Program-made: the position numbers and the translations under genes
DNA from: an uncultured Gammaproteobacteria bacterium
GTDB lineage: Bacteria > Patescibacteriota > Patescibacteriia > UBA9934
NCBI GenBank assembly: GCA_964344415.1
Contig: CAYFMS010000002.1
Span: 192,593-256,592, forward strand
Reading direction: 5' to 3'
Length of the DNA stretch: 64,000 nt
The notes under the pieces: model-generated
Told to the model about the DNA's origin: nothing
Seen by the model: the letters and a program-made list of their open reading frames with translations, nothing else
The model's database searches: none
Part shown: positions 1 to 64,000 of the stretch, piece by piece
How the letters are laid out: every line of letters starts with the position of its first letter
Position numbering within the stretch: position 1 is the first letter of the stretch

Positions 1-464
1 ACACCGTGAATGCCGATATCGGCAAAATAACCTTCGACGAATTGTAATGCAGCAGAGTTGACCTGCTTTCCAAAGCCTTGAAAACGCGCGACGCCGGTGT
101 CATTGAATGAACATCCATCACAAACGGCATATCCTGTTGCCCAATCGAGCTGTTTTTGTGTTGGATTATCGTCAAGAATCAAACTCTGCTCCTTTTGAAG
201 AAGAACGAGCAGCACTTTTGGGTTAATTCCAGCTTCTTGTGATGCATTCCAAACAATATCGAGCGCCGACATATGGTCGCCCTCCCAGTTCTTCGTTTCA
301 TATTCGCCAAGATATCCACGGTCCAAATGTCGCTTTACCTGATCTTTCGTAAGCGCTCTTTCATCGAGGAATTCACTATCAGATATAATAAATTCAGGAT
401 CAAAACTAAACGCAAATGCCGTTTGCGGCACAAGTAATGTTACTAACAGAGCGAAAATACTCAT
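1..464 (-). CDS. Hypothetical secreted protein with N-terminal signal peptide; its C-terminal part lies beyond the left edge of the window
   Basis: Reverse-strand ORF starts with ATG at 462-464 (MSIFALLVTLLVPQTAFA...) and stays open to position 1. The hydrophobic N-terminus is consistent with a signal peptide. It is absent from the ORF track because it is truncated by the window edge. Confidence 0.45.
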   Translation of the reverse strand, partial: MSIFALLVTLLVPQTAFAFSFDPEFIISDSEFLDERALTKDQVKRHLDRGYLGEYETKNWEGDHMSALDIVWNASQEAGINPKVLLVLLQKEQSLILDDNPTQKQLDWATGYAVCDGCSFNDTGVARFQGFGKQVNSAALQFVEGYFADIGIHG

Positions 465-527
465 TCTTATCATACCCTGACAGTATACAATAATTGTGGT
501 GACGAATCATCCTAAGTATGCCGGTCA

Positions 528-556
528 TTGCTGAACCGCAAACATTTTAGTAATTT
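528..556 (+). promoter_or_regulatory. Candidate sigma70-type promoter for dnaG (TTGCTG-N17-TAATTT), predicting a leaderless or near-leaderless transcript
   Basis: -35-like TTGCTG at 528-533 and -10-like TAATTT at 551-556 with 17-nt spacing. The dnaG ATG sits at 563, about 7 nt downstream, with no SD. Confidence 0.3.
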
Positions 557-562
557 ACATAC

Positions 563-2347
563 ATGGAACCAAAAGATGAGATCAAAGAACGGCTTGATGT
601 TGCGGAGATTATATCGGGTTATATTGAATTGCGACCGGCTGGAATGAATGGCTTCAAGGCGATTTGTCCATTTCATAGTGAAAAAACACCTTCGCTGCAT
701 GTTTCGAAGGAAAAACAGATTTGGCATTGTTTTGGTTGCCATAAAGGCGGAGATATTTTTAGTTTTGTGATGGACATGGAGGGAATGAGTTTTGTTGAGG
801 CTTTAAAGCAACTTGCGCAAAAAGCAGGCGTGGAATTGCCTGAAAAATCATTTCGCGGGCAAGACAAGAAGAAACATGACGTACTATTTGAAGCGAATGA
901 ACTTGCGACGCGCTTTTATCAAGCTATTCTTGCAAAACATGACTCTGCTAAGGATGCGCGTGAGTATTTGGACAATCGAGGCATCGATAGTGATTTGATT
1001 ACAAAGTTCAAACTTGGATTTGCGCCAGAGGGATGGGATACATTTATTGCATTTGCGAGGAAGCGCGGATTACTACCGGAGCGGCTTGAAAAGGCGGGAC
1101 TAGCAAAAAAAAGAAGAAATGGGTCGGGCCATATTGATCAATTCAGGGGGCGGATTATGGTACCGATTATGAATGGGGCCGGCGCTGTTGTTGGATTTAC
1201 GGGCCGTATTTTAAAAGGTGAAGGTCCTAAATATGTAAATACCCCAGAGACGCCTATTTATCAAAAACGAGATCTGCTTTATGGCTTGCATCTTGCAAAA
1301 ACAGCTATACGCATGAATGATGCTGTGATTGTTGTCGAGGGGAATCTCGATGTCATTGCTTCGCATAAGGCTGGTATTGAACATGTCGTGGCAAGTTCGG
1401 GTACGGCTCTTACAGAATTGCAAGTCAGCAGTCTGAAGAAATTGACCAAGAATATTATCTTTTCTTTCGATTCAGATAATGCTGGATTTCAGGCAGCAAA
1501 TCGGGGAATTCAAATCGCTCTTAAATCTGGTATGAACGTATCCGTTGTACGTATTCCGGATGAGCTCGGTAAGGACCCAGATGATGTTGTTCAGCGCGAT
1601 CCAAAGGCTTGGGCTAATCTCGTGTCAAAACCGGTGCATATTATGGATTTTTACATTGAATATGCATTTAAGATGAACGATATTCAAACAGTGCAGGGGA
1701 AAAAGGGATTTTCGGATTTTGTGCTCAAGGAAATATCGAGAATTGATCATGCTGTTGAGCGGGAACATTGGCTTCAGAAAATAGCGGATATTCTTCATAT
1801 GGACATTAATGTTCTGCGTCGAGAGCTCGGACAGCCGGAAAGAAAGACTCCGCAGATGGTGCAGAAGGCTGAAATTCCAAAGAAAAAAAGCAAAATTGAA
1901 AAGGCTCTTGCAACTGTGATGGGAATGTTTATCGTATTTTCAGAAATGAGAGAAGAAATTGCTTCGTCGGGAATTCAAATGGATGCATTGCCCGAAAATT
2001 GGGCTAATGTTTACAAAAAAATCATAAGCAGATATACTGCCAGCAACACGACAAGTTCAGCGAAAACAAATCAATTAGATGACTATGGTGCACTTCTTGC
2101 ATTCGTTGGGGAAGAGAATGAGCCGTTAATACGGTCGGCAATTCTCGAAGCCGAGCAAATGCTTGAAGGAAACGGTCATGAATATGTGCGCAGTGAACTT
2201 CGTCGATATATACAAGTGATTTTGAATATCCAATCCACGAAGCAGCGTTTGCGGATTGAAGCTGATATTCGTAATGCTGAATCAAGTGGCGACGAAGAAA
2301 AACTCCGTCAATTGCTTGATGCCTATCAGCAAATAATTAAAGGGTAA
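563..2347 (+). CDS. dnaG: DNA primase DnaG
   Basis: CHC2 zinc-finger (CPFHSEKTPS...HCFGCHKGGD), a TOPRIM region (VVEGNLDVIA...SFDSDNAG) and 594 aa. It sits immediately upstream of rpoD, the conserved macromolecular-synthesis operon arrangement. Confidence 0.9.
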   Translation: MEPKDEIKERLDVAEIISGYIELRPAGMNGFKAICPFHSEKTPSLHVSKEKQIWHCFGCHKGGDIFSFVMDMEGMSFVEALKQLAQKAGVELPEKSFRGQDKKKHDVLFEANELATRFYQAILAKHDSAKDAREYLDNRGIDSDLITKFKLGFAPEGWDTFIAFARKRGLLPERLEKAGLAKKRRNGSGHIDQFRGRIMVPIMNGAGAVVGFTGRILKGEGPKYVNTPETPIYQKRDLLYGLHLAKTAIRMNDAVIVVEGNLDVIASHKAGIEHVVASSGTALTELQVSSLKKLTKNIIFSFDSDNAGFQAANRGIQIALKSGMNVSVVRIPDELGKDPDDVVQRDPKAWANLVSKPVHIMDFYIEYAFKMNDIQTVQGKKGFSDFVLKEISRIDHAVEREHWLQKIADILHMDINVLRRELGQPERKTPQMVQKAEIPKKKSKIEKALATVMGMFIVFSEMREEIASSGIQMDALPENWANVYKKIISRYTASNTTSSAKTNQLDDYGALLAFVGEENEPLIRSAILEAEQMLEGNGHEYVRSELRRYIQVILNIQSTKQRLRIEADIRNAESSGDEEKLRQLLDAYQQIIKG

Positions 2348-2371
2348 CTCGGGACTCCGCATAGCGGGTCT

Positions 2372-3532
2372 TTGGTTCATTTTATGCCTGCAACAAAGAA
2401 AACAAGCACCAAAGTAGCAAAAAAAGAGCGCTATAAAAAATCAGCGCCACCCAAGGAGGAAAAATTGAATCGATTAATTGAACGCGGAATGACAAGAGGG
2501 TTCCTCACTGAAAATGAGGTTCTTTATGGATTCGGAGAGCTTGAAGATCATCTGACGGCACTCGAGGATTTTCTTGATCTTGTTGAGTTGAAGGGGCTCC
2601 ATTTTATTGAAATGAAGGAGGGGTTTCTTGGCACTTCAGGAACAAAGGAAGGTATTTATGAAAAAATTCGGCAAAAGCATGAACCTGGAAAGGTAGATTT
2701 TTCAGAGCTCACGCATGATTCTATTCAAATGTATTTGCGTGAAATCGGTAAAATCCCTCTTCTTTCTGCCGAGGAAGAGATTGCGCTAGCGAAACGAAAA
2801 GAAAGAAATGATAAAGAGGCAGAGCAGCGACTTATTGAAGCAAATTTACGTCTTGTTGTTTCTATTGCAAAGAAATTCGTTGGAAAAACATTGACGCTTC
2901 TTGATTTGATTCAAGAGGGGAATGTTGGATTATTCCGAGCGGTAAAGAAATTTGAATATCGTAAAGGGTATAAGTTTTCAACCTATGCGACATGGTGGAT
3001 TCGTCAAGCGATCACGCGTGCGCTTGCAGACCAATCGCGAACCATTCGTATTCCCGTTCACATGGTTGAAACGATTAATAAATTCAAGAAAATTGAACGT
3101 CGCCTGATTCAGGATTTGGGTCGTGAGCCTCTTGCGGAAGAAATGGCGGCTGAAATGGACTTGCCGATTGAAAAAGTGCGTCATATTAAGAAAATTTCTC
3201 AAGAAACAGTTTCCCTCACTGCTTCGGTTGGTGATGATGATGAGGATTCAAAGCTCGAAGACTTTATCGAGGATACAAAGACAATTTCACCATCAAAACA
3301 GGCTGCACGCGAGCTTTTGAAGGACTATGTTGGCGATGCAATGAAGGATTTGACGCCACGTGAACAAAAGATTCTAGAAATGAGGTTTGGACTCACGGAC
3401 GGCGTCTCACATACTTTGGAAGAAGTTGGACGAGAATTTGATGTAACGCGTGAACGTATTCGACAAATCGAGGCGAAGGCGCTTGAGAAGATTCAACAGA
3501 AGGAAATCATCCACAAATTGCGTGATTATTAA
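2372..3532 (+). CDS. rpoD: RNA polymerase primary sigma factor (sigma-70 family)
   Basis: Region 2 motifs ([40 protein letters not shown]), region 3 and a region 4 HTH ([24 protein letters not shown]); 386 aa. Confidence 0.9.
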
Positions 3533-3696
3533 TAAAAAAAGTCCGCCTACGTCGAGAGGAACGATGACATAGACGGAGATTGCTCGGCGGCGAGCGGCGA
3601 TAGCTTCAAAGAGGATTGGCTGGGAAGCTACCAGCTGAGCTCAAGCTCACCGAGCGCAAGAATATTGCCAAAATATTAATGCATTGTCAATAGAGT

Positions 3697-3936
3697 ATGG
3701 GTAAAAACAAAAAAGTCATTTCAAAAGTTCATGAAAAAGCCATTGGATACATACTTGCTGCATTTGGTTTAGTAGCCGGTCTTGCATGGAATGAAGCCAT
3801 CAAAGAGGCAATTCAAGTGTTGTACCCGCTTGACCAAGACTCACTCACAGCAAAATTCATCTATGCCGGCATCATGACCGTGATTGTTGTGATTGTGTCT
3901 GTTGTATTGTTGCGTGGGAGTGGGGAGAAGAAATAA
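3697..3936 (+). CDS. Small membrane protein (79 aa), hypothetical
   Basis: ORF with two predicted hydrophobic helices (ILAAFGLVAGLAW; IMTVIVVIVSVVLL); no recognisable family. Confidence 0.4.
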   Translation: MGKNKKVISKVHEKAIGYILAAFGLVAGLAWNEAIKEAIQVLYPLDQDSLTAKFIYAGIMTVIVVIVSVVLLRGSGEKK

Positions 3937-3960
3937 TTATCTTATTCGGGAATTCATAAA

Positions 3961-3990
3961 AATAAGCCCTCAGGGGCTTATTTTGTATTT
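3961..3990. terminator. Bidirectional intrinsic terminator between convergent genes (small membrane protein + / clpB -)
   Basis: Hairpin TAAGCCC-TCA-GGGCTTA (3963-3980) flanked by an A-run upstream and TTTTGTATTT downstream. Confidence 0.55.
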
Positions 3991-6608
3991 ATCACGACAT
4001 TGTCATTTTCCATGTCGACGATGATTTTGGCTTCTTCGGGGACTTCGCCGGAAATGATTTTCATGGCGAGGGGATCCATAACCTGATTCTGAATCACGCG
4101 TTTGAGTGGCCTTGCGCCATATTTTGGATCAAATCCTTTCTTGGCGAGGTATTTCTTTGCAGCTGCTCGGACAGTTAATTTCATTCCGCGTTGTTTTTCG
4201 AGTCTCGCAGCAACTTCTTCAATCTGAAGCTGTACAATATCAGCGATATTTTCAGGTGTTAATGAGTGGAAGAAAATAACATCATCAACGCGATTCAAAA
4301 ATTCTGGACGGAAATGATCGCGCAATTGCTTCACAACATGTTCTTTCGTGGCATTCTCAACCGTATCCGTTTCATCTTCAAAACCAATACTTCCATTTTT
4401 ATCCGAATTCAGGATGATATCAGACCCAATATTTGATGTCATGATAATGATGGTATTCTTGAAATTCACTTTTCGGCCTTTTGAATCAGTGATATGTCCA
4501 TCGTCAAGAATTTGCAGGAGAAGATTGAAAATGTCCGGATGCGCTTTCTCGATTTCATCAAATAGTACGACAGAGTAGGGGCGTCGACGGATTTTTTCTG
4601 TAAGTTGACCCGCTTCGTCATAACCAACATAGCCCGGAGGAGACCCAATCATTTTGCTGACAGAATGTTTCTCCATAAATTCGGACATATCGACGCGGAT
4701 AAGCGCTTCTTCGTCGTCAAACATAAAGGTAGCCAGCTCTTTTGCAAGTTCGGTTTTTCCAACCCCGGTCGGACCAAGGAAAATGAATGATCCGATTGGT
4801 CGCTTTTCTTCTGAAATACCAGCTCGAGAACGCCTTAAGGCATTGCTAACAGCCGTAATAGCCTCTTCCTGACCGATGATATGCTTCTTAAGGTCAAGCT
4901 CCATATGGGAGAGTTTTTCCATTTCACTACGAAGCATTTTTGAAACTGGTATATTCGTCCAACGCGATACAATTCCTGCAATCTCTTCTTCGGAAATCTC
5001 TTCTTTCAATAGGCCGCGCTCTTGCTGGAATTTACGAAGCTCAATCTGAGCATCTTTTAGCTCTTCCTGTTTCTGCGGAATTCGTCCATATCGAATTTCA
5101 GCAACTTTTTGTAGGTCGCCGCGACGCTCTTCTATATCTGATTCTGATGTTAATTTATCGATTTCGTCTTTCAGGATTTGAATCTTTTTGATGAGCTCTT
5201 TTTCATTTTTCCATCTCAACTCCAAATCTCCAGATTGTTCTTTTAGATCGGCAATCTGTTTATCGATTTCTTTCAATCGTGTTTTACCTTTCTTGGTTTT
5301 TTCCTGAAGAAGTGATTGTCTTTCAATTTCAAGACGCATTTCTTCACGCTTCAATCGGTCAAGCTCTTCTGGCATAGAATCGATTTGCATTCGAAGTGCA
5401 GCTGCAGCTTCGTCGACAAGATCAATGGCCTTATCCGGTAGATTTCGGTCGGTAATGTATCGATTCGAAAGCTCAACTGCTGAAATGATGGCATCGTCGG
5501 AAATACGAACACCATGATGAATTTCATATTTCTCTTTAATCCCGCGAAGAATGGCAATAGCATCTTCGCTTGAAGGCTGGGCGACCATAACGGGCTGGAA
5601 TCGTCGTTCAAGGGCCGCATCTTTTTCAATATATTTCTGATATTCATTGAGCGTTGTAGCACCAACAACACGCATTTCACCGCGGGCTAGGGCAGGCTTG
5701 AGTAGATTTGATGCATCCATTGGCGAATCATCACCTTTACCGGCTCCCACAAGTGTATGAAGCTCATCAATAAAGAGAATGACTTGTCCATCTGTACTTT
5801 CAATTTCACGAATCACGGCCTTCAATCTTTCCTCAAATTCTCCACGGAATTTTGTTCCGGCAATAAGAGATCCTAAATCGAGTGACATAATGTCTTTGCC
5901 GCGAAGCATTTCCGGGACATCATCATTTGCAATACGTTGCGCGAGTCCCTCGGCAATGGCCGTTTTACCAACGCCAGCTTCACCTACTAAGACGGGGTTG
6001 TTTTTTGTTCTGCGCACTAAGATTTGCATGATACGTCGAATTTCTTCATCGCGACCGATGATTGGGTCTAGTTTTCCGTCCCTAGCTCGCTTTGTGAGAT
6101 TGATGGCATATTTCTCAAGAGCTTGAAATTTAGCTTCAGGATTCGCCGAATCGACTTTATGACTACCACGAACATCTTTCAATGTTTTCAAAACGGTTTC
6201 TTCATTCACACCGTATACAGAAAGGAGCTTTCCAACACTGCGATCTTCAAGAAGTGCCAAGAGCAAATGTTCCGTTGAAATATATTCATCACCAAATTTC
6301 TTTGCTTTTGCGCCAGAACCTTGCAAGACTTTTGCGAGGGCAGGGGTAAGCAGAACCTGGCCAATTCCACCTGTTTCAAAAGAATTGACTCGGGGTAATT
6401 GCCGTAAAAAATGATCGGCATCCTTTTTAAGGCCAGAAATATTAATATTGAGTTTTCTAAAAATAGTTAAAACAATGCCATCTTCTTGGGTAAGAAGCGC
6501 AATAAGTAAATGTAATGGTTCAATCCCTTGCTGCCCATTATCATTCGCAATAAATTGCGATGTTTGAATGGCCTCTTGAGATTTGCTTGTAAAATTGTTT
6601 GGAATCAT
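3978..6608 (-). CDS. clpB: ATP-dependent chaperone ClpB (two AAA+ modules with coiled-coil middle domain)
   Basis: 876 aa with an N-terminal Clp-N domain, Walker A GEAGVGKT (NBD1) and GPTGVGKT (NBD2), a long coiled-coil M-domain between them and sensor motifs. Confidence 0.93.
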
Positions 6609-6621
6609 ACTCCTGATGTGA

Positions 6622-6648
6622 TTAGCACTCTCTAGTATAGAGTGCTAA
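6622..6648. promoter_or_regulatory. CIRCE operator (HrcA binding site) upstream of clpB
   Basis: Exact match to the CIRCE consensus TTAGCACTC-N9-GAGTGCTAA (ttagcactc tctagtata gagtgctaa), 14 bp upstream of the clpB start codon in the divergent promoter region. Confidence 0.75.
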
Positions 6649-6690
6649 TTTTGACTCGTCAAGTGAATACATTTTTGATACAGTCTATGC

Positions 6691-7098
6691 ATGAATATTT
6701 TCGGAATACTATGTTTTGTCATGCTAACACTCGCACTTCATGCAGCGGGAATGCATGATTTATATTGGACAATTTCTTGGTATGATGCTCCAGTTCATTT
6801 TGCCGGCGGTATGGGAAGCGGCGCTATCGGGCTTTATATTTGGCTTCATTCAGGGATTAAAATGGAATCAGGAATGCTAATGAAATATGTCATTTCGTTA
6901 TTATTTGTATTGGGTGTCGCCGCACTGATTGGAATTGCCTGGGAATGGCATGAATACCTTTTGGATGTGTATCATGATGTATTTATTAGGCAAGAAAATG
7001 TTGCAGATACCATGCAGGACTTTTTCATGGATTTAACGGGCGCTGCGCTCATTTATGTCATATTTGGAATTCGAGCTATTAGAAAAAATCAGCAATAA
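6691..7098 (+). CDS. Hypothetical integral membrane protein (135 aa)
   Basis: Four predicted TM segments; no family recognised. Confidence 0.4.
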   Translation: MNIFGILCFVMLTLALHAAGMHDLYWTISWYDAPVHFAGGMGSGAIGLYIWLHSGIKMESGMLMKYVISLLFVLGVAALIGIAWEWHEYLLDVYHDVFIRQENVADTMQDFFMDLTGAALIYVIFGIRAIRKNQQ

Positions 7099-7873
7099 AT
7101 CACAGGATTTAACTGTTGAAATAATTCTTGAGCAGATTGATGAAGCGATTCAAAATCGTGACTTTTTCGATATTTTCACTGTGAATCCAGAATATACATT
7201 ACTTGCATTGAAAGAGCATGAGGTATTCAAAACAATATCGAATGCAGCACTTATTCTTCCTGATGGCATCGGTCTTGTTTATGCGGCGATTGCATTCGAT
7301 ATCCCATCATTTTATCGTTTTACGGGTGCAGACATGGTTCAAAAAATCATTGATCATAGTGCGAAAAATAATTATCGAATACTCATTTTGGGTGATGAAT
7401 CGGCAAAGATTGCGGTGAATAAATGGCGCGAACAATACCGAGGCCTTGATATTCATGAACTGAATCCAGGCAAAATTGAATATCATATTCATAATGGGAT
7501 ACATCCAAATATCCTGATGAAAATAGAAGACATACAGCCCGATATTATTCTTGTGGCGCTACCAATGAAAGCGCAAATTGCTTATGCAAATCATCTGAAA
7601 GAACAGGGGATTCAGACTGTTATTATGGGTGTTGGCGGCGCAATAGATATGGCTGCCGGTACGCGAAAACGCGCACCTGAATGGTGGCGGCAGCTGGGAA
7701 TTGAGTGGCTTTGGAGGCTTGCAATTGAACCAAGGAGGTATTCGCGAATTTTTGCAGCTGTGATCCGCTTTCCACTTCGAATTGCCTATGTTACGCTAAG
7801 GCAAAATCGGCTATTCACAGCAATATATAAAGTTTTTAAATATCTATTTGGATTCGGCTATGAAAAAGGTTAG
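7055..7873 (+). CDS. WecB/TagA/CpsF-family glycosyltransferase (N-acetylmannosaminyltransferase-like)
   Basis: Family signature block GVGGAIDMAAGTRKRAPEWWRQLGIEWLWRLAIEPRR plus NYRILILGDESAKIA. The 5' end overlaps the previous ORF; the true start may be internal. Confidence 0.7.
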   Translation: MSYLEFELLEKISNKSQDLTVEIILEQIDEAIQNRDFFDIFTVNPEYTLLALKEHEVFKTISNAALILPDGIGLVYAAIAFDIPSFYRFTGADMVQKIIDHSAKNNYRILILGDESAKIAVNKWREQYRGLDIHELNPGKIEYHIHNGIHPNILMKIEDIQPDIILVALPMKAQIAYANHLKEQGIQTVIMGVGGAIDMAAGTRKRAPEWWRQLGIEWLWRLAIEPRRYSRIFAAVIRFPLRIAYVTLRQNRLFTAIYKVFKYLFGFGYEKG

Positions 7874-9311
7874 AACTCGCATCGCGCCATCGCCAACGGG
7901 CTATGTACATATTGGGACATTGAGAACGGCACTTTACAACTATTTCTTTGCAAAAAAAGCTGAGGGAGATTTTATCATTCGCATTGAAGACACGGACCAG
8001 AAGCGCTTTGTTGAAGGTGCGATGGAGAATTTGCTATCCGTGATGAAACGCATGCATATCAATCATGATGAAGGGCCGGTGATTTCGGATGATGGTGCAA
8101 TTGAGGAGAAAGGAGAATTCGGACCTTATATTCAGTCGCAGCGCAAGGATATTTACGCAGAGTATGCAGACCGGCTGATTGAGCAAGGTGATGCATATCA
8201 TTGTTTTTGTACGAGTGAGCGATTGGCTGAAATGCGTGAAGCTCAGAAAAATGCCAAGCAGACGCCAAAATATGATCGTCATTGTTTGGGATTGAGTAAG
8301 GAAGATGTGCAGGCAAGAATTAATGCGGGTGAGTCCTATGTTTTGCGCATGCAGATTCCTGAAGGAAAAACAGAATTCGACGATATTATTCGTGGAAAAA
8401 TTGTTATAGATAACAACGAAATCGACGATCAGGTTATTGTGAAGTCCGATGGAATGCCTGTGTATCACTTTGCGGTGGTCATTGACGATCATTTAATGCA
8501 AATTTCACATATTATTCGAGGTGAAGAGTGGATTAGTTCGACGCCGAAGCATGTGACGCTTTATGAAATGCTGGGATTTGATCAGCCGAAATTTGCACAT
8601 GTGCCACTTCTTTTGAATGAGGATAAAACAAAGCTGTCAAAGAGGCAGGGTGATGTGTCAGTTGAGGATTTCCTAAATAAAGGATATTTGCCTGATGCTC
8701 TGATTAATTTTGTAGCAACGCTTGGTTATAATCCAAAAGGCGATCAAGAAATATATGAAATGGACGAGTTGATTAAGCTTTTTGATCTTTCGAAGGTGAA
8801 TAAATCTGGCGCGGTGATGAATATTGAAAAGCTTGATTGGATGAATGGAGAATATATTAAAAAATTGAGCGATGAGGCATATCTTGAAATTGCAGCTGAA
8901 TTTACTGGTGAAATGACGCAGGTGCAACGAAATGCGGCGATTGTGGAAAAGCAAAGAATTCAACGATTTGATGAGCTTCCGCAGCTTATTGGTCAATATG
9001 ACAAATTGCCAGAATATGATGCGAATATAATTGTGTGGAAGAAGGCAGACGCAGCGGATGCAACAATGCAATTGAATGGATTATTGGAACAGATTGATAC
9101 TATCCCTTTTGATGGTCAGGTTTCTGATATCGAGGAGGTGGTAAAGGGATACATTTCTTCTAATGATTTGCAAAATGGAAATGTGCTTTGGCCATTAAGA
9201 ATTGCGCTTTCGGGGCAGGAGAGGAGCGTGAGCCCATTCGATCTTCTTTGGATTTTGGGGAAAGATGAGTCAAAAAGTCGTATTGAGATTGCCATTAGTA
9301 AACTTGGCTGA
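7848..9311 (+). CDS. gltX: Glutamyl-tRNA synthetase
   Basis: Class I HIGH region (RIAPSPTGYVHIGTLRTAL) and KMSKS-type KLSKR motif; 487 aa. Confidence 0.9.
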   Translation: MDSAMKKVRTRIAPSPTGYVHIGTLRTALYNYFFAKKAEGDFIIRIEDTDQKRFVEGAMENLLSVMKRMHINHDEGPVISDDGAIEEKGEFGPYIQSQRKDIYAEYADRLIEQGDAYHCFCTSERLAEMREAQKNAKQTPKYDRHCLGLSKEDVQARINAGESYVLRMQIPEGKTEFDDIIRGKIVIDNNEIDDQVIVKSDGMPVYHFAVVIDDHLMQISHIIRGEEWISSTPKHVTLYEMLGFDQPKFAHVPLLLNEDKTKLSKRQGDVSVEDFLNKGYLPDALINFVATLGYNPKGDQEIYEMDELIKLFDLSKVNKSGAVMNIEKLDWMNGEYIKKLSDEAYLEIAAEFTGEMTQVQRNAAIVEKQRIQRFDELPQLIGQYDKLPEYDANIIVWKKADAADATMQLNGLLEQIDTIPFDGQVSDIEEVVKGYISSNDLQNGNVLWPLRIALSGQERSVSPFDLLWILGKDESKSRIEIAISKLG

Positions 9312-9329
9312 ACTTGCTATAATTGATTC

Positions 9330-10508
9330 ATGATAAAACCGTTACGCCTCATTGCATCTATTTTGCTTAGTGCCATGATGTTCGCCACTACGAGCATGGC
9401 TTTTGCGAATGATATTGATGATCTTGAAAATGAAATATCTGTCCGTAAAGCTCAGATTCAAGAGCTCTCGGATGATATTGCGGCATATAGGGAGCGTCTC
9501 GATGAATTAGCGGGGCAAAAGTCTACACTGAACAATGACATTGAACTTATTCAAAATCAGGTTGCATTGACGGAGCTTGATATTCAGGCCACGCAAATTG
9601 AAATAGAGGCAGCTCAGCTTAATCTTGATTTGCTGAATGAGCAGATTAGACGTGAAACAGCCCATGTTAAAACACAGCGGGCGTTACTGAAGAATTCTTT
9701 ATTTGAGCTTTATCGTTCGAGCAATGTATCAACAGTAGAATTGGTTTTTAGCTCGCAGAATTTCCATGAATTATTTTCATCGATTGAATATCTTGAAACA
9801 TTGAGTACGAATTTACATGATACGCTCGATGAGACAAAAAAAGTCAGGCAGCAGCTCGAAGAACATCGGACAGATCAACAAGATCAATTAGATGCGCTTC
9901 AGGAGCTTGAAAATGATTTAACGGGGAGAATTGCTGCGCTTGAGGGTCAAAAACGTGCCGTTGATATCCTTCTTGAAGCAACGCAGAGTTCAGAAGCAGA
10001 ATATGAACGATTACTGAGCGAATTACGCGGCGAGCAAGAATATGCCAATGCTCGAGTTTCGCAGCTGCAGCAAGAGCTAGAATCAAAATTGCGGGAATCA
10101 GGCGGTGAAGAGTATGTCAGTGATACAAGCATGGTGTCTCCGCTTGATAGCTATATTGTGACGGCTACATTCCATGACCCGACCTATCCATGGCGCCATA
10201 TTTATGAACATTCAGGTCTTGATATGGCTGCACCAACGGGTACGCCTGTTCGGGCCGCTACATCTGGGATTATTGCTTGGACGCGTACAGTGAAGTCCTA
10301 TGGAAATTACATCATGGTTATTCATGATAATGGTTTGGCGACGCTTTATGCTCATCTTTCTGGGTTTAATGTAACTGCTGACCAGTTCGTAGGGAAGGGG
10401 GATGTGATTGGGTATGTAGGTAGCACGGGATTTTCAACGGGACCACATCTACACTTCGAGGTTCGGTCTAATGGTATACCGGTGAATCCTCAGAACTACA
10501 TTCCATAA
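9330..10508 (+). CDS. M23-family metallopeptidase with N-terminal signal peptide and long coiled-coil (EnvC/NlpD-like murein hydrolase or activator)
   Basis: C-terminal M23 motifs (HSGLDMAAPTGTPVRA...GNYIMVIHDNGLATLYAHL...GSTGFSTGPHLHFEV). The N-terminal ~250 aa is predicted coiled coil. Confidence 0.85.
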   Translation: MIKPLRLIASILLSAMMFATTSMAFANDIDDLENEISVRKAQIQELSDDIAAYRERLDELAGQKSTLNNDIELIQNQVALTELDIQATQIEIEAAQLNLDLLNEQIRRETAHVKTQRALLKNSLFELYRSSNVSTVELVFSSQNFHELFSSIEYLETLSTNLHDTLDETKKVRQQLEEHRTDQQDQLDALQELENDLTGRIAALEGQKRAVDILLEATQSSEAEYERLLSELRGEQEYANARVSQLQQELESKLRESGGEEYVSDTSMVSPLDSYIVTATFHDPTYPWRHIYEHSGLDMAAPTGTPVRAATSGIIAWTRTVKSYGNYIMVIHDNGLATLYAHLSGFNVTADQFVGKGDVIGYVGSTGFSTGPHLHFEVRSNGIPVNPQNYIP

Positions 10509-10848
10509 AGAATTCGTATTCCCATCTCTCCTAATATTTTACGACACTATAGAATATATGATGAGGGTGGAGGGGTAATGCATATTTAAGATTGCAATCC
10601 TCTTATAGAGTAAACGGATATAAATATATTAGTGAATACAAAAATTATAGAGATGAAATTTTTCGACGAGCAAAATTACGCTGTAAAATAAGCATAAAGC
10701 GACACTGATCATATATTGTGTTCATCATCTATATAATGCAATGTACTGCTATACCTCTCGAAATATCCTGTAGTGTCGTATAAGATATATTGTGCGACGC
10801 ATCTATTATTTTTAAAACAGATGTGGTTGAGGGTATGTTCTGTGCAAC

Positions 10849-11721
10849 CTATTTAATGTACACACGGTCTGAGAACCGTATATCAATATACTCAATGCCC
10901 TGTATATCACTAGAACGCTCTTCAAGTATTTGATTCAAAACAGAAATCTGTTTATCTGTATCCGCGATTAGCTCAATAAGAATATCAAAACCAAGTTCGG
11001 TTCTTACGCGAACCCATGTGTCATCTTGGGATTCAAAAATATAAACAATGGGCTGAATCCCCTGTTCAATTAATTTTAAATTTACTGAATCGATGCTAGA
11101 GAAAATATCTTCCCCTACCCCGTTTTGATTTAAATTCCGAATGAATTCGATAATGGGTACATCAACCGGTATATGGGCATTATCCGTCCCCTCTCCCCTG
11201 TTTATGATGGATGATACCGAATCAAGCTCTAAATCTGTGAGTACATGTGATTCACCATTTCTATAAAATTTCGTCCATTCATCTGCATTGTGAATGATGA
11301 TAAATTGTGTATTTTCTTGAACATTAATCTGTAAATGACGTTTATTCCTAGAAATATCAAGTTGTCGTATAGGAAAACTCGACATCAGAAGTTCAGATAA
11401 ATCATCAGAATTATGAAACCAGATGTGACGATTTGAATACCAAAGACTCTGCTTTTGATGATATGCATGAACAACATCCCAAATTTCATGTTCCTTAATA
11501 GCCTCCGTGCCGCTAATTTCGATTGTTTCAATATAAAAGGATGGGAGCTTTATGGTTAATGTAATAGGAATAGCAATAATAATGCATGCAGTGAATATGA
11601 AAATCGCTGCCCGTATGAATTTTCTTGGAATGCGAAATTTTCTCCTTTTTACAGGGTTTTTGTACTGATTCGTTTCGAACCGTTTTGTTTCTTCTGTTCT
11701 GAGGAAATTCCTCCTTTTCAT
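10849..11721 (-). CDS. FtsQ/DivIB-like cell-division protein (single TM + POTRA-like domain), tentative
   Basis: Basic N-terminus, one TM helix and then a beta-rich extracytoplasmic domain. It sits in an operon with alr and serS. The assignment rests on architecture only. Confidence 0.4.
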   Translation of the reverse strand: MKRRNFLRTEETKRFETNQYKNPVKRRKFRIPRKFIRAAIFIFTACIIIAIPITLTIKLPSFYIETIEISGTEAIKEHEIWDVVHAYHQKQSLWYSNRHIWFHNSDDLSELLMSSFPIRQLDISRNKRHLQINVQENTQFIIIHNADEWTKFYRNGESHVLTDLELDSVSSIINRGEGTDNAHIPVDVPIIEFIRNLNQNGVGEDIFSSIDSVNLKLIEQGIQPIVYIFESQDDTWVRVRTELGFDILIELIADTDKQISVLNQILEERSSDIQGIEYIDIRFSDRVYIK

Positions 11722-12848
11722 ACTATTTTACGTGGAAGCAAGGGGCTAATTCTCGTTACGACCTCATAATTAATTGTGCCAGATATATCAGCCAAATGCT
11801 CGGCGGTTATTTCATTCATTCCATTACGGCCGAGTAATGTCACTGTATCGCCAATCTGAGCTTTTGCAATGGATGAAACATCGACCATGAACATATTCAT
11901 ACAAATAATACCAAGAATGCGGCATTTTCTTCCATGGATGAGCACATGACCGTTTTTCGCATATGTACGAGTATAGCCATCGGCATACCCAACAGGAATA
12001 ATGGCAATGCGCATTGACTTATCGGCAACAAATGAACATGCATAGCCAACGCTATCGCCCGGCTTTATATCTTTTATTTGAGCGATAACACTTTTCCATG
12101 TTAGAACAGGCTTTAATTGAATGGAATTCTTGGAAATAAGATTTGCTTTTCTGGATGATTCAGATGACCAAAGCCCGTATTGCCCAATACCAATACGCAC
12201 CATATTGAATTGACTATGTAATTCATGAATAGCGGCTGCAGAGCATGCAAGATGAACAAAGGATGGTTTAAGCCCCCTTTTGAAAATATGCGTTGCAATA
12301 TCACTGAATGTATCGATTTGTGTATGGGTAAAATCCCGATTCTCAAGATCTTCAGCATTTGCAAAATGAGAGTGAATACTTGTTAATTCAATCGATTCAT
12401 TCTGCTTGATGAATTGTAAAAATGTATCAAGCGATGATGCATCGATTCCCTGTCTATGAGTCCCTGTTTCAATTTTTAGAGAAATTCTCGCTTTTTTTTG
12501 TAATTTTTGTGCGAGCTCTGCAAGCACTTTCAAATCTTCATAATTATAAAAAACTTGTATGAAGCTATTTCTAATCACTTCCGCATAATCAGTATGCATT
12601 GTATATCCAAGAATAAAAATCTCTGCATTTGGAGCTATTTTCTTCACTCTTATAGCTTCAGAAATATTATCCACAGCAAAATGATTCACTCCATTTTCAC
12701 TCTGCATACTTACAATCTCCTCCAGCCCATGACCATAAGCATTCGCTTTCACGACAGCACAAAAAACGACCTCTTCATGAAGAAGAGATCGAATTTGTTG
12801 AGTATTATGCTCAAGCGCAGATTGAGATATTTCAATCCATGATTTCAT
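11718..12848 (-). CDS. alr: Alanine racemase
   Basis: PLP-lysine motif AVVKANAYGHG near the N-terminus; 376 aa, alanine-racemase N- and C-domains. Confidence 0.85.
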   Translation of the reverse strand: MKSWIEISQSALEHNTQQIRSLLHEEVVFCAVVKANAYGHGLEEIVSMQSENGVNHFAVDNISEAIRVKKIAPNAEIFILGYTMHTDYAEVIRNSFIQVFYNYEDLKVLAELAQKLQKKARISLKIETGTHRQGIDASSLDTFLQFIKQNESIELTSIHSHFANAEDLENRDFTHTQIDTFSDIATHIFKRGLKPSFVHLACSAAAIHELHSQFNMVRIGIGQYGLWSSESSRKANLISKNSIQLKPVLTWKSVIAQIKDIKPGDSVGYACSFVADKSMRIAIIPVGYADGYTRTYAKNGHVLIHGRKCRILGIICMNMFMVDVSSIAKAQIGDTVTLLGRNGMNEITAEHLADISGTINYEVVTRISPLLPRKIV

Positions 12849-12849
12849 A

Positions 12850-14169
12850 TTACGATTTTGGTTCTAATTTCGTCAGTCCATGCATATACGGGTGCAATGC
12901 GTCTGGAATATTAACGGAACCATCTTCATTCTGATTATTTTCAAGGATTGCTACAAGGATTCGTCCAATAGCGAAAACAGTGGCGTCATTCATATGCAAG
13001 AGTTTTGTCCCGTCTTTGATTTTGTATCGAGCTTTAAGCCTTCTTGATTGATAATCACCCATTAAGTCTGCAGAATGTGTTTCTCGATAGCATTCTTGTG
13101 TAGGAATCCATGTCTCAATATCAATTTGGCGCGCATCAGGCTTCCCCATATCTCCAGTACAAACCATGACTCGCTGATATGGAAGTCCTAGTTCTTGCAG
13201 GAGATATTCCTGAATAGCAACAAGAAAATCCTGCTCATCTTTTGCATGCTCTTCCGTTGTAAATGACTCCATTTCTAATTTGTCGAATTGATGCTGGCGG
13301 ATAATGCCTTTTGTATCCTTTCCATATGACCCAGCTTCCCTTCTAAATGAAGTAGAATAACCAAGGTATCGCCGTGGCAAACTACCCTCATCAAGAATTT
13401 CATCCATATGAAGAGGTCCGAGTGTATGCTCTGCGCTTCCAATAAGGTAAAGATTATCTTTTTGCAGATAATACCGCTCATCTTCGACATCGGCGCTTAA
13501 GCGAGCCATCCTTTGATAAACATCGGGTCGAATCATGACAGGAGGAATAACAAATTCAAATGGCTTGTCAGAAATATTGAGATCTGCATTTTTTGCAATC
13601 TTCGCCAGTGTTTCACGGTCGGTTAATGTTTTTAGTACGAATTGAATAAGGGCGAATTGAATAAGGGCCGCGCCATTCTTGAGATAGGTAAATCTTGATC
13701 CCGATACATCCGCCGCCTTTTCGCTATCAATGATATTAAGCAGCTTTCCAAGCTCGACATGGTCTTTTGGCTCAAAATCAAAACTTTTTGGCTCACCATG
13801 CTTTGAGACAACAACATTTTCACTTTCATCTTTTCCAATTGGCACATCGTCAAGTGCTGGATTTGGGATTTGATAAAGCGCTGTTTGTAATTCAATATCA
13901 ATAGGTTCCAATTCCTCTTTTAAGCGAGCCGCTTTATTATCAAGATCCCGCATTTCGCTAATAAGTCGCTCTCTTTCATCCCCTTCTGAAACAACAATTT
14001 CCTTTGAAGCATTATTCTTTTGTGATGCGATTTCTTCCAAAGATGCACGCAAATCCCTTACTTTTTTATCAAGAGATAATATGTGATTCCCATCGATCTC
14101 AATATTTTTATCTTTTGCCGCTTTCTCGAATGTGGCTGGATCATGACGAAAGGCCTTAATATCAATCAT
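12850..14169 (-). CDS. serS: Seryl-tRNA synthetase
   Basis: N-terminal coiled-coil arm and class II core motifs; 439 aa. Confidence 0.88.
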   Translation of the reverse strand: MIDIKAFRHDPATFEKAAKDKNIEIDGNHILSLDKKVRDLRASLEEIASQKNNASKEIVVSEGDERERLISEMRDLDNKAARLKEELEPIDIELQTALYQIPNPALDDVPIGKDESENVVVSKHGEPKSFDFEPKDHVELGKLLNIIDSEKAADVSGSRFTYLKNGAALIQFALIQFVLKTLTDRETLAKIAKNADLNISDKPFEFVIPPVMIRPDVYQRMARLSADVEDERYYLQKDNLYLIGSAEHTLGPLHMDEILDEGSLPRRYLGYSTSFRREAGSYGKDTKGIIRQHQFDKLEMESFTTEEHAKDEQDFLVAIQEYLLQELGLPYQRVMVCTGDMGKPDARQIDIETWIPTQECYRETHSADLMGDYQSRRLKARYKIKDGTKLLHMNDATVFAIGRILVAILENNQNEDGSVNIPDALHPYMHGLTKLEPKS

Positions 14170-14590
14170 ATGAATACATTATTGAGCTTTTAAATTCATC
14201 CTCTTTATGGGGTTTTAATACCGTGATTTCGAATTGTTTATCATTTTTCTCCATCCACTTTACCATATCATTTCTCAAATCTTCCTGATCATACCCAAGT
14301 GCAATCATATCCGGATTAATTTGTTGAAGTGCTTGATAATGACCAATATAAGTATCCCCAAGTACTGCGTCGTGAACATGGACGGAGTTTTTCACATTCT
14401 GAAGTCGCTCATTTTCATTTTCATGTGGAGCGCGGCCCTTCAAATCATGGACAATGGAATCACGAGCGACAATGGCCGTAACCTGTCCAAGCTCTGCCGC
14501 CTGTTTAAGAAATGATTCATGACCTGGGTGAAGATGGTCAAATACTCCAAAAACGGCGATGCTATTCATTTTCTGACTCTGACTGTTCAT
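14162..14590 (-). CDS. Nucleotidyltransferase-superfamily protein (cytidylyltransferase-like HxGH fold; RibL/FAD-synthase- or PPAT-like)
   Basis: HxGH motif FGVFDHLHPGH at the N-terminus of a ~135-aa Rossmann-like protein. The true start is probably the internal Met (MNSIAVFG). Confidence 0.5.
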   Translation of the reverse strand: MNSQSQKMNSIAVFGVFDHLHPGHESFLKQAAELGQVTAIVARDSIVHDLKGRAPHENENERLQNVKNSVHVHDAVLGDTYIGHYQALQQINPDMIALGYDQEDLRNDMVKWMEKNDKQFEITVLKPHKEDEFKSSIMYSYD

Positions 14591-16046
14591 GTTGAGGTTT
14601 TAGTGTTGGGAAAAGAATCACCTCTTTAATATTGGTTGATCCCGTCATAAGCATTGCTAGACGGTCAATTCCAAGTCCATAACCCGCTGCGGGTGGCATA
14701 CCATGCTTAAGGGCTGCTAGATAATCGTAGTCAATTCTCTGTGCATCTTCACTACCGCGATCACGAAGTGCCTCCTGATCATTAAATGCATTTTCCTGGT
14801 CAACAGGGCTATTTTGTTCATTGAATGCATTCCAGATCTCAATGCCCTTTACAACGAGTTGAGCACTGGCACTGTATTGAGGTTTATCGTCCCTCGCTTT
14901 TGCAAGCGGTTTCATTGCTGCCGGATAATCCGTAACAAAAGTTGGCTGAATGATATTCGGACGGACATCATGCTTATAAAGCGTATCTACAAGCTCGCCA
15001 TATCCGATAATATCGTCCATATCCCTTCCCTGCCTTTTGAGCTCCGCCTTCAATGCATCTTCGGTGTCGAATTTATCTAAATCAATACCTGTTTTCTCGA
15101 GAACAACTTCATGAAATGTAACGCGTTTTAATGGCGTTTTGAATGATAGATTATCCTCCTGATGCTGGACGGTGCTACTTCCTGTACTTGAAATAGCAAC
15201 ATGTTCGAGAAGCTTTTCAATATGTTGCATTAAATCTTCGATATCTGCATAAGCCCAATATGCCTCGATTTGTGTAAATTCAGGATTATGCTGGGGGCTA
15301 ATGCCTTCATTGCGATAGCAGCGTGCATATTCATAGATTTTCTCAAATCCACCAACAAGTAGACGTTTCAAGTACAATTCTGGAGCTATACGCAGATAGA
15401 AATCATGATCCAATGTTTCATGATGTGTGATAAATGGCTTTGCTGTTGTTCCGCCTGCAATTGGCTGCAAAACAGGAGTTTCAACCTCGAGAAAGCCTTC
15501 TTGTTCAAGGAAATTGCGAATAGCTTGAACAATCAGACTTCGAGTTCTTGCGGTAATCATTGTTTGCTCATTTGAAATCAAATCAAGATATCGCTGACGA
15601 TAACGTTTTTCTGTGTCGGTAAGGCCATGCCATTTCTCGGGAAGCGGCAGAAGCGATTTTGTCAAAATCTTGTATTCAGACACGTCAATTGAATGCTCGC
15701 CCTTCTTTGTGGTAAATGCTGTGCCGGTAAATTCAAAGAAGTCGCCAATATCAGCTATTTCATGAAAATGTGTATATGCTTCTGTGCCGATATTATCGCG
15801 CCTGAAAACTGCTTGAAATGTGCCAGAAGCGTCCTGAAAACGAATAAAAGATAGGCCTCCATGTTTTCTAATGGCCTTAATTCGTCCGACAAGTGTAGCG
15901 CTTTCGCCCTTGTCCGACATTTCAGTGAATGCAGCGTCGAATTCGCTAACAGAATGTGTTCTTTTTGTTGAAGCTGGATAGGGATTAATGCCACGCTCTT
16001 CGAGCATATGCAGGCGCTCCCTTCTCACAATCTCCTCTTGATTCAT
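14562..16046 (-). CDS. lysS: Lysyl-tRNA synthetase (class II)
   Basis: N-terminal OB anticodon-binding domain and class II catalytic core; 494 aa. Confidence 0.9.
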   Translation of the reverse strand: MNQEEIVRRERLHMLEERGINPYPASTKRTHSVSEFDAAFTEMSDKGESATLVGRIKAIRKHGGLSFIRFQDASGTFQAVFRRDNIGTEAYTHFHEIADIGDFFEFTGTAFTTKKGEHSIDVSEYKILTKSLLPLPEKWHGLTDTEKRYRQRYLDLISNEQTMITARTRSLIVQAIRNFLEQEGFLEVETPVLQPIAGGTTAKPFITHHETLDHDFYLRIAPELYLKRLLVGGFEKIYEYARCYRNEGISPQHNPEFTQIEAYWAYADIEDLMQHIEKLLEHVAISSTGSSTVQHQEDNLSFKTPLKRVTFHEVVLEKTGIDLDKFDTEDALKAELKRQGRDMDDIIGYGELVDTLYKHDVRPNIIQPTFVTDYPAAMKPLAKARDDKPQYSASAQLVVKGIEIWNAFNEQNSPVDQENAFNDQEALRDRGSEDAQRIDYDYLAALKHGMPPAAGYGLGIDRLAMLMTGSTNIKEVILFPTLKPQHEQSESENE

Positions 16047-16050
16047 ATGA

Positions 16051-16533
16051 TTAATCTATTGAAATAACGGTGTAAATAATGAGTCCTGATGGTGCCTCGA
16101 CCTCGGCATTTTCTCCTATTGCTTTTCCAAGAAAAGCCTTGCCCATTGGTGAATCACTACTAATTTTGCCAGCTAATGGGTCAGATTCCGCTGCTCCAAC
16201 AAGTTCAAAATGCTTTTCATCTCCCCCTTCTCGCTTTGCTGTGAATGATGCGCCAACCGTAATGGTATCTCCCCCGCTCTTTTTATCGACGATAATGGCT
16301 CTCGCGATTTGATCACGTAGTGCAATGATTTGTGTTTCATTCTGAGCCTGCCGCTCTTTTGCATCTTGGTATTCAAAATTTTCAGACAAATCTCCCTGAT
16401 CTTTTGCTGTAGAAATGCTTTCAGCGATCGCTCGCCTTGTCTTTGTTTGCCTCTCTGCGAGTTCATCTTTTAATCTTTGTAATCCTTCGCTTGAAATATA
16501 ATGGTCTGCCATAAGAATATAATGAACCGCCAT
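16051..16533 (-). CDS. greA: Transcription elongation factor GreA
   Basis: 160 aa with an N-terminal coiled coil (acidic tip DxxE) and a C-terminal FKBP-like domain. Confidence 0.85.
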   Translation of the reverse strand: MAVHYILMADHYISSEGLQRLKDELAERQTKTRRAIAESISTAKDQGDLSENFEYQDAKERQAQNETQIIALRDQIARAIIVDKKSGGDTITVGASFTAKREGGDEKHFELVGAAESDPLAGKISSDSPMGKAFLGKAIGENAEVEAPSGLIIYTVISID

Positions 16534-18441
16534 TTACTCGGAAGTGGCGGATGCATTTATAGTACCTCGATTCAGATTTTCGTCAAACCATGCAGAGAAG
16601 ATTTTATGTGCAATATTCGTTGCAGGGCTTTGCTCAGCACCTTCTTCCGTAATAATCGTAATCACAATTTCTGGATTGTCATATGGGGCGAATCCTGTAA
16701 ACCAACTATGAGGAGTTTTGACGGATGACCATTGAGCCGTTCCGGTCTTTCCTGCCACTTCGACATTCAATGTATTCAAAGACATTGCACTTCCCGCTGT
16801 TACAGTGCGTCTCATACCATCCTTTATGATTTGGGCTGTATCTTCATCGAGAATTTGATGCTTCTCACTTTCACGACTCATATTGAGTATTGGCGTCACA
16901 AGATGTCCTTCATTCGCAAAAACAGCTGTCGCGCGAGCGATTTGCAATGGGGTAACAAGTACATCACCCTGCCCAATTGATACATTATATGTATCACCAA
17001 TAAACCAGCGCTCTCCTTTTACGCGCTCTTTCCATTCTTTTGAGGGCAAAAAGCCTTCAGATTCACCCGGTAAGTCAATACCCGTTTTTGATCCAAGTCC
17101 ATAAAGCCTTGCATAATCGGTTAATTTCTCGACACCCATACCTGCAAAGTCATCGTATCCGCCACCGATGATATAGAAATAGGTATTCACTGAATCCGCG
17201 ATAGCATGGTACATATTGGTGATTCCGTGACCTCCTGCACGCCAATCTGGAAAAAAACGTGGTCCAACCTGCAATCCTCCAGTTGACGAAAATGTGGTCA
17301 GTGGAGTCACAATCCCCTCCTCGAGAGCGGCCGCGGCATAAATTGTCTTTATCGTCGATCCAGATGGCAATTCACCTGATATTGCTCGATGGAAAAGTGG
17401 ATTATCGGGATTCTCAATGAGTGAGTTATATTCTGATTGAGAAATTCCTTCAGTGAATGAGTTTGAATCAAATGCAGGCCAAGATACAAGTGCATATACT
17501 TCCCCATTATTAGGATTCATAGCGATGACAGCAGCACGATTTGCTTCTGAGCCTGATAAATTTTCAGAAAGAATATCCTCGATTCTACTTTGAAAATCAA
17601 TATCAAGAGATAATTGCATATCCAGTCCATCCATCGATTCCGTGTAATTAATGACACGCTGAGGTATGCCCTGTGCATTGACCTCGAATCGTTCAATACC
17701 ATTCTGACCGCGTAACATCTCTTCGTAAAATTGCTCAATTCCACTCTTACCGATATGGTCAATAATTCGATAATCATGATCGAGCGATTCGTATTCATCC
17801 GCATTTATGATGGCCGTATACCCAATAACATGAGAAAGTGATGGAATTTGATCGGTGATATAAGACCTCCTGCTTCCTTTTGTGACGCGTAAGCCATCAA
17901 TCGAATGCAGAGAAGACATAAGCGATAAAGCATGCTCTTTCTCAACTTCCTGAACCAGAACAAATTCACGCTCATGTTCATCTTGCAAAGTATTATAAAG
18001 ATCCTCTTTTGAAAGAGATGGGATAAGATCCGTCAACTCTCCAATAATATTATCGATCTCTTCGCCTTCAAGTGTGCTGATATATGCATCTGCCATTATG
18101 TTAAATACAGGTGTATTGAATGCTATAATTTCACCATTTCTGTCTGTAATTACGCCCCGTTCTGCCGGATCTATGCGTTCGACGAATCGGTTGTTTTCTG
18201 AAAGAGATTCAAAAGATTCACCATGTATGACTTGCATGAAAAAAAGTCTGGAAATGAAAATGATGAATATAACCGAAATAAAGATCGAGATATTGCGTCT
18301 CTTTCTTTTTGAAAAACGATTCCCAATAAATGGCGCATCATCCATCGATTCACTCGAAATTGAAACATCATCAATAGAAGATAATGGACTGCTTTCATTA
18401 TGATTGTATTGAATCGTGAATATGTCTTTTTCATTTGACAT
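16534..18441 (-). CDS. mrdA: Penicillin-binding protein 2 (peptidoglycan D,D-transpeptidase, elongasome)
   Basis: Single N-terminal TM, dimerisation domain and transpeptidase motifs SGSTIK (SxxK) and KTGTA. It lies immediately upstream of mreD-mreC-mreB. Confidence 0.85.
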   Translation of the reverse strand: MSNEKDIFTIQYNHNESSPLSSIDDVSISSESMDDAPFIGNRFSKRKRRNISIFISVIFIIFISRLFFMQVIHGESFESLSENNRFVERIDPAERGVITDRNGEIIAFNTPVFNIMADAYISTLEGEEIDNIIGELTDLIPSLSKEDLYNTLQDEHEREFVLVQEVEKEHALSLMSSLHSIDGLRVTKGSRRSYITDQIPSLSHVIGYTAIINADEYESLDHDYRIIDHIGKSGIEQFYEEMLRGQNGIERFEVNAQGIPQRVINYTESMDGLDMQLSLDIDFQSRIEDILSENLSGSEANRAAVIAMNPNNGEVYALVSWPAFDSNSFTEGISQSEYNSLIENPDNPLFHRAISGELPSGSTIKTIYAAAALEEGIVTPLTTFSSTGGLQVGPRFFPDWRAGGHGITNMYHAIADSVNTYFYIIGGGYDDFAGMGVEKLTDYARLYGLGSKTGIDLPGESEGFLPSKEWKERVKGERWFIGDTYNVSIGQGDVLVTPLQIARATAVFANEGHLVTPILNMSRESEKHQILDEDTAQIIKDGMRRTVTAGSAMSLNTLNVEVAGKTGTAQWSSVKTPHSWFTGFAPYDNPEIVITIITEEGAEQSPATNIAHKIFSAWFDENLNRGTINASATSE

Positions 18442-18454
18442 GCGAAGTAGTATG

Positions 18455-18910
18455 TCAGGATTGATCGATACGAACGGCGAATTGATACAGGGGCGTAGCT
18501 ACAATGATCGATATAAGAACATAGAAAAATGTCACATTTATAAAGTCACGGATCAGGATAGAATCTAAAATGAGCCATGAAATGAGAAGTGATATATAGA
18601 GGCCCAAAAAAGCGAAAATAGACCGTTTCGCGAATACTTTTTTAACGAGAAAATATGTCATGATGGAAAGAATACCTGTAGAGATCAAGCTTATATGCTC
18701 AATATGGAAAAAGGACAGAATCATTGTCCATGCGAAAAAGAGTGCAATTCCTATGGCGATGCCATATCTATGAGCGATGATTGCAAAGAATATAAGCCCT
18801 ATTGATATCGCTGAAAATGGAAAAGGCAAAGCTTTCATGAAGCTAATTTCCACGAATAAACTCATCCAAAATATAATGACTATAATGGCATTACGGAGCA
18901 TATGAACCAT
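18455..18910 (-). CDS. mreD: Rod-shape determining protein MreD-like membrane protein
   Basis: 151-aa polytopic membrane protein located between mreC and mrdA; assignment is by position and topology. Confidence 0.5.
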   Translation of the reverse strand: MVHMLRNAIIVIIFWMSLFVEISFMKALPFPFSAISIGLIFFAIIAHRYGIAIGIALFFAWTMILSFFHIEHISLISTGILSIMTYFLVKKVFAKRSIFAFLGLYISLLISWLILDSILIRDFINVTFFYVLISIIVATPLYQFAVRIDQS

Positions 18911-19712
18911 GTACGATAACGGATGTCACCAATTCATGATTAATAATCGGTTCAACATGAGCTGATGCGAAGGTCGCCGAAGAATCTCTTGTGATTTCGG
19001 AAATGATCCCGATCACAAGTCCAGATGGTAGAATTCCATCAATTCCCGAAGTAACGACAAGGTCGCCGATTTCAAAATCTCCTTGCAATTCCAAGTACTG
19101 CATTTCAAATGCAAAACCTTCTTTTCCGGTTACAAGACCGTCATATGTATTATCGGATAGAATTTTTGCTGGTATTGATGAATATTGTGACTCGAGCAAT
19201 GTGATTGTTGAAGAATATTCACGAATTTCACTCACAACACCGATCAAATGTCCGTCGAATGCAATAACGGGACTTGAATGTTGAACACCATGTATAGCCC
19301 CTCGATTAATGATTGCCTCATGCGCACCCATTGCAGATTTCGAGATAATCATTGCAGTAATTTCATTTTCATCCTCTGTCGACTGTCGATATTCGAGCAA
19401 TGATTCAAGTTCCAAAATACGTTCACGCTCTTCATATAGAGTCGCTTCTTCAATCGTGTGAAGTTGCAATTGTGATCGCAGAACTTCATTTTCTCTCACT
19501 AAATTCGCCTTTTTTGCAAAGATAAATCCAGATATAGCATTTACTCCCGTTGCTGAAGTAATGGCAGCTCCTTGAAAAAGTTGTCTGAATGGAATGAAAA
19601 AGGGCGTAATGAAAACAGCCCCTATGATAATAATCATCCCAAAAACGCGAAGTAATTCAGAGCTGAGATTCTGAATTCTTGATCGACCTGATTTGGGAAT
19701 ACGTAATTTCAT
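18891..19712 (-). CDS. mreC: Rod-shape determining protein MreC
   Basis: N-terminal TM plus coiled coil, then a beta domain; sits downstream of mreB. Confidence 0.75.
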   Translation of the reverse strand: MKLRIPKSGRSRIQNLSSELLRVFGMIIIIGAVFITPFFIPFRQLFQGAAITSATGVNAISGFIFAKKANLVRENEVLRSQLQLHTIEEATLYEERERILELESLLEYRQSTEDENEITAMIISKSAMGAHEAIINRGAIHGVQHSSPVIAFDGHLIGVVSEIREYSSTITLLESQYSSIPAKILSDNTYDGLVTGKEGFAFEMQYLELQGDFEIGDLVVTSGIDGILPSGLVIGIISEITRDSSATFASAHVEPIINHELVTSVIVHGSYAP

Positions 19713-20764
19713 GATCGATATATATCAGTGGATGTTGACGGTAATGCGATAAGTGTTAGCAATTCTTTATCATCAAGTAATGCCCCCGTTCCTCGCGCTG
19801 CGCATGTGAGCGGGTCATCGGCGATTCTGACAGGTATTTCAGCTTGTTTTGAAATGAAGGAGTCTATTCCTCGAAGTAATGATCCGCCTCCGACCAAGAC
19901 AACACCTCGTTCATAAATATCTGCCACAAGTTCAGGAGGTGTTGATTCGAGTGTTGATTTAATATTGCTCGCAATGGTATTTACAGATTTATGTAGAGCT
20001 TCCCTGATTTGTCCATCATTTACGATAATCTCCTTTGGAAGTCCTGTGATTAAATCGCGCCCACGCATTTCAATTTCCATGGTTTCGCCGCTGGATGTTG
20101 CCGAACCGATACGAATTTTCACTTCTTCTGCTACACGCTCTCCGATAAGAAGGTTGAAAACACTTCGTGCATACTGAACAATGTTTTTTGTCATTTCAAT
20201 TCCCGCGGTGCTGAGAGATCTCCATGTCACAATTCCACTAAGAGATACAACTGAAATTTCCGTTGTCCCTCCCCCAATATCCACAATCATATTTCCGACA
20301 GAGTCCGAGACTGGCATTCTAGCACCAATTGCAGACAGGAGAGCTCCTTCAACTAAATCAACTTTTCTTGCTCCAGCAGACAAAACAGCATCTTCAACGG
20401 CTTTTCGTTCAACTTCTGTGATTTCAAGAGGCGCGCCGATCACAACATGCGGTCGCGGAATCAAATTAAAATTCTCTTCATGAATTTTATCGATGAAATA
20501 TTTGATCATTCTCTCCGTCACTTCGAAATCAGAAATAATCCCTCCGGAAAGAGGCTTAACAATATCTAAATGTGGCGGGGTTTTTCCAAGCATGTCATTG
20601 GCCGTCCTTCCAACGGCGATGATTTGCTGCAATCTTGTATTGAGGGCAACAATACTTGGCTCATTCACTAAAATCCCTTTATCTTTTACAAAAAAACGAA
20701 CATTCGACGTTCCAAGGTCAATACCAATATCCTCCGAAAATCTGCCGAGCAACCTCTTAAGCAT
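19709..20764 (-). CDS. mreB: Actin-like rod-shape determining protein MreB
   Basis: Actin/Hsp70 fold motifs (IGIDLGTSNVRFFV...DIGGGTTEISVVS...LVGGGSLLRGI); 351 aa. Confidence 0.92.
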   Translation of the reverse strand: MLKRLLGRFSEDIGIDLGTSNVRFFVKDKGILVNEPSIVALNTRLQQIIAVGRTANDMLGKTPPHLDIVKPLSGGIISDFEVTERMIKYFIDKIHEENFNLIPRPHVVIGAPLEITEVERKAVEDAVLSAGARKVDLVEGALLSAIGARMPVSDSVGNMIVDIGGGTTEISVVSLSGIVTWRSLSTAGIEMTKNIVQYARSVFNLLIGERVAEEVKIRIGSATSSGETMEIEMRGRDLITGLPKEIIVNDGQIREALHKSVNTIASNIKSTLESTPPELVADIYERGVVLVGGGSLLRGIDSFISKQAEIPVRIADDPLTCAARGTGALLDDKELLTLIALPSTSTDIYRS

Positions 20765-20783
20765 AGGTGCTCATTTTACCAGA

Positions 20784-21185
20784 TTAATGTGTAGAATCAA
20801 CAGAATCGTTTTGACCGAACTTTGAAAGAAAAATGTATTCGAGAATTCCGATACCAACAATGACAAGAAGGAAGCTCCAAATGGAAAGAGAATCCGTGCT
20901 TGCCAGGAAGAGTGTCAGCATAATCATGATGGAAAGAACGGCAGCCTGTCGAAGCGAAGTCAAAAGTAAATCATGCATGCTAATCTGTTTCATTGTAAAA
21001 TATCGCATTATTGTAAAGAAAAATGCGAGTGTACCCATAATCGCGACAAAAAGCGTAAGGAAGAAAATTGTAATGCCAATATTGCCCGTCGCAGCAGGAT
21101 CAATGCGCAAAAGAACTTGAAGCCATGCGATCCAAGCAAGAAGTGAACCAGTCGCGAGGTAAGTGAGATAACTTCTAATCGTCAT
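20784..21185 (-). CDS. Hypothetical membrane protein (133 aa, 4 TM)
   Basis: Hydrophobic ORF; no family recognised. Confidence 0.35.
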   Translation of the reverse strand: MTIRSYLTYLATGSLLAWIAWLQVLLRIDPAATGNIGITIFFLTLFVAIMGTLAFFFTIMRYFTMKQISMHDLLLTSLRQAAVLSIMIMLTLFLASTDSLSIWSFLLVIVGIGILEYIFLSKFGQNDSVDSTH

Positions 21186-21197
21186 GCCAGCAGTATA

Positions 21198-21509
21198 TCA
21201 TTCATTGAATGTATACTCGATTCTTTTGATCTGAACTGCCGGAAAATCAGAGTGAATTCTGTCCATGAGATTGGATTCGCAAGCTCTCAGCGTGTCGATA
21301 ATAAGCGGTGTTTGAAGATAAATACGCAGAACGTCATTTTTATGCGACAAAACTCGATACTTATCTGTAAATGTTCCGGCCAGCAATTCCTGCATATGCT
21401 TTGCTGCGGATTGTACAATCATTGATGACTGAACTTGTCTGCCGATGCCGTGACGTGCAATGGCGGACTTCGCAAGGTCGCTGAATGCATTTGGTTTATA
21501 TTTCTTCAT
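21198..21509 (-). CDS. DUF721/DciA-like small protein
   Basis: 103 aa. Its C-terminal pattern LSHKNDVLRIYLQTPLIIDTLRACESNLMDRI resembles the DUF721 consensus (..L..G.L.V.V.S..W..EL......I...I). Confidence 0.45.
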   Translation of the reverse strand: MKKYKPNAFSDLAKSAIARHGIGRQVQSSMIVQSAAKHMQELLAGTFTDKYRVLSHKNDVLRIYLQTPLIIDTLRACESNLMDRIHSDFPAVQIKRIEYTFNE

Positions 21510-24500
21510 ATATTCCCTTCAATTAAATCTCGTTCAAAAGCTTGAATCCCCTTGATGCTCTGTTCATAATGATCGACCGATGGGAAATCAAGTTGCATTA
21601 TCTTTTTATGAATAGCATGAATCAGTTTTTTAAGATGTTCAATTTCATCAGATGCAAACATTGTTTTCAGCGTATGTATTCCTTCAATGGTATCGCCTTG
21701 GACGAATTCAATAAGACCTGATTCTGTTTTCCAATCCGTATATTCACGTGATTGATCAATCAGAAGATAATAAAAGAGTAATTGCTGCCTAAATTGATGT
21801 GTTTTGATTTTATCGGTTGGTGAACCTTTTGACCATGAAGATATTGCCTTTCGCGTTTTAAAGTCTACAACCTCCAACCGTTTCTCATCTTCATGAAAGA
21901 TTATTCGATCGATTTTTCCAGATAGCGGAATATCATCGAGATAGATATTTTTTATATCCTTTTCACAAATGCCCTTGTTTTTGTATTGAGTAACATAGTA
22001 GTCATAATACGACTCAAGAAAGATATCTGCACTTTTTTTGTACTTTATCGCCTCTTTCTTCGAAAAGGCAGAAGCGTCAAATAATGTATTAATTCGATCA
22101 TTAATCTCGCCTTTTTCAAGAAGTGTATCCGACATATACATCATTTGAAGCACATCATGGATAATGGATCCATACATGCCGCTTGGGCTACGACCTTGAG
22201 GAAAGCGCAATAGGTTCTTTTCAAAGAAGTACTGCGGCCCGCCCTTTGTAACATCGAGAAAATTATTGAGATGCGTCACGCTGAGTACATATTTCTCGAG
22301 AATAGGCGCAAGGAAATTCTTATGATCACTAATGAGTGCCTGTGTCTGATCATTTTTAACAATCGGCCTGTGAACCTCACTGTTCTCATTTGCTAATTGC
22401 TCATCGATGTATGGAAATGGCAAAACTTCCTTTCCCGTATCCGTTAATCGATAATAACTAAAATGAAGATGTGATTCGGCTCTTGTGGCTGCCACAAATA
22501 ATAGACGGATCAGCTCGTCATCATCATGCTTTGGCGAAAGAGGCAAGAATGATGGAAATGATAATTTCTGTATTCCTTTCGTTTTCCAATGCGCGAGATT
22601 TGCGTGAATAATGTATACATGTGGAAATTCCAGTCCCTTTGCCTTATGCGCAGTAAAAAGTGAAACAGCATTTTGTTGATCTCGATGCTTGAATACATTT
22701 TTAATCCGAATTTCATTTTGCAAGTGAAATTCAATGTACTCAATGATTTTTTCAAGTGATGCATCATTGACGCCTCGTAAATGGCCGATGAATGTCTGGA
22801 GTGCGCTTAGATGGTCATAATAAGTCGCGGGCCGCTGTTCACGAATTTTATCCGAGAAAAACATATTTCGAATACTCCAATCACCTTCCGACAAAATGAC
22901 ATCTATTAATGCTTCGATATTAAGATCATGCGAACGCTTGAGTAGCTGCTGTATATTGGCCGCGAGAATTTGAATGGTTTCATGTTCAGATTTACGCATC
23001 AATGATAGCCAATTCGTCCTTGTTTCATGCGCCGTTAACGACAAATCCCAATATGCTTCATCGGGAATCTGATAGATCTCATTTGAAAGGATTTCAGATA
23101 AATAGACATTCATTTGCCTTATATCCTTTTTCTGATAAGCCTGAACAAGGAAAAGATATTTGATAATCAATGACACAATATCATCATCAAAAATATTTGA
23201 TTCTCTCTCAAATGAAACAGGAACTCCGCGTTCATTCAATGCCTGCGACATACGAATCAAATCACTATTTTTACGCGTGATAACAGCTATGTCTTTTGCA
23301 GGAATCCCTGATTGAATTTGAACGGAAATGTTATTTGCGATTTCTTGAGCTTCCGAGTAAGCATCCTGATATTTGGTAAATGTGATATCGGTTTGCATTT
23401 CACCTGATTTCATTGACTCTAAATCTTTTTCAATTTCATCAAAGAAATGCTGCATTCGTGAACTAGAATCATGAATAATTGACTGCGCAAAATCAAGAAT
23501 CTTCTGACTAGACCGATAATTTTGTGCAAGAGTAACAAAAGTGACATCTTTGTATGTCTTGGTGAATTGTATGAGATTCTGAAGCTCGGCACCCTGAAAG
23601 GAGAAAATTGCCTGATCATCATCACCGACGGCCAAAATATTTGCATCTTCGTTTGTGATCAGATTTAGCAGTTTTAATTGTGCACCTGATGTATCTTGGA
23701 ATTCATCAACGAGAATAAATTGATACTGTTCTTGAATATTATATTGCAACGTTTTATTCGATTGTATGTTGTTAATGACCTCAAGAATCATGTCATCAAA
23801 ATCGAAAAAACCGCGCTTTTTCATCTCTGACTGATACTGTTCATACACATCTGCAAGTTCAAGCATTTTCTCGCAGCGTCGAATATCTTTCAGGACATAT
23901 TCATTCTTCTCATCCTTTTGGAGGTAGGCTGATTTCCATTTACTGACAGGTTTTGTTGTTTGCTGATCAGCCGATTCCATGAGAGCTTTGGCAAGCGATG
24001 TTTTAATGATGTCATGTGCCGGCACATCACCTGACGGTATTTTTGAAAGAAATTCATCAATATGGGCGATGGTTTTCATGCTTAGTCTTGGCGCGAATGC
24101 TTCAGGAATGCCCTTTTGAACTTCTGCTAAATACTCAAGATTGTTCTGAATAGTTGAGCGAAATTCTGTTGGTGACAATCCAGCGCGCCGAATATTGCTA
24201 ATACATGAAGCGGCATCCTTCAGATAAATGTATCCACCGTGATCCGGATGATAGCTTGAGAGTTGCTTTTGAAGCGGAAGCTCCTCAAAAATGGATTGCA
24301 ATACCTGCAATTTTGTCATTTCATCGGCGGGTTCAAGGCGAATATTATTAAAAAAGTCCTCTGGATATCGGCGGATAATCGAGCTTCCAAATCCATGAAA
24401 TGTATGAATAGCCACTTTATAAGCATCCTTCCCAATCAGCCCAATAAGTCGCTTACGCATATTTTCGGCAGCAGATTCGGTGAATGTCAAGCAAAGAATG

Positions 24501-24670
24501 TTTTGAGGTAAAACATCGGTTTCTTTCAAAATATTTGCCGTACGCATGCCAAGAAGTTCGGTCTTTCCCGATCCGGGCCCCGCAATAACGAGAACAGGCC
24601 CGTAAATGGTATCAACGGCTTTTTTCTGTCCCTGATTCAATTTTTTATATCGATCTGCAAAAGAGCTCAT
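21506..24670 (-). CDS. UvrD/PcrA-family SF1 DNA helicase fused to a C-terminal PD-(D/E)xK nuclease domain (AddA/AdnB-like helicase-nuclease)
   Basis: Walker A AGPGSGKTELL, DExx (VDEFQDTSG) and UvrD motifs III-VI. The C-terminal ~250 aa carry a D...E.K pattern (IDRIIFHEDEKRLEVVDFKTRK) typical of RecB/Cas4-type nucleases. 1054 aa. Confidence 0.8.
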   Translation of the reverse strand: MSSFADRYKKLNQGQKKAVDTIYGPVLVIAGPGSGKTELLGMRTANILKETDVLPQNILCLTFTESAAENMRKRLIGLIGKDAYKVAIHTFHGFGSSIIRRYPEDFFNNIRLEPADEMTKLQVLQSIFEELPLQKQLSSYHPDHGGYIYLKDAASCISNIRRAGLSPTEFRSTIQNNLEYLAEVQKGIPEAFAPRLSMKTIAHIDEFLSKIPSGDVPAHDIIKTSLAKALMESADQQTTKPVSKWKSAYLQKDEKNEYVLKDIRRCEKMLELADVYEQYQSEMKKRGFFDFDDMILEVINNIQSNKTLQYNIQEQYQFILVDEFQDTSGAQLKLLNLITNEDANILAVGDDDQAIFSFQGAELQNLIQFTKTYKDVTFVTLAQNYRSSQKILDFAQSIIHDSSSRMQHFFDEIEKDLESMKSGEMQTDITFTKYQDAYSEAQEIANNISVQIQSGIPAKDIAVITRKNSDLIRMSQALNERGVPVSFERESNIFDDDIVSLIIKYLFLVQAYQKKDIRQMNVYLSEILSNEIYQIPDEAYWDLSLTAHETRTNWLSLMRKSEHETIQILAANIQQLLKRSHDLNIEALIDVILSEGDWSIRNMFFSDKIREQRPATYYDHLSALQTFIGHLRGVNDASLEKIIEYIEFHLQNEIRIKNVFKHRDQQNAVSLFTAHKAKGLEFPHVYIIHANLAHWKTKGIQKLSFPSFLPLSPKHDDDELIRLLFVAATRAESHLHFSYYRLTDTGKEVLPFPYIDEQLANENSEVHRPIVKNDQTQALISDHKNFLAPILEKYVLSVTHLNNFLDVTKGGPQYFFEKNLLRFPQGRSPSGMYGSIIHDVLQMMYMSDTLLEKGEINDRINTLFDASAFSKKEAIKYKKSADIFLESYYDYYVTQYKNKGICEKDIKNIYLDDIPLSGKIDRIIFHEDEKRLEVVDFKTRKAISSWSKGSPTDKIKTHQFRQQLLFYYLLIDQSREYTDWKTESGLIEFVQGDTIEGIHTLKTMFASDEIEHLKKLIHAIHKKIMQLDFPSVDHYEQSIKGIQAFERDLIEGNI

Positions 24671-25524
24671 GCTTTGATTCCAAAAAGTGTTTCTGTATTA
24701 TGCGTCGTCATTTCTGCAATATCGTTCAGATTTTTATCAAGAAGTTCAGCTAAAAATGTGGCGATAATTTTCACATTCTTTGGCTCATTGCGCTTTCCAC
24801 GATGTGGCGGCGGAGATAAATATGGAGAATCCGTTTCAATCAGAATTTGTTCAAGTGGAATTTGTTTCACTGTTTCTTGCAATTCTTTACTGAACATCAA
24901 AATGCCATTCAAGCCTATATAAAATCCAAGTTCTCGATATTTTTCCGCATCTTCAGCATTACCGGTAAATGAATGAATCACACCTTTTTTCGCCAGTCCA
25001 CCTGAATCAATTTCATTCTTCAGAAGTTCATATTGATCTTCATGAGCATCTCGGCAGTGGACAATAATCGGTTTATCAAATTGCGATGCAAAACGCATTT
25101 GCTTCGTAGCTTCCCTTTTTTGAGTTTGTATAACTTCATCTCTGTCATTCCCCTCTGGAATTCTGTAATAATCCAATCCCAACTCTCCCACAGCAACAAC
25201 CTTTGGATGCGAAACAAGTTCAATGTATTCATCAGGATCAAAAGATTCACTTCGGGTTTTAATTTTGTCAGTTTCCAATTCTTCTGGAGGTAATTCGTCT
25301 GTGTCGTAAAAGCTCTGCTTGTGCAGATGATTTGGATGCAGGCCAATGGTAGCCCAGACTCCTTCATATTTTTCCGCAAGTTCGATAGATGTTCTGCTTG
25401 TGGTCGATTGCGTACCGACTGTAATCATAGAAACGCCCTCATCGAGAGAGCGTTTCACTACTTCATCCATGTCATCTTTATAGGCATTGAAATGAACATG
25501 GCAATGCGAGTCTATGAATTTCAT
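24667..25524 (-). CDS. tatD: TatD-family metal-dependent hydrolase/DNase
   Basis: N-terminal IDSHCHVHF motif and TIM-barrel TatD pattern; 285 aa. Confidence 0.85.
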   Translation of the reverse strand: MKFIDSHCHVHFNAYKDDMDEVVKRSLDEGVSMITVGTQSTTSRTSIELAEKYEGVWATIGLHPNHLHKQSFYDTDELPPEELETDKIKTRSESFDPDEYIELVSHPKVVAVGELGLDYYRIPEGNDRDEVIQTQKREATKQMRFASQFDKPIIVHCRDAHEDQYELLKNEIDSGGLAKKGVIHSFTGNAEDAEKYRELGFYIGLNGILMFSKELQETVKQIPLEQILIETDSPYLSPPPHRGKRNEPKNVKIIATFLAELLDKNLNDIAEMTTHNTETLFGIKA

Positions 25525-26972
25525 ACATCGCGTCTTGGGAAAAGCGGATCGCCGGTAAGAATTGTTCCGCCACTATATCTTCTGAGTATTTCTTCTGATG
25601 TTTGTGGGATAATCGGACGAAGCGCATATGCTGCAAATACGATCATTTGAGCAACTTCGGTCAATACAGATTTGGCTGCCTCTGGATCATCCTTCACGAG
25701 CTTAAATGGCTGTTTTTTGTCGATAATGTCATTCGCAGAAGCGATAATGCCAAAAACAATATCAAGATAATCTTTGAATCGGATCTCATTCATTTCGGCA
25801 TCTAGCTGCACATTGACCTCTTGAAAATCACCATTTAAATCTCCAAGTTTGCCATCGAAGTATTTTTGCGACATCGCAGCGACTCGACTCACCAAATTAC
25901 CAAGCTGATTCGCTAATTCGCTGTATCGAATCTCAATCCGCTCTTTCGAAAGATCACCATCACTTGCATATGGCATCTCGCGGAGCAAGAAATATCGAAT
26001 AGCATCTGTGCCAAATTCATCCGTCAATTCTTTCGGATGAATAACATTTCCAATCGATTTCGACATCTTTTCACCCTCAATCGTGAAGAATCCATGAACA
26101 AATACATCACTTGGTGGCTGAATTCCTGCAGATATTAGCATTGCAGGCCAATACACAGCATGGAAACGAATAATGTCTTTACCGATCACATGAATCGTTC
26201 TTGCATCATTCCAAAATGTCTCGAATTCCGCTGAGTCATCTGCATAGCCAAGTGCCGTAATGTAATTACTGAGCGCATCGAACCAAACGTACATGACCTG
26301 ACTTTCGTCATTAGGAACAGGTACACCCCAATGCTTTGCACGTTCCTGTGAACGTGAAATAGAAAAATCTTCCAGTCCAGATTTTATGAATGAAAGCACT
26401 TCATTTTTTCGCGTTTGCGGGTAGATTTTGATTTCATCTGATTCAATAAGCCGTTCAAGCTCTTCCTGATAATTACTTAATTTGAAAAAATAATTCTCCT
26501 CTTCGATTTTCTCGAGAGATTTTTTATGTGTAGGGCAATTTCCATCTGGGCAATCTTTCTCAGTATAAAAAGATTCACAGCCAACGCAATAAAGGCCGGT
26601 ATATGATTTTTTGTAAATATCTTCAGGTTTGCATGCCGACCAGAGCTTCTGAGCGCCTGTAATATGTCTCTCTTCACGCGTGCGGATAAAATCGTCATAT
26701 GAGCCATCTAAAACACCCTCGAGCTTCTTAAATTCTTCCGCATGTCTTTCGACGAAGTTCGCAACATCTTCCCCAGCAGCCTCCGCAGCCTGAACATTTT
26801 TCAAGCTATTTTCATCACTTCCCGTCTGCAGTCGAACATGATCAGCCCCAAGCTTTTCACGATAATATCGCGCAAGTGCATCCGCCTGAACATACTCAAG
26901 TCCAAAACCAATATGTGGCTTTGCATTCACATATGGGATGGATGTTGTGATATATACATTATTTTTGTTCAT
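25521..26972 (-). CDS. metG: Methionyl-tRNA synthetase (short form, no C-terminal tRNA-binding appendix)
   Basis: HIGH (PYVNAKPHIGFGLE), zinc-knuckle cysteines (CVGCESF...CPDGNC) and KMSKSIGN. Confidence 0.9.
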   Translation of the reverse strand: MNKNNVYITTSIPYVNAKPHIGFGLEYVQADALARYYREKLGADHVRLQTGSDENSLKNVQAAEAAGEDVANFVERHAEEFKKLEGVLDGSYDDFIRTREERHITGAQKLWSACKPEDIYKKSYTGLYCVGCESFYTEKDCPDGNCPTHKKSLEKIEEENYFFKLSNYQEELERLIESDEIKIYPQTRKNEVLSFIKSGLEDFSISRSQERAKHWGVPVPNDESQVMYVWFDALSNYITALGYADDSAEFETFWNDARTIHVIGKDIIRFHAVYWPAMLISAGIQPPSDVFVHGFFTIEGEKMSKSIGNVIHPKELTDEFGTDAIRYFLLREMPYASDGDLSKERIEIRYSELANQLGNLVSRVAAMSQKYFDGKLGDLNGDFQEVNVQLDAEMNEIRFKDYLDIVFGIIASANDIIDKKQPFKLVKDDPEAAKSVLTEVAQMIVFAAYALRPIIPQTSEEILRRYSGGTILTGDPLFPRRDV

Positions 26973-27654
26973 ACTTTTTTGGGGCTAAAACGATAACGAA
27001 TTCACCTTTTGCTGATTCTGGAATCATATCCATAACCTGTTCAACGGTTCCGCGATACGAATCTTCATGCATTTTTGTTAATTCCCTACCAACAAAACAG
27101 TAACGCTCTTTCGGGAGGGCGGCAAGTGTTTTCATGATTCGATGCTTGCTTTCATAAAAAACAACCGCATGATCGATGCTATCCATTTTTTTAAAATAGG
27201 TATTACGCCCTTTTTTTGTTGGAGGAAAGCCGAGAAATGTGAATATATTTGCCGGAAATCCACAAATCGATAATGCAAGCGTCGCTGCAGAAGGTCCAGG
27301 AATCCCCTTTACATCAATGCCTTGATTATATGCTAGTTCGGCAAGAATGCCTCCAGGATCAGATATATTCGGTGATCCGGCATCGGAAACATAGGCGATA
27401 TATTCACCGTCATGAATACTTTTCACTGCTTGTTCAAGCTCAGATGTCGTTGAATGCTGATGAATGGTCAAGAGTGGCGCATCAATCTCGAGCCTCTCAA
27501 TCAATTTCCTCGTCACGCGAGTGTCTTCACAGTATATCGTTTGCGCGCCCCGCAGGATTTCAATCGCGCGTGCAGAGAGGTCGGAAAGATTCCCGATTGG
27601 TGTAGCAACAAAATAAATTGTTTTATTACTCTTCATCTTGATTCCGATCAACAT
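26959..27654 (-). CDS. rsmI: 16S rRNA (cytidine1402-2'-O)-methyltransferase RsmI (tetrapyrrole-methylase fold)
   Basis: N-terminal LYFVATPIGNLSDLSARAIEILRGAQTIYCEDTRVTRKL, characteristic of RsmI. Confidence 0.85.
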   Translation of the reverse strand: MLIGIKMKSNKTIYFVATPIGNLSDLSARAIEILRGAQTIYCEDTRVTRKLIERLEIDAPLLTIHQHSTTSELEQAVKSIHDGEYIAYVSDAGSPNISDPGGILAELAYNQGIDVKGIPGPSAATLALSICGFPANIFTFLGFPPTKKGRNTYFKKMDSIDHAVVFYESKHRIMKTLAALPKERYCFVGRELTKMHEDSYRGTVEQVMDMIPESAKGEFVIVLAPKKYEQK

Positions 27655-28759
27655 TGCCTATTTCTGTATCTGGATAATGTGCATTCCAGCACATCCAGAA
27701 TGATTCTGGTGATTCAATTTGATTCAATTGTGTTCCCGCTAATTCACCTTGAAGGGCTTTCCCATGTTCATTCCAAAGAGAATTTGTCTCATCATCACGA
27801 ATCTCTTTTTCATCAAAATCATAGGTAAAGGTCAAAACATTTCCATCATCGTCTAATCGATCAAAAACACGGATAATACCGGTAATCTCTTCATAAAGCG
27901 CAACAATTGGTCGATCACCAATGGATGTATTCGTTGCTTTGAATCCACGTTCAATATCTTTTGAGAATGCAATCTGTCCCTCCTCTGTACTCACGCCATG
28001 AACAAGCCACTTGAGTGTTAGGTCAGAAACATCGTAATTTTGAGGAAAATAGAGCTGTTTATTCACGTCATAATCAAGATATGGATGTCTCGTATAGTCG
28101 CGAGTATGTCCAGTTTCATTCGATAGCGCCATGCCATCGGGATAAATCTCTTTCCAATCACCCCATTTCAAAATGGTATGAGGATATGTTTCTAGCTCCT
28201 CACCTGTTCGATCTCCTTGAATCGAGATTCCAGTTAGCTGACTCCAAAGTGATCCCGTTTCGTCGTCTTGAATCAGGATATTTGTATTGTAATTTTTGGC
28301 AGCAGCCGAGAATGACTCATCTGTTGAAAATACATGAGAGCTTCGGCAGAATGGCCCATGCGTAATGACAAGATTCTCACCGAGAAATTCATCCATGACG
28401 ACTTGATGCCAATTCATGATTTGAAATGAATAAAAACGATGCTCACCTTTCACCTCGACATCAATTCCATACACGCTATCGTCTAAATATTCATCAGCGA
28501 CATCTACACTGTCGAATGTGGGATTCACAAGCGCTGGCACATCTTCGGCTTGAATACCGCTGTCCACAATGTCTTGAACAGGAACAAGATATCGTTCACC
28601 TTTAAATTTCTGAATTTCAGAGTAAAAACCGCCATCAATTGGATCCATGAACAGACCCTTGATTGTATTATTTACTCTAATATTTTTGATAATAAAAAAT
28701 CCGGCGACGAGAACAAGAACGAGTACACCAAATCCTATCTGTTTTCTATATTGATTCAT
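27626..28759 (-). CDS. DUF3179-family protein with N-terminal signal-anchor
   Basis: Region DVPALVNPTFDSV...HRFYSFQIMNWHQVVMDEFLGENLVITHGPFCRSSHVF matches the DUF3179 signature (IDNPKF...YPL.ILNWHEIVND...V.YCPLCGS). Confidence 0.6.
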   Translation of the reverse strand: MNQYRKQIGFGVLVLVLVAGFFIIKNIRVNNTIKGLFMDPIDGGFYSEIQKFKGERYLVPVQDIVDSGIQAEDVPALVNPTFDSVDVADEYLDDSVYGIDVEVKGEHRFYSFQIMNWHQVVMDEFLGENLVITHGPFCRSSHVFSTDESFSAAAKNYNTNILIQDDETGSLWSQLTGISIQGDRTGEELETYPHTILKWGDWKEIYPDGMALSNETGHTRDYTRHPYLDYDVNKQLYFPQNYDVSDLTLKWLVHGVSTEEGQIAFSKDIERGFKATNTSIGDRPIVALYEEITGIIRVFDRLDDDGNVLTFTYDFDEKEIRDDETNSLWNEHGKALQGELAGTQLNQIESPESFWMCWNAHYPDTEIGNVDRNQDEE

Positions 28760-28774
28760 AATGAAGACAGGTTA

Positions 28775-29005
28775 TCAGATTTTGAGTAATTCTTTCAACT
28801 TTTCCTCGTCATACCCAATGAGGATGTCCCCATCGATTTCAGTGACGGGTACACCCATTTGGCCAGTTTTGTCGATCATTTCCTGAGCTTTCTTTTGATC
28901 TGCTGAAACATCAATCTCATCATATTCGACATGATGATCATCGAGAAAGGTTTTAATTTTCTTACACCAACCGCATGTTGGCGTTGAGTATACAGTTACA
29001 TTCAT
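28775..29005 (-). CDS. Glutaredoxin-like protein (NrdH/YruB-type, CGWC active site)
   Basis: 76 aa with YSTPTCGWCKK, a thioredoxin-fold redoxin. Confidence 0.7.
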   Translation of the reverse strand: MNVTVYSTPTCGWCKKIKTFLDDHHVEYDEIDVSADQKKAQEMIDKTGQMGVPVTEIDGDILIGYDEEKLKELLKI

Positions 29006-30504
29006 AATGACTCAATATAGTGAAGCAATGTTGAGACTCCAAATCCGGATCCTCCGTATCGAGTATAACTGTTTAATGATCGCTCGGCAAAGGCTGGGCC
29101 AGCGATATCTAAATGCACCCATTTTTGATTCTCTTCGATGAAGTTTTGAAGGAAAAGTGCGGCTGTCGTCGATCCAGCATAACGAATCGTGGCAATATTT
29201 CGTAGATCGGCAATCTTTGACTCGATGAATCTTGCATAACGAGCACGCAGTGGTAATTGCCATATCGGTTCACCGGCTATGCCAGCGGATATAAGAATCT
29301 TTTTTGCCGTTTCATCATCATTTGAGAAAAGTGCCGCGACTTCTTCTCCAAGTGCGACAACGCAGGCACCCGTCAATGTGGCCAAGTCAATGACGGTGTC
29401 TACATTTTGTTCCTGAGCATAGGTGAGTGCATCGGCAAGTGTTAGTCGGCCTTCTGCATCGGTATTAAGGATTTCAATCGTTTTTCCATTCGACGCACGT
29501 ACGACATCTCCAGGACGTATTGCTTTACCAGATGGCATATTTTCTGTTGCAGCGATAATCCCATGCACCTCGACGTCAGGTCTTAGCGTTCGTAGAGACT
29601 CGAAAACACCAAGAACAGCCGCTGATCCAGCCATATCGCATTTCATCGTTTCCATTCCTTTTGATGGTTTTAATGATAGACCACCAGAATCAAAAGTTAC
29701 ACCTTTTCCAACGAGGGCTATGCTTGCCTTTGTATGTTCTGGACGATAATGCAAGTGAATGAATTTCGGTTCGCTATCTGCTCCAGCAGCAACAGCTAAA
29801 TATGCACCCATTCCCCTAGCCTCACATTCTTCCCGCGAAAGAATCTTTGTATGAATCAGGCCCTGAGAGTCCTCGGATATTTTAATAGCAGCATGCGCGA
29901 GATGTTCGGGGAGCATGTCTTTTGCGGGCGTATTAACTAGATTTCTTGCCAGAATAATCCCGCGCGCTCGATCTGCGCTCAGCCGCATTTCTCTATCGAG
30001 TATTTCGCGTGAATGATTTTGCTTTGTGTAGATCTCAATATTCCCTACGCAAAGTGATGTCTTTTTTGTTTTATATGCGTCGAAATCATAAGCGGACAAA
30101 TGCAGAGCTTCTGTCATGGCGCTGACAACGGCAGGGATATTTGCATTAGCCACATGCTCACCAGGCATTTGAATGGCAATGCGATTAGCGCCTAATCTCT
30201 GACCAAGTTTTACCGATGATCCAGCGATCTCTCGTGCTATATCGGTATGAAAGTGTTTTGCATCGCCCATACCCATAACAGCAATGTATTTTGCGGATAC
30301 ATTTTGTGGTGCTGGTAAATAAAATTTCTGACCAGGCTGAGCTTCGAATTCTGCAATTTTGGACTGTAATTGATACCCGCCATTCGTCAAAGCATCTAAT
30401 TGTTCAATAATTGGACGTCCAGAATGCTCTTGTGTTGATATTGGCAGTACAATCAGATCGGACGATGTCTGAAAAATCTCTCCCGTGCTTACATTAATAT
30501 TCAT
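29002..30504 (-). CDS. pepA: Leucyl aminopeptidase (M17 family)
   Basis: NTDAEGRL signature plus metal ligands (VGKGVTFDSGG...MKCDMAGSAAV). I trimmed the start to the internal MNINV because the first 23 aa of the tracked ORF look non-native. Confidence 0.88.
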   Translation of the reverse strand: MNINVSTGEIFQTSSDLIVLPISTQEHSGRPIIEQLDALTNGGYQLQSKIAEFEAQPGQKFYLPAPQNVSAKYIAVMGMGDAKHFHTDIAREIAGSSVKLGQRLGANRIAIQMPGEHVANANIPAVVSAMTEALHLSAYDFDAYKTKKTSLCVGNIEIYTKQNHSREILDREMRLSADRARGIILARNLVNTPAKDMLPEHLAHAAIKISEDSQGLIHTKILSREECEARGMGAYLAVAAGADSEPKFIHLHYRPEHTKASIALVGKGVTFDSGGLSLKPSKGMETMKCDMAGSAAVLGVFESLRTLRPDVEVHGIIAATENMPSGKAIRPGDVVRASNGKTIEILNTDAEGRLTLADALTYAQEQNVDTVIDLATLTGACVVALGEEVAALFSNDDETAKKILISAGIAGEPIWQLPLRARYARFIESKIADLRNIATIRYAGSTTAALFLQNFIEENQKWVHLDIAGPAFAERSLNSYTRYGGSGFGVSTLLHYIESL

Positions 30505-30583
30505 AGGTTTTGTTTGATCCTTTTTACAATGGATAATTGACAAAAGCAAGCAAAAACAGTACCATCCCTGCATAAATAGAATT

Positions 30584-30718
30584 ATGCCGCATAATCATCA
30601 ATTAAATCGAAAGAAAGCTCGAGCCGTTGAAGCGAAAAAGCGTGTAATCGCAGCTCGAAAGCGTCGAAAAGCAAAAGCAAAGCGCCTTGCGAAGCAAGAA
30701 GCTGAAGCTGCTAAATAA
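30584..30718 (+). CDS. Small highly basic protein (44 aa, Lys/Arg/Ala-rich), possibly ribosome- or nucleic-acid-associated
   Basis: ATG at 30584 and TAA at 30716-30718 encode MPHNHQLNRKKARAVEAKKRVIAARKRRKAKAKRLAKQEAEAAK. A strong intrinsic terminator follows directly. Below the 60-aa ORF-track cutoff. Confidence 0.35.
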   Translation: MPHNHQLNRKKARAVEAKKRVIAARKRRKAKAKRLAKQEAEAAK

Positions 30719-30720
30719 AT

Positions 30721-30746
30721 AGACCCGCGAGGGTCTGTTTATTTTT
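30721..30746. terminator. Intrinsic terminator (bidirectional; serves small basic ORF + and bcp -)
   Basis: Perfect hairpin AGACCC-GCGA-GGGTCT followed by GTTTATTTTT; an A-rich stretch lies on the other side. Confidence 0.65.
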
Positions 30747-30748
30747 AG

Positions 30749-30839
30749 GTACAGGCAGGACTCGGAGGCCGGAATGACGCGAAGCTCTTAAAATCTCCTC
30801 AATCTCTTTTATCTCCTTCGCACTTATCTCATCTCCTTC
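30749..30839. repeat. Dispersed repeat family member A (ggaatgacgcgaagctc + spaced AATCTC motifs)
   Basis: ggccggaatgacgcgaagctcttaaaatctcctcaatctcttttatctcc is about 85% identical to 44030-44100 and partly to 63000-63100. It overlaps the 3' end of bcp. Confidence 0.6.
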
Positions 30840-31288
30840 AAATCCTCGATAACCTGCTTCGCATGCTCTGCAGGCTTCACCTTTTCATAAGTCTTCGCGA
30901 TCTTACCTTCCGGATCAATCAAATATGAATTGCGCAGAATACCCATATATTTCTTTCCAAACATCGATTTCTCACCAAGACACTCATATGCTTGAATCAT
31001 TTCAGTCGATTCATCTGATAGTAGCGTAAAGTTCAATGATTCTTTCTCCTCAAATTTCTTATGCCTCGCAACCGAATCTTTGCTCACACCAAGCACAACA
31101 GCGTCAAGATTAGCAAAATCAGGTTGAGCATCTCGCAAGGTGCATGCTTCAACAGTACATCCAGGAGTCATGTCTTTTGGATAAAAGTAAATAAGTACCC
31201 ACTTTCCACGATAGTCAGAGAGTGAATGTTCTTTTCCATTCTGATCAGCGAGTGTAAATTCTGGTGCAATCGTTCCAACTTTTAGCAT
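30824..31288 (-). CDS. bcp: Thiol peroxidase, Bcp-type peroxiredoxin (AhpC/TSA family)
   Basis: Peroxidatic Cys context DMTPGCTVEAC; 154 aa. Confidence 0.85.
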   Translation of the reverse strand: MLKVGTIAPEFTLADQNGKEHSLSDYRGKWVLIYFYPKDMTPGCTVEACTLRDAQPDFANLDAVVLGVSKDSVARHKKFEEKESLNFTLLSDESTEMIQAYECLGEKSMFGKKYMGILRNSYLIDPEGKIAKTYEKVKPAEHAKQVIEDLKEMR

Positions 31289-31295
31289 ATGGTTA

Positions 31296-31787
31296 TCATA
31301 ATATATTGATTACAGTGTATTCTGCTTCATTTAGATAGAATATATCACCAATTTTCTTATTCCGCATCTCTTTCCCTAGCGGCGAATGCCAGGAAATAAA
31401 TCCATTAGCTGGATCGGATTCAAGTGAATCTACAATGGTGTACGTTTTCTCACCCGCTGGAGTTTTGATGGTAACAACGGATCCAAGCTGCACAGAATCT
31501 GATCCATCATTTTGAATCTCGATCACATTTTTTAGCCGTTCATTCAGAACAAGTAATCGTGTTTGCATGCCCCGCATTTTTCCTTTTGCGATTTGATAAG
31601 CAGCATTTTCAGATAAATCGCCCATTTCTCTCGTTTCTTGAACAGTGGCAATTACATTTGGCAATTCTACCTTAATTCTGGCAATTTCACGATGTATTTT
31701 CTCGATTCCCTGCTTCGTCAAATAAATAGGTCCGCTTCTTTGCTTTGACCTGCGTAATTCTTCTTTGTGGCGTTTTGGAACTCTCAT
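31296..31787 (-). CDS. Second GreA/GreB-family transcript cleavage factor paralog
   Basis: N-terminal coiled-coil arm (GDLSENAAYQIAKGKMRGMQTRL) and C-terminal FKBP-like domain. The start is set at internal MRVPKRH, which then abuts the mutY stop. Confidence 0.65.
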   Translation of the reverse strand: MRVPKRHKEELRRSKQRSGPIYLTKQGIEKIHREIARIKVELPNVIATVQETREMGDLSENAAYQIAKGKMRGMQTRLLVLNERLKNVIEIQNDGSDSVQLGSVVTIKTPAGEKTYTIVDSLESDPANGFISWHSPLGKEMRNKKIGDIFYLNEAEYTVINIL

Positions 31788-31788
31788 A

Positions 31789-32676
31789 TTAGTCTGGTAA
31801 ATAAAGCATATCATCTTTCACAGTAATCAATCCGTCATTTTCTAATCGATGAATCATGTTATTAAACCAATCTGTGTCTTTTTGGGTAAATGCCTCGTCG
31901 ACAGTCATGGCAATGCGATTTGGGTCGGATTCACCATCACGTACAGCTTTTAGAATTCTCCCGCGGTAAATTCTGTCGGGAAATTGCTTGCCGCTCTGTA
32001 TTCGCTCTGTAGATTGCTTCTTTTTCGGTACCTTGAACCTCCCAGTAACAAATTTCTCCGACGCCTTACAATGATCACGAATTGGGCAATTGGCGCAGGA
32101 GGGTATTTTCAGACAATGACTATTTGCAAGGTCGAATAATGCCTGAGGGATATCATAAAATTCATCTATATCCAGAAGCTCTTTTCGCATTTTCTTTCTC
32201 AGCTTCTTATCTAATTTCTGTCTTGGAAATGTAATACCGTAAAAGACCCTTCCGAGCACTCGACGAATATTTGTATCTATCGGTTCGGCTCTGTGTCTTA
32301 AGCTGAATATAGTAAGCGCCGCTGCTGTATACGGGCCAATGCCTTTCATTTTTAGCCATTCTTCTTCAGAATCAGGCACACCGTTCTCAGCAACCTGTTT
32401 TGCAATTTCATGCAATGCGAGTGCGCGGCGATTATACCCAAGGCCAGCCCAAGCATGCAGTACATCCGATCTAGGAGCCTTTGCGAGTGCATTCCAATCT
32501 GGAAATTGCTTTAGCCATTGATCAAAATATTCAATGACACGCGATACTTGCGTCTGTTGCAACATAATTTCGCTAATCAAAATAAGGTAAGGATCGGTTG
32601 TATTTCTCCAAGGCAAATCCCTACCCTCTTTTTTGTACCAATTGATGAGCTTTTCAGCTGCAGTCATGTTATTCAA
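31789..32676 (-). CDS. A/G-specific adenine DNA glycosylase MutY-like (HhH-GPD + 4Fe-4S), lacking the C-terminal NUDIX-like domain
   Basis: LPWRNTTDPYLILISEIMLQQTQVSRV plus an HhH-GPD motif and a Cys cluster CLKIPSCANCPIRDHC; 295 aa. Confidence 0.75.
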   Translation of the reverse strand: MNNMTAAEKLINWYKKEGRDLPWRNTTDPYLILISEIMLQQTQVSRVIEYFDQWLKQFPDWNALAKAPRSDVLHAWAGLGYNRRALALHEIAKQVAENGVPDSEEEWLKMKGIGPYTAAALTIFSLRHRAEPIDTNIRRVLGRVFYGITFPRQKLDKKLRKKMRKELLDIDEFYDIPQALFDLANSHCLKIPSCANCPIRDHCKASEKFVTGRFKVPKKKQSTERIQSGKQFPDRIYRGRILKAVRDGESDPNRIAMTVDEAFTQKDTDWFNNMIHRLENDGLITVKDDMLYLPD

Positions 32677-32983
32677 TCACCACGGCAGTACCAAATGCAA
32701 CAATTTCCGAAATTCCAGCTGAGATTGACGATGTTGCAATACGCAGCCCGATAACAGCATTCGCTCCTTGTTCTTTGGCAGCAGATTCCATGCGGTCAAT
32801 GGCTTGCTTTCGTGTGTCCTCCATTAATTTTGTATACCCTTTGATCTCGCCGCCAACAAGGCTTTTGAGGCCTGCCCCAATGTCGCTACCAATATGCCGA
32901 GCTCGTGTAGCGCTACCTTCGACAAAACCAATGGTTTTCGTGATTTTTTTATCTGAAAGTTGATCCGTTGTTGTAATTAACAT
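32669..32983 (-). CDS. ybjQ: YbjQ/UPF0145 (DUF74) family protein
   Basis: 104-aa protein with the characteristic GxxGGEI...AVIGL pattern. Confidence 0.75.
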   Translation of the reverse strand: MLITTTDQLSDKKITKTIGFVEGSATRARHIGSDIGAGLKSLVGGEIKGYTKLMEDTRKQAIDRMESAAKEQGANAVIGLRIATSSISAGISEIVAFGTAVVIE

Positions 32984-33011
32984 ATATTTTATTTAACTCA
33001 TTTTTACCATT

Positions 33012-33677
33012 ATGCTTACAAATGCTCAAGAAAAACTCATTCGTAGTCTCCATAAAAAGAAATATCGTAAACATCTCGGCTTATGTCTGGTTGAAGGTCA
33101 GAAATTTGTGGATGAAGCAAAAGAATATCTTGATCTCACTTTTACAGATGAAGATACGAAGCATTTTGAAAAGCTCATGACAACGGAAACGCCTCAGACA
33201 ATTGCTGGTATTGCGAGGATACCAAAGTGGACAACATCTGATATTAAGGAATGCGACCAAATTATTATTCTCGACGGCCTACAAGATCCGGGAAATGTCG
33301 GCACAATTATTCGAGGCGCTCTCGCATTTAATACGGGGATTATTCTCATTGAGTCTGCAGACCCGACATCACCCAAGGTTATCCGTTCCTCTGCTGGGTC
33401 AATATTTCATATTCCATGGATTGAGGTCGGTAGAGATATAGCGGGTGACGTTATTAGGGAGTTACAAAGGCCCATTCTGAGGCTTGAAAAAACCGAAAAC
33501 AGTCACTCACTTTCAGCCATCAAAAACGATAAATACGCGATTATCATTGGTTCCGAGGGATCCGGTATTCAGCTGCAAGTAGATGGACAATCTGTCATGA
33601 TTGAACATAATCCAAAACTAGAGTCATTGAATGCGGCCATGGCTGCAACAATTGCCCTCTATCACCTGTCCGGTTAA
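33012..33677 (+). CDS. SpoU/TrmH-family RNA 2'-O-methyltransferase (SPOUT)
   Basis: IIILDGLQDPGNVGTIIRGALAFNTGIILIE and the C-terminal LNAAMAATIALY are SPOUT motifs. Confidence 0.8.
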   Translation: MLTNAQEKLIRSLHKKKYRKHLGLCLVEGQKFVDEAKEYLDLTFTDEDTKHFEKLMTTETPQTIAGIARIPKWTTSDIKECDQIIILDGLQDPGNVGTIIRGALAFNTGIILIESADPTSPKVIRSSAGSIFHIPWIEVGRDIAGDVIRELQRPILRLEKTENSHSLSAIKNDKYAIIIGSEGSGIQLQVDGQSVMIEHNPKLESLNAAMAATIALYHLSG

Positions 33678-33752
33678 TAAAATAATCCTAAAATAAAACT
33701 CTGCACGTTTTGGTCTGTTCGACCGAAAATATGCAGAGTTTTTTGTATGTGT

Positions 33753-34157
33753 TTATCCAAGTGGGATAAAACCAAATCCGCCCAATGTGAGAATGACACC
33801 GACCACAAACCAAATGAGCGCAGAAAAATGCAGAAGATTCAAGCTCATAAACTTCTTTAACACCCCCACTCCCCAAGACGGAAGAAGGAAAATCATAATA
33901 CCTTTCAAAACTCCAAGCCAACCAAATACAGTGATAATTATCGACCAATCCGCTCGCCAAACATTATGCATTAGAACAATAATAAGTCCTACGAGGAGCG
34001 CAATTGTTCCAGCGAGGAGCATACTGAGATGATTATCTTCAATTTCTCCTACTAAGTTTTCCCAGCGATATTTATTAACCGCAAGCGCGAGCGCGCCCAT
34101 AATCATGAAAATACCGAGTATTTTTGCGAGGAATAATGTCAAAGCTATGTCAGCCAT
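33753..34157 (-). CDS. Hypothetical membrane protein (134 aa)
   Basis: Four hydrophobic helices. Confidence 0.35.
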   Translation of the reverse strand: MADIALTLFLAKILGIFMIMGALALAVNKYRWENLVGEIEDNHLSMLLAGTIALLVGLIIVLMHNVWRADWSIIITVFGWLGVLKGIMIFLLPSWGVGVLKKFMSLNLLHFSALIWFVVGVILTLGGFGFIPLG

Positions 34158-34386
34158 ATTGTTTCTTTAAATATTGAATAATGTCTTCGCTTTCATACAT
34201 TTGTCTATTTGTAGAGTCATCAATAAGAAATGGTACTTGATGTTTGCCGCCAATGCTGAGCAACTCCCGACGCTCAGGAGTCCCTCGCGGTGCAATCTTT
34301 GATGTCCATTCAATGCCAAGCTCGCCAAGAACGCTCCTTACTTTTTCACAATACGGACAATGCATTGTGTGATAGAGCGTGATCAT
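34150..34386 (-). CDS. Glutaredoxin (CPYC active site)
   Basis: 78 aa with TMHCPYCEKV, a glutaredoxin fold. Confidence 0.7.
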   Translation of the reverse strand: MITLYHTMHCPYCEKVRSVLGELGIEWTSKIAPRGTPERRELLSIGGKHQVPFLIDDSTNRQMYESEDIIQYLKKQYG

Positions 34387-34388
34387 AA

Positions 34389-34808
34389 CTATTTATTCCG
34401 TTCAACGGATGCAAAGATTCCGAAGAGAAGGATAGCGTACAGAATTCCCGCCCAAAGAAGATAGTCCGAGAAATAAAGTGCATAATCCTTCACAAACAAA
34501 GGAATGGTAATGATGATGTCAAGAAGAACACCGGTCAATACAATAACCGCCCCTGCCTTAATTCCGTCTTCAAACTTCCCTTTTTTGACGGATTTGAAGT
34601 ACATATTTGTTAATACCCAAACAAGCACCGTTAATACAATGAAGTGAGCGGTATATCCCCATGCATTCAATTCAAACCCAGCATCTGACATTGTCGCAAG
34701 CGCTGGCGTGAATCCAATAATGGACATGGAAACAAAAATAATAAGCCACATAAGAACCCCGTACCCTAATTGTTTTTTGATATTTTTCATATGCTTTAAG
34801 TATAACAA
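34389..34808 (-). CDS. Hypothetical membrane protein (139 aa)
   Basis: Four TM helices; forms an operon with the glutaredoxin and membrane protein downstream. Confidence 0.35.
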   Translation of the reverse strand: MLYLKHMKNIKKQLGYGVLMWLIIFVSMSIIGFTPALATMSDAGFELNAWGYTAHFIVLTVLVWVLTNMYFKSVKKGKFEDGIKAGAVIVLTGVLLDIIITIPLFVKDYALYFSDYLLWAGILYAILLFGIFASVERNK

Positions 34809-34832
34809 AACCTCCCGGGTGGGAGGCCTTAT

Positions 34833-35348
34833 TTATTCACTTTTTAAGTATTCAATCATCGTATCAACATCACTCACCTCGAATGGATCTTCTTCATGAT
34901 TGTCTTCTTTTCCATCTTCAATGAACATCTTTTCAACTATTCCATCCTTCACAACCATGCTATATCGCCAGCTGCGATCACCGAATCCCAAATTTCGCTT
35001 TTTCACGAGCATATCCATCCCTTCAGTAAATTCAGCATTTCCATCGGGAATCATTTTTACATTTCGTACATTTTGATCTTTAGCCCATGCATTCATAACG
35101 AATGTATCATTCACGCTCAGGCAGTAAATCTCATCAATGCCAAGTTCTTTTAATTCATTCGCTTTCACTTCATACCCAGGAAGATGCGTTGATGAACATG
35201 TTGGTGTAAAAGCTCCGGGAAGTGCAAAAAGCACAACACGTTTTTCATTGAAGAGCTCATCCGTTGTCACTTCACGCCATTCATATTCATTCTTGTCATT
35301 AAGCGCACGTGTTTGAAAGGTTGCATGTGGTATATGTTGATTTTCCAT
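34833..35348 (-). CDS. Peroxiredoxin, Prx5-like/redoxin subfamily
   Basis: [17 protein letters not shown] contains the peroxidatic Cys in a Prx5-type context; 171 aa. Confidence 0.8.
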
Positions 35349-35407
35349 ATCTGTTTTACTTATTTATGCGGCAAGTTTATCAGATTTTGCTACTCATGTC
35401 AGTGATC

Positions 35408-36499
35408 CTATTTTTTTTCTTGAATAAATTCGACTTCCCCTTCTGGCATCTCGATTTTAAAATAGATTCTTCCCAAAACCTGACCTCTTTTTGTTTGAAC
35501 ATCAACTCTCCAGCGCCCCGGCTCAACAGCTGATTTAACGGAAAATCCGCGATAGCCGTCTTCGCGTCCTCCGGTGATCGGAAATGAGATTTTGTCCCGC
35601 GACACCCAGCTATTCTCGTCTGGATCATGGAATTGCCATTCATGAACAATTGTTGTCATAAGCTCTGCCGGTGCAAAGATAGAAGACCAGACATAAACAG
35701 GATCACCCTGATCAATATGAATCACCTCACCGGGAGTTATTTTCTCAATGAATGTTTGCGTTTCACTTATAAGTTCATATTGCGACCCAGCTCTTTGAAT
35801 AGAGTGAAAAACGCCTGCTTCTCTTATCGAAAGAGGTATTGGTGGGATGATATTCAAAAAATACAGAATATGCATGACTGAATATACAAGAATGGTGAGT
35901 CTCGTAATATCTTTCTTCTTTTCTTGGATGGGGCGAATAAGAAGTCCTAATAATGCAATGTAAACCTGCATGATGGCAAAGCTTGCAATTCCGGCCAGTA
36001 AGAATACCCAAATAGCAAGAGAATTGAATGCATAAGGGAGTGTCAGTATCAAAAATGAGAATAAAACAAAATAATACATCGTTAATTGCACACTTGGACG
36101 AAGCAATTTCTCTCGAAAGACATCATTACTCACCATGAGAAATGTCAGGAAGAGAATAATTGGCCAGCTGGCAGAAATAGATCCACTAAACCAATAGAAA
36201 ATAAACGATGCACTGAGAAGAGCTCCGAATGTAAATTGGACGATAAGCGGCGAAATGAGCCGTGCATATCCGAGCAATGATTTACGAACAGCATTATGAC
36301 GCTCATCATGATAATGAATAATCGCAATGGCCAGAGATCCGATAATAAGATAGGTGCCGAGTATAAGAAATGCTGTCTGAATCTCTATTGTTTTAAATGT
36401 GATGAAGTCAACAATCAGACCCGAAATCAACATGGCCGGCAAAAGAAAACGCTCATGCTTTTTAAATCGCTGCTTTAATCTCGTAAATGAATGACGCAT
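35408..36499 (-). CDS. Hypothetical polytopic membrane protein with C-terminal extracytoplasmic domain
   Basis: About 7 TM helices followed by a ~130-aa soluble domain; no family recognised. Confidence 0.35.
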   Translation of the reverse strand: MRHSFTRLKQRFKKHERFLLPAMLISGLIVDFITFKTIEIQTAFLILGTYLIIGSLAIAIIHYHDERHNAVRKSLLGYARLISPLIVQFTFGALLSASFIFYWFSGSISASWPIILFLTFLMVSNDVFREKLLRPSVQLTMYYFVLFSFLILTLPYAFNSLAIWVFLLAGIASFAIMQVYIALLGLLIRPIQEKKKDITRLTILVYSVMHILYFLNIIPPIPLSIREAGVFHSIQRAGSQYELISETQTFIEKITPGEVIHIDQGDPVYVWSSIFAPAELMTTIVHEWQFHDPDENSWVSRDKISFPITGGREDGYRGFSVKSAVEPGRWRVDVQTKRGQVLGRIYFKIEMPEGEVEFIQEKK

Positions 36500-36502
36500 A
36501 TG

Positions 36503-37189
36503 CTAATTCATTACACAAAACTCATCGAAATTGTCTTTTTCGAATTCGGTAAATTTTGAATAGAAGAAATCACGCTTTTCATCGTCAAAGACATCAAATG
36601 GACAGACGGCGGTTGTATAAACGGTCGAGTTATTCCAATCTTCATTATCAACAAATTGATTCTCATGATCGTCGAGATAAACACCAAAATCCCAAATACC
36701 ATAAATCGTTCCCGTCGTATAACCAATCAAATCACCGGCTTGAAATTCAATACTCTGTTCCGCAGGGACGGTATGTGACGTTTTTGATGCTATCTGATTT
36801 AATTGATCTATTATGATTTGTAGAGGCTCGGTCACATGATCGAAGCGATAAGAGTAACCACAATCAGTATCAAAATCGAGCATATATTCACCCTCTTCCG
36901 TCAATTCAGAGTAAAAGATGCCTGATGTGAGTACGGAGTCAGCCGGAGCATAAACCGGTACGCGCTTCAGTCTTGTATCGAAATATCCATGCGTTTTTAA
37001 ATGGCCCTGAATAAGTGAAGGTGGAGGAATAACAGCCTCGATAGCATCTGTATCCGTTGGATAATGTGTAAAGATTAATTCATTTCCACATTCGCGAAGC
37101 ATTCTTTGTTCCTGCGCATCGTAAAAACCGAGATAGATCAGAGCCACTATCCCGGTTATCATGAATAAAATGATCAATCCCTTTCGCAC
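36503..37189 (-). CDS. Hypothetical secreted/membrane-anchored protein (228 aa)
   Basis: N-terminal signal-anchor; no family recognised. Confidence 0.35.
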   Translation of the reverse strand: MRKGLIILFMITGIVALIYLGFYDAQEQRMLRECGNELIFTHYPTDTDAIEAVIPPPSLIQGHLKTHGYFDTRLKRVPVYAPADSVLTSGIFYSELTEEGEYMLDFDTDCGYSYRFDHVTEPLQIIIDQLNQIASKTSHTVPAEQSIEFQAGDLIGYTTGTIYGIWDFGVYLDDHENQFVDNEDWNNSTVYTTAVCPFDVFDDEKRDFFYSKFTEFEKDNFDEFCVMN

Positions 37190-37190
37190 A

Positions 37191-38603
37191 TTAATAGCTG
37201 AAGTAGAAATTCAATGCACAGGTATCCCCATTATTGTCCGTATGATACGACTTTAGATTCAGGTTTGGGCATGATCCTCTCCATGATGGAATGACTTCAT
37301 ATAGACTCGAAGCATAGCTCGCGAGTGCTGCGTCCGCCTGCTTGCATGAAGTTGGGCCAACATACCAAAGGACTAAATTACTTGCTACCGATGCTAAGCT
37401 CGGTTCAAGTGTTCCGGTTGCCCAATCAATTGCTCCGTCGATCGCAGCTAAACAATTTTCGGGCTCCGAGCTTGTATCGCTCGACATATCTTCTGACGAG
37501 TCACTTGAATCGCTTGTGTCTGCAGAATCGGATGAATCACTACTATCTGATGAGTCGGACGTATCAGAAGTATCCGAGGATGTGTCGTCCGAAGATGATG
37601 AATCATCCGAACTAGTATCTTCACTTCCACCATCATCACTCGATCCAGAAGTTTCTTCCGTGCCATCATCACCTGAATCACTTTCGCTACTGTCATCCGA
37701 ATCGGACTCCGATGAAGATCCTGATGTTCCTTCGTCTCCACCAGATGTGTCAGTTTCATCCGATCCCGAATCAGAACTCTCCTCCTCTACCGATTCTGGC
37801 TGCTCAACAATATCTGCCGGGTCATCTCCAGGAATAAGTGTAGGCGGCGGCGTTTCCTCATCAGTTGGATCTCCGCTTGGCACAGAGATCAATGCTGTCT
37901 CATCTTCAACACAAACAACATCGAGTGGTGTCTTGGTAATTCGATATGTGATAGAGCCATTCGTTACCTCTTCGATCTCCAAATCACCGTCATACGTCTC
38001 ATCCGCAGGGTCGCATGGAGTATCAATGATATGTCGCATTGATCCTAGGTGATCAGACTCCTCAATCAAATTTACATATGCTTGGTATTCCGCTTCCTCG
38101 TCGGACAATCCTTGATTCAGTAATTCTTCGATAAGCAGATTCAGTAAGTCACCAATAACCGTGATCGTGAGTCCTGTTGTTCCTCCTGTTAAGTATGATT
38201 CAAGATAGTCAAATCCCTTCTCAACCAATTTTCCAAGGAACGTCTTAATCGGAATATGGTCATAAACGGCGATATCGATATCGAATTCCTCATCACAATG
38301 ACATGTGTCATGACTATAGATTTCATATTCTGGATCAAATTCCAGTGTTTCACCGGATGAGATTTCGAGCGTACCATCTGTAATGTATGACTGCTCATCA
38401 TGCGGAGGATCTAAGGCGTCAACAATGGTGTCGAAGAATATATCTGCCCCACCGAAAAAATTATGGTCATCGTCTATAGTGACACTTTTAATAAAGACTT
38501 GCTGACGGTACATTGTCTCCGTCTTAATTGGTTCAGGATGAGCAAAAGCCGAAGCCGGCAAAAGCAAGACACTCATCAGAAGAATTGAAATCCCCCATTT
38601 CAT
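37191..38603 (-). CDS. Secreted acidic protein with long Ser/Asp/Glu-rich low-complexity tract
   Basis: Signal peptide, then a globular N-terminal half and a C-proximal ~120-aa tract of SDSSDSSDS/TSD repeats, then a Cys-containing C-terminal domain. Confidence 0.5.
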   Translation of the reverse strand: MKWGISILLMSVLLLPASAFAHPEPIKTETMYRQQVFIKSVTIDDDHNFFGGADIFFDTIVDALDPPHDEQSYITDGTLEISSGETLEFDPEYEIYSHDTCHCDEEFDIDIAVYDHIPIKTFLGKLVEKGFDYLESYLTGGTTGLTITVIGDLLNLLIEELLNQGLSDEEAEYQAYVNLIEESDHLGSMRHIIDTPCDPADETYDGDLEIEEVTNGSITYRITKTPLDVVCVEDETALISVPSGDPTDEETPPPTLIPGDDPADIVEQPESVEEESSDSGSDETDTSGGDEGTSGSSSESDSDDSSESDSGDDGTEETSGSSDDGGSEDTSSDDSSSSDDTSSDTSDTSDSSDSSDSSDSADTSDSSDSSEDMSSDTSSEPENCLAAIDGAIDWATGTLEPSLASVASNLVLWYVGPTSCKQADAALASYASSLYEVIPSWRGSCPNLNLKSYHTDNNGDTCALNFYFSY

Positions 38604-38704
38604 AGTTTCGGATTAAATTTGATATTAGTTCAAGTATACATCCGAAATCCGATCTACTTATCCACATCCGAGATCCGATCTCAAATCGGATCTCGGAGGG
38701 AATG

Positions 38705-38732
38705 AATTAAAAAAGAGCTCGGTTGAGCTCTC
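38705..38732 (-). terminator. Intrinsic terminator of the sulfotransferase gene
   Basis: On the minus strand, hairpin GAGCTC-AACC-GAGCTC followed by TTTTTTAATT. Confidence 0.6.
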
Positions 38733-38751
38733 ACGATCTGGTACGCTATCC

Positions 38752-39978
38752 TTACTCTGTTGGGATATTGTACCTCTTCATATACCACTGGAACATCGAC
38801 CGAATCCTGTCTTCATCGAGATCGAATGTTGTGGCATTGTATTTATGTGCACCACGTTTGTCCTTGCGGCCTTCCATCTCAGACTGCTTTTCGCGAATAC
38901 AGTCAGACCCCTTCAGGCCGATTTTTCCGTAGAGTTTCAGCGTTACAAAGAATTGTCTATCCTTGAAATCGCTGAAACGAATCATATGAAGTCGATTCAG
39001 AGATTCGGATTTTGACTCGAACTCCATAGCAGACTCGACAGCACCCATGAATCTCGCGAGGATATATGGCCCAATATTCTTGGGTTTCGCATCGCCAAAC
39101 ATCGACCGTCGCAACAGTGATGTAAGCGAGCTATATGACGGAATCACCTTTGCCGGGTCGCGATGCGTCCAAACAACGTGTGCATCTGGAAAGACCTCGA
39201 AGATCTCTTCCAAAAAACACAGATGATCTGGGCATTTCACGACGAGTCGTTTTGCATCTGGATTCTGGTGCAGGAGGATTTGATAGTTGAGCTTCAGTTC
39301 CTCGTATGCCCAGGTCTGATCCGTTTCCATAAGCCAATCACCAAACTCTGGTACCTCGAATTGCCAATCCTGATTCATGACGGCGAATTGCTGAGCCATC
39401 AAATGCCAGTCCTCTTCAAAGCTGTCCCAACGAACCTCGTGAATGTCCGACTGCTCAGGTGCGAGCGCATATGCGAGTCGCAGCACCATCCATGTACGAG
39501 CTTTGCGCCATAATCGGTCAAAGCGCCTCGGCCAATACGTCGGGAATGGATTTAAGAGCTCCCAGAATCGCGGTGCATACATGTCGGGATGAGCCGCAAT
39601 CAAGTTCTGAAGCGCCGTCGTCCCCGTGCGAGGGAATCCGACGATGAAGACGGGCGCGTCGATGCTGATCTCACGCACCTCGGGATACTTAGCGGCATAC
39701 TCCTCACGCATCTTCCGATTCTTCATCGCTTTGCGTGTGGAGATGTGAACCAAGACTCTACCGAGATTTGTGAGCGGTCGACCAGAAATCTGATCGAGCA
39801 ACTTATCCATCGCGTATACGTACGGATCTCCACGCGAGTGAAAACCGAAACGATCACGAAAATACGACGGCTCGAGAATCGTGAACCAGAAATTCCAGCG
39901 CACGAAAAAACCGAGAACCCAGTCAACAAATCTTTCAATACGCCCGTAGCGCATCGACTCTACTGTTTGCGTTTTCAT
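38752..39978 (-). CDS. Sulfotransferase-family protein (PAPS-dependent)
   Basis: 5'-PSB loop FIVGFPRTGTTALQNLIA and a sulfotransferase-domain layout; 408 aa. Confidence 0.7.
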   Translation of the reverse strand: MKTQTVESMRYGRIERFVDWVLGFFVRWNFWFTILEPSYFRDRFGFHSRGDPYVYAMDKLLDQISGRPLTNLGRVLVHISTRKAMKNRKMREEYAAKYPEVREISIDAPVFIVGFPRTGTTALQNLIAAHPDMYAPRFWELLNPFPTYWPRRFDRLWRKARTWMVLRLAYALAPEQSDIHEVRWDSFEEDWHLMAQQFAVMNQDWQFEVPEFGDWLMETDQTWAYEELKLNYQILLHQNPDAKRLVVKCPDHLCFLEEIFEVFPDAHVVWTHRDPAKVIPSYSSLTSLLRRSMFGDAKPKNIGPYILARFMGAVESAMEFESKSESLNRLHMIRFSDFKDRQFFVTLKLYGKIGLKGSDCIREKQSEMEGRKDKRGAHKYNATTFDLDEDRIRSMFQWYMKRYNIPTE

Positions 39979-40077
39979 GAAAAACTCCTTGCGAATGTGC
40001 GCGTGAAAGCTAACAATTTAAAGACAAATCGTCAATATTTCGCCAACCATTGACAAAATCACGAAATTCGGCTATGC

Positions 40078-41418
40078 TTGGCACTTATGCCACGAAATGA
40101 GTTGAAAGATAGAAATTTCAAAGGTCTGGGTATTCACCCGGACCTTTTTGAGCGTTTAAACGAATTGGGATTCGAGCATCCAACCCCTATTCAGTATCAG
40201 GCGATTCCGCTTGCAAATACTGGACAGGACGTGATTGGAGTTGCGCAAACTGGGTCTGGAAAGACACTTGCATTTACCATGCCTCTTTTGCAGAATCTTA
40301 TCGAAACAGGTTCAACCGGTCTTGTACTTTTGCCTACGCGAGAGCTTGCCATTCAGGTTGAAGAAACGATTAGAAAAATTGCCGGTGCAAGTAATTTGCG
40401 TACAGCAATTTTGATTGGAGGTGCAAACCCTCACCCACAAATCAAGCAATTGAAGAAAAAACCACATATTATTGTTGCGACTCCAGGAAGGCTGATCGAT
40501 ATGGTTGAGCAGCGTCATGCGAATCTTTCGCGCGTTGGCGTTCTTGTCCTTGACGAGGCGGATCGTATGCTTGATATGGGATTCGCACCGCAATTGAATC
40601 GCATTCTTGAATTCATGCCAGAAAAACGGCAGACAATGCTATTTTCTGCGACGATGTCACCAGAGATTTCAAAGATTGCTGAAAAGTACCTACATAACCC
40701 AAAACGTGTAGAGGTTGCAAAACAAGGGACAACAGCCGCAAAAATTGATCAAGAGTTTTTCATTGTTTCAAAATCCGACAAGCCGGAGCTTCTGAAGCGA
40801 CTTCTTGAGGAATACTCAGGATCAGTAATTGTATTCAGCAGAACAAAGCATGGAGCAAAAAAACTGGCATCAATGCTTCGAAAAATGAGGTATACAGCGG
40901 ATGAAATTCATTCGAATCGTTCGCAGAATCAAAGACAAAAGGCACTTACCGGATTCGCTTCTGGGAAATATCGAGTTCTTGTGGCGACGGATATTGCCGC
41001 ACGAGGAATTGACGTAGAAGATATTGCACTCGTCATTAATTACGATTTGCCAGATCAACATGAGGATTATGTTCACCGAATTGGACGTACCGGGCGTGCA
41101 GGAAAATCAGGAAAGGCCATTTCATTTGCCACACCTGATCAAAAACGAGATATTGCACAAATTCAGAGACTTATTAAAAAGTCGGTTCCGATTTATGCAC
41201 TCGATGGAAAACTCCTACCAGACATCGCTCCTTCTGACCGATCTAAAAAGACAAGAAAAGAACGCGGGCAAAGAGGTGGTCGAAGACGATTCGGAGACCA
41301 TAAGCCTCGCAGCAGACGGTCTGGAAAATTTGGAAAGAGAAAGTCGAATTCATCTGGTTATCAAAAGAATGATTCCCGTGGACCTCGCAAACAATCAAGA
41401 AATCACAAAAGAAAATAG
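40078..41418 (+). CDS. DEAD-box ATP-dependent RNA helicase with basic RG-rich C-terminal tail
   Basis: Q-motif, Walker A AQTGSGKT, DEAD (VLDEADRM), SAT and HRIGRTGRAG. The tracked start is TTG; an ATG lies three codons in. Confidence 0.9.
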   Translation: MALMPRNELKDRNFKGLGIHPDLFERLNELGFEHPTPIQYQAIPLANTGQDVIGVAQTGSGKTLAFTMPLLQNLIETGSTGLVLLPTRELAIQVEETIRKIAGASNLRTAILIGGANPHPQIKQLKKKPHIIVATPGRLIDMVEQRHANLSRVGVLVLDEADRMLDMGFAPQLNRILEFMPEKRQTMLFSATMSPEISKIAEKYLHNPKRVEVAKQGTTAAKIDQEFFIVSKSDKPELLKRLLEEYSGSVIVFSRTKHGAKKLASMLRKMRYTADEIHSNRSQNQRQKALTGFASGKYRVLVATDIAARGIDVEDIALVINYDLPDQHEDYVHRIGRTGRAGKSGKAISFATPDQKRDIAQIQRLIKKSVPIYALDGKLLPDIAPSDRSKKTRKERGQRGGRRRFGDHKPRSRRSGKFGKRKSNSSGYQKNDSRGPRKQSRNHKRK

Positions 41419-41428
41419 GCCTAATAGC

Positions 41429-43033
41429 CTATTTTTGCTTTACAAACAATTTCACAAAAAGTGTTTCGGGAATGTATATGAACTTTGTACCCCAATAAGA
41501 ATCCTGCAAAGCTCCATGACAATGCTGTTTGCCACACACAATCAAATCCCCATCTTCATTCAATGTATAGATATCTTGAGAATAGTCTGTTCTAAATAAT
41601 ACGGAACCTGCCTTGGGCAGCATTGGATCACCAAGAGGTAGCGTAGTAAGCGTAGCATCGCTCATAATCGATACCTCGTCCATTGAATCGATATATGAAT
41701 ACAATATTTCTTCATTACTGAATGGCCTTCGGTTAAGTTCATCTGTCACATAGTAAACAGTGTCATATGACGCCCCCTTTATAAACATTCCTGAAACTAT
41801 GGGATCTATTGATTCTATATCCTGCAAATCTGAATCTGTATTCTCCACTGTGGATTCATCGTCTATCTGGTCACAGTCATATTCAATTTTATCCAGCACT
41901 TGTGTGAACACCTGCCTCGCATTTTGAGATGTCTTGATTTGCAAGAAAAGAGTTACTTCATTAGATTGCGGGATTATAAATTTAATCCCACCCGCCATGC
42001 TTTGCCAGGGGGAGAATGAGTCAGCACGATCCTCCAATGTATAGCGGTAATCCCAAGATCCTTCCATTTGCGCAAGTTTTACTGAGACTTCTCTACCCTC
42101 TCCGCATATCCATTCAGACTCCACACTTGAAACACTCGTTTGCGGTCTATGTACGGTCGTACTTCCGGAACTTGATTGAGCAGCTAATGTTAGCTCATAA
42201 ATCGTTTCATTGATATACCCCATCACGAACATTTTTGACCCATCCGCATTCATTTCCATCGATGTCACCCATCCATCGGTGCCCGCAAATTCATAATAAG
42301 AATTCTGATTCACGGCAGTTGAAATATCCCAAGCAGTTCCTAGGACAAACCAATGCAATCGTTCATTCGTTGCCGTTTCGAGGTATAAATTCTCACCATT
42401 ATCACTTATGAACATTGCGAGGACTTGCCCATCGCCAAAATTTGGGACATCGAGCGAGACAGTATCATAAGACATTGTTGAAACATCCCAAGGCGTCGAA
42501 AGCGTATATTGAAAAATCTTATCATCATAATCGCTTTGAACATAAAGCTGAGATCCATCTGGATTCGCACCAAAACTGTAATTATTTTGCCCTTCCCCGA
42601 TATAATAACTATTCGAGCTATAGCTTGTCGTGGTTATGTCATATGGCGTCGACATGGTGTATTCGTAAATGCGACGATCATAAAACTCGAGAGCAAGCAG
42701 TTTCGTACCATCATTACTTACGACGATTTCGTCGAGTCCCGAAGAACCAATTTCGGGCAGGTCATACGTCGCTGAATCATAGCTCGCTGTTGTAATGTCG
42801 TATGCTGACGTAAGCGTATACTGAAAAATTTCCCCATCCCAATCACCAATATAGAGCTTTAAACCGTCATTCGAAAATGACATGCTTCTCGGCCCAGATG
42901 TCTCCGAACCAAAATCGAATGTATTTGCCGATAATGTTCCACTCGATACATCGTATGCGACTGCTAGTACAGAAAGTGGCCTGGCAATAAAAAGCATTAG
43001 AATCAGAGCCAAACAAGCAATTATTTTCCTCAT
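41429..43033 (-). CDS. Secreted repeat protein (4+ copies of a ~45-aa YDIT/WDIS-type repeat, probable beta-propeller) with C-terminal domain
   Basis: Signal peptide. Repeats TLTSAYDITTASYDSATYDL / TMSTPYDITTTSYSSNSYYI / TLSTPWDVSTMSYDTVSLDV / VLGTAWDISTAVNQNSYYEF. Confidence 0.5.
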   Translation of the reverse strand: MRKIIACLALILMLFIARPLSVLAVAYDVSSGTLSANTFDFGSETSGPRSMSFSNDGLKLYIGDWDGEIFQYTLTSAYDITTASYDSATYDLPEIGSSGLDEIVVSNDGTKLLALEFYDRRIYEYTMSTPYDITTTSYSSNSYYIGEGQNNYSFGANPDGSQLYVQSDYDDKIFQYTLSTPWDVSTMSYDTVSLDVPNFGDGQVLAMFISDNGENLYLETATNERLHWFVLGTAWDISTAVNQNSYYEFAGTDGWVTSMEMNADGSKMFVMGYINETIYELTLAAQSSSGSTTVHRPQTSVSSVESEWICGEGREVSVKLAQMEGSWDYRYTLEDRADSFSPWQSMAGGIKFIIPQSNEVTLFLQIKTSQNARQVFTQVLDKIEYDCDQIDDESTVENTDSDLQDIESIDPIVSGMFIKGASYDTVYYVTDELNRRPFSNEEILYSYIDSMDEVSIMSDATLTTLPLGDPMLPKAGSVLFRTDYSQDIYTLNEDGDLIVCGKQHCHGALQDSYWGTKFIYIPETLFVKLFVKQK

Positions 43034-43055
43034 ATGAGAGCATTATACCAGTAGA

Positions 43056-43913
43056 TCAATCTCTATTAATAAAGATCTGTGTAATAAAATATTTTCCGTC
43101 ATCTGAACGTGCCGCTCCAATGCCAGTCATGTCATAGAGAGGGTTTTCCAGGCTATTCTTATGCCCCTCGCTTGTTAACCACCAATTGAGAGCCTGCAGT
43201 CCGGGATCACTACTATAATTCCATGCCAGATTCTCCGCCCCGCCATTATATTCTGTGATATGTGTTCTAATTTTAGCGATACGATCATCGAATCCTTCAT
43301 GACTCGGCTCAATACGGCCTGTTGCCATATCTTCGCTATGTTCGCGAGCAATTTCAGCAATAATATCACTCCATTCAAGTGCATGAACACCAATTGATTC
43401 ACGATGATCATTAATAACTTCATGGGTACGCTGCTCGACATGAGCAAATTCTGCCGCTCGATCATCGGTATCATTAACAGCAATTTGAGCTAAATGTTCA
43501 TTCGCTATCCCAAGACCAGCACCGCGCATAATGTCAAAAGCCGCTGAGCCGTCTTTCATATATGTCACTTCGCTTGTAATAGGGTCGACATAATATGCTT
43601 CGCCATGTTGCTCAACCTGCAAGAGAATATATCCACGCACATGATTAAGAATTGAAGCTTCCCCCCGTTGAACGCGCTCTAAATCAGCATCGGTGATTCC
43701 AAGTCCTAGAAATCGCATGATTTCATATGCATCATCGGGACGGCCAAGAAAATACCGGCGCTGATCTTTTGGGTAGATATACCAAGCCTCACCGTTCTCC
43801 TCGACCTGAAGCAAAATCCGACCACTCAAGTCACTTGAAAGCGATGCATGTGCAAAACCAGGTACACTAAAAAACATCAAAACAGACAATGAAATGATAA
43901 GAATATTCTTCAT
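43056..43913 (-). CDS. Secreted CAP-domain (SCP/PR-1/YkwD-like) protein with two N-terminal ~55-aa tandem repeats
   Basis: C-terminal CAP pattern (AENLAWNYSS...GHKNSLENPLYDMTGIGAARSDDGKYFITQIF). N-terminal repeats RILLQVEENGEAWYIYP... and YILLQVEQHGEAYYVDP... Confidence 0.6.
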   Translation of the reverse strand: MKNILIISLSVLMFFSVPGFAHASLSSDLSGRILLQVEENGEAWYIYPKDQRRYFLGRPDDAYEIMRFLGLGITDADLERVQRGEASILNHVRGYILLQVEQHGEAYYVDPITSEVTYMKDGSAAFDIMRGAGLGIANEHLAQIAVNDTDDRAAEFAHVEQRTHEVINDHRESIGVHALEWSDIIAEIAREHSEDMATGRIEPSHEGFDDRIAKIRTHITEYNGGAENLAWNYSSDPGLQALNWWLTSEGHKNSLENPLYDMTGIGAARSDDGKYFITQIFINRD

Positions 43914-43943
43914 GTCACAATTATAACATCAAAAACAAAACGT

Positions 43944-44098
43944 TCGTCATTCCTGCGAAAGCAGGAATCCATCGCTCATCGTAATACACTGGGTCCCCCG
44001 CCTTCGCTCTCCGAGCTACGGCGGACAGGCACGGCTGGAATGACGCGAAGCTCCTAAAATCTCTCCAATCTCCTAAATCTCTTTTTTCTCCTTCCCCG
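43944..44098. repeat. Dispersed GC-rich repeat family member B (perfect hairpin + cccgccttcgctc/gagctacggcgg module + ggaatgacgcgaagctc/AATCTC module)
   Basis: attcctgcgaaagcaggaat hairpin at 43949-43968. cccgccttcgctctccgagctacggcggacaggcacgg resembles 62585-62640, 62920-62960 (RC) and 60215-60245 (RC). ggctggaatgacgcgaagctcctaaaatctctccaatctcctaaatctc resembles 30765-30830. Confidence 0.6.
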
Positions 44099-44146
44099 AC
44101 CGTACTAACTTTACTCACTTTTTTAACTTTCCCCGCTTTCCTTACT

Positions 44147-44380
44147 TTATTTCTTCTTACACAGTTTGCAATTTTTACACCAACCAAGAAGTTTAAACAG
44201 TGTGCCTACCGCCGCAATACCAACGACGATATAAATCCCGCGCTCTAACCATTCATATGAACCAAAAAGCTCGGTAACAAGATTATATTCAAAAGCACCT
44301 ACCAAAAACCAATTGAGTCCACCGATCACGAGAACCCAGTCGCAAATCTGACAAAGCGAACATGTTGAGCAATTTTTCAT
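44147..44380 (-). CDS. DUF378-family small membrane protein
   Basis: LVIGGLNWFLVGAFEYNLVTELFG...IYIVVGIAAV matches the DUF378 pattern. Confidence 0.6.
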   Translation of the reverse strand: MKNCSTCSLCQICDWVLVIGGLNWFLVGAFEYNLVTELFGSYEWLERGIYIVVGIAAVGTLFKLLGWCKNCKLCKKK

Positions 44381-44451
44381 ATGATTACGATTATGATTAA
44401 GTTAATGTTAGTATATCAATCAAGAATTACTTAACGATAATTTATCCACTT

Positions 44452-44682
44452 ATGAAAAAAACTACATGTAACGCTTTGCGGGGAGCTTGTGATGTAATTA
44501 TCACAGGATCAACGCCAGAAGAAATGGGAAATAATTCAAAAAAACATGTTATGGAAATGGTTGCTGCGGGTGACCAGGCTCACCTTACCGCCATCGAAGA
44601 CATGAAAAAGCTCAGTCCAGAGGAGCAGCAAAAATGGTATCAGGAGTTCTTAGCAAGTTTTGATTCACTACCTCAAGCCTAA
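44452..44682 (+). CDS. DUF1059-like small protein
   Basis: 76 aa with C..C-D...GST-EE layout, a short helical protein; weak family match. Confidence 0.4.
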   Translation: MKKTTCNALRGACDVIITGSTPEEMGNNSKKHVMEMVAAGDQAHLTAIEDMKKLSPEEQQKWYQEFLASFDSLPQA

Positions 44683-44693
44683 AGCAACTAAAT

Positions 44694-45140
44694 ATGAAAA
44701 TTGAAGCACAAACATTGATCAAATCAGATATTGAAACTGTTTTTGATGTTTTTACGGATTTAGAACATGCCGAAGAGCGTATTCAGGGAATCAAAAACAT
44801 CGAAATCATCGATCCTCCTGCACAAATGCAGGTCGGTACGAAGTGGCGCGAAACACGCGTCATGTTTGGGAAGGAAGCGGATGAAACAATGTGGGTTACG
44901 GAATTAAATCCGAATAAAAATTATGTCGTCGAGGCCGAGTCGCACGGAACGCATTATCGCAGCGAGTATAATTTTGAGGAAACGGATGAAGGTATTTTGG
45001 TAAAAATGAGCTTTGAAGGAATCCCTCTTAGTTTTGCATCAAAATTAATGGGCTTTATGTTCATTTTCTTTGCAAAGTCTACAAAAAAGCTGCTCGAACA
45101 GGACATGAAGGATTTGAAGCAGTTCATTGAGAAATCCTAA
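44694..45140 (+). CDS. SRPBCC (Bet v1-like / polyketide-cyclase-like) domain protein
   Basis: 148 aa, beginning IEAQTLIKSDIETVFDVFTDLEH; SRPBCC topology. Confidence 0.55.
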   Translation: MKIEAQTLIKSDIETVFDVFTDLEHAEERIQGIKNIEIIDPPAQMQVGTKWRETRVMFGKEADETMWVTELNPNKNYVVEAESHGTHYRSEYNFEETDEGILVKMSFEGIPLSFASKLMGFMFIFFAKSTKKLLEQDMKDLKQFIEKS

Positions 45141-45248
45141 GATCCAGCGAAGGGAGTTCCGAAGATTCCAACTGCTAATTCAGCCCAGATCAACATCAGA
45201 AGCAAGACAATAGTAAGTAAAGCGACTATTTTACCGATTTTCATATAC

Positions 45249-45614
45249 TTAATTCTTCCGTAAAATGTTATCCATTGACTTCCCTTTCGCAAGTTCATCA
45301 ATCAATTTGTCGAAATAGCGAATTTCACGCATAGTTTTTTCTTTTACATCCTCGACGCGTATACCACAAACGACACCTTTAATCAGTTTTCGATTAGGAT
45401 TGAGTGCCGGAGCTCCTTTTATAAAGGTCTCAAAATCTGTTTCCTTTTTAAGCTGAGCTCCGAGTTGTTTTTTCGTATACCCCGTTAGCCAAAGAATAAT
45501 TTCATCTACTTCCTTTTTGGTTCTTCCCTTCTTTTCAGCCTTGGTAATGTAATGAGGGTAAATACTAGCGAAGCTCATTTTGTAAACTGAATGCTTTTTT
45601 GGCATATACATCAA
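45249..45614 (-). CDS. DUF2200-family protein
   Basis: [38 protein letters not shown] is a close match to the conserved DUF2200 N-terminus. Confidence 0.55.
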
Positions 45615-46024
45615 GTAATAATAGATCTCATCGGCTCCTCTATTAATTTTTTAAGTTTCCGTAAGTACTTGTAATCGAATGGATCAGTTAGATTGCCTCC
45701 TGCAACCCATTCATGATATGTAAGCTCTGTTTCATCAGGCGATAGCGTTCGGTAAGAATATCGGACATGGTAGCCAGAGTTTTTTCTCCGAAGAGTGAAG
45801 ATATTATGCTCTTTCAGTTCAATAACAACATACTCATCCCATACCGATTCATCCGAAGTATTCCGGTAAACTGTGCCAATTTTTGGTGGAAACTCATTTG
45901 ATTTTTCCTCTAATATTCCACAGATCCAAAGATGTGTATTAGCTGGATTGGTTGTGAATTCAAAAACTTCACTTATTGGTGCCTGAATGTTTATTATCAA
46001 CTTAAGTTCATCCATACCGATCAT
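45611..46024 (-). CDS. SRPBCC/AHSA1-like domain protein
   Basis: 137 aa with [25 protein letters not shown], an SRPBCC-type N-terminus. Confidence 0.5.
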
Positions 46025-46047
46025 TCAATTTGTTCAAATCTGAATCG

Positions 46048-47274
46048 CTATGCTGACATCTCAATCAACATATTCCACGCATCTCTAGGCTCAATGTCCT
46101 CTTCAAGTGCCATGTTATTTACAAGCTCTCCAAATTGATTCAATGCATTCACTGCTTCAAGCGATACCAGATCCGCGTCAATTTTATATTCTTTTACCCA
46201 AGCTTGAATTTCCTCTTCATATTTTTTCTTATAGTAAATCACATCGACATTTTGTATATGTACTTCTTTACCTAACAGCACGCCTTCCCCACCCCAATCA
46301 AGAATCTCTTCTCCTTCTATGGACAGACCTGCAATTGTTGCCTTTTGTTTTGCTTCATTTATACCAAAACTAACCTGATACTCATCAAACCAATGCAATA
46401 CCTGATAGCCGTCATGCGGATTACCACGGCTCGCATAGACATTCCCAAGCTTCTTGTTCACATGTTTCTCTCTTATAACTTCTCCCGTTTGAATTGTAAG
46501 ATTTCTTCTCGTTAGTTCACTACTTGAGAGTAAGCATTGTTGCTCACCAATCCCTGCAAGTGCCGCTGATCCTGTTGTATGACTGTAATCTGGTGCTCTA
46601 TACCCACGATCAATTAAATTCACAATTTCATTCACCACACCTTGCTCTATAAACGTAAATTTTTCTATGAGAATATTGCGTTCAGGCATCAATACCCAAT
46701 CACCATCTGGGTCATGGGATTGTAGTTGACCCATATAAGGATTATCTACGTTACGCCCTGTCGTTCTACCAGAAATAATACGAGAGTCCTGTACAAAACG
46801 TTCATGATAAAATTGAATATATTGAGATATAGCTGCAATTTGTTTTGAAGGCAATTCTCGACAATACGCATTTTTAAAAGCTTCGAAAGATGAAAAATTT
46901 GATAATAATTCCGGAGCCTTCTCTGACTCAAATTGGGATGCCAGATAGAGTTGATACATCAATTCGACAGGTTCAATGTTCTCCACATCTACACCATAAA
47001 ATTGTTCTGTTGCATCGAATAATTCCTGCAGTTTTGTAACAAAATGTGACTCAAGCTGCTCAAGATTCACACTCTCGCGTTCAAGTAATTCATCAAGTGC
47101 AAGGTTAGGAAGTGCCTTGATTTCCGGAATGCGTTGATTTCGTAATTCCATGTTTTCACGAATCGATATATATGCCTCAGGAAGCATGTCTACTTGTTCC
47201 ACTTGATACTCCAAACTCTTCTCCGCTACTTCGACAGATGGTTGCATCTTTTCTTTAAAAGGTTCTCTTTTCAT
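46048..47274 (-). CDS. Hypothetical protein (408 aa), encoded immediately downstream of MutS-HNH, unknown function
   Basis: No recognisable motifs; mixed alpha/beta; a 56-nt gap to the upstream MutS-HNH gene suggests co-transcription. Confidence 0.45.
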   Translation of the reverse strand: MKREPFKEKMQPSVEVAEKSLEYQVEQVDMLPEAYISIRENMELRNQRIPEIKALPNLALDELLERESVNLEQLESHFVTKLQELFDATEQFYGVDVENIEPVELMYQLYLASQFESEKAPELLSNFSSFEAFKNAYCRELPSKQIAAISQYIQFYHERFVQDSRIISGRTTGRNVDNPYMGQLQSHDPDGDWVLMPERNILIEKFTFIEQGVVNEIVNLIDRGYRAPDYSHTTGSAALAGIGEQQCLLSSSELTRRNLTIQTGEVIREKHVNKKLGNVYASRGNPHDGYQVLHWFDEYQVSFGINEAKQKATIAGLSIEGEEILDWGGEGVLLGKEVHIQNVDVIYYKKKYEEEIQAWVKEYKIDADLVSLEAVNALNQFGELVNNMALEEDIEPRDAWNMLIEMSA

Positions 47275-47330
47275 ATGATGTATATATTATCATGAACAAA
47301 TGTTGGGTGACGACAAATACCTCGTACTAT

Positions 47331-50321
47331 TTAAGCATCAACATCGAGCTCTAGGCCCGCGCTCGTCATTTTAAAACCTTTAATATTAACCTCTCCGGCA
47401 TGTACTTTTTTATGGCAAGCCTTGCATAAAGGTACAAGATTGTATTTATGATCCTTGTGAAAATGCTTAATATGACCATGCTCATTGGCATTTTTTTGGG
47501 GGGCAATATGATGGATATCCGATATTATTCCACTACAAAGGGTACAACTTGTGGCATACAAATCGCTATTATAGGTATTAATCTGCTTGTTCGTTAACAA
47601 TGTTAAATCATCTTCTTCTTGAGCAATTTGCTGACGGATTTTGGCAGCTAAAGCGAGGAATTTCTTGTCCATATGCAAAGATTCCGCAAACTCCAAACCA
47701 TAGACACTGCTACCACTCCCGGCTTGTAATGTACGATCAAAAATCAATTTATCCGCTTGTTCATCGTAATGCACATGTAAATGCACACTCACCACTTGAG
47801 GTAGAGATTTCAACAGATCAATGTTATGCAGTTGATGTAGATGGGTGGTAAACATGAACAAAGATCCGATTTCCGAAAGACGCTGTATTGTCGCGGTTAC
47901 AATAGCTAGAGCGGATAGTGTTTCTGTACCTCGACTGATTTCATCACCTAATATGAGACTTTGAGCCGTTGATCGATTAAAAATATTCTTCATTTCCATC
48001 ATTTCCACCGCAAAAGAAGATAGTCCTTTTTCAAAGTTATCCCTTGCAATAATGCGAGTGAAGATTTCGTGGAAAAGAGTGAATCTCATTTGTTTGGCTG
48101 GAACATAAAAACCGCTCTGAGCCAAAATGACACAAATACCCAAGCTTTTCATGAGCGAAGACTTACCGCTCGAGTTAATTCCATATAATAAAACTCCACG
48201 CGTATCTTCATCCGTCATCTGCGCCATGGTGCAAGAAGCAATTGACGCTTCCTGCAATGACTTGTCGCCCATCACTACGTCATTTGGAACATAAATCCCA
48301 TTTTCTTCACGAGCTTCCACCAGTGGATGTCTAACCTCTAATAATTCTAAATACGACGTTTGCTCATGGCTCGTAATTATTTGCGGGCGAACTAAATTAT
48401 GCAGCAAAGAAGATTTGATATTCGAAAGGGCTACATCAATCTTTCCAATCGTCGTGATGAGCGTATTCATCAACTCAGAATATTGTGTATCGAGTCGCTC
48501 TAATTCAGTATGGAAAAAATTACGGACTAATGCAGAGATCTTTTTATTCAAGAGCGTAATTTGTTCAGAAATATCACCAATAATTTTTGCTGTGATTTTA
48601 ACATTGCCCGTTTGAATCTTTACCGTGAAATCGTTCAGTGCATACACCGTGCCATCAATCGAAACAAAGCTATCAGATAACATTTGTTCAATTAAAAAGT
48701 ACCTGCTTTTTGTGATTGAAATATGATGTCCTTCCTTTTCAAGATGCTTAATCACGACATAATCTCGTTCAGGTTTGCCGGTTTGTTGTTCAATCAAGTG
48801 GACAAATTCAGTCCTAATTGTTTCCAATTTCTCCTGAAGTTCATTCTTTTGCTTGATAAGACTATCGATCTCAGCATTAAATCCAGCTTGAAAAAAACTT
48901 TGACTAATTTCACCTTGTGAGTACTTGCTGGTTTCATCCAAATTGAAAATTGCTTCCAAATCAAGAATAGCTTTTTCGAGTAGTGGCTGCTGCTCGACAA
49001 GTTCCGGTAGAATCGACGAACCGTCAATACTGGCCAAATGCATTAAGATGCTTTTACTCGCAATCAAAGAATCATAGAGAAAATTGATTTCAAAAGGATG
49101 CAGGCGACCAAGCTGAATACGACGTTTTAAGCGATCAATATCATAAATATGTTTCAGTTCCGCATCGATTTCTGCATAGATAAAAATTAGCGCATCGGAA
49201 AGATCATAACGAGCTTCAAGCTCCGTTTGGTCAATGATTGGATTCATGAGCCGTTCCCTGAATAGGCGGCGACCAAGGCTGGTACGAGTATTATCGAAAA
49301 AACTTAATACGGTCTGTTCATTTGGGTTAGATGAAATAATATTGAGTTGCTCGAGTGGATTATTGCCCAAATATAGGAAGTTTTTGTCATTAATATGCTG
49401 TGGTTCGATAATATTTTTTACCACTTCCCTGTCATGCTCAATAATAAATTCAAGCAAAATTGCCAAAGCTTCCGCTGCCAAAGGTTTTTTCTCTAGGTTT
49501 AAATACTCAATCGACGACAAAAACGATTTAATTTCATAGCAATGTTTAAATAATTCATTCTGATAGCTAATAGATAAACGTTTATTGTCAGTATGAACAT
49601 TCAGACTCTCCGATAGCTCCAGATATTGCTGAACAGTTTCTGGAACAAGATCCTTACCTCCACATGTTAGGAGAACTTCATTTGGTTCATGTGATTTAAG
49701 TAAAGAAAAAAGCTGGTCTAATGCATACGTGGAGTCCTCCTGAGTGCTGTGGATTTCAAAAACTGAAGTTCTACCAGTGGTAACGTCAATTGCTGCATAG
49801 CCAACCGAGTAATTGTCCTTATGCTTCTCAACAATTAAAGAAGTGGTGAAATTGTCATCATTATTGAGAGTATATTCAAAGTTAACACCGGGAGATAAAA
49901 TATTGTCCAAGTAACGTGTTACATTTGGTGGTGCGCCTTTTTGCTTGATAATGACAATCGTGTATTTATTTTCGCGAATCAGTTTTTGAACATAGCGATC
50001 GAATGTGGCCGTAGGAAAACCAGCCATAAGTGGATTTTTGACATTGTTTTCCTGAATGTTTTTATTCTTTCGCGTTAATTGAATATTCAAAATTTCAGCA
50101 ATTTCTTTTGGTTTACCAATTTGCTTCGTCGCATTATCAACTCCGTAAATTTCAAAAAATGACCCGATTTCCATCAGCACAACTGTGTCAGTTCCATACT
50201 TTGCTTCGAACAGCTCTTGTAGCTGTAAATAGATGGCAATCAACGATTGATTCGTGTCATCGAGTAACTCCTGAACACGTGCTTGCATACCCATAATGCT
50301 CTGCATTTTATCAGCTCTCAC
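47331..50321 (-). CDS. MutS-family protein with C-terminal HNH endonuclease domain (MutS7-like architecture)
   Basis: N-terminal mismatch-binding-like domain I (VVLMEIGSFFEIYGVDNA). MutS ATPase domain V (LLYGINSSGKSSLMKSLG...ILGDEISRGTETLSALAI...FTTHLHQL). C-terminal HNH with CTLCSG...HHIAP...HG...N...LCKACHKKVH. 996 aa. Confidence 0.8.
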   Translation of the reverse strand: MRADKMQSIMGMQARVQELLDDTNQSLIAIYLQLQELFEAKYGTDTVVLMEIGSFFEIYGVDNATKQIGKPKEIAEILNIQLTRKNKNIQENNVKNPLMAGFPTATFDRYVQKLIRENKYTIVIIKQKGAPPNVTRYLDNILSPGVNFEYTLNNDDNFTTSLIVEKHKDNYSVGYAAIDVTTGRTSVFEIHSTQEDSTYALDQLFSLLKSHEPNEVLLTCGGKDLVPETVQQYLELSESLNVHTDNKRLSISYQNELFKHCYEIKSFLSSIEYLNLEKKPLAAEALAILLEFIIEHDREVVKNIIEPQHINDKNFLYLGNNPLEQLNIISSNPNEQTVLSFFDNTRTSLGRRLFRERLMNPIIDQTELEARYDLSDALIFIYAEIDAELKHIYDIDRLKRRIQLGRLHPFEINFLYDSLIASKSILMHLASIDGSSILPELVEQQPLLEKAILDLEAIFNLDETSKYSQGEISQSFFQAGFNAEIDSLIKQKNELQEKLETIRTEFVHLIEQQTGKPERDYVVIKHLEKEGHHISITKSRYFLIEQMLSDSFVSIDGTVYALNDFTVKIQTGNVKITAKIIGDISEQITLLNKKISALVRNFFHTELERLDTQYSELMNTLITTIGKIDVALSNIKSSLLHNLVRPQIITSHEQTSYLELLEVRHPLVEAREENGIYVPNDVVMGDKSLQEASIASCTMAQMTDEDTRGVLLYGINSSGKSSLMKSLGICVILAQSGFYVPAKQMRFTLFHEIFTRIIARDNFEKGLSSFAVEMMEMKNIFNRSTAQSLILGDEISRGTETLSALAIVTATIQRLSEIGSLFMFTTHLHQLHNIDLLKSLPQVVSVHLHVHYDEQADKLIFDRTLQAGSGSSVYGLEFAESLHMDKKFLALAAKIRQQIAQEEDDLTLLTNKQINTYNSDLYATSCTLCSGIISDIHHIAPQKNANEHGHIKHFHKDHKYNLVPLCKACHKKVHAGEVNIKGFKMTSAGLELDVDA

Positions 50322-50376
50322 AATAAAATCTAGTAAATAGTAAACATAAAAACCAACCTTACGGTTGATTCTTTGC

Positions 50377-50542
50377 TGGCTCTGGGGGTGATATATAGCC
50401 TCGCTCTATACAAACCTTCGGTTTGACCGCTCGGCAGGATCCCACCCCAGCATCTGTTCCATGAATACCTAGAACATCTGCACAGCCTGACGGCTGTTAA
50501 GCCAAAAGAAAACAACCCTGACGGGTTGCATTCTTTTGGCTC
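50377..50542. repeat. 166-bp direct repeat DR1; begins with a 14-nt copy (tggctctgggggtg) of the tRNA-Asn 3' terminus
   Basis: 3 mismatches in 166 bp versus 56100-56265. Internally it holds a nested hairpin gccaaaagaa...(aaccc tgac gggtt)...ttcttttggc. Confidence 0.85.
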
Positions 50543-50590
50543 CCCGTGTTACATGATTACCGAACTGGTGGATGTGTATCAGATGGTGCA
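50522..50590. repeat. Degenerate tRNA-3'-half-like remnant R1 (ttggctccc...gattaccgaactggtgg)
   Basis: About 70% similar to 52212-52280. It resembles the tRNA-Asn acceptor/T-loop segment (tggctc...ggattcgaaccc) on the same strand. Confidence 0.4.
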
Positions 50591-50880
50591 AAAAAGTATG
50601 AACCGGATTAATGGTTGATCTTTTGTGTCGAATGTAAGCGTGTAAATGATGTCAGAACATTTAAGAACTATAGGGGGTGACCCCCATCCCATGGCCTGGA
50701 TATAACTTATTGTTACGCTCACCGGTTAAAATACAACAATCAACAACCTGAACCCGCTGTTATTTGCGATAGGTCAGGCAAATTATAGTGATCCTTTTTA
50801 TTCTGTATATATTAAAAACCTCCGTAGCTCAGTTGGAGCAATGGAGGTTACGACCCTGTCGTCGGCAGGATCAGATGAGT

Positions 50881-52071
50881 TTACGCAGATTTGCGCCTAC
50901 GGGCATCGAAAATGGCGTCGATCACCGCATCTGTCTTTGGACGGCGGTGTGAGTAAATCTCGTCAGCCATCTCTGGGACCTTGTTTGCTAGGCGCTGAAG
51001 ATCGTCTTCTTTCAAAGTGAAACGTTCGATCAGGCACCGAACAGCTTCTTCCATTCGGACCTGTGTGCGTATGCATAGCCACAGGGCGCGTTCGCTTGCG
51101 ATGTTCAGATCTATGAGACTTGCTGCTTGTTTACGGTATTCAAGACTGCGTCCAAAGTCGAGAATTTCAGCAAGACAATCCGGATCCGTGCAGTTACGCC
51201 GAAGCAACTCTTCGCTAGCAATGTCGCTAAATCCGCTTAACACGGTAGTAGACAAGACCACGTCACTTGGATCAAGAGAGAGAAAGGTCTGCCACAGCAT
51301 TTCATCGAGCTCTCGTACTTTACGAAACCACTTTGCAAAAACGACAGGGTCATCGCAACCGTTGAAGAGCTTCTGTTTGGCGTCTTCACGGAGCTCTTCG
51401 CTCATATTACCGATCCAAAGAAGTTGATCTTCGCTGAAGTTGTGGTCACGCAGAAACCGACGCGCTCGATCCAGTAGCTCCGGAACCCTTGCGATATCCT
51501 TTAGCTCGTACATCCCGATCCCCCTGACTTCTAGTATCTGCCAGGCCTGTTCCCTGAATTCTGGACAGTGTATCGCCACACGAGTCAGGTGCGTGAGGTC
51601 TACTACATCAAGCTTGAGCTGTTTCCATGCACGTCCACGCAGGTCTGTAAAATGTCTCATGATCTGCGTGACTGCCCAGTTACAGCGAAGTCGACGCGGA
51701 TCGGCCCTGCCGAGCAACCAATTCGTGAAACGTTCCCACAACGTAAGCTCGAGATCCTCGAGGTAGTCGAGAACCGCTTCGGCAATGGATCGCGTGCTCG
51801 GCAGATCGTTGTCAATGGAAATCGCTAGATCGGTGCCGTTCATATCCGCCGCCATCAGTTGCGCCGCGTGTTGACGGAACAGCGAGCATCCTCGCACCAC
51901 ATCTCTCAGCGTATGACAGTTGATACCTTGAATCAAGGTTAATCGCCAGGCTTCCCGACAAATGTGTTCAGGAACATCGTCCCGAACGAAGTAGCTGTAG
52001 TGCCAGTTCTTGGCTCCAGGTTCGCTGTTGAGTAGCGCAGTCCAGAGTTCCTCTGCTGTTTGTTCGTCCAT
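50881..52071 (-). CDS. Hypothetical protein (396 aa), all-alpha, Trp/Leu/Arg-rich; compositionally foreign (GC-rich) gene
   Basis: The ORF is visibly much GC-richer than its flanks (which resemble the rest of the window), and several spurious antisense ORFs co-occur in it. No recognisable catalytic motifs. Confidence 0.5.
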   Translation of the reverse strand: MDEQTAEELWTALLNSEPGAKNWHYSYFVRDDVPEHICREAWRLTLIQGINCHTLRDVVRGCSLFRQHAAQLMAADMNGTDLAISIDNDLPSTRSIAEAVLDYLEDLELTLWERFTNWLLGRADPRRLRCNWAVTQIMRHFTDLRGRAWKQLKLDVVDLTHLTRVAIHCPEFREQAWQILEVRGIGMYELKDIARVPELLDRARRFLRDHNFSEDQLLWIGNMSEELREDAKQKLFNGCDDPVVFAKWFRKVRELDEMLWQTFLSLDPSDVVLSTTVLSGFSDIASEELLRRNCTDPDCLAEILDFGRSLEYRKQAASLIDLNIASERALWLCIRTQVRMEEAVRCLIERFTLKEDDLQRLANKVPEMADEIYSHRRPKTDAVIDAIFDARRRKSA

Positions 52072-52211
52072 TCGGCCTCCAAAAGAGCATTGTAAAATTT
52101 TTAATTCGTGTGAGTATTTTGAACGCTCAACGAATAAATTATAGCAAGAATATACTTATGTCAATAAAAGGTCAGGCTTAGCACAGCCAAATAAAAATCC
52201 TCCGCACAAGA

Positions 52212-52280
52212 CGGTGAATTTTTATTGGCTCCCAACATTACGTGTTTACCGAACTGGTGAGTATCTACCAAGCGGTGAAG
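52212..52280. repeat. Degenerate tRNA-3'-half-like remnant R2
   Basis: ttggctcccaacattacgtgtttaccgaactggtgagtat, similar to R1; same orientation. Confidence 0.4.
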
Positions 52281-52314
52281 TTGAGCATGCCACGCATTCA
52301 AAGCTGTATGTTCG

Positions 52315-52965
52315 CTATTTCGCAATAAGATGTTTATCAAACCCTTGATCAACAAGATGCTGGTAGGCCTCTAATACGTTGTCTGGTATTTCTTGCGAGA
52401 TCTGGAACCCCTTATCAGGGTATTCGATGATTCTTTGAAGATCGCCAACCATAATGTTTACAAAAGCATCTGTATCAATCGATCCATCATCATAGTCTTC
52501 AAAGTTCAGCTCTGGAGATGCAAGAATCAATTCTTTCTCAGGCCAATGCACTTTTCCAGTTGCATACGCACGGCGCTCCATATACGGCTTCGTGACAATA
52601 ATCGCACTTGAAAATTCGATGCCTTTTTCTGTGAGCAGCTCACCACTCAGTTTGAAGTTGTCGCCAGTATTTCGCGCTTCTTTCTCAAGAATGATGCTGT
52701 CATCCGGAACTCCCGCCTTTATCATCACATCAGCAAACTCTTCCGCCTCAGTTCGTTTCCATCCAGTATCAAGTAGGTCGCCAATGTGAGCCATGCCACC
52801 AGAAACGACTACTATGGGTGCTAAACCTTTTTTGAACAAATCAGCAGCATACTCTGCTACACGGATATCGTGACTACCTAAAACAAGGATAATGTCAGCC
52901 TTCTCAAGCAACTGATTGAGTTGATGATATTTGTAGAGCAATTTCGCGCTTTCCGCTATATCCAT
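52315..52965 (-). CDS. DUF218/YdcF-family protein
   Basis: ADIILVLGSHDIRVAEYAADLFKKGLAPIVVVSGG is the canonical DUF218 core. 216 aa; last gene of a 5-gene minus-strand operon. Confidence 0.65.
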   Translation of the reverse strand: MDIAESAKLLYKYHQLNQLLEKADIILVLGSHDIRVAEYAADLFKKGLAPIVVVSGGMAHIGDLLDTGWKRTEAEEFADVMIKAGVPDDSIILEKEARNTGDNFKLSGELLTEKGIEFSSAIIVTKPYMERRAYATGKVHWPEKELILASPELNFEDYDDGSIDTDAFVNIMVGDLQRIIEYPDKGFQISQEIPDNVLEAYQHLVDQGFDKHLIAK

Positions 52966-52966
52966 A

Positions 52967-53320
52967 CTAGAAATCTTCTTTGAAGTCTGCTTGAATCGAG
53001 AGTTCCTCTCCCTTTTTTATATCTCTCAAAGCAACATCAGCATCTAGCTCGTAGTCCACGTATACATTCGGGTCTTCGTATCGATTTACGTGTCGTTCTG
53101 GGTCTGGGTAGTAATAAATGATTCCATATCTTTTGTGTGTAAAGTGTTTCTCAGACGCAGGAAGATTCTTGAACTCTTCTTCCGTGAGAGTCTTCAAATT
53201 GTACTGAATCACCACTTCACCCTTCTTGAAATCTCGAAACGCAAATACACCAAGCCCATCATTGAATTGACCAATGCCAGACTCCCTAATTTCAACATCT
53301 CCGAAAATTTGTTTATTCAT
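52967..53320 (-). CDS. SET-domain protein (small bacterial SET, putative lysine methyltransferase)
   Basis: GLGVFAFRDFKKGEVV (SET-N), HVNRYEDPNV (NHSCxPN-like) and EELSIQADFKE (post-SET-like ELTFDY). The start is set at internal MNKQIFGD, which avoids overlap with the upstream gene. Confidence 0.55.
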   Translation of the reverse strand: MNKQIFGDVEIRESGIGQFNDGLGVFAFRDFKKGEVVIQYNLKTLTEEEFKNLPASEKHFTHKRYGIIYYYPDPERHVNRYEDPNVYVDYELDADVALRDIKKGEELSIQADFKEDF

Positions 53321-53336
53321 AGTACTGGTTAGTATA

Positions 53337-54287
53337 TCAACTACTTGAGAGAGAAAAATCCTTGTACATAAGGTCACATAAACAATCATGAAGCCTATTC
53401 ATATTCTCAACATCCTCTCTGGTGAATGTATGGTTAGGAGAAAGTGATGCACCGTGAACAAGGCCCTTGTTATTTCTTAGATGATTCCATGCATGTACAT
53501 GGCTTAAATAATATCCAAATCCTTTTCCAAGACTCTTTAAAAACTCCTGCACCCTATCCTTTGTTACACCTTTGTTATTTATATTTCCGGGCGTCAACTT
53601 TCTTTTTAAAGCTTTTTTCTGTGAGTCAGACAAACCCAACTCCTCAATCTGTAAGACCGTATTTTCTATAATGCTATTCAACTTACTCCAATTAGCACTT
53701 TCTTTTCTTTTATCGACAATGGAGGTTTTTACACTTTCTGTTTTAGATAAATGCTCTATTAGAGCATACTCACTCATAAATCTAACATCAGCAATTGCAA
53801 GGGTATTGATTTGAAGCATTGGGAGTAGCATTTTTCTAAAAAAATGACTCTCTTTTAGTCGGGCTAGTCCGTGCTCAATGGTCGCTACAGGATGAGCGAA
53901 TAGATGTTTTCTATTTCTATTGATTTGACAACCTCCTCCTAGGTTGAAATTTTTTGGAATAGCAGAGAATGGAAAATCATTGTTATGAAATAAAATGGTC
54001 ACATTATCAGCCAGTAAATATGATAGTACGAGTGAGATTCTCCATAGTAAATCCTTATCTTCATCCTCTAATGTTACAGTCAGAACTAATGTGTTGTACC
54101 GAACAAGCTGCAGCTCAAGCTCTCCCTTAAAGATATTAAAGGTGAACTGCGTTCCGGTGTTAAGCACTTCTTTCTGCTTGCTTGGAATACTACCTAACTC
54201 ATATTTCATTTTCAGCAACTTACCAGTCTCCTCAAGATAAATCTGTCGCTCTCTGTGTAGATTGAACAAGTTGCGCACCTCGGGCAT
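53337..54287 (-). CDS. Hypothetical protein (316 aa) with C-terminal Rx6H (HEPN-like) motif; candidate Abi/HEPN-type protein
   Basis: C-terminal SHVHAWNHLRNNKGLVHGASL contains R-x6-H, as in HEPN nuclease motifs. No other family recognised. Third gene of the operon. Confidence 0.35.
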   Translation of the reverse strand: MPEVRNLFNLHRERQIYLEETGKLLKMKYELGSIPSKQKEVLNTGTQFTFNIFKGELELQLVRYNTLVLTVTLEDEDKDLLWRISLVLSYLLADNVTILFHNNDFPFSAIPKNFNLGGGCQINRNRKHLFAHPVATIEHGLARLKESHFFRKMLLPMLQINTLAIADVRFMSEYALIEHLSKTESVKTSIVDKRKESANWSKLNSIIENTVLQIEELGLSDSQKKALKRKLTPGNINNKGVTKDRVQEFLKSLGKGFGYYLSHVHAWNHLRNNKGLVHGASLSPNHTFTREDVENMNRLHDCLCDLMYKDFSLSSS

Positions 54288-54302
54288 ACAAGTTTACAAG
54301 CA

Positions 54303-55196
54303 CTATACTGCTTGATGGTTTGATGAATACTTATCTGTCAGCAAAGTAACAGCACCTTCATTGAAGAAGAAATACAAGTTTCCGTTTGAACGTGTAGAGA
54401 ATACCTTTCCGAGGTACTCCTGTTTATTATCAATCGTGTTGTAGCGTAAACCTCCGGCGTATGAAGAATATTGAGAAGCAATATCCGTACCCTGTTTCTC
54501 TGATTCTGATGCTTTTGACAGCACAATAGCACCAACCTCTCCCGTTAAATCAAAAAGAGATTTAGGAAATCCAGATTTATGGCCGTGATGAGGTGCCACC
54601 AGAATGTCTAAGCCATTTTTCATTGTTCTAATAAAATCCTTGTCATTGGCTGCAAGCCAGTCCCATCCAGCCTGCTCAAGGTCACCACCAAATAGAATAC
54701 GAACGTTTCCATACCTCACGTACCTCAAGATGCTAGAGTTATTTTTCTGTTTATCATTGAGCTCCGAATTGCTCTTAACCTGATGCATTGGGATGAGGAA
54801 GACTCTGTTTTCGTGAAATCCCCAGCCGTCGAACTTAATTGAGGCACCTCGATATCGTAAATCGATATGGTTTTTATATTCGTCATGAATATTTTCACCA
54901 ACATCAAATGATTCATGTCGTCTACGGTGAACGAGGTAAGGCGACAATTTTTCAGAAACCTTTTTCGCATTCTTTACATGGTCATCATCTGGATGGGTAA
55001 CGTGCAGTAGCGTTAGGTCGTACCCATTATAACTTTTCATTTTCAAAAAACTGTCCTTCAAGTGAAGCACTCGGTCTACGGGGCAATCCTTTTCCGCGTT
55101 ACTTCCACAATCAATCATCATGCTATATCCGTTTGGACAAACACATAGATTGCATGCAGCGTTATTTACATCAAAGACAACTAATTTTGCACTCAT
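54303..55196 (-). CDS. Standalone ComEC/Rec2-type metallo-beta-lactamase-fold nuclease domain protein
   Basis: Matches the ComEC C-terminal domain pattern: VFDVNNAACNLCV...MMIDCGS, LLHVTHPDDDHV (HxDxDH), ILFGGDLE and ILVAPHHGHKSG (PHHGS motif). The start is set at internal MSAKL, which gives an ATGA overlap with the upstream membrane-protein gene. Confidence 0.7.
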   Translation of the reverse strand: MSAKLVVFDVNNAACNLCVCPNGYSMMIDCGSNAEKDCPVDRVLHLKDSFLKMKSYNGYDLTLLHVTHPDDDHVKNAKKVSEKLSPYLVHRRRHESFDVGENIHDEYKNHIDLRYRGASIKFDGWGFHENRVFLIPMHQVKSNSELNDKQKNNSSILRYVRYGNVRILFGGDLEQAGWDWLAANDKDFIRTMKNGLDILVAPHHGHKSGFPKSLFDLTGEVGAIVLSKASESEKQGTDIASQYSSYAGGLRYNTIDNKQEYLGKVFSTRSNGNLYFFFNEGAVTLLTDKYSSNHQAV

Positions 55197-55858
55197 ATCT
55201 TTCTCTTTAAATTCAACTGAATAATTTTGTGTACCAATCCTCTTGCAACTCCACGGGCTCTCCAGAGAAAAATTAGTGCTATAGCGAAAGCAATGACGCT
55301 TAGTTCTCGATAATCCTGAGTAAATAAAAGCAAGCCAACAAGCAAGAAGACGAGGAAGATTACGCGACAAAAAAGATACGAAGCGTTCGACTGAACTATT
55401 TCTGAAGTGCTGGAAACCTTGCTATATAGCCTCCAAAATATGCTCTGTGACAAATCGTCAGCCTGCTTTGTATCATCGCCCTTAAAGATGAGAGGAATAT
55501 CTGAATACTCTCGGTCAATCAAAGCTCTTTCGTTTGTATTAAGGTCAAGCAACTTCAACAACTCTTCACGTTTGTAATCACTCTTGAGTACAGGGTTCTG
55601 CTTATATAAAAAGACCTTGGAAGGCCTTCTCATGCGAAAGAAAATATCAACAAAAAATTCAAGGGAGTGGGCAAGTGTTTGTAAAACTTCGCCGGCAATA
55701 AAAGCGGCACAAAAGAATAGGAAAGTATAAAGAAAGTCTAAGTCCTGATTAAAGTACACGGAAAACGTTTCGCTATATAGTGCCAGTGCCACTCCTAGCA
55801 GGAGACCGCCCGGCATAACTCTAATCATTAAGTCTTCAAAACTGAATTTGTCCAACAT
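55193..55858 (-). CDS. Hypothetical membrane protein (221 aa, 2+2 TM), first gene of the island operon
   Basis: Hydrophobic helices at both ends with a charged central region; its stop overlaps the MBL-gene start (ATGA). Confidence 0.4.
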   Translation of the reverse strand: MLDKFSFEDLMIRVMPGGLLLGVALALYSETFSVYFNQDLDFLYTFLFFCAAFIAGEVLQTLAHSLEFFVDIFFRMRRPSKVFLYKQNPVLKSDYKREELLKLLDLNTNERALIDREYSDIPLIFKGDDTKQADDLSQSIFWRLYSKVSSTSEIVQSNASYLFCRVIFLVFLLVGLLLFTQDYRELSVIAFAIALIFLWRARGVARGLVHKIIQLNLKRKI

Positions 55859-55924
55859 ATTTAATCTAATTTTGGTAATACTGCTTGTACGACTCCTTGA
55901 ATGCTATTAAAGGGGTCAGGTCTC

Positions 55925-55950
55925 ACGTCGTTCGTGAACGACGTGAGGTC
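55925..55950. other. Perfect 12-bp-stem hairpin (ctcacgtcgttc gtga acgacgtgag) upstream of the island operon
   Basis: Inverted repeat seen directly in sequence. It sits in the operon's 5' flank, so it is more likely an operator or structured leader than a terminator. Confidence 0.4.
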
Positions 55951-56099
55951 GTTTATTGTCGCTTTTTTTGTAAAATAAAGTCATGGCACGACCTCCTAGA
56001 ATAGAATATAACGGAGCTCTCTATCATGCAATGTCGCGTGGACTGTCCTACCTCCTTCAAAGTAAAATAAAAACAATCCCTGATGGGATTATTTTTATT

Positions 56100-56265
56100 T
56101 GGCTCTGGGGGTGATATATAGCCTCGCTCTATACAAACCTTTGGTTTGACCGCTCGGCAGGATCCCACCCCAGCATCTGTTCCATAAATACCCAGAACAT
56201 CTGCACAGCCTGACGGCTGTTAAGCCAAAAGAAAACAACCCTGACGGGTTGCATTCTTTTGGCTC
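56100..56265. repeat. 166-bp direct repeat DR2, immediately abutting (6-nt overlap) the tRNA-Asn 3' end
   Basis: Near-identical to DR1. The layout is ...tggctctgggggtg-DR body-ttttggctc | tgggggtgggattcgaaccc (tRNA). Confidence 0.85.
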
Positions 56266-56616
56266 TGGGGGTGGGATTCGAACCCACGACCAATTGGTTA
56301 CACGTAATCCTATAGTTTCCTATAAGCATGGACTATATCATCATCCTTCTCAATGAGTGAGGATGCGAGGCGCTTCGAGTCTTGCGACCCTACTCCATAA
56401 AGGATAGTCTCTGAACCGGCCTTCGCCAAGGCTTCGTCCGACAGGTCTTCCTGCTCGGTCCTTGATGAAGGATTGGCTGCTGATTGCCATATTCTTTCGA
56501 ATGAAGGTTTCCAGCAATTCACCTCGTTTTCATTCCACTGTTTCCAGTGGAAGCTGCGTTAGGCGCTCGATTGAGCTGTGCCACAGCCAACTGCTCTGCC
56601 ACTGAGCTACCCCAGA
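56260..56616 (-). tRNA. tRNA-Asn(GUU) interrupted by a group I intron in the anticodon loop (exons 56584-56616 and 56260-56300)
   Basis: 5' exon TCTGGGGTAGCTCAGTGGCAGAGCAGTTGGCTGT. 3' exon TAACCAATTGGTCGTGGGTTCGAATCCCACCCCCAGAGCCA. The spliced product has a canonical cloverleaf with anticodon loop CUGUUAA and a T-arm GTGGG-TTCGAAT-CCCAC, with CCA encoded. It is close to bacterial tRNA-Asn sequences. Confidence 0.8.
56301..56582 (-). ncRNA. Group I self-splicing intron (282 nt) inserted between anticodon positions 35 and 36 of tRNA-Asn
   Basis: Conserved group I core elements are present. P-like GAAUUGCUGGAAA, Q-like AAUCAGCAGCC, R GUUCAGAGACUA, S AUAUAGUCC. A P2 hairpin has a GAAA tetraloop (CCACUG-GAAA-CAGUGG). 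A P9 hairpin has a GAAA tetraloop (CUUAUAG-GAAA-CUAUAGG). The intron ends in a G (omegaG). The 5' exon ends in U with a candidate IGS GCAGCU. Confidence 0.75.
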
Positions 56617-56858
56617 TTATTATCTCGTATTCGTTTTAGAAACTCTTTTCCGTAGCCCGATTTTAGGTATCTTTCCCTTGCTCGCGCCGAGGGTCTATCA
56701 GTTACCTGTTCGGTGTACAGCAGAGTCCATGGTCGGTAGGCTTTCGTAGAAGAAACCCTACCAGCGTTGTGCTCCGATATTCTACGTTCGATATTTCCTG
56801 AAAAGCCCACATAAATTCTACCATCATGTTGACTTGCAATTGCGTAAACGTGATACAT
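56607..56858 (-). CDS. GIY-YIG nuclease-domain protein (UPF0213/YhbQ-like, 83 aa)
   Basis: YHVYAIASQHDGRIYVGFSGNIERRISEHNAG...KAYRPWTLLYTEQ...ARARERYLKS matches the GIY-YIG (GIY...YVG...R...H...E) YhbQ-type pattern. Its last 10 nt overlap the 5' end of tRNA-Asn. Confidence 0.7.
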   Translation of the reverse strand: MYHVYAIASQHDGRIYVGFSGNIERRISEHNAGRVSSTKAYRPWTLLYTEQVTDRPSARARERYLKSGYGKEFLKRIRDNNLG

Positions 56859-56873
56859 ATTTTGTTAACTGCT

Positions 56874-56894
56874 CCCTGCCTGCCGGCAGGCAGG
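56874..56894. repeat. Perfect GC-rich palindrome ccctgcctgccggcaggcagg(g), copy 1
   Basis: Inverted repeat seen directly in sequence. A second, complete copy lies at 60183-60204. Confidence 0.7.
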
Positions 56895-56914
56895 TGCCAC
56901 TGAGCTACCCCAGA
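56895..56914 (-). repeat. Duplicated 20-nt fragment of the tRNA-Asn 5' end (tgccactgagctaccccaga)
   Basis: Identical to 56597-56616 (tRNA positions 1-20). It lies 280 bp upstream of the real tRNA start, on the far side of the GIY-YIG ORF. Confidence 0.7.
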
Positions 56915-56994
56915 ATTTCAAATTGTGAACATTTTTCAAAAGAACGGTGACGAAATGGTATCATGCATTTTAGTAATCGTCAATAATTTATTCT

Positions 56995-57195
56995 ATGAAA
57001 AAGAAAAAAGCTTTTCTTCAATTGGCGGGTTCCATATTCGCCACTGTTGCCCTGCTCCATGCACTCCGCGTAGGCATGGAATGGGACGTTATTCTTGATT
57101 CTTATGAATTGCCTCCCGCGCTGAGTTTGTTAACAGCAGGTGTGGCAGGGACACTTGCTTATGCATTGTTTTACTATTCAAATCATAAAAAATAA
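56995..57195 (+). CDS. Small membrane protein (66 aa)
   Basis: Two hydrophobic helices; first gene of a plus-strand cluster. Confidence 0.3.
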   Translation: MKKKKAFLQLAGSIFATVALLHALRVGMEWDVILDSYELPPALSLLTAGVAGTLAYALFYYSNHKK

Positions 57196-57197
57196 GT

Positions 57198-57581
57198 ATG
57201 AATGAATCATTATTACTAGCTCAATTTATAGGTCCCGTCATGATTATCGGCGGACTGTCAATGCTCGCGAATCGACAATTCTATGTAGATCTCGGAAAGC
57301 GAATTCACAAAAGCCCCGTAGCTGTCATGTTCATGAGTTACATTGAACTTATCCTCGGTATTGGAATCGTTCTCCATCACACCACATGGGCAACTGCGCC
57401 AGAAGTCATTGTGAGCATTGTTGGTTGGGGCGCAATACTCGAAGCAATTCTCCTTCTCTTCATGACGAAGAATTATGAAAAGCTCATTGTTCGATTCACA
57501 AAGCCAGCTGTACTTCCATATGCAGCAATTGCTGCTCTCATTTTGGGAGTGTATATGACTTGGTTCGGTTTCTTCGCATAA
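57198..57581 (+). CDS. Hypothetical membrane protein (127 aa)
   Basis: Four predicted TM helices. Confidence 0.35.
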   Translation: MNESLLLAQFIGPVMIIGGLSMLANRQFYVDLGKRIHKSPVAVMFMSYIELILGIGIVLHHTTWATAPEVIVSIVGWGAILEAILLLFMTKNYEKLIVRFTKPAVLPYAAIAALILGVYMTWFGFFA

Positions 57582-57582
57582 T

Positions 57583-58242
57583 ATGAATTCAAAGTTATTT
57601 TTAAAGATCCTCGTATGCACGGGGATCTTTTTAATCTCGACGCATATAATCGGTCAATGGATGTTCCTACATGCCGTCATTCCAGATTTCTGGTCAGATG
57701 TTATTTTGCGATTCAATGTAGATCACGAGGCCAGCATTCCAACTTGGTTTGCGCAAACAATACTTCTCATTCTTTCCGTTCTGGGATTCGGCCTGTCTGG
57801 TACTGATAAAAAACGGAAAGGATCTTGGATGCTATTTGGTGCATTATTTTTATACCTCAGCATCGACGAGGGGTCGGAAATACATGAATTAGCCATCGAG
57901 CCATTCCAGCATGCATTCGATATTTCAAGCGGCCCGCTTTTCTTTGCTTGGGTTATCCCTGCAATTGGATTACTCGCTCTACTCGCAATTATTTTCTGGA
58001 AATTTTTCTGGTCACTTCCAAAAAAGACAAGGTTATTACTTATACTATCAGCAGTACTCTTTCTCAGCGGAGCAATTATCATGGAAATGATTTCAGGGAA
58101 TTATTGGCAAGCGCATGATTTTCAATACGACTTTACCTATCGAATCATGAATGCTATCGAGGAAGGCTTCGAATTTTCTGGCGTTATTCTTGCCATTTAT
58201 GCCCTAATGAGCTATAAGGAGTCCTTAACATCATCAAAATGA
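57583..58242 (+). CDS. Hypothetical membrane protein (219 aa)
   Basis: About 6 TM helices; its stop overlaps the start of the downstream GTPase. Confidence 0.35.
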   Translation: MNSKLFLKILVCTGIFLISTHIIGQWMFLHAVIPDFWSDVILRFNVDHEASIPTWFAQTILLILSVLGFGLSGTDKKRKGSWMLFGALFLYLSIDEGSEIHELAIEPFQHAFDISSGPLFFAWVIPAIGLLALLAIIFWKFFWSLPKKTRLLLILSAVLFLSGAIIMEMISGNYWQAHDFQYDFTYRIMNAIEEGFEFSGVILAIYALMSYKESLTSSK

Positions 58243-59171
58243 AAAGGATACCTGTTACGGTTTTAACCGGATTTCTTGGCGCCGGAAAAACGACATTACT
58301 TAATCATATTCTGAATGCGAGCGATGAAAAAATCGCCGTTATTGTTAATGAATTTGGAGATATTTCGATCGATGACCGGCTTCTTTTGCGAAGTGATGAA
58401 GAAGTGATCGAGCTTGCGACAGGCTCTATTTGCTGCGCCGTAAAAAATGACGTTGTAAAGGTTCTTACACGACTGGCTGATAATAAAAATCAGAAATTTG
58501 ATCGTGTCGTCATTGAAACGACAGGACTGGCTAATCCTGCCCCACTTATTGAGGCATTTGAATCGAAACCAGGACTCCGACCATTCAATGTCGAGCATAT
58601 CGTGACGCTTACAGATAGCTATCATATTCTTGAACAAATCGACCGAACACCAGAGGCACGCGAGCAGATCGCATTAGCGGACACGGTTATTCTGAATAAA
58701 ATTGACCTCTGTCCGGATGTCGATGCTGTTCGTGACATTGTTTTACGCATTAATCCTCTTGCGAAAATTATTGAAACGAATCAAAGCAAGGTAGAATTAC
58801 AAGCTATTCTTTCAACTGCTGAGTTCCCAGAAATACGACATCATGCACATGACCATGATTCGCATCATCACGATTCGGAACTTCAGACATTCTCATTATC
58901 TGAATCAAGACCACTTAGCTTAGACAAAGTTTCTCATTGGATCGCCGAGCACATTATTCTCAATGGAGAAAATCTGCTCCGATACAAAGGCATTCTCAAC
59001 ATCGACGGAATGAATGAGCGCTTTGTATTTCAGGGACTGCATATGCATTTTTCGAATACAAAAGATCGACCTTGGCATGAAAATGAAGAGCGGATCAGTG
59101 AAGTTGTCATCATCGGGAAAAATCTAGACCAAAAAGAATTCGAGGACTCATTCAGAGAATTAGCCGCGTAA
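58239..59171 (+). CDS. COG0523-family G3E GTPase (CobW/YjiA/ZigA-like metallochaperone)
   Basis: P-loop VLTGFLGAGKTTLLNHIL, CxCC-like metal motif (GSICCAV) and a His-rich stretch HHAHDHDSHHHDSE typical of zinc-associated COG0523 members. Confidence 0.85.
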   Translation: MKRIPVTVLTGFLGAGKTTLLNHILNASDEKIAVIVNEFGDISIDDRLLLRSDEEVIELATGSICCAVKNDVVKVLTRLADNKNQKFDRVVIETTGLANPAPLIEAFESKPGLRPFNVEHIVTLTDSYHILEQIDRTPEAREQIALADTVILNKIDLCPDVDAVRDIVLRINPLAKIIETNQSKVELQAILSTAEFPEIRHHAHDHDSHHHDSELQTFSLSESRPLSLDKVSHWIAEHIILNGENLLRYKGILNIDGMNERFVFQGLHMHFSNTKDRPWHENEERISEVVIIGKNLDQKEFEDSFRELAA

Positions 59172-60143
59172 AACGATATAAATGATATACACGATGTACA
59201 GAAGGAGGAATCCAGCTCCTTCGAATCTTGAAATTCCAGTTGATGTGAATTTGTCTTTTGAATATTGGTCAACGAATATCGTGAAGAAGAGGATGATCAT
59301 TGCAATAAATGCAAATAAACTATCCCAAACAACATCTGTTCCCACCTGAAGTGGACTCGGTGAAATAGTTGCCGTAATTCCAACCACCATTAAAATATTA
59401 AAAACATTTGACCCAATAATTCCCCCAACAGCCATATCCATTTCACCCTTCTTCGCTGCGACGAGTGATGAAACAAGCTCTGGCAGAGATGTACCGATGG
59501 CGATGACCGAAACAGCGATAAGCCCCTCAGATATCCCAATAGCTAATGCTATTGATGTTGCGCTGTCAACGGTTAATCGGGCTCCGATCATCAATCCAAG
59601 AAGTCCCATGATTGTCATCCCAATGGCAATCCAGGTTTTTCTCTTGGGTTTTTCCAGTTTTTTCTTTGAAACCTGCCTTGCAGAAAGCACCAAATAATAC
59701 ATGAACACCGCGAAGAATCCGAGAAGCGCAATTCCATCCATCCGTGAAAGTTCAAAATGCTCTGCTTGTGAAATGAGTGGGTCCAGCAAGAATAGCATCA
59801 TCATGACGCCCGCGAGCAACATGAATGGCATTTCTTTCACTACGGTTCTGCTTCGCACGGGAATATGCGAAATCAGTGCAGATGCACCTAGAATCAACAA
59901 AATATTCGCGATATTAGATCCGTTGATATTCCCAAGAGCTAATTCCGCGCTTCCCTGCAGAGCTGATAAAATATTGACCACTAATTCAGGAGCAGATGTT
60001 CCAAATGCAACAATAGTGAGCCCAATAACAATTGGAGAGATTTTGAATCGCTTTGCGATCTCGCTCCCCCCTTCGACTAAATAATCAGCACCTTTTACAA
60101 GGAGCATAAGCCCCGCAACGAGAAACAAAATTTGAGTCGGCAT
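59160..60143 (-). CDS. Ca2+/Na+ (cation) antiporter, CaCA family (YrbG-like)
   Basis: Two alpha-repeat regions (GSEIAKRFKISPIVIGLTIVAFGTSAPELVV and GISEGLIAVSVIAIGTSLPELVS); 327 aa. Confidence 0.8.
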   Translation of the reverse strand: MPTQILFLVAGLMLLVKGADYLVEGGSEIAKRFKISPIVIGLTIVAFGTSAPELVVNILSALQGSAELALGNINGSNIANILLILGASALISHIPVRSRTVVKEMPFMLLAGVMMMLFLLDPLISQAEHFELSRMDGIALLGFFAVFMYYLVLSARQVSKKKLEKPKRKTWIAIGMTIMGLLGLMIGARLTVDSATSIALAIGISEGLIAVSVIAIGTSLPELVSSLVAAKKGEMDMAVGGIIGSNVFNILMVVGITATISPSPLQVGTDVVWDSLFAFIAMIILFFTIFVDQYSKDKFTSTGISRFEGAGFLLLYIVYIIYIVLRG

Positions 60144-60182
60144 ACTCAGCTAATTATACCACCTTCCACCGTCATCTCGAGC

Positions 60183-60204
60183 CCTGCCTGCCGGCAGGCA
60201 GGGA
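60183..60204. repeat. Perfect 22-bp palindrome ccctgcctgccggcaggcaggg, copy 2
   Basis: Identical to the copy next to the tRNA-Asn 5' fragment. It is followed by a member of the cccgccttcgctc/gagctacg repeat module (RC orientation) at 60210-60250. Confidence 0.7.
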
Positions 60205-60342
60205 ATGCGCCTGCACGACGTAGCTCTGAGAGCGAAGGCGGGAGGGGTCTCTAGTTTTTCTTCTTACTTTTCTTTAAAGAAAAGTAAGCAAAAGAACGCC
60301 GCCAGTGCTCGCTTTGTCACATGCATAGAGCGTCATCGCTCG

Positions 60343-60418
60343 GGCAAAACAGAGAGTAGGAATGTCTTTATTTTTCTTAGTGCAATGATGCGTTCATTCC
60401 TATCGGCTGTTTTGCAAT
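60343..60418. other. Long imperfect inverted repeat (~21-nt arms, gcaaaacagagagtaggaatg ... cattcctatcggctgttttgc) in the 430-bp intergenic region
   Basis: Seen in sequence. A second 10-bp-stem palindrome cttacttttc-tttaaa-gaaaagtaag lies at 60262-60287. Confidence 0.4.
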
Positions 60419-60571
60419 TCCTCGCTCCTGCCGCATGCAATGTGACAGTCTCACAGGTGGCGGCAGATTCGTGCAGCGAAATCCTGAGCCTGTCGAAGGA
60501 TCTCTTCAAACCGTTCAGTATCCGACATGACGGTTGCTAATGGATCCCAGCTCGGAGGCCGGAATGGCGAA

Positions 60572-61369
60572 TTATGAAAGAGGCATGGTGAGGCATTTGC
60601 ATGCGCCTCCGCCCTTGATAAATTCCGACATTTCAACTTGATGCACAGTATATCCCCTCTGCTCAAGCTCTTCTGTTATATCCTCAGCACCGGCAGGCAT
60701 CACGATGTCATTTCCGAGTACGAAACTATTGCAGGCAAACTTCAGCGCATCTTCATCCGAAACCTCGATCACCGTATCAAACTCTTCTTTTATCTTAGCA
60801 AGCGATTCAGACTCAATGGCTGCAGGGTAACAAATAGCAAGATCTTCCGTGATAGGACAAAAACAGGTGTCCAGATGATAAAAACGATCATCCGTCAGCC
60901 CTATAGATATCAACTCAACCTTACTCACTTCATTCAAGTATTTTCCAATTTCATTATGCGCTTCACGATCTGTTCGAAAACCATACCCGCAAAACAATCG
61001 ATTTCCCGACCATAAAGAATCACCATGCCCTTCAAATTTCAAATCTGGTGAAAGCTCCCTAATTTCATAGCCAGCACCACGAAACCAGTCGATGATATGT
61101 GGCCTTTCACCCTGGCGTTCAGGAAATGCAAAGTTAGATGGAATAAATACATTACCAAGCTTCACACCAACGTCGACATAAACCATATCTGGCTGATCCG
61201 GCTGAGGATGCATAAGCTCGATCTTCATTCCAAGCCCTTTATATACCTCCGTGAGGTCCTTCCATTGCTGTGATTTATCTCCCGATGCTTTGTGATGAAT
61301 ATCCATCCACGGATTAATCGAATACTCAATATCAAAATAATCCGGAGGGCACATTAATACTTTTGTCAT
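60572..61369 (-). CDS. Amidinotransferase-superfamily enzyme (DDAH/arginine-deiminase-like)
   Basis: N-terminal VLMCPPDYFDI and the C-terminal catalytic-Cys motif GGGACKCLT are typical of DDAH and arginine-deiminase-type hydrolases. The start is set at internal MTKVLMCPP (ATGA overlap with the NUDIX gene). Confidence 0.6.
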   Translation of the reverse strand: MTKVLMCPPDYFDIEYSINPWMDIHHKASGDKSQQWKDLTEVYKGLGMKIELMHPQPDQPDMVYVDVGVKLGNVFIPSNFAFPERQGERPHIIDWFRGAGYEIRELSPDLKFEGHGDSLWSGNRLFCGYGFRTDREAHNEIGKYLNEVSKVELISIGLTDDRFYHLDTCFCPITEDLAICYPAAIESESLAKIKEEFDTVIEVSDEDALKFACNSFVLGNDIVMPAGAEDITEELEQRGYTVHQVEMSEFIKGGGACKCLTMPLS

Positions 61370-61788
61370 AGATTTTGCGAGTAGAATACACCGTTGAGAT
61401 AGCATTGTATAGCCATTCTGCTTGCATCAAAATGAGGCTCAGGCAATTCTCGTGGATTCACCCATTCCCATGACTCACATTTTTCTGGTTCGCAAACAAT
61501 TGGGGCTTCGCTCGGCGCATCCGCTACAAGCACAATGGAGATTGAGTGAAAGCCTTCATCCTCGTATGTTTCAAGGTTATTCGTGCAGGCAATAACTTTT
61601 GGATTTACAGATAATCCCGTTTCTTCCATAATTTCGCGTGCAGCTCCTTCTTCGAAACTCTCACCCATTTCAAGACCTCCTCCCGGAATTGAAAAATAAG
61701 GAGCATGACTCCCCTTCCTTTTTCCAACAAGTATTTTTCCCTCCTGATTCACTAAAATCACTCCAAGTCCAACAACGGGTTTACTCAT
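61366..61788 (-). CDS. NUDIX hydrolase
   Basis: Nudix box GGGLEMGESFEEGAAREIMEETGL; 140 aa. Confidence 0.8.
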   Translation of the reverse strand: MSKPVVGLGVILVNQEGKILVGKRKGSHAPYFSIPGGGLEMGESFEEGAAREIMEETGLSVNPKVIACTNNLETYEDEGFHSISIVLVADAPSEAPIVCEPEKCESWEWVNPRELPEPHFDASRMAIQCYLNGVFYSQNL

Positions 61789-62209
61789 ACTGTTTCTTCA
61801 TTTTTTTTACAGAGTTTTTGATGAGCTTTTTCAACTGTGGAATCGATACATCTTCAAGCTTTTTGATGTACAGGCAGGATTTTCCTGTTTTGTATTTTCC
61901 AAGATTTTTCATCGTTTCTTTATCTTCTTCAAACCCAGTCATAATGTAAACGGTCGAAAATTGCGCACGAGGTGAAAAGGCAGTCACAGGCCAATCACCT
62001 TCACGACCGCTTGCATATTTATAGGTATAAGTCCCGAAACCTACAATTGAATCTCCCCACATAACCGGCTTCTCTTTCGTCACCGATTCAAATATTTCAA
62101 GTAATGCAAAAGCATCTTCCTTACGTTTTTCATTTTTGATAGATGAAAGAAACTTTTTAACACTCCTTTTATTCGGCCTTGTTTTCATATTCTTTGTAAG
62201 GATATTCAA
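61781..62209 (-). CDS. DUF1801 (YdhG/YdeI-like) domain protein
   Basis: 142 aa, N-terminus VKKFLSSI...KRKEDAFALLEIFESVTKEKPVMWGDSIVGFGTYTYKYASGREGDW, typical of DUF1801. Confidence 0.5.
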   Translation of the reverse strand: MNILTKNMKTRPNKRSVKKFLSSIKNEKRKEDAFALLEIFESVTKEKPVMWGDSIVGFGTYTYKYASGREGDWPVTAFSPRAQFSTVYIMTGFEEDKETMKNLGKYKTGKSCLYIKKLEDVSIPQLKKLIKNSVKKMKKQYE

Positions 62210-62450
62210 CTTTGTGAAATTTTGCGAGGGTAGAATAGATAATCAGCTCCACAATTCCAAGAGTAATTCCGAAAATGGCGCCAATAATCGGCATTCCAAT
62301 AAGAGCGCCAAAAGCCAATAATGTTCCTTGATTTATCCCCGTTGTTGCAAGATCTGCGATCAAGCCTCCAACAGAATAAAATATGCCAGCCAGCAGACCA
62401 AGAACCGTAAAAGTGATCGCATGGAATTTTATGATTGAGAAATGCTTCAT
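62169..62450 (-). CDS. Small hypothetical membrane protein (93 aa, Gly-rich TM helices)
   Basis: Two or three TM helices (LGLLAGIFYSVGGLIADL...AFGALIGMPIIGAIFGITLGIV). Confidence 0.35.
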   Translation of the reverse strand: MKHFSIIKFHAITFTVLGLLAGIFYSVGGLIADLATTGINQGTLLAFGALIGMPIIGAIFGITLGIVELIIYSTLAKFHKVEYPYKEYENKAE

Positions 62451-62574
62451 ATGCGTACATTATATCGCATATGATCGCAGGTTCTCATACTGTTTCAATT
62501 TTGTATGTTAAAACCCCTAACGTAGTCCATATCATTCTGTAATTATGGAAATATATTTGGACGAAGTGGGGTGG

Positions 62575-62737
62575 CGGAGAGGACCCGCCTTCGCTCTTCC
62601 CCCTTCGCTCGACTAGCCGGGCTTCGGAGGGACATGTCGAGCTACGGCGGGCAGGCAGGATTGAACCCATGATCGCAGGTTCTAATCCCGTATTCAAGCA
62701 ATCCGACATAGCCTGACCAAAGTCAGGCGACGGCGGA
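62575..62737. repeat. Repeat-family member C adjacent to tRNA-Ser; begins with a 13-nt copy of the tRNA-Ser 3' terminus (tggcggagaggac)
   Basis: tggcggagaggac at 62575-62587 duplicates 62738-62750. It is followed by cccgccttcgctc...gagctacggcgggcaggcagg, shared with the elements at 43985 and 62920 (RC). Confidence 0.55.
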
Positions 62738-62825
62738 TGGCGGAGAGGACAGGATTCGAACCTGCGAGGGCTTGCACCCAACACCCTTTCCAGGGGTGCG
62801 CCTTAAACCGCTCGGCCACCTCTCC
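62738..62825 (-). tRNA. tRNA-Ser(GGA), class II tRNA with long variable arm
   Basis: Reverse complement GGAGAGGTGGCCGAGCGGTTTAAGGCGCACCCCTGGAAAGGGTGTTGGGTGCAAGCCCTCGCAGGTTCGAATCCTGTCCTCTCCGCCA. It has a 7-bp acceptor, a 3-bp D stem, anticodon loop CUGGAAA, a long variable arm, a T-loop TTCGAAT and encoded CCA. Confidence 0.8.
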
Positions 62826-62882
62826 ATGTTAATCTTCCAATTTTCGCTGCACTTGCCTCCGACCTGTTTGTAAAACATCTTC

Positions 62883-63125
62883 GTAAAACAATCAAGTTTA
62901 AGGTGACATCGTAATCCCAGCCGTGCCTGCCCGCCGTAGCCGCAAGGCGAAGGCGGGAGCTGGGATCCACTCGACAAACAGGGGATTCCGGGTCAAGCCC
63001 GGAATGACGGGCGGTAAACTCCGTTAAATTCTAAAAACTCGTTTAAACCCCGGCACGAAAGTAATCTCTCCAATCTCATAAATCTCCTTTATCACCTTCG
63101 CATCTCTAAACCCTACCCCCTACAC
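62883..63125. repeat. Repeat-family member D (nested GC-rich hairpins + ggaatgacg module + AATCTC-spaced tail)
   Basis: atcccagc...gctgggat outer stem enclosing cctgcccgcc...ggcggg; ccgggtcaagcccgg hairpin; ctctccaatctcataaatctcc tail similar to 30800-30830 and 44060-44090. Confidence 0.5.
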
Positions 63126-63148
63126 CCTAGCTAAGCTATAATGAAAGT

Positions 63149-63556
63149 ATGAAGCTTATATATAGAGAAAATGACCTGATCAATCCACTTCCCGTCCTTC
63201 GCAAGGCGGGATATTCACATTTTACCGATCCAAAAACAAAAAAAGAAAGCTATGTCCTGAGAACAGGACCAGATTATTATCCTCGATTTCATTTATATAT
63301 CGTTCAAAGAAACGATGAAAAAACGGAGCTTGATTTACATCTCGACCAGAAAAAACCACAATATGCTGGTGCACATGCCCACAATGCCGAGTATGATGGC
63401 CCAACGGTTGAAAAGGAAATGAGACGCATCGCGCAGTGGGTATTGAAAGAGCGTCGATCATATCCGCTCAATACCCATCAAGTATTACAAGCACCCGAGC
63501 CAAAACCTAGTGAGGATAGACAAACAAGTCCGAAACAATTTGGCGGGATTTTCTAA
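63149..63556 (+). CDS. Hypothetical protein (135 aa)
   Basis: ORF with a plausible start directly after the repeat region; no family recognised. Confidence 0.35.
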   Translation: MKLIYRENDLINPLPVLRKAGYSHFTDPKTKKESYVLRTGPDYYPRFHLYIVQRNDEKTELDLHLDQKKPQYAGAHAHNAEYDGPTVEKEMRRIAQWVLKERRSYPLNTHQVLQAPEPKPSEDRQTSPKQFGGIF

Positions 63557-63596
63557 AATAAAAAGACCCGTTTATAACGAGTCTTTTTTGTTTAAA

Positions 63597-64000
63597 CTAT
63601 TCCGCAAGCAAACTGTCGATGATTTGAGAGAAGTTGCTATATGGCACTGCTCCAGAAATCAATTGGCCATTTACGAATGTTGCTGGTGTTCCACTTGCTC
63701 CCGCCGCTTGTGCTGAAGCCAGATCTTCCGCTACATCCGTCGCATGATCCTGATTTTCAAGACAATTCTCGAATTTATTTGTATTCAGGCCAAGATCCGC
63801 CGCCAGTTGTGAGTAAAGCGCAGATCCTAGATTCGTTTGATTTTCAAATAATGCATCAGAATACTCCCAGAATTTCCCCTGGTCAGCCGCACATTCTGAC
63901 GCAAGAGCTGCAGGAGTTGCTTCAGGATGGAATGAAAGCGGTAAATGACGATACACCCAAGCAACATCATCACCATAATCTTCTACAATTTGAACAAGCG
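63597..64000 (-). CDS. DsbA-like thiol:disulfide oxidoreductase, C-terminal part (N-terminus with the CxxC site lies beyond the right edge)
   Basis: C-terminal thioredoxin-fold pattern GTPATFVNGQLISGAVPYSNF. The reading frame stays open past the GTG chosen by the ORF track to position 64000. Confidence 0.5.
   Translation of the reverse strand, partial: LVQIVEDYGDDVAWVYRHLPLSFHPEATPAALASECAADQGKFWEYSDALFENQTNLGSALYSQLAADLGLNTNKFENCLENQDHATDVAEDLASAQAAGASGTPATFVNGQLISGAVPYSNFSQIIDSLLAE

Follow-up and report, generated by a model that had tools for sequence, protein, structure and literature searches.

The gene at 47331..50321 on the minus strand of the analysed stretch of 64,000 nt (the window) is intact and belongs to the known MutS7 family. 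Its product is read here, with a probability of about 60%, as a MutS7-family mismatch sensor with a tethered HNH nicking nuclease, which is chromosomally encoded, inherited within its lineage and acts alone, the adjoining 408-aa gene being an unrelated neighbor. The family had not been described in CPR bacteria as far as the literature searched shows; CPR/Patescibacteria were not named there as a MutS7 host.

Domain architecture of the MutS7 protein

The two open reading frames (ORFs) reported in the initial annotation are found in the ORF list as described. One spans 47331-50321 (-) and encodes 996 aa, the other spans 46048-47274 (-) and encodes 408 aa, and 56 nt lie between them. The longer frame opens with a GTG codon at 50321 and closes with a stop codon at 47331-47333. 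Translation probably begins at one of two ATG codons instead, 50306 or 50294, because the public gene call of an identical protein (P0001, 987 aa) begins nine codons further downstream.

Four MutS domains, all encoded on the minus strand, were matched above the Pfam gathering cut-offs. MutS_I (residues 43-146, 49884..50195, E=8.9e-11) carries the mismatch-binding motif G53-S-F55-F-E57. MutS_II (159-304, 49410..49847) reaches 32.7 bits (cut-off 25) and has an alpha/beta fold in the AF2 model. It is followed by MutS_III (323-633, 48423..49355, E=2.4e-20) and by the MutS_V ABC ATPase (711-899, 47625..48191, E=2.4e-43) with Walker A (G714-INSSGKS721), Walker B (D793-E794) and H827. In the Pfam match of MutS_III, 190 profile positions are stretched over 311 residues. 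A domain IV-like, beta-rich clamp insert without a Pfam match is predicted inside this region (residues ~515-578, 48588..48779, minus strand), based on the AF2 model, in which strands at 522-577 are flanked by long helices (483-514 and 579-641), and on an alignment that pairs domain IV of E. coli MutS (444-503) with residues 496-578. The proposed series of MutS domains I to V is thus recovered, with the first three and the fifth from Pfam and the fourth as a predicted clamp.

A flexible linker (residues 900-924, 47550..47624, minus strand) follows the ATPase. Its AF2 pLDDT falls below 50 at residues 902-912, and at least 90% of sequences retain L909, which lies within an LTLL motif. The C-terminal HNH nuclease domain (925-996, 47334..47549, minus strand) consists of the motif residues C926-x2-C929, H937-H938, N961, C966-x2-C969-H970 and H974, followed by a beta-hairpin. 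Overall, all five MutS domains are seen in the AF2 model; the linker is disordered, and the HNH domain shows beta-beta-alpha elements at residues 935-974. The HH..N..CxxCH pattern on which the HNH claim had been based is present, as part of CxxC..HH..N..CxxCH, and the tail of this protein scored alone stays below threshold (PF01844, E=0.022; DUF968, E=0.0028). Tails of the family match HNH models (HNH_2 in 15/23, HNH in 10/23, DUF968 in 18/23), and the C, C, HH, N, C and H columns are invariant in tails from CPR, Campylobacterota and giant viruses. The tail profile also matches the HNH domains of IscB and Cap5 in the PDB. Judged by these profiles and columns, the HNH identity of the tail appears secure at the family level.

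Family assignment and inheritance

The annotation as a MutS7-type fusion that is neither MutS1 nor MutS2/Smr is supported by family scores, giant-virus alignments and a phylogeny. The two NCBIfam MutS1 equivalog models score below their cut-offs (364.6 vs 480 and 285.5 vs 641.7). Ordinary MutS2 ending in Smr was rejected, with a score far under the NCBIfam cut-off (109.8 vs 400 bits), the HNH tail and the retained domain I. Proteins encoded on giant-virus contigs align over the full length including the HNH tail (29-35% identity, E down to 2e-164), as do Campylobacterota MutS7 proteins with 45-50% identity to the protein studied here. Among the structural matches that carry a subfamily name, 'MutS subfamily 7 [Tetraselmis virus 1]' ranks first (E=2e-62, TM 0.62/0.66); a match to 'MutS subfamily 8' scores 3e-12.

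The MutS7 subfamily, following Ogata et al. 2011 as cited in PMC3166940, includes giant-virus MutS (Mimivirus, Tetraselmis virus 1), octocoral mtMutS and epsilonproteobacterial/Campylobacterota MutS-HNH proteins. The protein studied here shares their domain order I - III - V - C-terminal HNH with HH..N..H, as well as the beta-hairpin after the HNH domain. It differs in its Uhrbacteria/Magasanikbacteria-like CPR/Patescibacteria host and in a domain II detectable by Pfam and a predicted IV-like clamp, whereas domains II and IV are absent or undetected in published descriptions. In addition, CPR MutS7 has CxxC as its second pair of zinc ligands, and Campylobacterota MutS7 has CxxH.

Sequence matches in the PDB are best for MutS1 (E about 1e-43). 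MutS1 of E. coli and Thermus (PDB 1e3m, 1ewq) has the same five-domain architecture, with identical ATPase residues and an identical Phe-X-Glu motif, but the overall identity is only about 23%. Where MutS7 has its own nuclease, MutS1 carries a tetramerisation region at its C-terminus and recruits MutL. MutS2 (PDB 7vuf, 7qv3) likewise combines a MutS-family ATPase with a C-terminal nuclease domain but has no domain I, ends in Smr instead of HNH and matches in the ATPase region only (E about 1e-16). The design of a mismatch sensor with a tethered nuclease is also found in plant-type MSH1, which was likewise spread by giant viruses; it carries a GIY-YIG nuclease, not HNH, and forms a separate clade in a published phylogeny (bioRxiv 10.1101/2024.07.17.603841).

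Residue conservation argues for a functional gene. F55 and E57 align to F36 and E38 of E. coli MutS, and N716, K720, S768, D793, E794 and H827 correspond to N616, K620, S668, D693, E694 and H728; all of these are invariant in 60/60 MutS7 sequences. S721 (E. coli S621) is serine in 58/60 and threonine in 2/60. Across 35 sequences from two phyla, more than 130 columns are invariant, including all catalytic residues. Together with the uninterrupted frame of 996 aa and a native codon usage, this makes a functionless, decaying relic hardly credible.

CPR also has full-length relatives, and the CPR proteins form about 100 clusters with 50-89% identity; relatives are encoded in 582 species-level genomes. 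The relatives of the host are Uhrbacteria and Magasanikbacteria, and the home contig of the identical protein spans 768 kb. These assignments and the housekeeping genes in the window agree with the reduced-genome host assumed initially, namely a small CPR bacterium. A neighbor-joining tree with one MutS1 outgroup, from which octocoral sequences were left out, splits MutS7 from E. coli MutS1 (bootstrap 100) and places the protein in a CPR-only clade (bootstrap 99). CPR and Campylobacterota MutS7 are sisters (bootstrap 90), and an ancient inter-phylum transfer between them is likely. The monophyly of Campylobacterota is weak in this tree (bootstrap 38), so that the transfer may have run in either direction. 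GC3 of the gene is 0.357 and resembles that of neighboring housekeeping genes, and its codon-usage distance of 0.288 lies within their range (0.20-0.32). PADLOC defence-system models match neither MutS7 nor the 408-aa protein, and 80 species-level MutS7 loci have no neighbor family in common and show no defence-island context. From its sequence record, the gene appears to be a repair gene that stands alone and was inherited within the lineage, with no recent acquisition. The suggestion of a mobile or defence-related acquisition is largely refuted, because the protein groups with MutS that its own lineage inherited vertically; codon usage, PADLOC and the position of the gene outside the adjacent repeat-bracketed segment also speak against it.

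Genomic context of MutS7

The 408-aa neighbor gene (46048..47274, minus strand) has an ATG start and belongs to an uncharacterised family outside the MutS7 unit. In agreement with the earlier description of a protein without recognisable domains, no Pfam or NCBIfam match was obtained. The spacer between the two frames (47275..47330, minus strand) contains one weak promoter-like match (47313-47286) and no terminator-like site was found in it. The two genes may be co-transcribed, as the 56-nt gap lacks a terminator. An exhaustive search returned 118 clusters of the 408-aa family at E<=1e-3. The gene is missing from all 80 species-level MutS7 loci and from six close relatives (MutS7 80-89% identical), and MutS7 is absent from all 22 loci that encode 408-aa homologs. 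The latter have no conserved neighbor and lie among unrelated housekeeping genes. The suggested partnership is not borne out by this co-conservation check: the 408-aa gene is an unrelated neighbor of MutS7, not its partner.

In the 408-aa protein, the alpha/beta domain at the C-terminus (residues ~165-408, 46051..46782, minus strand) is a candidate for an ADP-ribosyltransferase-like fold. Its family-conserved residues are H232-x-T-G-S236, Y280/Y290 and W295-F-D-E298. In a Foldseek search of the PDB with the AF2 model (pLDDT 88.6, pTM 0.87), the top eight matches are DarT or Tpt1, with E-values of 0.03-0.5 and low TM scores. The HxTGS motif pairs with YHGT of KptA (Tpt1) in hhalign at a probability of only 16%. 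The protein differs from DarT and Tpt1(KptA) in the lack of significant sequence similarity, an extra helical N-terminal domain of ~130 residues and the absence of a DarG-like antitoxin gene. Such a fold is possible, and membership in the DarT/Tpt1 group is not established because the scores are weak. An active enzyme of this fold that cooperates with MutS7 at this locus, e.g. by marking DNA or protein at lesions, would fit the structural matches, the conservation of H232, S236, Y290 and E298 across the family and the adjoining, co-oriented genes. The weak structural and hhalign scores, the missing linkage at every other locus examined and the housekeeping contexts of the family make such cooperation very improbable.

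On its other side, MutS7 adjoins a variable segment. A tRNA-Thr(UGU) is located 6 kb upstream (56260..56616, minus strand). Its anticodon loop is interrupted by a group I intron of 282 nt (56303-56584; Rfam RF00028, 83.9 bits). ARAGORN called it as tRNA-Thr(tgt) when introns were allowed and again when the exons were supplied in spliced form; default ARAGORN and Rfam found no tRNA within 12 kb of MutS7. Repeat copy B (56061..56265, minus strand) begins at the tRNA 3' end and is 91.7% identical to copy A (50335..50542, minus strand), a multi-hairpin element of ~206 nt that lies upstream of MutS7 in a gap of 559 nt. Copy A (RNA fold z=-8.1) ends in an 11-bp hairpin with a T-run, a terminator-like site, and has no Rfam match at E<=1. 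The 3'-terminal 14-mer of the tRNA recurs exactly within copy B (56100-56113) and within copy A (50377-50390), where it ends 56 nt before the GTG codon of MutS7. These copies bracket a 5.7-kb variable segment (50391..56099, no strand assigned) with six ORFs, one of which has 52% GC (50881-52071). No integrase was recognised in it, and none of its ORFs is found near MutS7 in relatives. The tRNA-linked island reported initially is therefore partly supported, by an intron-split tRNA and a bracketed segment that abuts MutS7, but MutS7 itself is located just outside. It occupies the conserved flank of a tRNA-associated integration hot spot.

Taken as a pair, MutS7 and the 408-aa gene might form a recently acquired two-gene module of mobile or defence type beside this island. 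Their common orientation across a terminator-free gap, the abutting segment and the DarT toxin-like model of the 408-aa protein are in line with such an origin. It is nevertheless largely refuted and highly unlikely, given the failure of the two genes to co-occur at the other loci examined, the CPR-specific clade and native codon usage of MutS7, its location outside the repeats and the lack of PADLOC matches; no integrase or antitoxin-like gene was found near the pair.

Proposed role of MutS7

CPR bacteria are episymbionts and are exposed to foreign DNA. An anti-recombination role has long been ascribed to MutS2. By analogy, MutS7 might be a nuclease for the surveillance of recombination or heteroduplexes and cleave intermediates with mismatches or branches, e.g. 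limiting homeologous recombination or incoming foreign DNA, rather than in the repair of replication errors. The episymbiotic lifestyle, the fusion of a mismatch sensor to a nuclease without an obvious strand-discrimination signal and the patchy family that moved among CPR, Campylobacterota, giant viruses and an organelle (PMC3166940) would suit this role. Unlike MutS2, however, MutS7 has kept domain I with Phe-X-Glu and the full MutS1-like architecture, and a defence-island context is lacking in the 80 loci. Octocoral lineages with mtMutS have low mitochondrial substitution rates, which fit a fidelity function (PMC8438181). A surveillance role is considered unlikely.

For the preferred mismatch-repair reading, what is known of the structure and function of MutS1, together with the conserved residues, suggests a mechanism; for octocoral mtMutS, a 2021 preprint states that the function is not known (10.1101/2021.09.08.459357). 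In this proposal, a complete MutS sensor (domains I-V) would be joined at its C-terminus, via the flexible linker, to a nicking nuclease of the HNH type. A MutS7 dimer would scan the DNA, and Phe55 and Glu57 of domain I would sense a mismatch or small loop. ATP binding by the intact Walker A/B motifs would then lead to the clamp state, in which the tethered HNH domain may nick the DNA in cis. This nick would replace the job of MutL, or of MutL and MutH, in canonical repair, so that one polypeptide would be able to start excision.

Domain architecture and family membership

The MutS7 gene of the window (47331..50321, minus strand) encodes 996 aa from a GTG start, from which residues are numbered here. 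A 408-aa ORF on the same strand (46048..47274) lies 56 nt away, and both ORFs are located exactly where the initial annotation had placed them. The public record of the identical protein (P0001), encoded on a 768-kb metagenomic contig, uses an ATG start nine codons inward and comprises 987 aa.

Pfam annotation of the window protein yields MutS_I (E=8.9e-11), MutS_II (32.7 bits vs. a cut-off of 25), MutS_III (E=2.4e-20) and MutS_V (E=2.4e-43), all above their cut-offs. The Phe-X-Glu motif (F55/E57, aligned to F36/E38 of E. coli) is invariant in 60/60 MutS7 sequences. Walker A and B of the domain V ATPase are intact, and the ATPase residues K720, S721, D793, E794 and H827 are conserved. At the positions aligned to E. 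coli F36, E38, N616, K620, S621, S668, D693, E694 and H728, the window protein has identical residues; S621 is the only one of these nine positions that varies among the 60 sequences (S in 58, T in 2).

The C-terminal 70 residues contain C926-x2-C929, H937-H938, N961, C966-x2-C969-H970 and H974. The HNH residues are invariant in aligned tails from CPR bacteria (Patescibacteria), Campylobacterota and giant viruses. Scored alone, the window's tail is sub-threshold against Pfam HNH, and the domain is recognized through the tails of the family: HNH_2 in 15, HNH in 10 and the HNH-like DUF968 in 18 of 23 MutS7 tails. In the PDB, a tail profile matches IscB and Cap5 at their HNH domains. In the AlphaFold model of the window protein (pLDDT 80.5), the MutS body is visible, and its domain III has a beta-rich insert (522-577) between two long helices, the counterpart of E. 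coli domain IV in the alignment. The model further shows a disordered linker (902-912) and, at the C-terminal HNH domain, a beta-beta-alpha unit with a hairpin after it. The linker carries a conserved LxLL (L909), speculatively a putative clamp-binding contact. Judged by its sequence, the protein looks like a fully functional mismatch-binding ATPase with a working nuclease.

The defining features of MutS7 in the literature are domains I, III and V together with an HNH domain at the C-terminus, and a clade that unites the MutS proteins of octocoral mitochondria (mtMutS), giant viruses and epsilonproteobacteria (PMC3166940; PMC8438181; bioRxiv 10.1101/2024.07.17.603841). Domains II and IV have been described as absent or undetected (PMC3166940; PMC8438181), whereas the window protein has a detectable domain II and a predicted domain IV-like insert. 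This is a difference in detection or retention and no ground for exclusion. Full-length relatives reaching through the HNH tail are found on 146 giant-virus contigs (29-35% identity), and identity between the window protein and those of Campylobacterota is 45-50%. The best structural match with a subfamily name is the 'MutS subfamily 7' protein of Tetraselmis virus 1 (E=2e-62, TM 0.62/0.66); the 'subfamily 8' protein of the same virus reaches 3e-12.

Two other members of the MutS superfamily were considered and rejected. The nearest NCBIfam family is MutS1, though the window protein scores below the equivalog cut-offs of NF003810 (364.6 vs. 480) and TIGR01070 (285.5 vs. 641.7), which speaks against canonical MutS1. 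Unlike MutS2, the protein has domain I, lacks an Smr match and reaches only 109.8 against the TIGR01069 cut-off of 400. A neighbor-joining tree was reconstructed from 61 sequences and 935 columns, with E. coli MutS1 as the sole outgroup and octocoral sequences left out. It groups all MutS-HNH proteins against E. coli MutS1 with bootstrap 100 and likewise the giant-virus sequences (100), followed by CPR plus the window protein (99) and CPR plus Campylobacterota (90). The branching order within the family is provisional because the tree method is simple and a single outgroup was used. The MutS7-like MutS-HNH fusion proposed initially is thus upheld by the Pfam domains, the HNH motif and the tree, and the window protein is MutS7 with a probability of about 95%.

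Host, inheritance and neighboring genes

The window, an ordinary piece of bacterial chromosome, encodes DnaG, ClpB, GluRS, SerRS, a class II aminoacyl-tRNA synthetase (D/K/N type), PBP2, an AddA-like helicase-nuclease, MetRS and PepA. Of the window ORFs outside the locus, the ten largest include neither MutS nor MutL (0/10). Since the closest relatives are labeled Uhrbacteria, Magasanikbacteria, Kerfeldbacteria and Nomurabacteria, the host is a small-genome CPR bacterium, in agreement with the reduced genome assumed at the outset.

Approximately 100 CPR protein clusters are related to the window protein at 50-89% identity, and relatives of MutS7 are encoded in 582 species-level genomes. Among the 18 highest-scoring non-Campylobacterota MutS7 loci, 16 are labeled CPR, and the other two (L010 and L011), labeled Gammaproteobacteria, are located inside the CPR clade, so that all 18 appear to be CPR. 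The records of these two loci are titled 'uncultured Gammaproteobacteria', and their MutS7 shares 55-56% identity with the window protein; these records are probably mislabeled taxonomically.

The initial annotation had also suggested a mobile or defense-related acquisition, a view not sustained by the data. The MutS7 gene (GC 0.38, GC3 0.357) has a codon-usage distance of 0.288, compared with 0.20-0.32 for the housekeeping genes of the window, from which its composition is indistinguishable. PADLOC defense models match neither MutS7 nor the 408-aa protein at E<=1e-3. Across 80 loci, MutS7 adjoins unrelated housekeeping genes, among them those for TsaD, phosphoglucomutase, peptidase M20, GST and MCP, and no neighbor gene family is common to CPR and Campylobacterota. 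A defense system was rejected on these grounds. The CPR clusters, the native codon usage, the missing PADLOC match and the lack of common neighbors therefore identify MutS7 as a stand-alone gene passed down inside a CPR sub-lineage, in line with the bootstrap of 99 for CPR plus the window protein. Gene transfer between CPR and Campylobacterota, as implied by the tree, took place long ago.

An SF1 helicase (AAA_11/AAA_12, about 730 aa) is encoded two genes downstream of MutS7 in five Hydrogenimonas-like genomes (4343-6550 in the Campylobacterota locus L018, and four similar Campylobacterota loci). It is a possible MutS7 companion in this lineage only. In one close relative (locus L189), a CobW GTPase gene (3122-4081) follows MutS7 with a 4-nt overlap. 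Its homologue in the window (58239-59171, plus strand) is located on the far side of the tRNA hot spot described below, an illustration of how fluid gene order around MutS7 is in the genus.

The 408-aa neighbor, suggested initially as a possible partner of MutS7, was examined from both sides. As stated then, it has no recognizable domains, with no match in Pfam, NCBIfam, PADLOC or, by sequence profile, the PDB. Word-index searches with the single sequence and with a profile returned almost no homologues and gave it an orphan-like appearance. An exhaustive HMMER search placed the protein in a family that numbers at least 118 clusters, most of them 360-430 aa long, and orphan status was rejected. 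By tblastn, the gene is found in 0/80 species-level MutS7 loci and in 0/6 close relatives whose MutS7 is 80-89% identical. Conversely, 0/22 loci encoding homologues of the 408-aa protein contain MutS7, and these loci likewise share no conserved neighbor. Downstream of MutS7, the six close relatives encode GST, DUF1801, CobW, an opposite-strand gene or an unrelated 423-aa ORF; the last, an unannotated gene in locus L190, is no homologue of the 408-aa protein. The 444-aa gene downstream in the contig of the public record P0007 lies outside this comparison. The partner hypothesis was rejected in both directions.

An AlphaFold model of the 408-aa protein, built from 44 family members, reaches high confidence, with pLDDT 88.6 and pTM 0.87. 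Its eight best PDB matches all have the ADP-ribosyltransferase (ART) fold, namely DarT from three organisms and yeast Tpt1, and are weak (E 0.03-0.5). Conserved in the family are H232-x-[TS]-G-S236, Y280/Y290 and W295-F-[DN]-E298, residues that could form an H-Y-E type NAD+ site. By hhalign, the His motif pairs with YHGT of E. coli KptA at 16% probability. A BFVD fold search with the model was uninformative. An ART-like fold has roughly even odds.

The tRNA-linked segment upstream of MutS7

Standard tRNA scans find no tRNA within 12 kb of MutS7. A tRNA-Thr(UGU) gene split by a group I intron (56260-56616, minus strand) is missed by default ARAGORN and found both with the intron option and in the spliced sequence. 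The 282-nt intron in the anticodon loop (56303-56584, minus strand; Rfam match 56309-56592) has its splice site after U33, and its last base is G. tRNA genes with introns are uncommon in bacteria; this one resides in a CPR genome.

Exact copies of the last 14 nt of tRNA-Thr are found at 56260, 56100-56113 and 50377-50390 (chance expectation 0.1). These 14-mers are part of a multi-hairpin repeat on the minus strand, of which one 206-nt copy (56061-56265) starts at the tRNA-Thr 3' end and the other, of about 206 nt (50335-50542), comes to an end just ahead of the start of MutS7. Identity between the copies is 92%, and each carries the exact 14-mer plus a terminal hairpin and T-run. The RNA fold of the repeat has z=-8.1, and Rfam gives no match at E<=1 for the element upstream of MutS7. 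A tRNA identity was rejected, with no ARAGORN call other than inconsistent ones at a very lax threshold. Candidate identities of the repeat are an att-site scar, a miniature mobile element and an uncharacterized small RNA.

The repeats bracket a segment of approximately 5.7 kb with six ORFs, none of which was found near MutS7 in relatives. Foreign composition is seen in a single bracketed ORF (396 aa, 50881-52071, minus strand; GC 0.52, GC3 0.55, window about 41% GC). Pfam, NCBIfam and PADLOC give no match for this ORF, and related loci lack it; it is probably a recent foreign gene. Just 3' of it, a hairpin with a T-run (about 50836-50870) resembles on the plus strand the acceptor and D-arm of a tRNA (CCTCCGTAGCTCAGTTGGAGCAATGGAGG). 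No tRNA is called there by any tool, and the hairpin is either part of a tRNA or a terminator resembling one by chance. Further bracketed genes on the minus strand are a metallo-beta-lactamase-fold ORF (54303-55370), which matches the candidate defense family PDC-M48B (E=6e-22) and, weakly, LmuA, and an overlapping 221-aa ORF (55193-55858) with a weak Csx27 match (E=8e-6). Directly upstream of tRNA-Thr, a free-standing GIY-YIG nuclease of 83 aa is encoded (56607-56858, minus strand; Pfam E=7.9e-17). It is flanked by a duplicate of the first ~20 nt of tRNA-Thr (56597-56642 vs. 56895-56940), and the arrangement has the appearance of a small mobile insertion next to the tRNA.

The two closest relatives each carry tRNA-Asn upstream of MutS7, at distances of 1.4 kb and 5.5 kb. 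In locus L162, a hairpin (6547-6599) homologous to the first hairpin of the window repeat begins at the tRNA-Asn 3' end. The tRNA-linked island assumed initially stands as far as the tRNA-Thr 3'-end repeats bracket a segment; MutS7 itself lies outside the brackets, no integrase domain was recognized among the called genes of the segment, and only the one ORF has foreign composition. The picture is that of a tRNA-associated integration hot spot with MutS7 as a conserved flank gene and not as cargo.

Proposed mechanism and implications

A MutS7 dimer would recognize a mismatch via Phe55/Glu57, ATP binding would switch its state, and the tethered HNH domain would then nick the DNA, so that excision could start without MutL or MutH. 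Self-contained repair of this kind was proposed earlier for octocoral mtMutS (PMC3166940), and mismatch binding and nicking are unproven for the whole MutS7 family (10.1101/2021.09.08.459357). The observed basis is the intact state and strong conservation of the required residues and domains, and nothing beyond. This repair mechanism is slightly favored. The main rival explanation, that MutS7 polices recombination or foreign heteroduplexes instead of replication errors, seems unlikely.

The usual picture of MutS7 is that of an oddity found in giant viruses, octocoral mitochondria and some epsilonproteobacteria, and to our knowledge the activity of MutS7 has never been shown. No mention of MutS7 in CPR bacteria was found in the searchable literature, and database records already label the CPR proteins as mismatch-repair proteins. 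What is new here is, in effect, CPR as a host phylum of a known family. As the 408-aa gene is not a partner, there is no new two-component system to infer from the locus.

A further-reaching reading is that MutS7 is the only mismatch-repair machinery of a whole CPR branch (Magasanikbacteria/Uhrbacteria-like), and that its clade is part of the bacterial reservoir feeding giant viruses and, via them, octocoral mitochondria. This is tentative, and we regard it as possible though rather doubtful. If true, one-polypeptide repair would replace MutS1, MutL and MutH in genomes of less than 1 Mb. The CPR clade in question is deep and monophyletic, with the Campylobacterota proteins as its sister.

Judging from sequence conservation, the CPR clade is evidently functional across many genomes and widens the range of MutS7 to a second bacterial phylum. 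It bears on replication fidelity in ultra-reduced genomes and offers small, simple bacterial proteins for a first biochemical test of single-protein mismatch repair.

Follow-up and report, generated by a model that had tools for sequence, protein, structure and literature searches.

What does a 5.9-kb segment represent that is bracketed by almost identical direct repeats, each carrying the 3' end of the neighbouring tRNA-Asn gene? The segment lies in a 64-kb stretch of a Patescibacteria (CPR) genome, which we analysed as a whole (the window). The first-pass annotation had explained it by repeated site-specific integration at the tRNA-Asn 3' end, with cargo that lacks a recombinase. This core idea is well supported by related loci (unrelated cargo in L006, L010 and L020, a recombinase in L006 and a remnant in L020), whereas the att duplication made de novo and the decayed tRNA halves that accompanied it are not. 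On balance we favour a reading where two recombinase-less gene cassettes have piled up by tandem accretion at the 3' end of an intron-containing tRNA-Asn, an integration hotspot, and where a trailer module of the tRNA, here called B, was doubled because the incoming DNA either brought the same trailer with it or recombined inside it. Along the minus strand, on which all window features described here lie, the order is tRNA-Asn, B, cassette gamma (ending in site ψ2), cassette beta (ending in site ψ1), the second trailer B', a terminator and a gene for a MutS-family protein.

The split tRNA-Asn gene and its trailer

The adjacent tRNA-Asn is present, as tRNA-Asn(GUU), but its gene is on the minus strand (56616 to 56260) and split by an intron. 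ARAGORN called no tRNA at this locus in the unspliced window because the minus-strand gene is interrupted in the anticodon loop by a 282-nt group I intron (56301-56582; Rfam RF00028, 83.9 bits, E = 7e-20). Exon 1 (56583-56616, 34 nt) ends after anticodon position 35 and is collinear with the intron-less tRNA-Asn of L006 and L010; exon 2 (56260-56300, 41 nt) ends in CACCCCCAGAGCCA. When joined (56616-56583 + 56300-56260), the exons give a canonical 75-nt tRNA-Asn that ARAGORN does call. A homologous intron is found in L020 (81.7 bits) and is absent from L006, L010, L013 and L016. The last codons of a small GIY-YIG protein gene (56607-56858; Pfam, E = 7.9e-17) overlap the tRNA 5' end, an arrangement also seen in L013/L014. 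Repeat and sequence searches identified a relic copy of tRNA positions 1-28 at 56867-56914 (56914-56895 + 56874-56867), split by the 20-nt palindrome CCTGCCTGCCGGCAGGCAGG (56894-56875). In L013, a perfect 28-nt direct repeat is located on both sides of its GIY-YIG cassette.

BLASTN and global alignment confirmed the two 166-nt repeats, DR1 (50377-50542) and DR2 (56100-56265), with 163/166 identical positions and three mismatches; in a repeat search the match stretches to 180 nt at 95%. Each repeat bears the exact last 14 nt of tRNA-Asn, as had been noticed; on the tRNA strand the repeats end with them. This 14-mer, TGGCTCTGGGGGTG, occurs exactly three times in the 64 kb (50377, 56100 and 56260), and the one at 56260 is the actual 3' terminus of the tRNA, which DR2 overlaps by the 6 nt GAGCCA. 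DR2 constitutes module B. It comprises the GAGCCA shared with the tRNA, four hairpins (hp1, 56265-56222; hp2, 56220-56205; hp3, 56204-56173; hp4, 56171-56108) and a terminal copy of the 14-nt tRNA 3' end (56113-56100). DR1 is the second copy, B', and ends in the same way (50390-50377). Arm 2 of B (56159-56172), the 5' strand of hp4, reads CTGGGGTGGGATCC, which copies the tRNA 3' end in inverted orientation (complement of GAATCCCACCCCCAG). Its equivalents track each genome's own tRNA, with GGGG(G)TGGGAT in L013 and L016 and GGGGAG in L010.

Single copies of B directly follow tRNA-Asn in three other lineages (L010, L013/14 and L016), and in three lineages the end of B is identical to the 3' end of the genome's own tRNA. 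Rfam contains no family that matches B, which folds with z = -5.7. Independent MFE folds revealed the four-hairpin architecture in B and in L010, L013 and L016 (z = -5.4 to -8.2), with different stem sequences. B is a structured, conserved tRNA-Asn trailer, and its end reproduces the 3' terminus of the local tRNA. The proposal that the 166-nt repeat is an att duplication made de novo does not hold, since its body is this trailer, single-copy in relatives that lack the island. Identity between B and B' (98%) falls sharply to about 40% between the tRNA and ψ1, exactly at GAGCCA.

Cassettes and ψ sites

Cassette gamma (52226-56099, 3.87 kb) starts with a hairpin of the intrinsic-terminator type (56064-56099) after the B-end 14-mer. 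ORF and Pfam analysis gave five co-directional genes, in agreement with the five-gene operon described earlier, which encode a TM protein (55858-55193), an MBL-fold protein (55196-54303), a 316-aa protein (54287-53337), a SET-domain protein (53389-52967) and a DUF218 protein (52965-52315); ψ2 follows. The MBL protein matches PADLOC PDC-M48B (E = 3.9e-22) and its closest homologues lie between restriction-modification systems, while defence islands in other CPR genomes also contain the TM and MBL pair. The operon is defence-like. Cassette beta (50537-52225, 1.69 kb) has an A-tract/hairpin left end, a near-consensus promoter with a 15-nt spacer, a GC-rich ORFan (52071-50881) and ψ1. GC mapping, which the first-pass annotation had suggested as a check, upheld the foreign composition of this ORF (0.50-0.54 against a background of about 0.40). 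Only two full-length homologues were found among 1.84e9 representative proteins, the nearest with 44% identity and in a 55-58% GC genome. As stated before, the segment is devoid of recombinases in ORF and Pfam analysis; neither a recombinase nor a transposase was found in it or among 30 large ORFs of the window, which is part of a 768-kb contig.

The two internal fragments that had been taken for degenerate tRNA halves do exist and are mutually related, with 27/34 identical positions and a local score of 38 against a shuffle maximum of 25. They are not decaying tRNA but copies of ψ, a conserved 29-nt site with the pattern GTTCK-N16-SGGAGCCA that closes cassettes in many related loci. ψ2 (GTTCGGTAAACACGTAATGTTGGGAGCCA) occupies 52226-52254 and ψ1 (GTTCGGTAATCATGTAACACGGGGAGCCA) 50537-50565, where its GAGCCA forms the first 6 nt of DR1. 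The pattern matched twice in the window and not once in 100 window shuffles. Every cassette of the window is closed by ψ, as are those of seven related loci, in constant orientation; all 13 sites, from 7 independent loci, follow the tRNA/MutS direction. ψ lies 0-60 nt after the preceding gene (316 nt for ψ1) and is followed by a hairpin and a T-run. Identical 29-mers with unrelated flanks occur in different genomes (L010 = L012c; L012b = L021a). Pairwise alignment of ψ1 and ψ2 to the ψ of L006 was not significant, the match being through the shared pattern only, and ψ itself has no conserved fold. Cassettes end in a conserved 29-nt site that resembles a tRNA 3' end and has a terminator hairpin after it. 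Repeats of 'GGAGCCA + hairpin' flank cassettes elsewhere too (L012d/e, 41/51; L021a/b, 33/41; tRNA|hp1 and ψ|hp1' in L010), and all of them reproduce the repeat topology of B/B'.

The distal boundary of the variable region is conserved. It consists of the terminator termA with the MutS leader (50348-50373, from a terminator scan), homologous upstream of MutS in L006, L010, L011, L012, L020 and L021, and of the MutS-family gene itself (47331-50321; Pfam MutS I, II, III and V), the first conserved gene past the array, with homologues of 78-89% identity in about 14 related genomes. Some of these homologues are annotated as HNH endonuclease; HNH was not confirmed in the window protein. ψ was not found past MutS in any compared locus, but most relative loci were fetched with the flanking MutS as bait, which biases the impression that arrays stop there.

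Proposed accretion at the tRNA end and competing explanations

Four loci (the window, L006, L010 and L020) keep tRNA-Asn near MutS; in L011, L012 and L021/22 no tRNA-Asn was within reach. The interval between the two genes is hypervariable in these four. It holds 5.4 kb in L006, 1.45 kb in L010 and 3.3 kb in L020, and the cargo is unrelated, completely different in genomes whose MutS proteins are 87-89% identical. We infer from this variability that the cassettes may be mobile. Among the compared loci, no cassette was seen in two different contexts, except for the shared ends of L006 and L020. L006 encodes a 520-aa large serine recombinase (ORF 4499-6061; Resolvase, Recombinase and Zn_ribbon_recom domains) at the tRNA-proximal end of its element, on the reverse strand and overlapping the tRNA 3' half. 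L020 retains a decayed remnant of the same element, with left-end DNA 92% identical and the same right-end ψ, where only about 133 C-terminal recombinase codons are left.

These data are consistent with a model where cassettes enter as circles through site-specific recombination at or beside '...GAGCCA', with a recombinase of the L006 type acting in trans and the newest cassette closest to the tRNA. Beta and gamma would be decayed or non-autonomous elements of one family because ψ1 and ψ2 are 76% identical. B may have been doubled because gamma + beta arrived with a near-identical terminal B and underwent recombination with the tRNA|B junction already in place. Whether the crossover took place at GAGCCA, in the 14-nt mimic of the tRNA end or, by homologous recombination, somewhere along the 160-nt homology, the outcome would be exactly the observed order, with ψ1 directly against B'. 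However, crossover by a large serine recombinase needs no long flanking identity, so this enzyme class alone does not predict repeats of 40-166 nt. The terminal 14-mer of B probably acts as a second attB-like half-site, which would explain the capture of B and its continued tracking of the tRNA sequence. The sequence comes from a metagenome assembly, and part of the population may have a circular form or an empty site.

Alternatively, B itself (146-nt body + 14-mer) could be a mobile element in its own right, miniature and non-autonomous in the manner of a CIME or MITE, a possibility also considered in the first-pass annotation. The 14-nt tRNA end would serve as its core, and it would have inserted twice, as B' before beta and gamma arrived and as B afterwards. 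B is non-coding and strongly structured, the same tRNA-end sequence borders it on either side, its copies are 98% identical despite two other insertions between them, and its match to the local tRNA end in three lineages is expected if strand exchange recurs in the 14-mer. Yet only two copies were seen in the window, both within this array, and no match in viral contigs; the divergence of the bodies between lineages is similar to that of other intergenic DNA while their position is constant, which points to vertical descent, and a 160-bp double-stranded circle is a poor recombination substrate. We regard this as improbable, if less so than the explanations that follow.

The simplest explanation offered by the first-pass annotation, one classical tyrosine-integrase island with an unusually long 166-bp attL/attR identity, a lost integrase and internal tRNA-like fragments as decayed older att sites, is unlikely. 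It accommodates direct repeats that begin with the tRNA 3' end and cargo that is foreign in composition and phyletically. It does not fit the single-copy repeat body of island-free relatives or ψ sites that are conserved, down to identical 29-mers in different genomes, rather than decaying. In addition, the sole recombinase seen at the site in relatives is of the serine type, and a complete B plus a third 14-mer separate the tRNA from the cargo, so that the left copy is not at the usual tRNA/island junction. We give equally little credence to the reading that B and ψ + hairpin act at the RNA level, as mimics of a tRNA 3' end that signal trailer processing, termination or stability, and that the duplication was an ordinary one, segmental or by gene conversion, with no link to site-specific integration. 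Hairpin pairing is kept despite sequence change, hp4 folds as a minihelix-like stem that leaves a GCCA tail free, an intrinsic-terminator-like hairpin follows every ψ, and the three B/B' differences leave the structure intact. But this leaves unexplained both the wholly different cargo beside 87-89% identical MutS and the recombinase-bearing element bounded by a tRNA end and ψ; moreover, ψ lacks a conserved fold, and no Rfam family matches.

An assembly artefact, with two strain variants or a circular element joined via the shared repeat, is very unlikely. The contig was indeed assembled from a metagenome with MEGAHIT, and unitigs of short reads end within the repeat. However, the mismatches (repeat offsets about 73, 80 and 123) let 127-mers tie each copy to its own flanks, the contig structure is the same in the ENA and NCBI copies, an independent Logan contig (L005) equals window 50513-56129 with repeat sequence on both sides of the cargo, and independent assemblies (L010, L012 and L021) have the same topology with shorter repeats.

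Comparison with known systems

The proposed accretion of cassettes behind tRNA-Asn shares traits with several systems. Integron cassettes are small, mostly single-gene, co-directional and recombinase-less, carry a conserved recombination site by a hairpin and are stacked at one platform. The cassettes here likewise are small, co-directional, recombinase-less and mostly single-gene, with a conserved end site next to a hairpin, one platform and strain-unrelated cargo. Unlike in integrons, the platform is a tRNA gene, neither an IntI tyrosine recombinase nor attI was seen, and ψ has neither the R''/L''-L'/R' palindrome nor the GTTRRRY core; a terminator at each junction makes a common promoter unlikely. 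Classical tRNA-linked islands and prophages integrate at a tRNA 3' end, which is duplicated at the far boundary, and bring foreign cargo, all of which applies here. In contrast to them, the window has three copies of the tRNA end but no integrase beside the tRNA, and its repeat runs 152 nt past the tRNA-derived part. A sublocation scheme for such islands is that of Williams (2002), as cited in PMC3146451.

In CIME/ICE-IME accretion (Pavlovic 2004; Bellanger 2011; reviewed in PMC5704250), decayed elements keep att sites but lose the integrase, and new elements enter one att site of a resident remnant to give at least three direct att copies and co-mobile composites. The tRNA|B|14-mer unit resembles such a minimal remnant, and B + gamma + beta a composite. 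However, those elements use tyrosine (or DDE) integrases and conjugation in Firmicutes (PMC5704250), while no conjugation or mobilization genes were seen here, and conservation of B across lineages with a maintained secondary structure is unexpected for a dead remnant.

The closest precedent is the ssrA-specific genomic islands of Dehalococcoides (McMurdie et al. 2011, PMC3146451). The target there is tmRNA rather than tRNA-Asn, whereas the host here is a CPR bacterium whose units, at 0.7-5.4 kb and often with one gene, are far smaller. Identity to the target is only GAGCCA (ψ) or 14 nt (B) against 20 bp, the six-gene integration module of Dehalococcoides was not seen here, and for the structured trailer and 166-nt repeat no counterpart is described in PMC3146451. 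Both systems stack tandem units downstream of one small-RNA gene, with repeats of its 3' end as their boundaries. Both also have a serine recombinase of about 520-540 aa on the reverse strand beside attL (DsiB in Dehalococcoides, the L006 ORF here) and, just upstream of each repeat, a short conserved motif that does not align with the target gene (the 15-bp TTCAGRSMGMRKCCA there, ψ here). In both, many units lack an integration module, which in Dehalococcoides was read as cis-mobilization through accretion (PMC3146451).

The intron-split tRNA-Asn gene and the layout of the segment

The two direct repeats that bracket the segment (50377-50542 and 56100-56265) differ at three positions, as the first-pass annotation had stated (163 of 166 nt identical). 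The 14-mer TGGCTCTGGGGGTG occurs in the 64-kb window at 50377, 56100 and 56260 only. On the tRNA (minus) strand, the convention adopted here for the anatomy, CACCCCCAGAGCCA lies at 56273-56260, where it forms the 3' end of tRNA-Asn, and at 56113-56100 and 50390-50377. The repeats therefore do carry the 3'-terminal 14 nt of the tRNA, and the distal boundary of the segment carries a direct repeat of the tRNA 3' segment. Identity between the repeat regions is 98% from GAGCCA through the end of the 14-mer and ~40% just upstream, where the tRNA stands against the ψ1 site.

The tRNA-Asn gene that had been placed next to the repeat is canonical once its exons are joined, but it is not contiguous. Positions 56616-56583 joined to 56300-56260 give a 75-nt tRNA-Asn(GUU), split between anticodon positions 35 and 36 by a 282-nt group I intron (56301-56582, minus strand; Rfam RF00028 at 56592-56309, 83.9 bits). 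ARAGORN called no tRNA at the locus, the gene being split and encoded on the minus strand. The flanks of the intron are collinear with the intron-less tRNA-Asn genes of relatives. Among the loci compared, the intron is shared with L020 (6420-6668) and is not present in L006, L010, L013 or L016; a gain or a loss thus took place within the clade. In bacteria, group I introns are known from tRNA-Leu, tRNA-fMet, tRNA-Arg and tRNA-Ile. We know of none in a bacterial tRNA-Asn, and a full-text literature search found no published case.

The 5' side of the gene has a cassette of its own. A small GIY-YIG gene (83 aa, minus strand in the window) ends inside the tRNA 5' end, and tRNA positions 1-28 are directly repeated on its two sides, perfectly so in L013. 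Gene and repeats together occupy 56607-56914 in the window and 4391-4743 in L013. These flanking repeats are a 5'-side mirror image of those on the 3' side, and L016 seems to hold a diverged copy. The unit may be a homing-type cassette carrying a replacement tRNA 5' part. A GC-rich palindrome of 20-22 nt, CCTGCCTGCCGGCAGGCAGG, has two copies in the window (56875-56894 and 60183-60204) and looks like a REP-type repeat; one copy interrupts a relic tRNA 5' fragment.

Read along the minus strand, the tRNA-Asn (3' end ...CACCCCCAGAGCCA) is followed by B, which consists of 146 nt plus a second CACCCCCAGAGCCA, and by a terminator hairpin. Five co-directional genes come next, encoding a transmembrane (TM) protein, an MBL-fold protein, a 316-aa protein, a SET protein and a DUF218 protein; the five-gene operon noted earlier thus lies between the B terminator and ψ2 (52254-52226). 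The stretch from there to ψ1 (50565-50537) holds a hairpin, then a promoter close to consensus and an ORF of 396 aa (50-54% GC). After ψ1, B' with the third CACCCCCAGAGCCA, a terminator and a MutS-family gene (47331-50321, minus strand) complete the series. The sequence comes from a 768-kb metagenome contig (ERZ930061, k127_100043) of a short-read assembly, and an independent Logan contig spans exactly the cargo plus 30 nt of repeat on either side.

B, a structured trailer of the tRNA gene

The first-pass annotation took the 166-bp repeat for an att duplication made at insertion. This does not hold, since a single B-like unit already stands directly after the intron-less tRNA-Asn in L010, L013/14 and L016 (truncated in L016). 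Its description of the repeat body as highly structured was correct: the versions of B fold independently into the same four hairpins, hp1-hp4 (z = -5.4 to -8.2). The first, hp1, has an A-tract/stem/T-tract build and pairs with the GCCA of the tRNA. The sequences of the hp2, hp3 and inner hp4 stems differ between loci while the pairing is kept. On its 5' strand, hp4 repeats the tRNA 3' end in inverted form, and the end of B is a direct copy of the tRNA end of its own genome (CACCCCCAGAGCCA in the window, CACCCCCGGAGCCA in L013, CTCCCCCGAGCCA in L010). Acceptor pair 3-70 and one T-stem pair vary among these tRNAs, and B follows both. Such tracking of the tRNA by the arms of B is an unexplained, testable example of a tRNA gene and the DNA beside it evolving in concert.

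The structure rests on independent folds, because MAFFT/RNAalifold placed hp1 well in an alignment of four versions of B but misaligned hp2-hp4 (two compensatory pairs counted). Rfam 15 gave nothing at the gathering threshold for B or ψ. With the cut-off relaxed to E ≤ 10, region 55900-57000 had matches of chance level only, and 50300-52400 had none at E ≤ 1. The pattern of tRNA end plus AAAGAA led to four useful JGI loci. Two exact B-derived patterns had no match in viral contigs, and an hp1-derived pattern had none in a metagenome search. Because B is single-copy in relatives with its four hairpins kept, the sequence comparison indicates that it is a resident, selected, structured trailer of tRNA-Asn and was not made by this insertion.

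In a rival explanation, B would be a mini-element inserted on two occasions. Direct repeats flank B, and its two copies in 64 kb both lie in the array; we found no terminal inverted repeats on it, the unit being flanked by the 14-mer or by GAGCCA. An origin as an IS200/IS605-derived palindrome-associated element was rejected, given the direct-repeat flanks and the absence of TnpA from the window. An IS200/IS605-type TnpA gene (Y1_Tnp, E = 5.5e-32) preceded by a CCCCAGC-ATA-GCTGGGG hairpin does lie directly downstream of B and its terminator in L014 (2943-3398, minus strand), a member of the L013/L014 lineage and the only locus with TnpA at this position.

ψ sites and the cassettes that they close

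Two tRNA-like fragments within the segment had been described as degenerate tRNA halves. They are indeed tRNA-Asn-like, but they are not decaying. ψ1 and ψ2 are identical at 27 of 34 positions, well above shuffles. ψ resembles the T-loop-to-CCA part of tRNA-Asn but has 5 additional nt, so that it is a site under conservation, not a piece of tRNA in decay. Their pattern, GTTCK-N16-SGGAGCCA, has no chance matches in the window. Used together with an nhmmer profile built from it, the pattern located 11 further sites in relatives (L006, L020, L010, L016, five in L012 and two in L021), and identical 29-mers occur in different genomes between unrelated flanks. All ψ sites have the orientation of the tRNA and MutS genes, lie shortly after the end of a gene and are followed by an A-tract/hairpin/T-tract; in the loci searched, none lies beyond MutS. 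Pairwise scores of ψ1 and ψ2 against the right-end ψ of L006 do not exceed shuffles, so that only shared pattern, spacing, position and orientation suggest a link with the L006 element. A second junction motif, ACCYAAGTGGGACTTCAGAAC, resembles an inverted ψ or tRNA end and stands a few nt beyond the post-ψ terminator (L010 8702-8725; L012 77, 822, 1514, 2258 and 3490; L016 1140-1118), making these junctions long imperfect palindromes. It is absent from the window and was not retained as part of the model.

The units delimited by ψ measure 0.7-1.9 kb in L012 and L021, where they carry, among others, a Gp49/HTH pair and a peptidase. In the window they measure 1.69 kb (beta, 50537-52225) and 3.87 kb (gamma, 52226-56099), in L020 3.2 kb and in L006 5.4 kb. 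The left ends of beta and gamma have no significant similarity to each other or to B. Beta carries the 396-aa ORFan (50881-52071, minus strand), with its own near-consensus promoter and RBS. It has no Pfam, NCBIfam or PADLOC match. A search of 1.84 billion representative proteins gave only two homologues over its full length, at 44% and 27% identity; the nearer one sits in a genome of 55-58% GC, in keeping with the foreign, GC-rich ORF originally proposed. On the opposite strand, just downstream of the ORFan, CCTCCGTAGCTCAGTTGGAGCAATGGAGGTTACGACC (50815-50860, plus strand) has the look of a D-arm and a TAC anticodon loop; as a tRNA-Val-like 5' half it had no support from ARAGORN or Rfam and was discarded.

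In gamma, the TM and MBL genes (54303-55858, minus strand) form a conserved two-gene module, known also from the defence islands of further CPR genomes. In PADLOC the best match of the MBL protein is to PDC-M48B, a candidate for phage defence (E = 3.9e-22); those to LmuA and 6A-MBL are weaker. Its homologues (≤ 60% identity) are spread over Parcubacteria, Pacebacteria and Bacteroidales, and the closest lie between restriction-modification systems, always preceded by a ~220-aa protein, as in the window, where the TM protein (221 aa) has a weak Csx27-like match. A sub-threshold Abi_C match of the 316-aa protein (E = 0.012) apart, the ORFan, SET, DUF218 and 316-aa proteins gave nothing in PADLOC and NCBIfam. 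The hypervariable array of small cassettes includes a defence-type gene pair. At the edge of gamma, a strong 14-bp hairpin terminator (55919-55950, plus strand) is followed by a short ORF start (55983-56060, plus strand; MARPPRIEYNGALYHAMSRG...), which may be a truncated gene; as the start of a Y1/RAYT-type transposase these 26 aa were rejected, having no Pfam match even at E ≤ 10.

Related loci, recombinases and known systems

Eight related MutS loci were compared; for most of the loci in the analysis MutS was the bait. MutS homologues place the organism in Patescibacteria (Uhrbacteria/Magasanikbacteria-like), with about 14 relatives at 78-89% identity. Upstream of MutS, a tRNA-Asn is found at a distance of 5.4 kb in L006, 1.45 kb in L010 and 3.3 kb in L020; none is within reach in L011, L012 or L021/22. 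The window cargo has no DNA or protein similarity to the equivalent intervals of L006, L010, L012, L020 and L021, and these cargos are also unlike one another, the shared ends of L006 and L020 excepted. The empty-site comparison suggested at first pass thus revealed differently filled sites but no truly empty one among these relatives, and no cassette was seen in two contexts among the loci compared.

The MutS-family gene has features of its own. Its recorded start is an ATG, later than a GTG start. The protein keeps 78-89% identity across genomes in which the adjacent genes have diverged far more. The gene has 0.40-0.43 GC in L006 and L020, against 0.50-0.59 in its flanks. The block of homology runs from precisely the GAGCCA junction to the stop codon. 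Some homologues are annotated as HNH endonucleases; a C-terminal HNH motif can be seen by eye, and Pfam reports MutS domains only. The gene may itself be horizontally mobile.

The segment was said to lack an integrase; we likewise found no Phage_integrase or other recombinase domain in its ORFs or in 30 further ORFs of the window. In L006, a 520-aa large serine recombinase (Resolvase, Recombinase and Zn_ribbon_recom domains) is encoded right at the tRNA on the reverse strand, its last 14 codons overlapping the tRNA. L020 has the same left-end DNA (92% identity), with the recombinase gene reduced to its C-terminal ~133 codons, other cargo and the same right-end motif next to MutS. This remnant shows how recombinase-less islands arise at the site. 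The comparison establishes that the interval is hypervariable and its ψ boundaries are conserved, that the site holds a serine-recombinase element in L006 and a decayed form of it in L020, and that B is resident. The feature is real and the initial reading was largely right, except that the insertion did not create the repeat and the tRNA halves are not degenerate.

We infer that cassettes integrate at or next to GAGCCA, the newest lying nearest the tRNA. ψ1 against B' would be expected if beta integrated at the tRNA|B junction, and ψ2 against beta if gamma integrated next. The second B, between tRNA and gamma, would need one more event, most simply recombination of a B-gamma-beta circle (site ψ1|B) with the resident tRNA|B junction. 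One possible source of such a circle is recombination of the tRNA end with the identical 14-mer that terminates B. The crossover may have been homologous, within the 160 nt of B, or site-specific, at either GAGCCA or the 14-mer; each would yield the observed order. Shorter versions of the B/B' topology are seen in L012d/e, L021a/b and L010 (tRNA|hp1 against ψ|hp1').

The locus is best filed as tandem site-specific accretion at a small-RNA gene, plus an unexplained tRNA-mimicking trailer module. We tentatively raise a broader possibility, on balance doubtful, of tRNA-anchored, integron-like gene capture in CPR/Patescibacteria. Here recombinase-less cassettes of 0.7-4 kb, each closed by ψ and a hairpin, would be stacked at the tRNA-Asn 3' end by a trans-acting large serine recombinase, and B, with its direct, inverted and second direct copy of the tRNA 3' end co-varying with the tRNA, would be the attachment and regulatory module of the platform and not a scar. 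If ψ cassettes are captured in this way, tiny-genome organisms would possess an integron-like platform with a different chemistry. To our knowledge, the mobile elements and gene-gain routes of CPR/Patescibacteria are poorly known, and a full-text literature search found no paper on serine-recombinase integrative elements at tRNA genes in Patescibacteria. Selfish or accessory DNA of four kinds gathers at one tRNA gene (group I intron, 5' GIY-YIG cassette, structured trailer and cassette array), and the ψ motif and B architecture are simple sequence handles for surveys of the cassette platform.

Unlike an integron, the locus has a tRNA gene as its platform; the window has no IntI or tyrosine recombinase, and the ψ consensus lacks the cores of attC (RYYYAAC ... 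GTTRRRY). Tyrosine-integrase tRNA islands share the distal repeat of the tRNA 3' end and a site differently filled in relatives, but their tRNA-proximal integrase gene is missing here. The three-att-copy logic has been described for CIME/ICE accretion (PMC5704250). The closest known parallel is the ssrA islands of Dehalococcoides. These lie in tandem, and a 20-bp repeat of the end of ssrA delimits them, together with a 15-bp motif conserved on the element side. At attL the reverse strand encodes a serine recombinase of ~540 aa; 15 of the islands lack integration modules and were interpreted through accretion (PMC3146451). Tandem units and a target-gene-end repeat with a conserved element-side motif (here ψ) are common to both. 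L006 has a large serine recombinase on the reverse strand next to the tRNA and L020 its remnant; the window has none. What sets the present locus apart is its tRNA target, CPR host, very small cassettes, minimal target identity and structured B.

Follow-up and report, generated by a model that had tools for sequence, protein, structure and literature searches.

A GC-rich gene for a predicted α-solenoid protein within a repeat-bounded insertion at a tRNA-Asn gene

The ORF396 locus and its composition

The features described here lie on the minus strand of the window, that is, the whole stretch of 64,000 nucleotides that was analysed. They extend from a MutS gene to a tRNA-Asn gene and enclose ORF396, an uninterrupted open reading frame of 396 aa in the window's ORF list.

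47331–50321, minus strand: gene for MutS with an HNH-like tail, flanking the far side of the insertion (domain scan and MAG comparison)
50377–50542, minus strand: DR2, a 166-nt direct repeat with GAGCCA, two hairpins and a pseudo-tRNA-like unit ending in CACCCCCAGAGCCA (repeat comparison)
50497–50612, minus strand: repeat L, the 22-nt box of repeat R with two substitutions, then a stretch ending in GGGGAGCCA and a hairpin; its distal part doubles as the beginning of DR2 (alignment to R)
50812–50873, minus strand: two 3' hairpins directly behind the ORF396 stop codon (RNA fold)
50881–52071, minus strand: ORF396, coding sequence of an orphan, predicted α-solenoid protein (ORF, GC3 outlier, full-length homologues, AF2, hhalign)
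52076–52080, minus strand: Shine-Dalgarno sequence GGAGG, 4 nt ahead of the ATG (sequence)
52138–52164, minus strand: promoter-like site, TTGACA (52164→52159), a 15-nt spacer and an extended −10 sequence TGCTATAAT (52146→52138) (read by eye from the sequence)
52187–52300, minus strand: repeat R, between the DUF218 gene and the ORF396 promoter; a 22-nt box CACCAGTTCGGTAAACACGTAA, then a stretch ending in GGGAGCCA, then a long A/T-armed hairpin
52315–55858, minus strand: other cargo of host-like GC, namely genes for a DUF218 protein, a SET-domain protein, an uncharacterised 316-aa protein, an MBL-fold protein and a 221-aa membrane protein (Pfam/PADLOC/NCBIfam scans)
56100–56265, minus strand: DR1, a 166-nt direct repeat opening with the last six bases of tRNA-Asn, GAGCCA (repeat comparison)
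56260–56616, minus strand: tRNA-Asn(GTT) gene, the putative integration target (Rfam and ARAGORN)

We infer that the TTGACA/extended −10 site upstream of ORF396 functions as a promoter. The site is not listed by the promoter scan, because the scan demanded a spacer of 16–18 nt. At the other end of the gene, the second of the two hairpins (50849→50817) is nested in the order CCTCC, 3 nt, GCTC, loop, GAGC, 3 nt, GGAGG, and is followed by a T-run, which is a terminator-like arrangement. The 3' terminator hairpin folds with −25.4 kcal/mol (z = −3.7). Positions 56129–50513 recur at 100% identity in a second, independent assembly (Logan) of the same run.

Consistent with the initial annotation, which described the coding sequence as much GC-richer than its flanks and rich in Trp, Leu and Arg, ORF396 differs in composition from its surroundings. 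Specifically, it has a GC content of 0.520 and a GC3 of 0.549, against a mean GC3 of 0.359 (sd 0.047) for the 44 other ORFs of the window (z = 4.0), and its Karlin codon bias (B = 0.442 versus 0.292 ± 0.076) ranks third of 45. The enriched codons, CTG/CTC, GCG/GCC, CCG, ACG and AGC, are G- or C-ending ones across amino acids. The GC step begins at the start codon and ends ~20–30 nt beyond the stop codon, within the first 3' hairpin; flank GC is 0.31–0.38 on the promoter side and 0.36–0.46 on the 3' side. Leu, Arg and Trp account for 12.9%, 10.4% and 3.0% of the residues, respectively.

If the gene were native, its GC-richness would come from amino-acid composition or from expression-linked codon choice, with no transfer. 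A composition rich in Arg, Ala, Asp, Glu, Leu and Trp does lift GC1 to 0.615. However, the excess is greatest at third codon positions, where both G-ending and C-ending codons are affected. In addition, the gene lies inside a repeat-bounded insertion that a related MAG (L005) lacks at the same site, a peptide scan of GTDB-representative genomes that included this MAG returned no close relative, and an unrelated contig of low GC (L004) shows the GC3 anomaly again. A native origin is thus highly improbable, and horizontal acquisition is the reading that we develop below.

A family of three proteins with a predicted solenoid fold

Two full-length homologues of ORF396 were found among ~15 billion proteins, which gives a family of three members, all from metagenome contigs. 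P0002 (397 aa, 44% identity, E = 5e-101) and P0003 (406 aa, 27% identity, E = 1e-22) are both colinear with ORF396 over the entire length. The three-sequence alignment contains 72 invariant columns, with Trp, Leu and Arg positions kept along the full length and no invariant His, Cys or Lys (n = 3 sequences). GGAGG followed by a short spacer also precedes the genes of both homologues.

As judged from its sequence, ORF396 is an intact, conserved gene and not a pseudogene, a possibility that the initial annotation had raised. A spurious or decaying ORF, namely a GC-rich non-coding fragment or a pseudogene open by chance, has a negligible probability. GC-rich DNA in a low-GC genome yields long open frames, and antisense shadow ORFs of 136 and 108 aa do occur in the ORF396 region, but such an origin is refuted by the full-length, colinear homologues. 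The conservation of Trp, Leu and Arg throughout, the Shine-Dalgarno sequence in 3/3 genes and the confident, alignment-driven fold described below also argue against it.

The genes of the two homologues lie in unrelated, non-defence contexts (RNR/CobA, and a tRNA-Gln/cobalamin-uptake-type neighbourhood), and no partner gene is conserved across the three family contexts. The P0002 gene lies in a contig of 55% GC (L003), where its GC3 of 0.70 fits the host (neighbours, 0.59–0.70). The P0003 gene, in a context of ~42% GC (L004), is an outlier, with a GC3 of 0.63 versus 0.29–0.41 for its neighbours. A nested 3' hairpin like that of the window also flanks the L003 gene, twice; it is ~76% identical between the window and L003, while the proteins are 44% identical, and shuffled versions of the window yield no copy of the motif. 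The L003 gene is further bracketed by a 64-nt direct repeat with hairpins, unrelated in sequence to the repeats of the window. The L004 contig stops 176 nt past the gene and has a plain terminator there, with no nested hairpin.

Pfam, NCBIfam, PADLOC and PHROGs gave no match for ORF396, in agreement with the initial reading that it has no recognisable enzymatic motif. PHROGs likewise gave 0 families for P0002 and P0003, while Pfam gave nothing at E ≤ 0.01 for ORF396, nothing at E ≤ 1 for P0002 and a single insignificant match for P0003 (DUF5717, E = 0.19). Word-indexed protein searches returned only the query, or the query and P0003. With the single protein as query, 185,579 genomes of species representatives (GTDB) were scanned for peptide patterns, a method that reaches close relatives only, and no close relative was found; the family alignment recovered no relative from JGI metagenomes or IMG/VR, and phage and plasmid DNA records gave no match to the DNA.

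More distantly, HMMER matched P0004–P0008, uncharacterised metagenomic 'PELRxxAW' two-helix repeat proteins, at E values from 9e-7 to 5e-4 (1.8 billion proteins). In hhalign, the ORF396 family aligns with P0005–P0008 at 98.8% and E = 1.1e-16 over 180 columns (residues 4–210). The two groups have in common the repeat motif, seen in ORF396 as the internal repeats EFREQAWQIL and LRGRAWKQL, and an N-terminal 'LW..LL...P' cap. On this profile evidence, the ORF396 family belongs, as a divergent and remotely related branch, to an uncharacterised 'PELRxxAW' repeat superfamily. PELRxxAW proteins have regular, readily recognised repeats and variable lengths, and some have an extra TM or C-terminal domain, whereas the ORF396 family has degenerate repeats, is colinear over the whole length and behaves as one fixed-length domain. 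The kinship transfers no annotation, because none of these proteins has a known function, and no gene is common to the neighbourhoods of the five distant repeat relatives.

The structure of ORF396 was modelled by AF2 with the three-sequence alignment (pLDDT 85.2, pTM 0.68). The single-sequence model (pLDDT 51) was excluded from the fold search. The predicted structure is an all-helical solenoid of ~13 helical hairpins with 28–31 aa each, and the internal repeat score of ORF396 is 47 versus a shuffle maximum of 29. Together with the hhalign result, the model agrees with the all-helical, helical-repeat protein proposed in the initial annotation; the remote-homology searches and structure prediction that it called for yield a confident solenoid and the PELRxxAW kinship, with no annotated family.

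A Foldseek search of PDB and BFVD with the pLDDT-85 model gave nothing at E < 0.001 (best E ~1e-2, TM 0.2–0.38). The best, non-significant structural neighbours belong to the α-solenoid class. HEAT/ARM, TPR and PPR proteins and the designed toroids dTor 5byo and cTRP 7rdr are likewise all-α solenoids of tandem two-helix repeats of ~28–31 residues. However, the HEAT/ARM/TPR/PPR/Sel1/ankyrin Pfam profiles have no significant match to ORF396, and its signature, ELRxxAW...L, is distinct. Giant-virus, ankyrin and PPR proteins among the Foldseek neighbours were set aside as generic solenoid likeness. Neither the single protein nor the family profile found anything meaningful among PDB sequences; the only sub-threshold profile match, to the designed toroid dTor, adds up stretches that individually have E > 50 and was rejected as a homologue.

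The product has a pI of 5.3, an acidic N-terminus and a maximum Kyte-Doolittle 19-residue mean of 1.10, and the hydrophobicity scan indicated no signal peptide or transmembrane segment. ORF396 is thus predicted to encode a soluble, acidic α-solenoid. Most likely, the modelled protein would act as a non-enzymatic binding scaffold in protein–protein interactions, because the three sequences have no invariant His, Cys or Lys, no partner gene accompanies them and the fold class fits; no positive match contributes to this assignment.

Repeats R and L and the insertion at tRNA-Asn

ORF396 and its signals are bracketed by the repeats R and L, which are ~110 nt long and ~75% identical; their local alignment was matched by 0/2000 shuffles. 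The exact 14-mer TTACCGAACTGGTG is common to R and L and absent elsewhere in the window, and the 22-nt box was not found in any of the other retrieved loci or in viral contigs. Both repeats end in GAGCCA, the last six bases of tRNA-Asn with the encoded CCA included, followed by an A/T-armed terminator hairpin. The initial annotation described the flanks as degenerate, ~60-bp copies of a tRNA 3' half. A significant direct repeat with a tRNA end is indeed present, but it is ~110 nt long and the rest of it is not demonstrably tRNA-like. Specifically, when the sequence before GAGCCA was compared with the tRNA-Asn 3' half, the two copies showed no significant likeness to it (p = 0.82 and 0.37 against shuffles), and Rfam gives no tRNA match in either repeat at E ≤ 10.

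Repeat L continues directly into a copy of the tRNA downstream flank, 166 nt long and 98% identical, with an exact 66-mer. The two copies, DR1 and DR2, differ by 3 mismatches, and CACCCCCAGAGCCA is found exactly at 56260, 56100 and 50377. The tRNA-Asn exons (56616→56583 and 56300→56260) are separated by a 282-nt group I intron at 56301–56582 (Rfam RF00028, 83.9 bits), and ARAGORN identifies the spliced sequence as tRNA-Asn.

A related Uhrbacteria MAG (L005), the one genome in which the occupancy of the site was compared, has tRNA-Asn and MutS in common with the window and nothing between them; it carries different cargo at the same site. Sequence likeness to L005 ends at 50382 and is found again only at the tRNA. 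The insert of L005 includes a protein with Resolvase, Recombinase and Zn-ribbon domains (a large serine recombinase) that overlaps the 3' half of the tRNA, and its tRNA-Asn allele has no intron. Exact-protein look-ups of DUF218 and MutS for empty-site or ORF396-less variants returned only the same genome. As the repeats and this comparison indicate, an insertion flanked by the 166-nt direct repeats accounts for the 5.9 kb that separate tRNA-Asn from MutS. Its ORFs include no recombinase, transposase or conjugation gene in Pfam/PADLOC/NCBIfam scans.

MutS is 89% identical to that of L005 and is the only gene common to both at high identity. The host is probably a small-genome bacterium of the Patescibacteria/CPR, Uhrbacteria-like; this placement rests mainly on MutS, which may itself be mobile, and on the tRNA.

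The MBL-fold protein of the island matches the PADLOC model PDC-M48B, a candidate defence family, with E = 6e-22 and, weakly, the 6A-MBL, LmuA and Avs1a models. Helical-repeat architecture is frequent among immunity proteins and sensors, and ORF396 has such an architecture. The solenoid could serve in immunity, anti-defence or defence sensing, acting alongside or in opposition to the neighbouring defence-like genes of a variable, tRNA-linked island, and the patchy distribution and fast divergence of the family would fit. However, terminator hairpins on both sides insulate ORF396 transcriptionally, the homologues occur in unrelated, non-defence contexts, PADLOC and PHROGs give no match and no toxin gene is adjacent. 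We regard a role as a conflict-system component as unlikely, while the gene is probably an accessory gene and is possibly conflict-related. The effector or immunity-type role suggested in the initial annotation is neither favoured nor contradicted by the data, namely a product with no signal peptide or transmembrane segment, no conserved partner gene and no match to defence or phage families.

Origin of ORF396

Independent acquisition of ORF396 from a higher-GC source, as first proposed in the initial annotation, is well supported by the sequence data, because its GC3 is an outlier (z = 4.0), the GC3 anomaly recurs in L004, the gene occupies its own repeat-bounded compartment and the cargo is absent from the L005 site. 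The L003 gene fits its 55% GC context. Distribution is patchy, with three members in ~15 billion proteins and the nearest in that 55% GC contig; the homology search names no donor lineage.

We consider the following course of events likely as a whole. ORF396 would have been acquired horizontally from a higher-GC gene pool, and its module would stem from another source than the adjacent, host-like cargo. Site-specific recombination would have brought elements into the tRNA-Asn end one after another, or as a nested composite, and a scar made of the tRNA end and terminator would remain from each entry. R and L form an inner, older pair of repeats within the insertion that, like the outer pair, combine GAGCCA with a terminator hairpin. 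The recombinase of the island would since have been lost, or would act in trans; the mobility mechanism is read from the sister locus only, because the island in the window contains no recombinase. ORF396 itself would be functional and monocistronic, within a single-gene compartment of a composite island. Because R and L are ~75% identical versus 98% for the outer repeats, the ORF396 module may have joined the island elsewhere, long ago, and not via a separate integration here.

Alternatively, the promoter, ORF396 and the nested 3' hairpin could form a self-contained mobile cassette, inserted by a trans-acting recombinase beside terminator hairpins or tRNA ends (integron-like or hairpin-targeted), with the GC-richness in every low-GC host reflecting a high-GC mobile reservoir. 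Hairpin-bearing direct repeats bracket 2/3 family members (R/L and the 64-nt repeat of L003), the nested hairpin is better conserved between these two loci than the proteins are, no member has a constant neighbour gene, and the GC3 of the gene is high in both hosts of low GC. However, the family has three members only, one of them with a plain terminator close to a contig end, the repeats of the window and L003 are unrelated, and neither an integron integrase nor an attC-type site is present. When metagenomes were scanned with the hairpin motif, an unrelated 31-nt palindrome dominated the loci returned; a viral scan gave none. A cassette of this kind is quite unlikely. A bolder form, in which the family and its nested hairpin are a minimal single-gene cassette from an unsampled high-GC reservoir, repeatedly dropped beside terminator hairpins or tRNA ends of ultra-small, CPR-type genomes by recombinases in trans, with the repeats as scars and a selfish or conflict-related protein, is very unlikely; it would amount to an integron-like system that lacks an integron. 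In the metagenome scan, 7/10 loci carry the same palindrome, CCCTCCTTCGCTCCTACGGAGCTACGGAGGG, with no T-run, and were rejected.

Under the preferred reading, acquisition as part of a composite island, the locus is a precisely delimited example, from an ultra-small genome, of horizontal acquisitions nested in one another, with a tRNA-Asn integration hot spot, mapped scars and a one-gene compartment from another gene pool than its neighbours. It also carries a very rare, confidently folding, unannotated family (n = 3) tied to a wider, uncharacterised repeat superfamily. If the GC3 excess and the 3' hairpin reflect dedicated mobility, they would define a new route for single genes between reduced genomes. 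As it stands, ORF396 is a well-documented but ordinary island cargo gene.

The arrangement resembles tRNA-gene-linked genomic islands of the Islander/TIGER type (PMC4383910), which have also been described in Patescibacteria (PMC12455944). As in those islands, the insertion lies directly 3' of the tRNA, the direct repeats contain the tRNA 3' end, the cargo varies among relatives at the site and is in part compositionally atypical, and a recombinase abuts the tRNA in the sister locus. Unlike usual islands of this type, that of the window has no integrase or recombinase of its own, and its 166-nt repeat lies mostly downstream of the tRNA (6 nt overlap) and includes a pseudo-tRNA-like unit. The recombinase at the sister site is of the large serine type, whereas tRNA islands usually have a tyrosine integrase. 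Integron cassettes are similar in that one ORF lies between imperfect, hairpin-forming repeats within a cargo array. In contrast to them, no IntI integrase and no attI/attC are present (the scanned window ORFs have no recombinase domain), ORF396 has its own putative promoter, and the repeats end in a tRNA 3' terminus and an intrinsic terminator. The island is also tiny (5.9 kb) and is subdivided internally by further tRNA-end/terminator scars.

Composition and conservation of ORF396

ORF396 lies at 50881..52071 on the minus strand and runs for 396 codons without interruption. Its GC content is 0.520, compared with 0.414 for the window, and its GC3 is 0.549, compared with a mean of 0.359 (sd 0.047) for 44 other ORFs (z = 4.0). 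Measured against the pooled genes, its Karlin codon-bias distance is 0.442 (0.292±0.076 for the others), which ranks 3/45; the only two ORFs ranked above it are short and belong to the same island. Specifically, CTG/CTC, GCG/GCC, CCG, ACG, AGC, GTC, and ATC are used more, while TTA, AGA, TCA, ACA, and GCT are used less, so the shift is spread across amino acids and not confined to one alone. Measured in 100-nt windows, GC ranges over 0.46-0.58 within the ORF; the flank on the promoter side has 0.31-0.38 and that on the 3' side 0.36-0.46. These values are consistent with the initial annotation, which described from the sequence a gene much GC-richer than its flanks with a product rich in Trp, Leu, and Arg (3.0%, 12.9%, and 10.4%, respectively). 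Comparable GC3 occurs elsewhere in the window only in a sulfotransferase gene at 38752-39978 (-) (408 aa, Sulfotransfer_3 E=1e-33, GC 0.496, GC3 0.570), likewise of foreign composition; the tRNA-Asn 3'-end motif CACCCCCAGAGCCA (≤3 mismatches) does not occur near it.

Word-indexed searches of 5.8 billion clusters returned the ORF396 protein itself and nothing else. With HMMER, an exhaustive search of 1.84 billion representatives yielded two full-length, colinear homologues, P0002 (contig L003; 397 aa, 44% identity, E=5e-101) and P0003 (contig L004; 406 aa, 27% identity, E=1e-22), with weaker matches to the metagenome repeat proteins P0004-P0008. The alignment of ORF396, P0002, and P0003 has 72 invariant columns along the entire length, mostly Leu, Trp, Arg, Glu, Asp, Pro, and Ala, and no invariant His, Cys, or Lys. 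All three genes carry GGAGG 4-5 nt ahead of the start codon. A promoter-like site read by eye precedes ORF396 (52164->52138; perfect TTGACA, 15-nt spacer, extended -10 TGCTATAAT), and two hairpins, the second with a T-run (z=-3.7), follow its stop codon. The same run was also assembled independently by Logan, and this assembly is identical over 56129-50513 and breaks only within the long repeats. The initial annotation had left room for a disrupted or non-conserved ORF; the homologues, conserved columns, alignment-driven fold, expression signals, and Logan assembly therefore refute both a pseudogene and a spurious ORF.

The homologues also bear on the high-GC donor proposed in the initial annotation. 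P0002 resides on a 55% GC contig, and its GC3 of 0.70 is in line with its neighbours (0.59-0.70). P0003 resides on a contig of ~42% GC, and its GC3 of 0.63 stands out from that of five neighbours (0.29-0.41), with the GC step coinciding with the ORF as in the window. As P0002 fits its host while P0003 and ORF396 are GC3 outliers, the family looks native to a higher-GC pool from which it would have entered low-GC genomes at least twice. Relatives were also sought by peptide pattern, an approach that reaches close ones only, among 185,579 species-representative genomes, and with the family alignment in the JGI metagenomes and IMG/VR; neither search found any, and the DNA matched no phage or plasmid record.

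A nested hairpin 3' of the ORF396 stop codon (CCTCC-3nt-GCTC-loop-GAGC-3nt-GGAGG, 50849->50817) is terminator-like. It is also found 3' of P0002, kept despite 44% protein identity, and a second copy lies upstream of the P0002 gene inside a 64-nt direct repeat (52/64 identical), an arrangement that could suggest a mobile cassette of gene plus hairpin. With three members, a cassette hairpin is indistinguishable from a shared terminator type, and when metagenomes were scanned for the motif, most of what came back was an unrelated palindrome; we consider the cassette improbable. That palindrome, the 31-nt CCCTCCTTCGCTCCTACGGAGCTACGGAGGG, is identical in 7 otherwise unrelated JGI metagenome contigs (L011, L013, L016-L020) and is apparently a repeat element of wide distribution with no relation to ORF396. 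L003 itself opens with a tRNA-Gln(TTG) gene truncated by the end of the contig (1-72, -), and a leader that by eye resembles a cobalamin riboswitch lies at 1860-2040, 3' of the P0002 terminator and ahead of DUF4430/DUF6580 genes.

Fold and family of the ORF396 protein

The ORF396 protein has a pI of 5.3, a net charge of about -13, and no hydrophobic segment. AlphaFold2 gave a poor model from the single sequence (pLDDT 51) and a confident one from the three-sequence alignment (pLDDT 85.2, pTM 0.68). The latter contains ~29 helices, roughly 13 helical hairpins, in agreement with the all-helical, possibly helical-repeat protein initially predicted. Residues 37-60 align with residues 172-195 (score 47; shuffle maximum 29), and a 28-residue period connects 134/162 and 143/171; the motifs are LRGRAWKQL and EFREQAWQIL.

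Neither ORF396 nor its homologues match a family in Pfam, NCBIfam, PADLOC, or PHROGs, and PDB sequence searches returned nothing meaningful. A PDB profile match to designed 31-residue toroid repeats was rejected as a sum of individually insignificant stretches. Foldseek of the confident model against PDB and BFVD gave nothing at E<0.001; the top-ranking structures (E about 1e-2, TM 0.2-0.38) belong to the generic solenoid type, namely a designed circular repeat protein, a mitoribosome small-subunit PPR protein, TPR/ARM proteins, and giant-virus ankyrin/unknown proteins. P0004-P0008 are built of regular 'VPELRxxAWxxLL...PsxxdLxxIi' two-helix repeats. Profile-profile comparison matches the ORF396 group to them over residues 4-210 (98.8% probability, E=1e-16), and both share an N-terminal 'LW..LL..P' cap. 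On this profile evidence, ORF396 belongs to an unnamed PELRxxAW superfamily, all tests for membership in named repeat families having been negative. Because the superfamily has no Pfam entry and its members have no conserved neighbour genes, the link gives a fold class and not a function.

The product is probably a soluble, non-enzymatic α-solenoid that acts through partner binding, as suggested by its fold class, the absence of invariant residues of catalytic type, and the stand-alone organization of the gene in all three contexts (ORF396, P0002, and P0003). The initial annotation had likewise seen no recognizable enzymatic motif. The initial annotation also raised an effector or immunity-type role; a conflict-related role may apply but is rather unlikely.

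The tRNA-Asn island and its repeats

ORF396 lies in the gap between a tRNA-Asn gene and the MutS gene, which is arranged as follows.

Features of the tRNA-Asn/MutS gap, in order along the minus strand
56616->56260 (-): tRNA-Asn(GTT) gene, split by a 282-nt group I intron
56265->56100 (-): DR1, 166-nt outer direct repeat; starts with the terminal GAGCCA of the tRNA, followed by two hairpins and a pseudo-tRNA-like unit ending CACCCCCAGAGCCA
(-): five genes of host-like GC, in order a 221-aa membrane protein, MBL-fold, a 316-aa unknown, SET-domain, and DUF218
52187-52300 (-): repeat R, between the DUF218 gene and the ORF396 promoter
Between R and L (-): promoter, ORF396, and terminator, then ~200 nt of AT-rich spacer
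50497-50612 (-): repeat L, continuing directly into DR2
50542->50377 (-): DR2, then a further hairpin, then MutS

DR1 and DR2 differ at 3/166 positions and share an exact 66-mer. Similarity between the window and L005, a related 'Candidatus Uhrbacteria' MAG, ends at 50382 and returns only at the tRNA; the same gap in L005 holds 5.4 kb of unrelated genes. Among these is a large serine recombinase (Resolvase + Recombinase + Zn-ribbon; 520 aa, 4499-6061, -) whose 3' end overlaps the tRNA-Asn 3' half, and the far end of the insert (9930-9990) carries a '..GGGAGCCA + hairpin' / '..GCGGGAGCCA + hairpin' scar just upstream of MutS. The insert of L005 has the appearance of an intact integrative element occupying the same hot spot. 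Judged from the L005 break points and different cargo, the gap is an integration hot spot and the 5.9 kb in the window an insertion. No recombinase gene was found in the window's island with Pfam, PADLOC, or NCBIfam.

R and L are ~110 nt each and ~75% identical, a similarity equalled in 0/2000 shuffles. They share the exact 14-mer TTACCGAACTGGTG, found nowhere else in the window, and a 22-nt box, CACCAGTTCGGTAAnCAyGTAA. Both terminate in G(G/A)GAGCCA, and a long A/T-armed hairpin comes next, its stem differing between the copies through compensatory changes. Such 'GAGCCA + hairpin' junctions occur five times in the locus (56260, 56100, ~52232, ~50537, and 50377) and twice more in L005. Upstream of GAGCCA, neither R nor L is significantly similar to the tRNA-Asn 3' half (shuffle p = 0.82 and 0.37), and the Rfam tRNA model does not match them at E<=10. 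The initial annotation was correct in placing tRNA-related remnants on both sides of the gene, and described them as ~60-bp degenerate copies of a tRNA 3' half; they are longer, and the portion derived from the tRNA is its 3' terminus plus terminator, with no 3' half recognizable. Each junction would mark a past integration at the end of the tRNA. On divergence, the R/L pair (25%) would be older than the outer pair (2%), so that the ORF396 module would already have belonged to the island when the composite was last moved or duplicated at the site.

Several further features were observed in and around the island. The tRNA-Asn intron (56301-56582; RF00028, 83.9 bits) lies in the anticodon loop of the gene at 56260-56616 (-), so ARAGORN misses the gene in default mode; the 56583|56300 join yields a 75-nt tRNA-Asn with encoded CCA. 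The L005 allele (4466-4540) is intron-less. An 83-aa GIY-YIG ORF (56607-56858, -; Pfam E=8e-17), whose stop codon lies inside the tRNA-Asn 5' end, is bracketed by two copies of the first 19 bases of the tRNA (CTGGGGTAGCTCAGTGGCA; region 56598-56950, -), the upstream copy being followed by a 20-nt palindrome, CCTGCCTGCCGGCAGGCAGG. The tRNA-Asn gene thus has an insertion on its 5' side, is interrupted by an intron, and is followed by an island on its 3' side. The pseudo-tRNA-like units, one in each of DR1 and DR2 (56100-56176 and 50377-50453, -), open with the 5' acceptor strand of tRNA-Asn (CTGGGGT) and close with the 3' end of that tRNA (ACCCCCAGAGCCA); their predicted acceptor-type stem is intact, their interior is unrelated, and ARAGORN does not call them. 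The MBL-fold protein (54303-55370, -) matches PADLOC PDC-M48B (E=6e-22) and, weakly, 6A-MBL, LmuA, and Avs1a models; together with its neighbours, the 316-aa protein without any match (53337-54287) and the 221-aa membrane protein (55193-55858), which matches Csx27 weakly, it may form a small defence module. Between the ORF396 terminator and repeat L, the segment 50673-50809 (-) has a promoter-like TATACA-16-TATAAT (50809->50782) and, ~100 nt further, a GGGGGTCACCCCC hairpin ending in a T-rich tail (50685->50673). This segment could be a small transcript, and on the gene strand it has no ORF of ≥50 codons.

Host and relation to known islands

Orphan α-solenoid proteins are frequent island cargo. 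The locus has the features of tRNA-linked islands but lacks an integrase. Islands at tRNA genes with a displaced tRNA fragment at the far end are textbook (PMC4383910), and in Patescibacteria both islands and single transferred genes are documented, at up to 13% of genome length (PMC12455944).

The window is bacterial chromosome (DnaG, ClpB, GltX, PBP2, and AddA-type helicase) from a 768-kb metagenome contig. The MutS next to ORF396 is 89% identical at the protein level to that of L005, and the tRNA-Asn genes are 90-94% identical, which suggests that the host is probably a CPR/Patescibacteria bacterium, judged from few markers. MutS may itself be horizontally mobile because it is the only protein highly identical between the window and L005, the next best match being 52%. 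It spans 47331-50321 (-), with domains I, II, III, and V and a C-terminal Cys/His-rich HNH-like tail weakly matching Pfam HNH and DUF968. Its best relatives are scattered: the Uhrbacteria MAG (89%), a 'Gammaproteobacteria' MAG (56%), Nomurabacteria (52%), and Sulfurimonas (45%).
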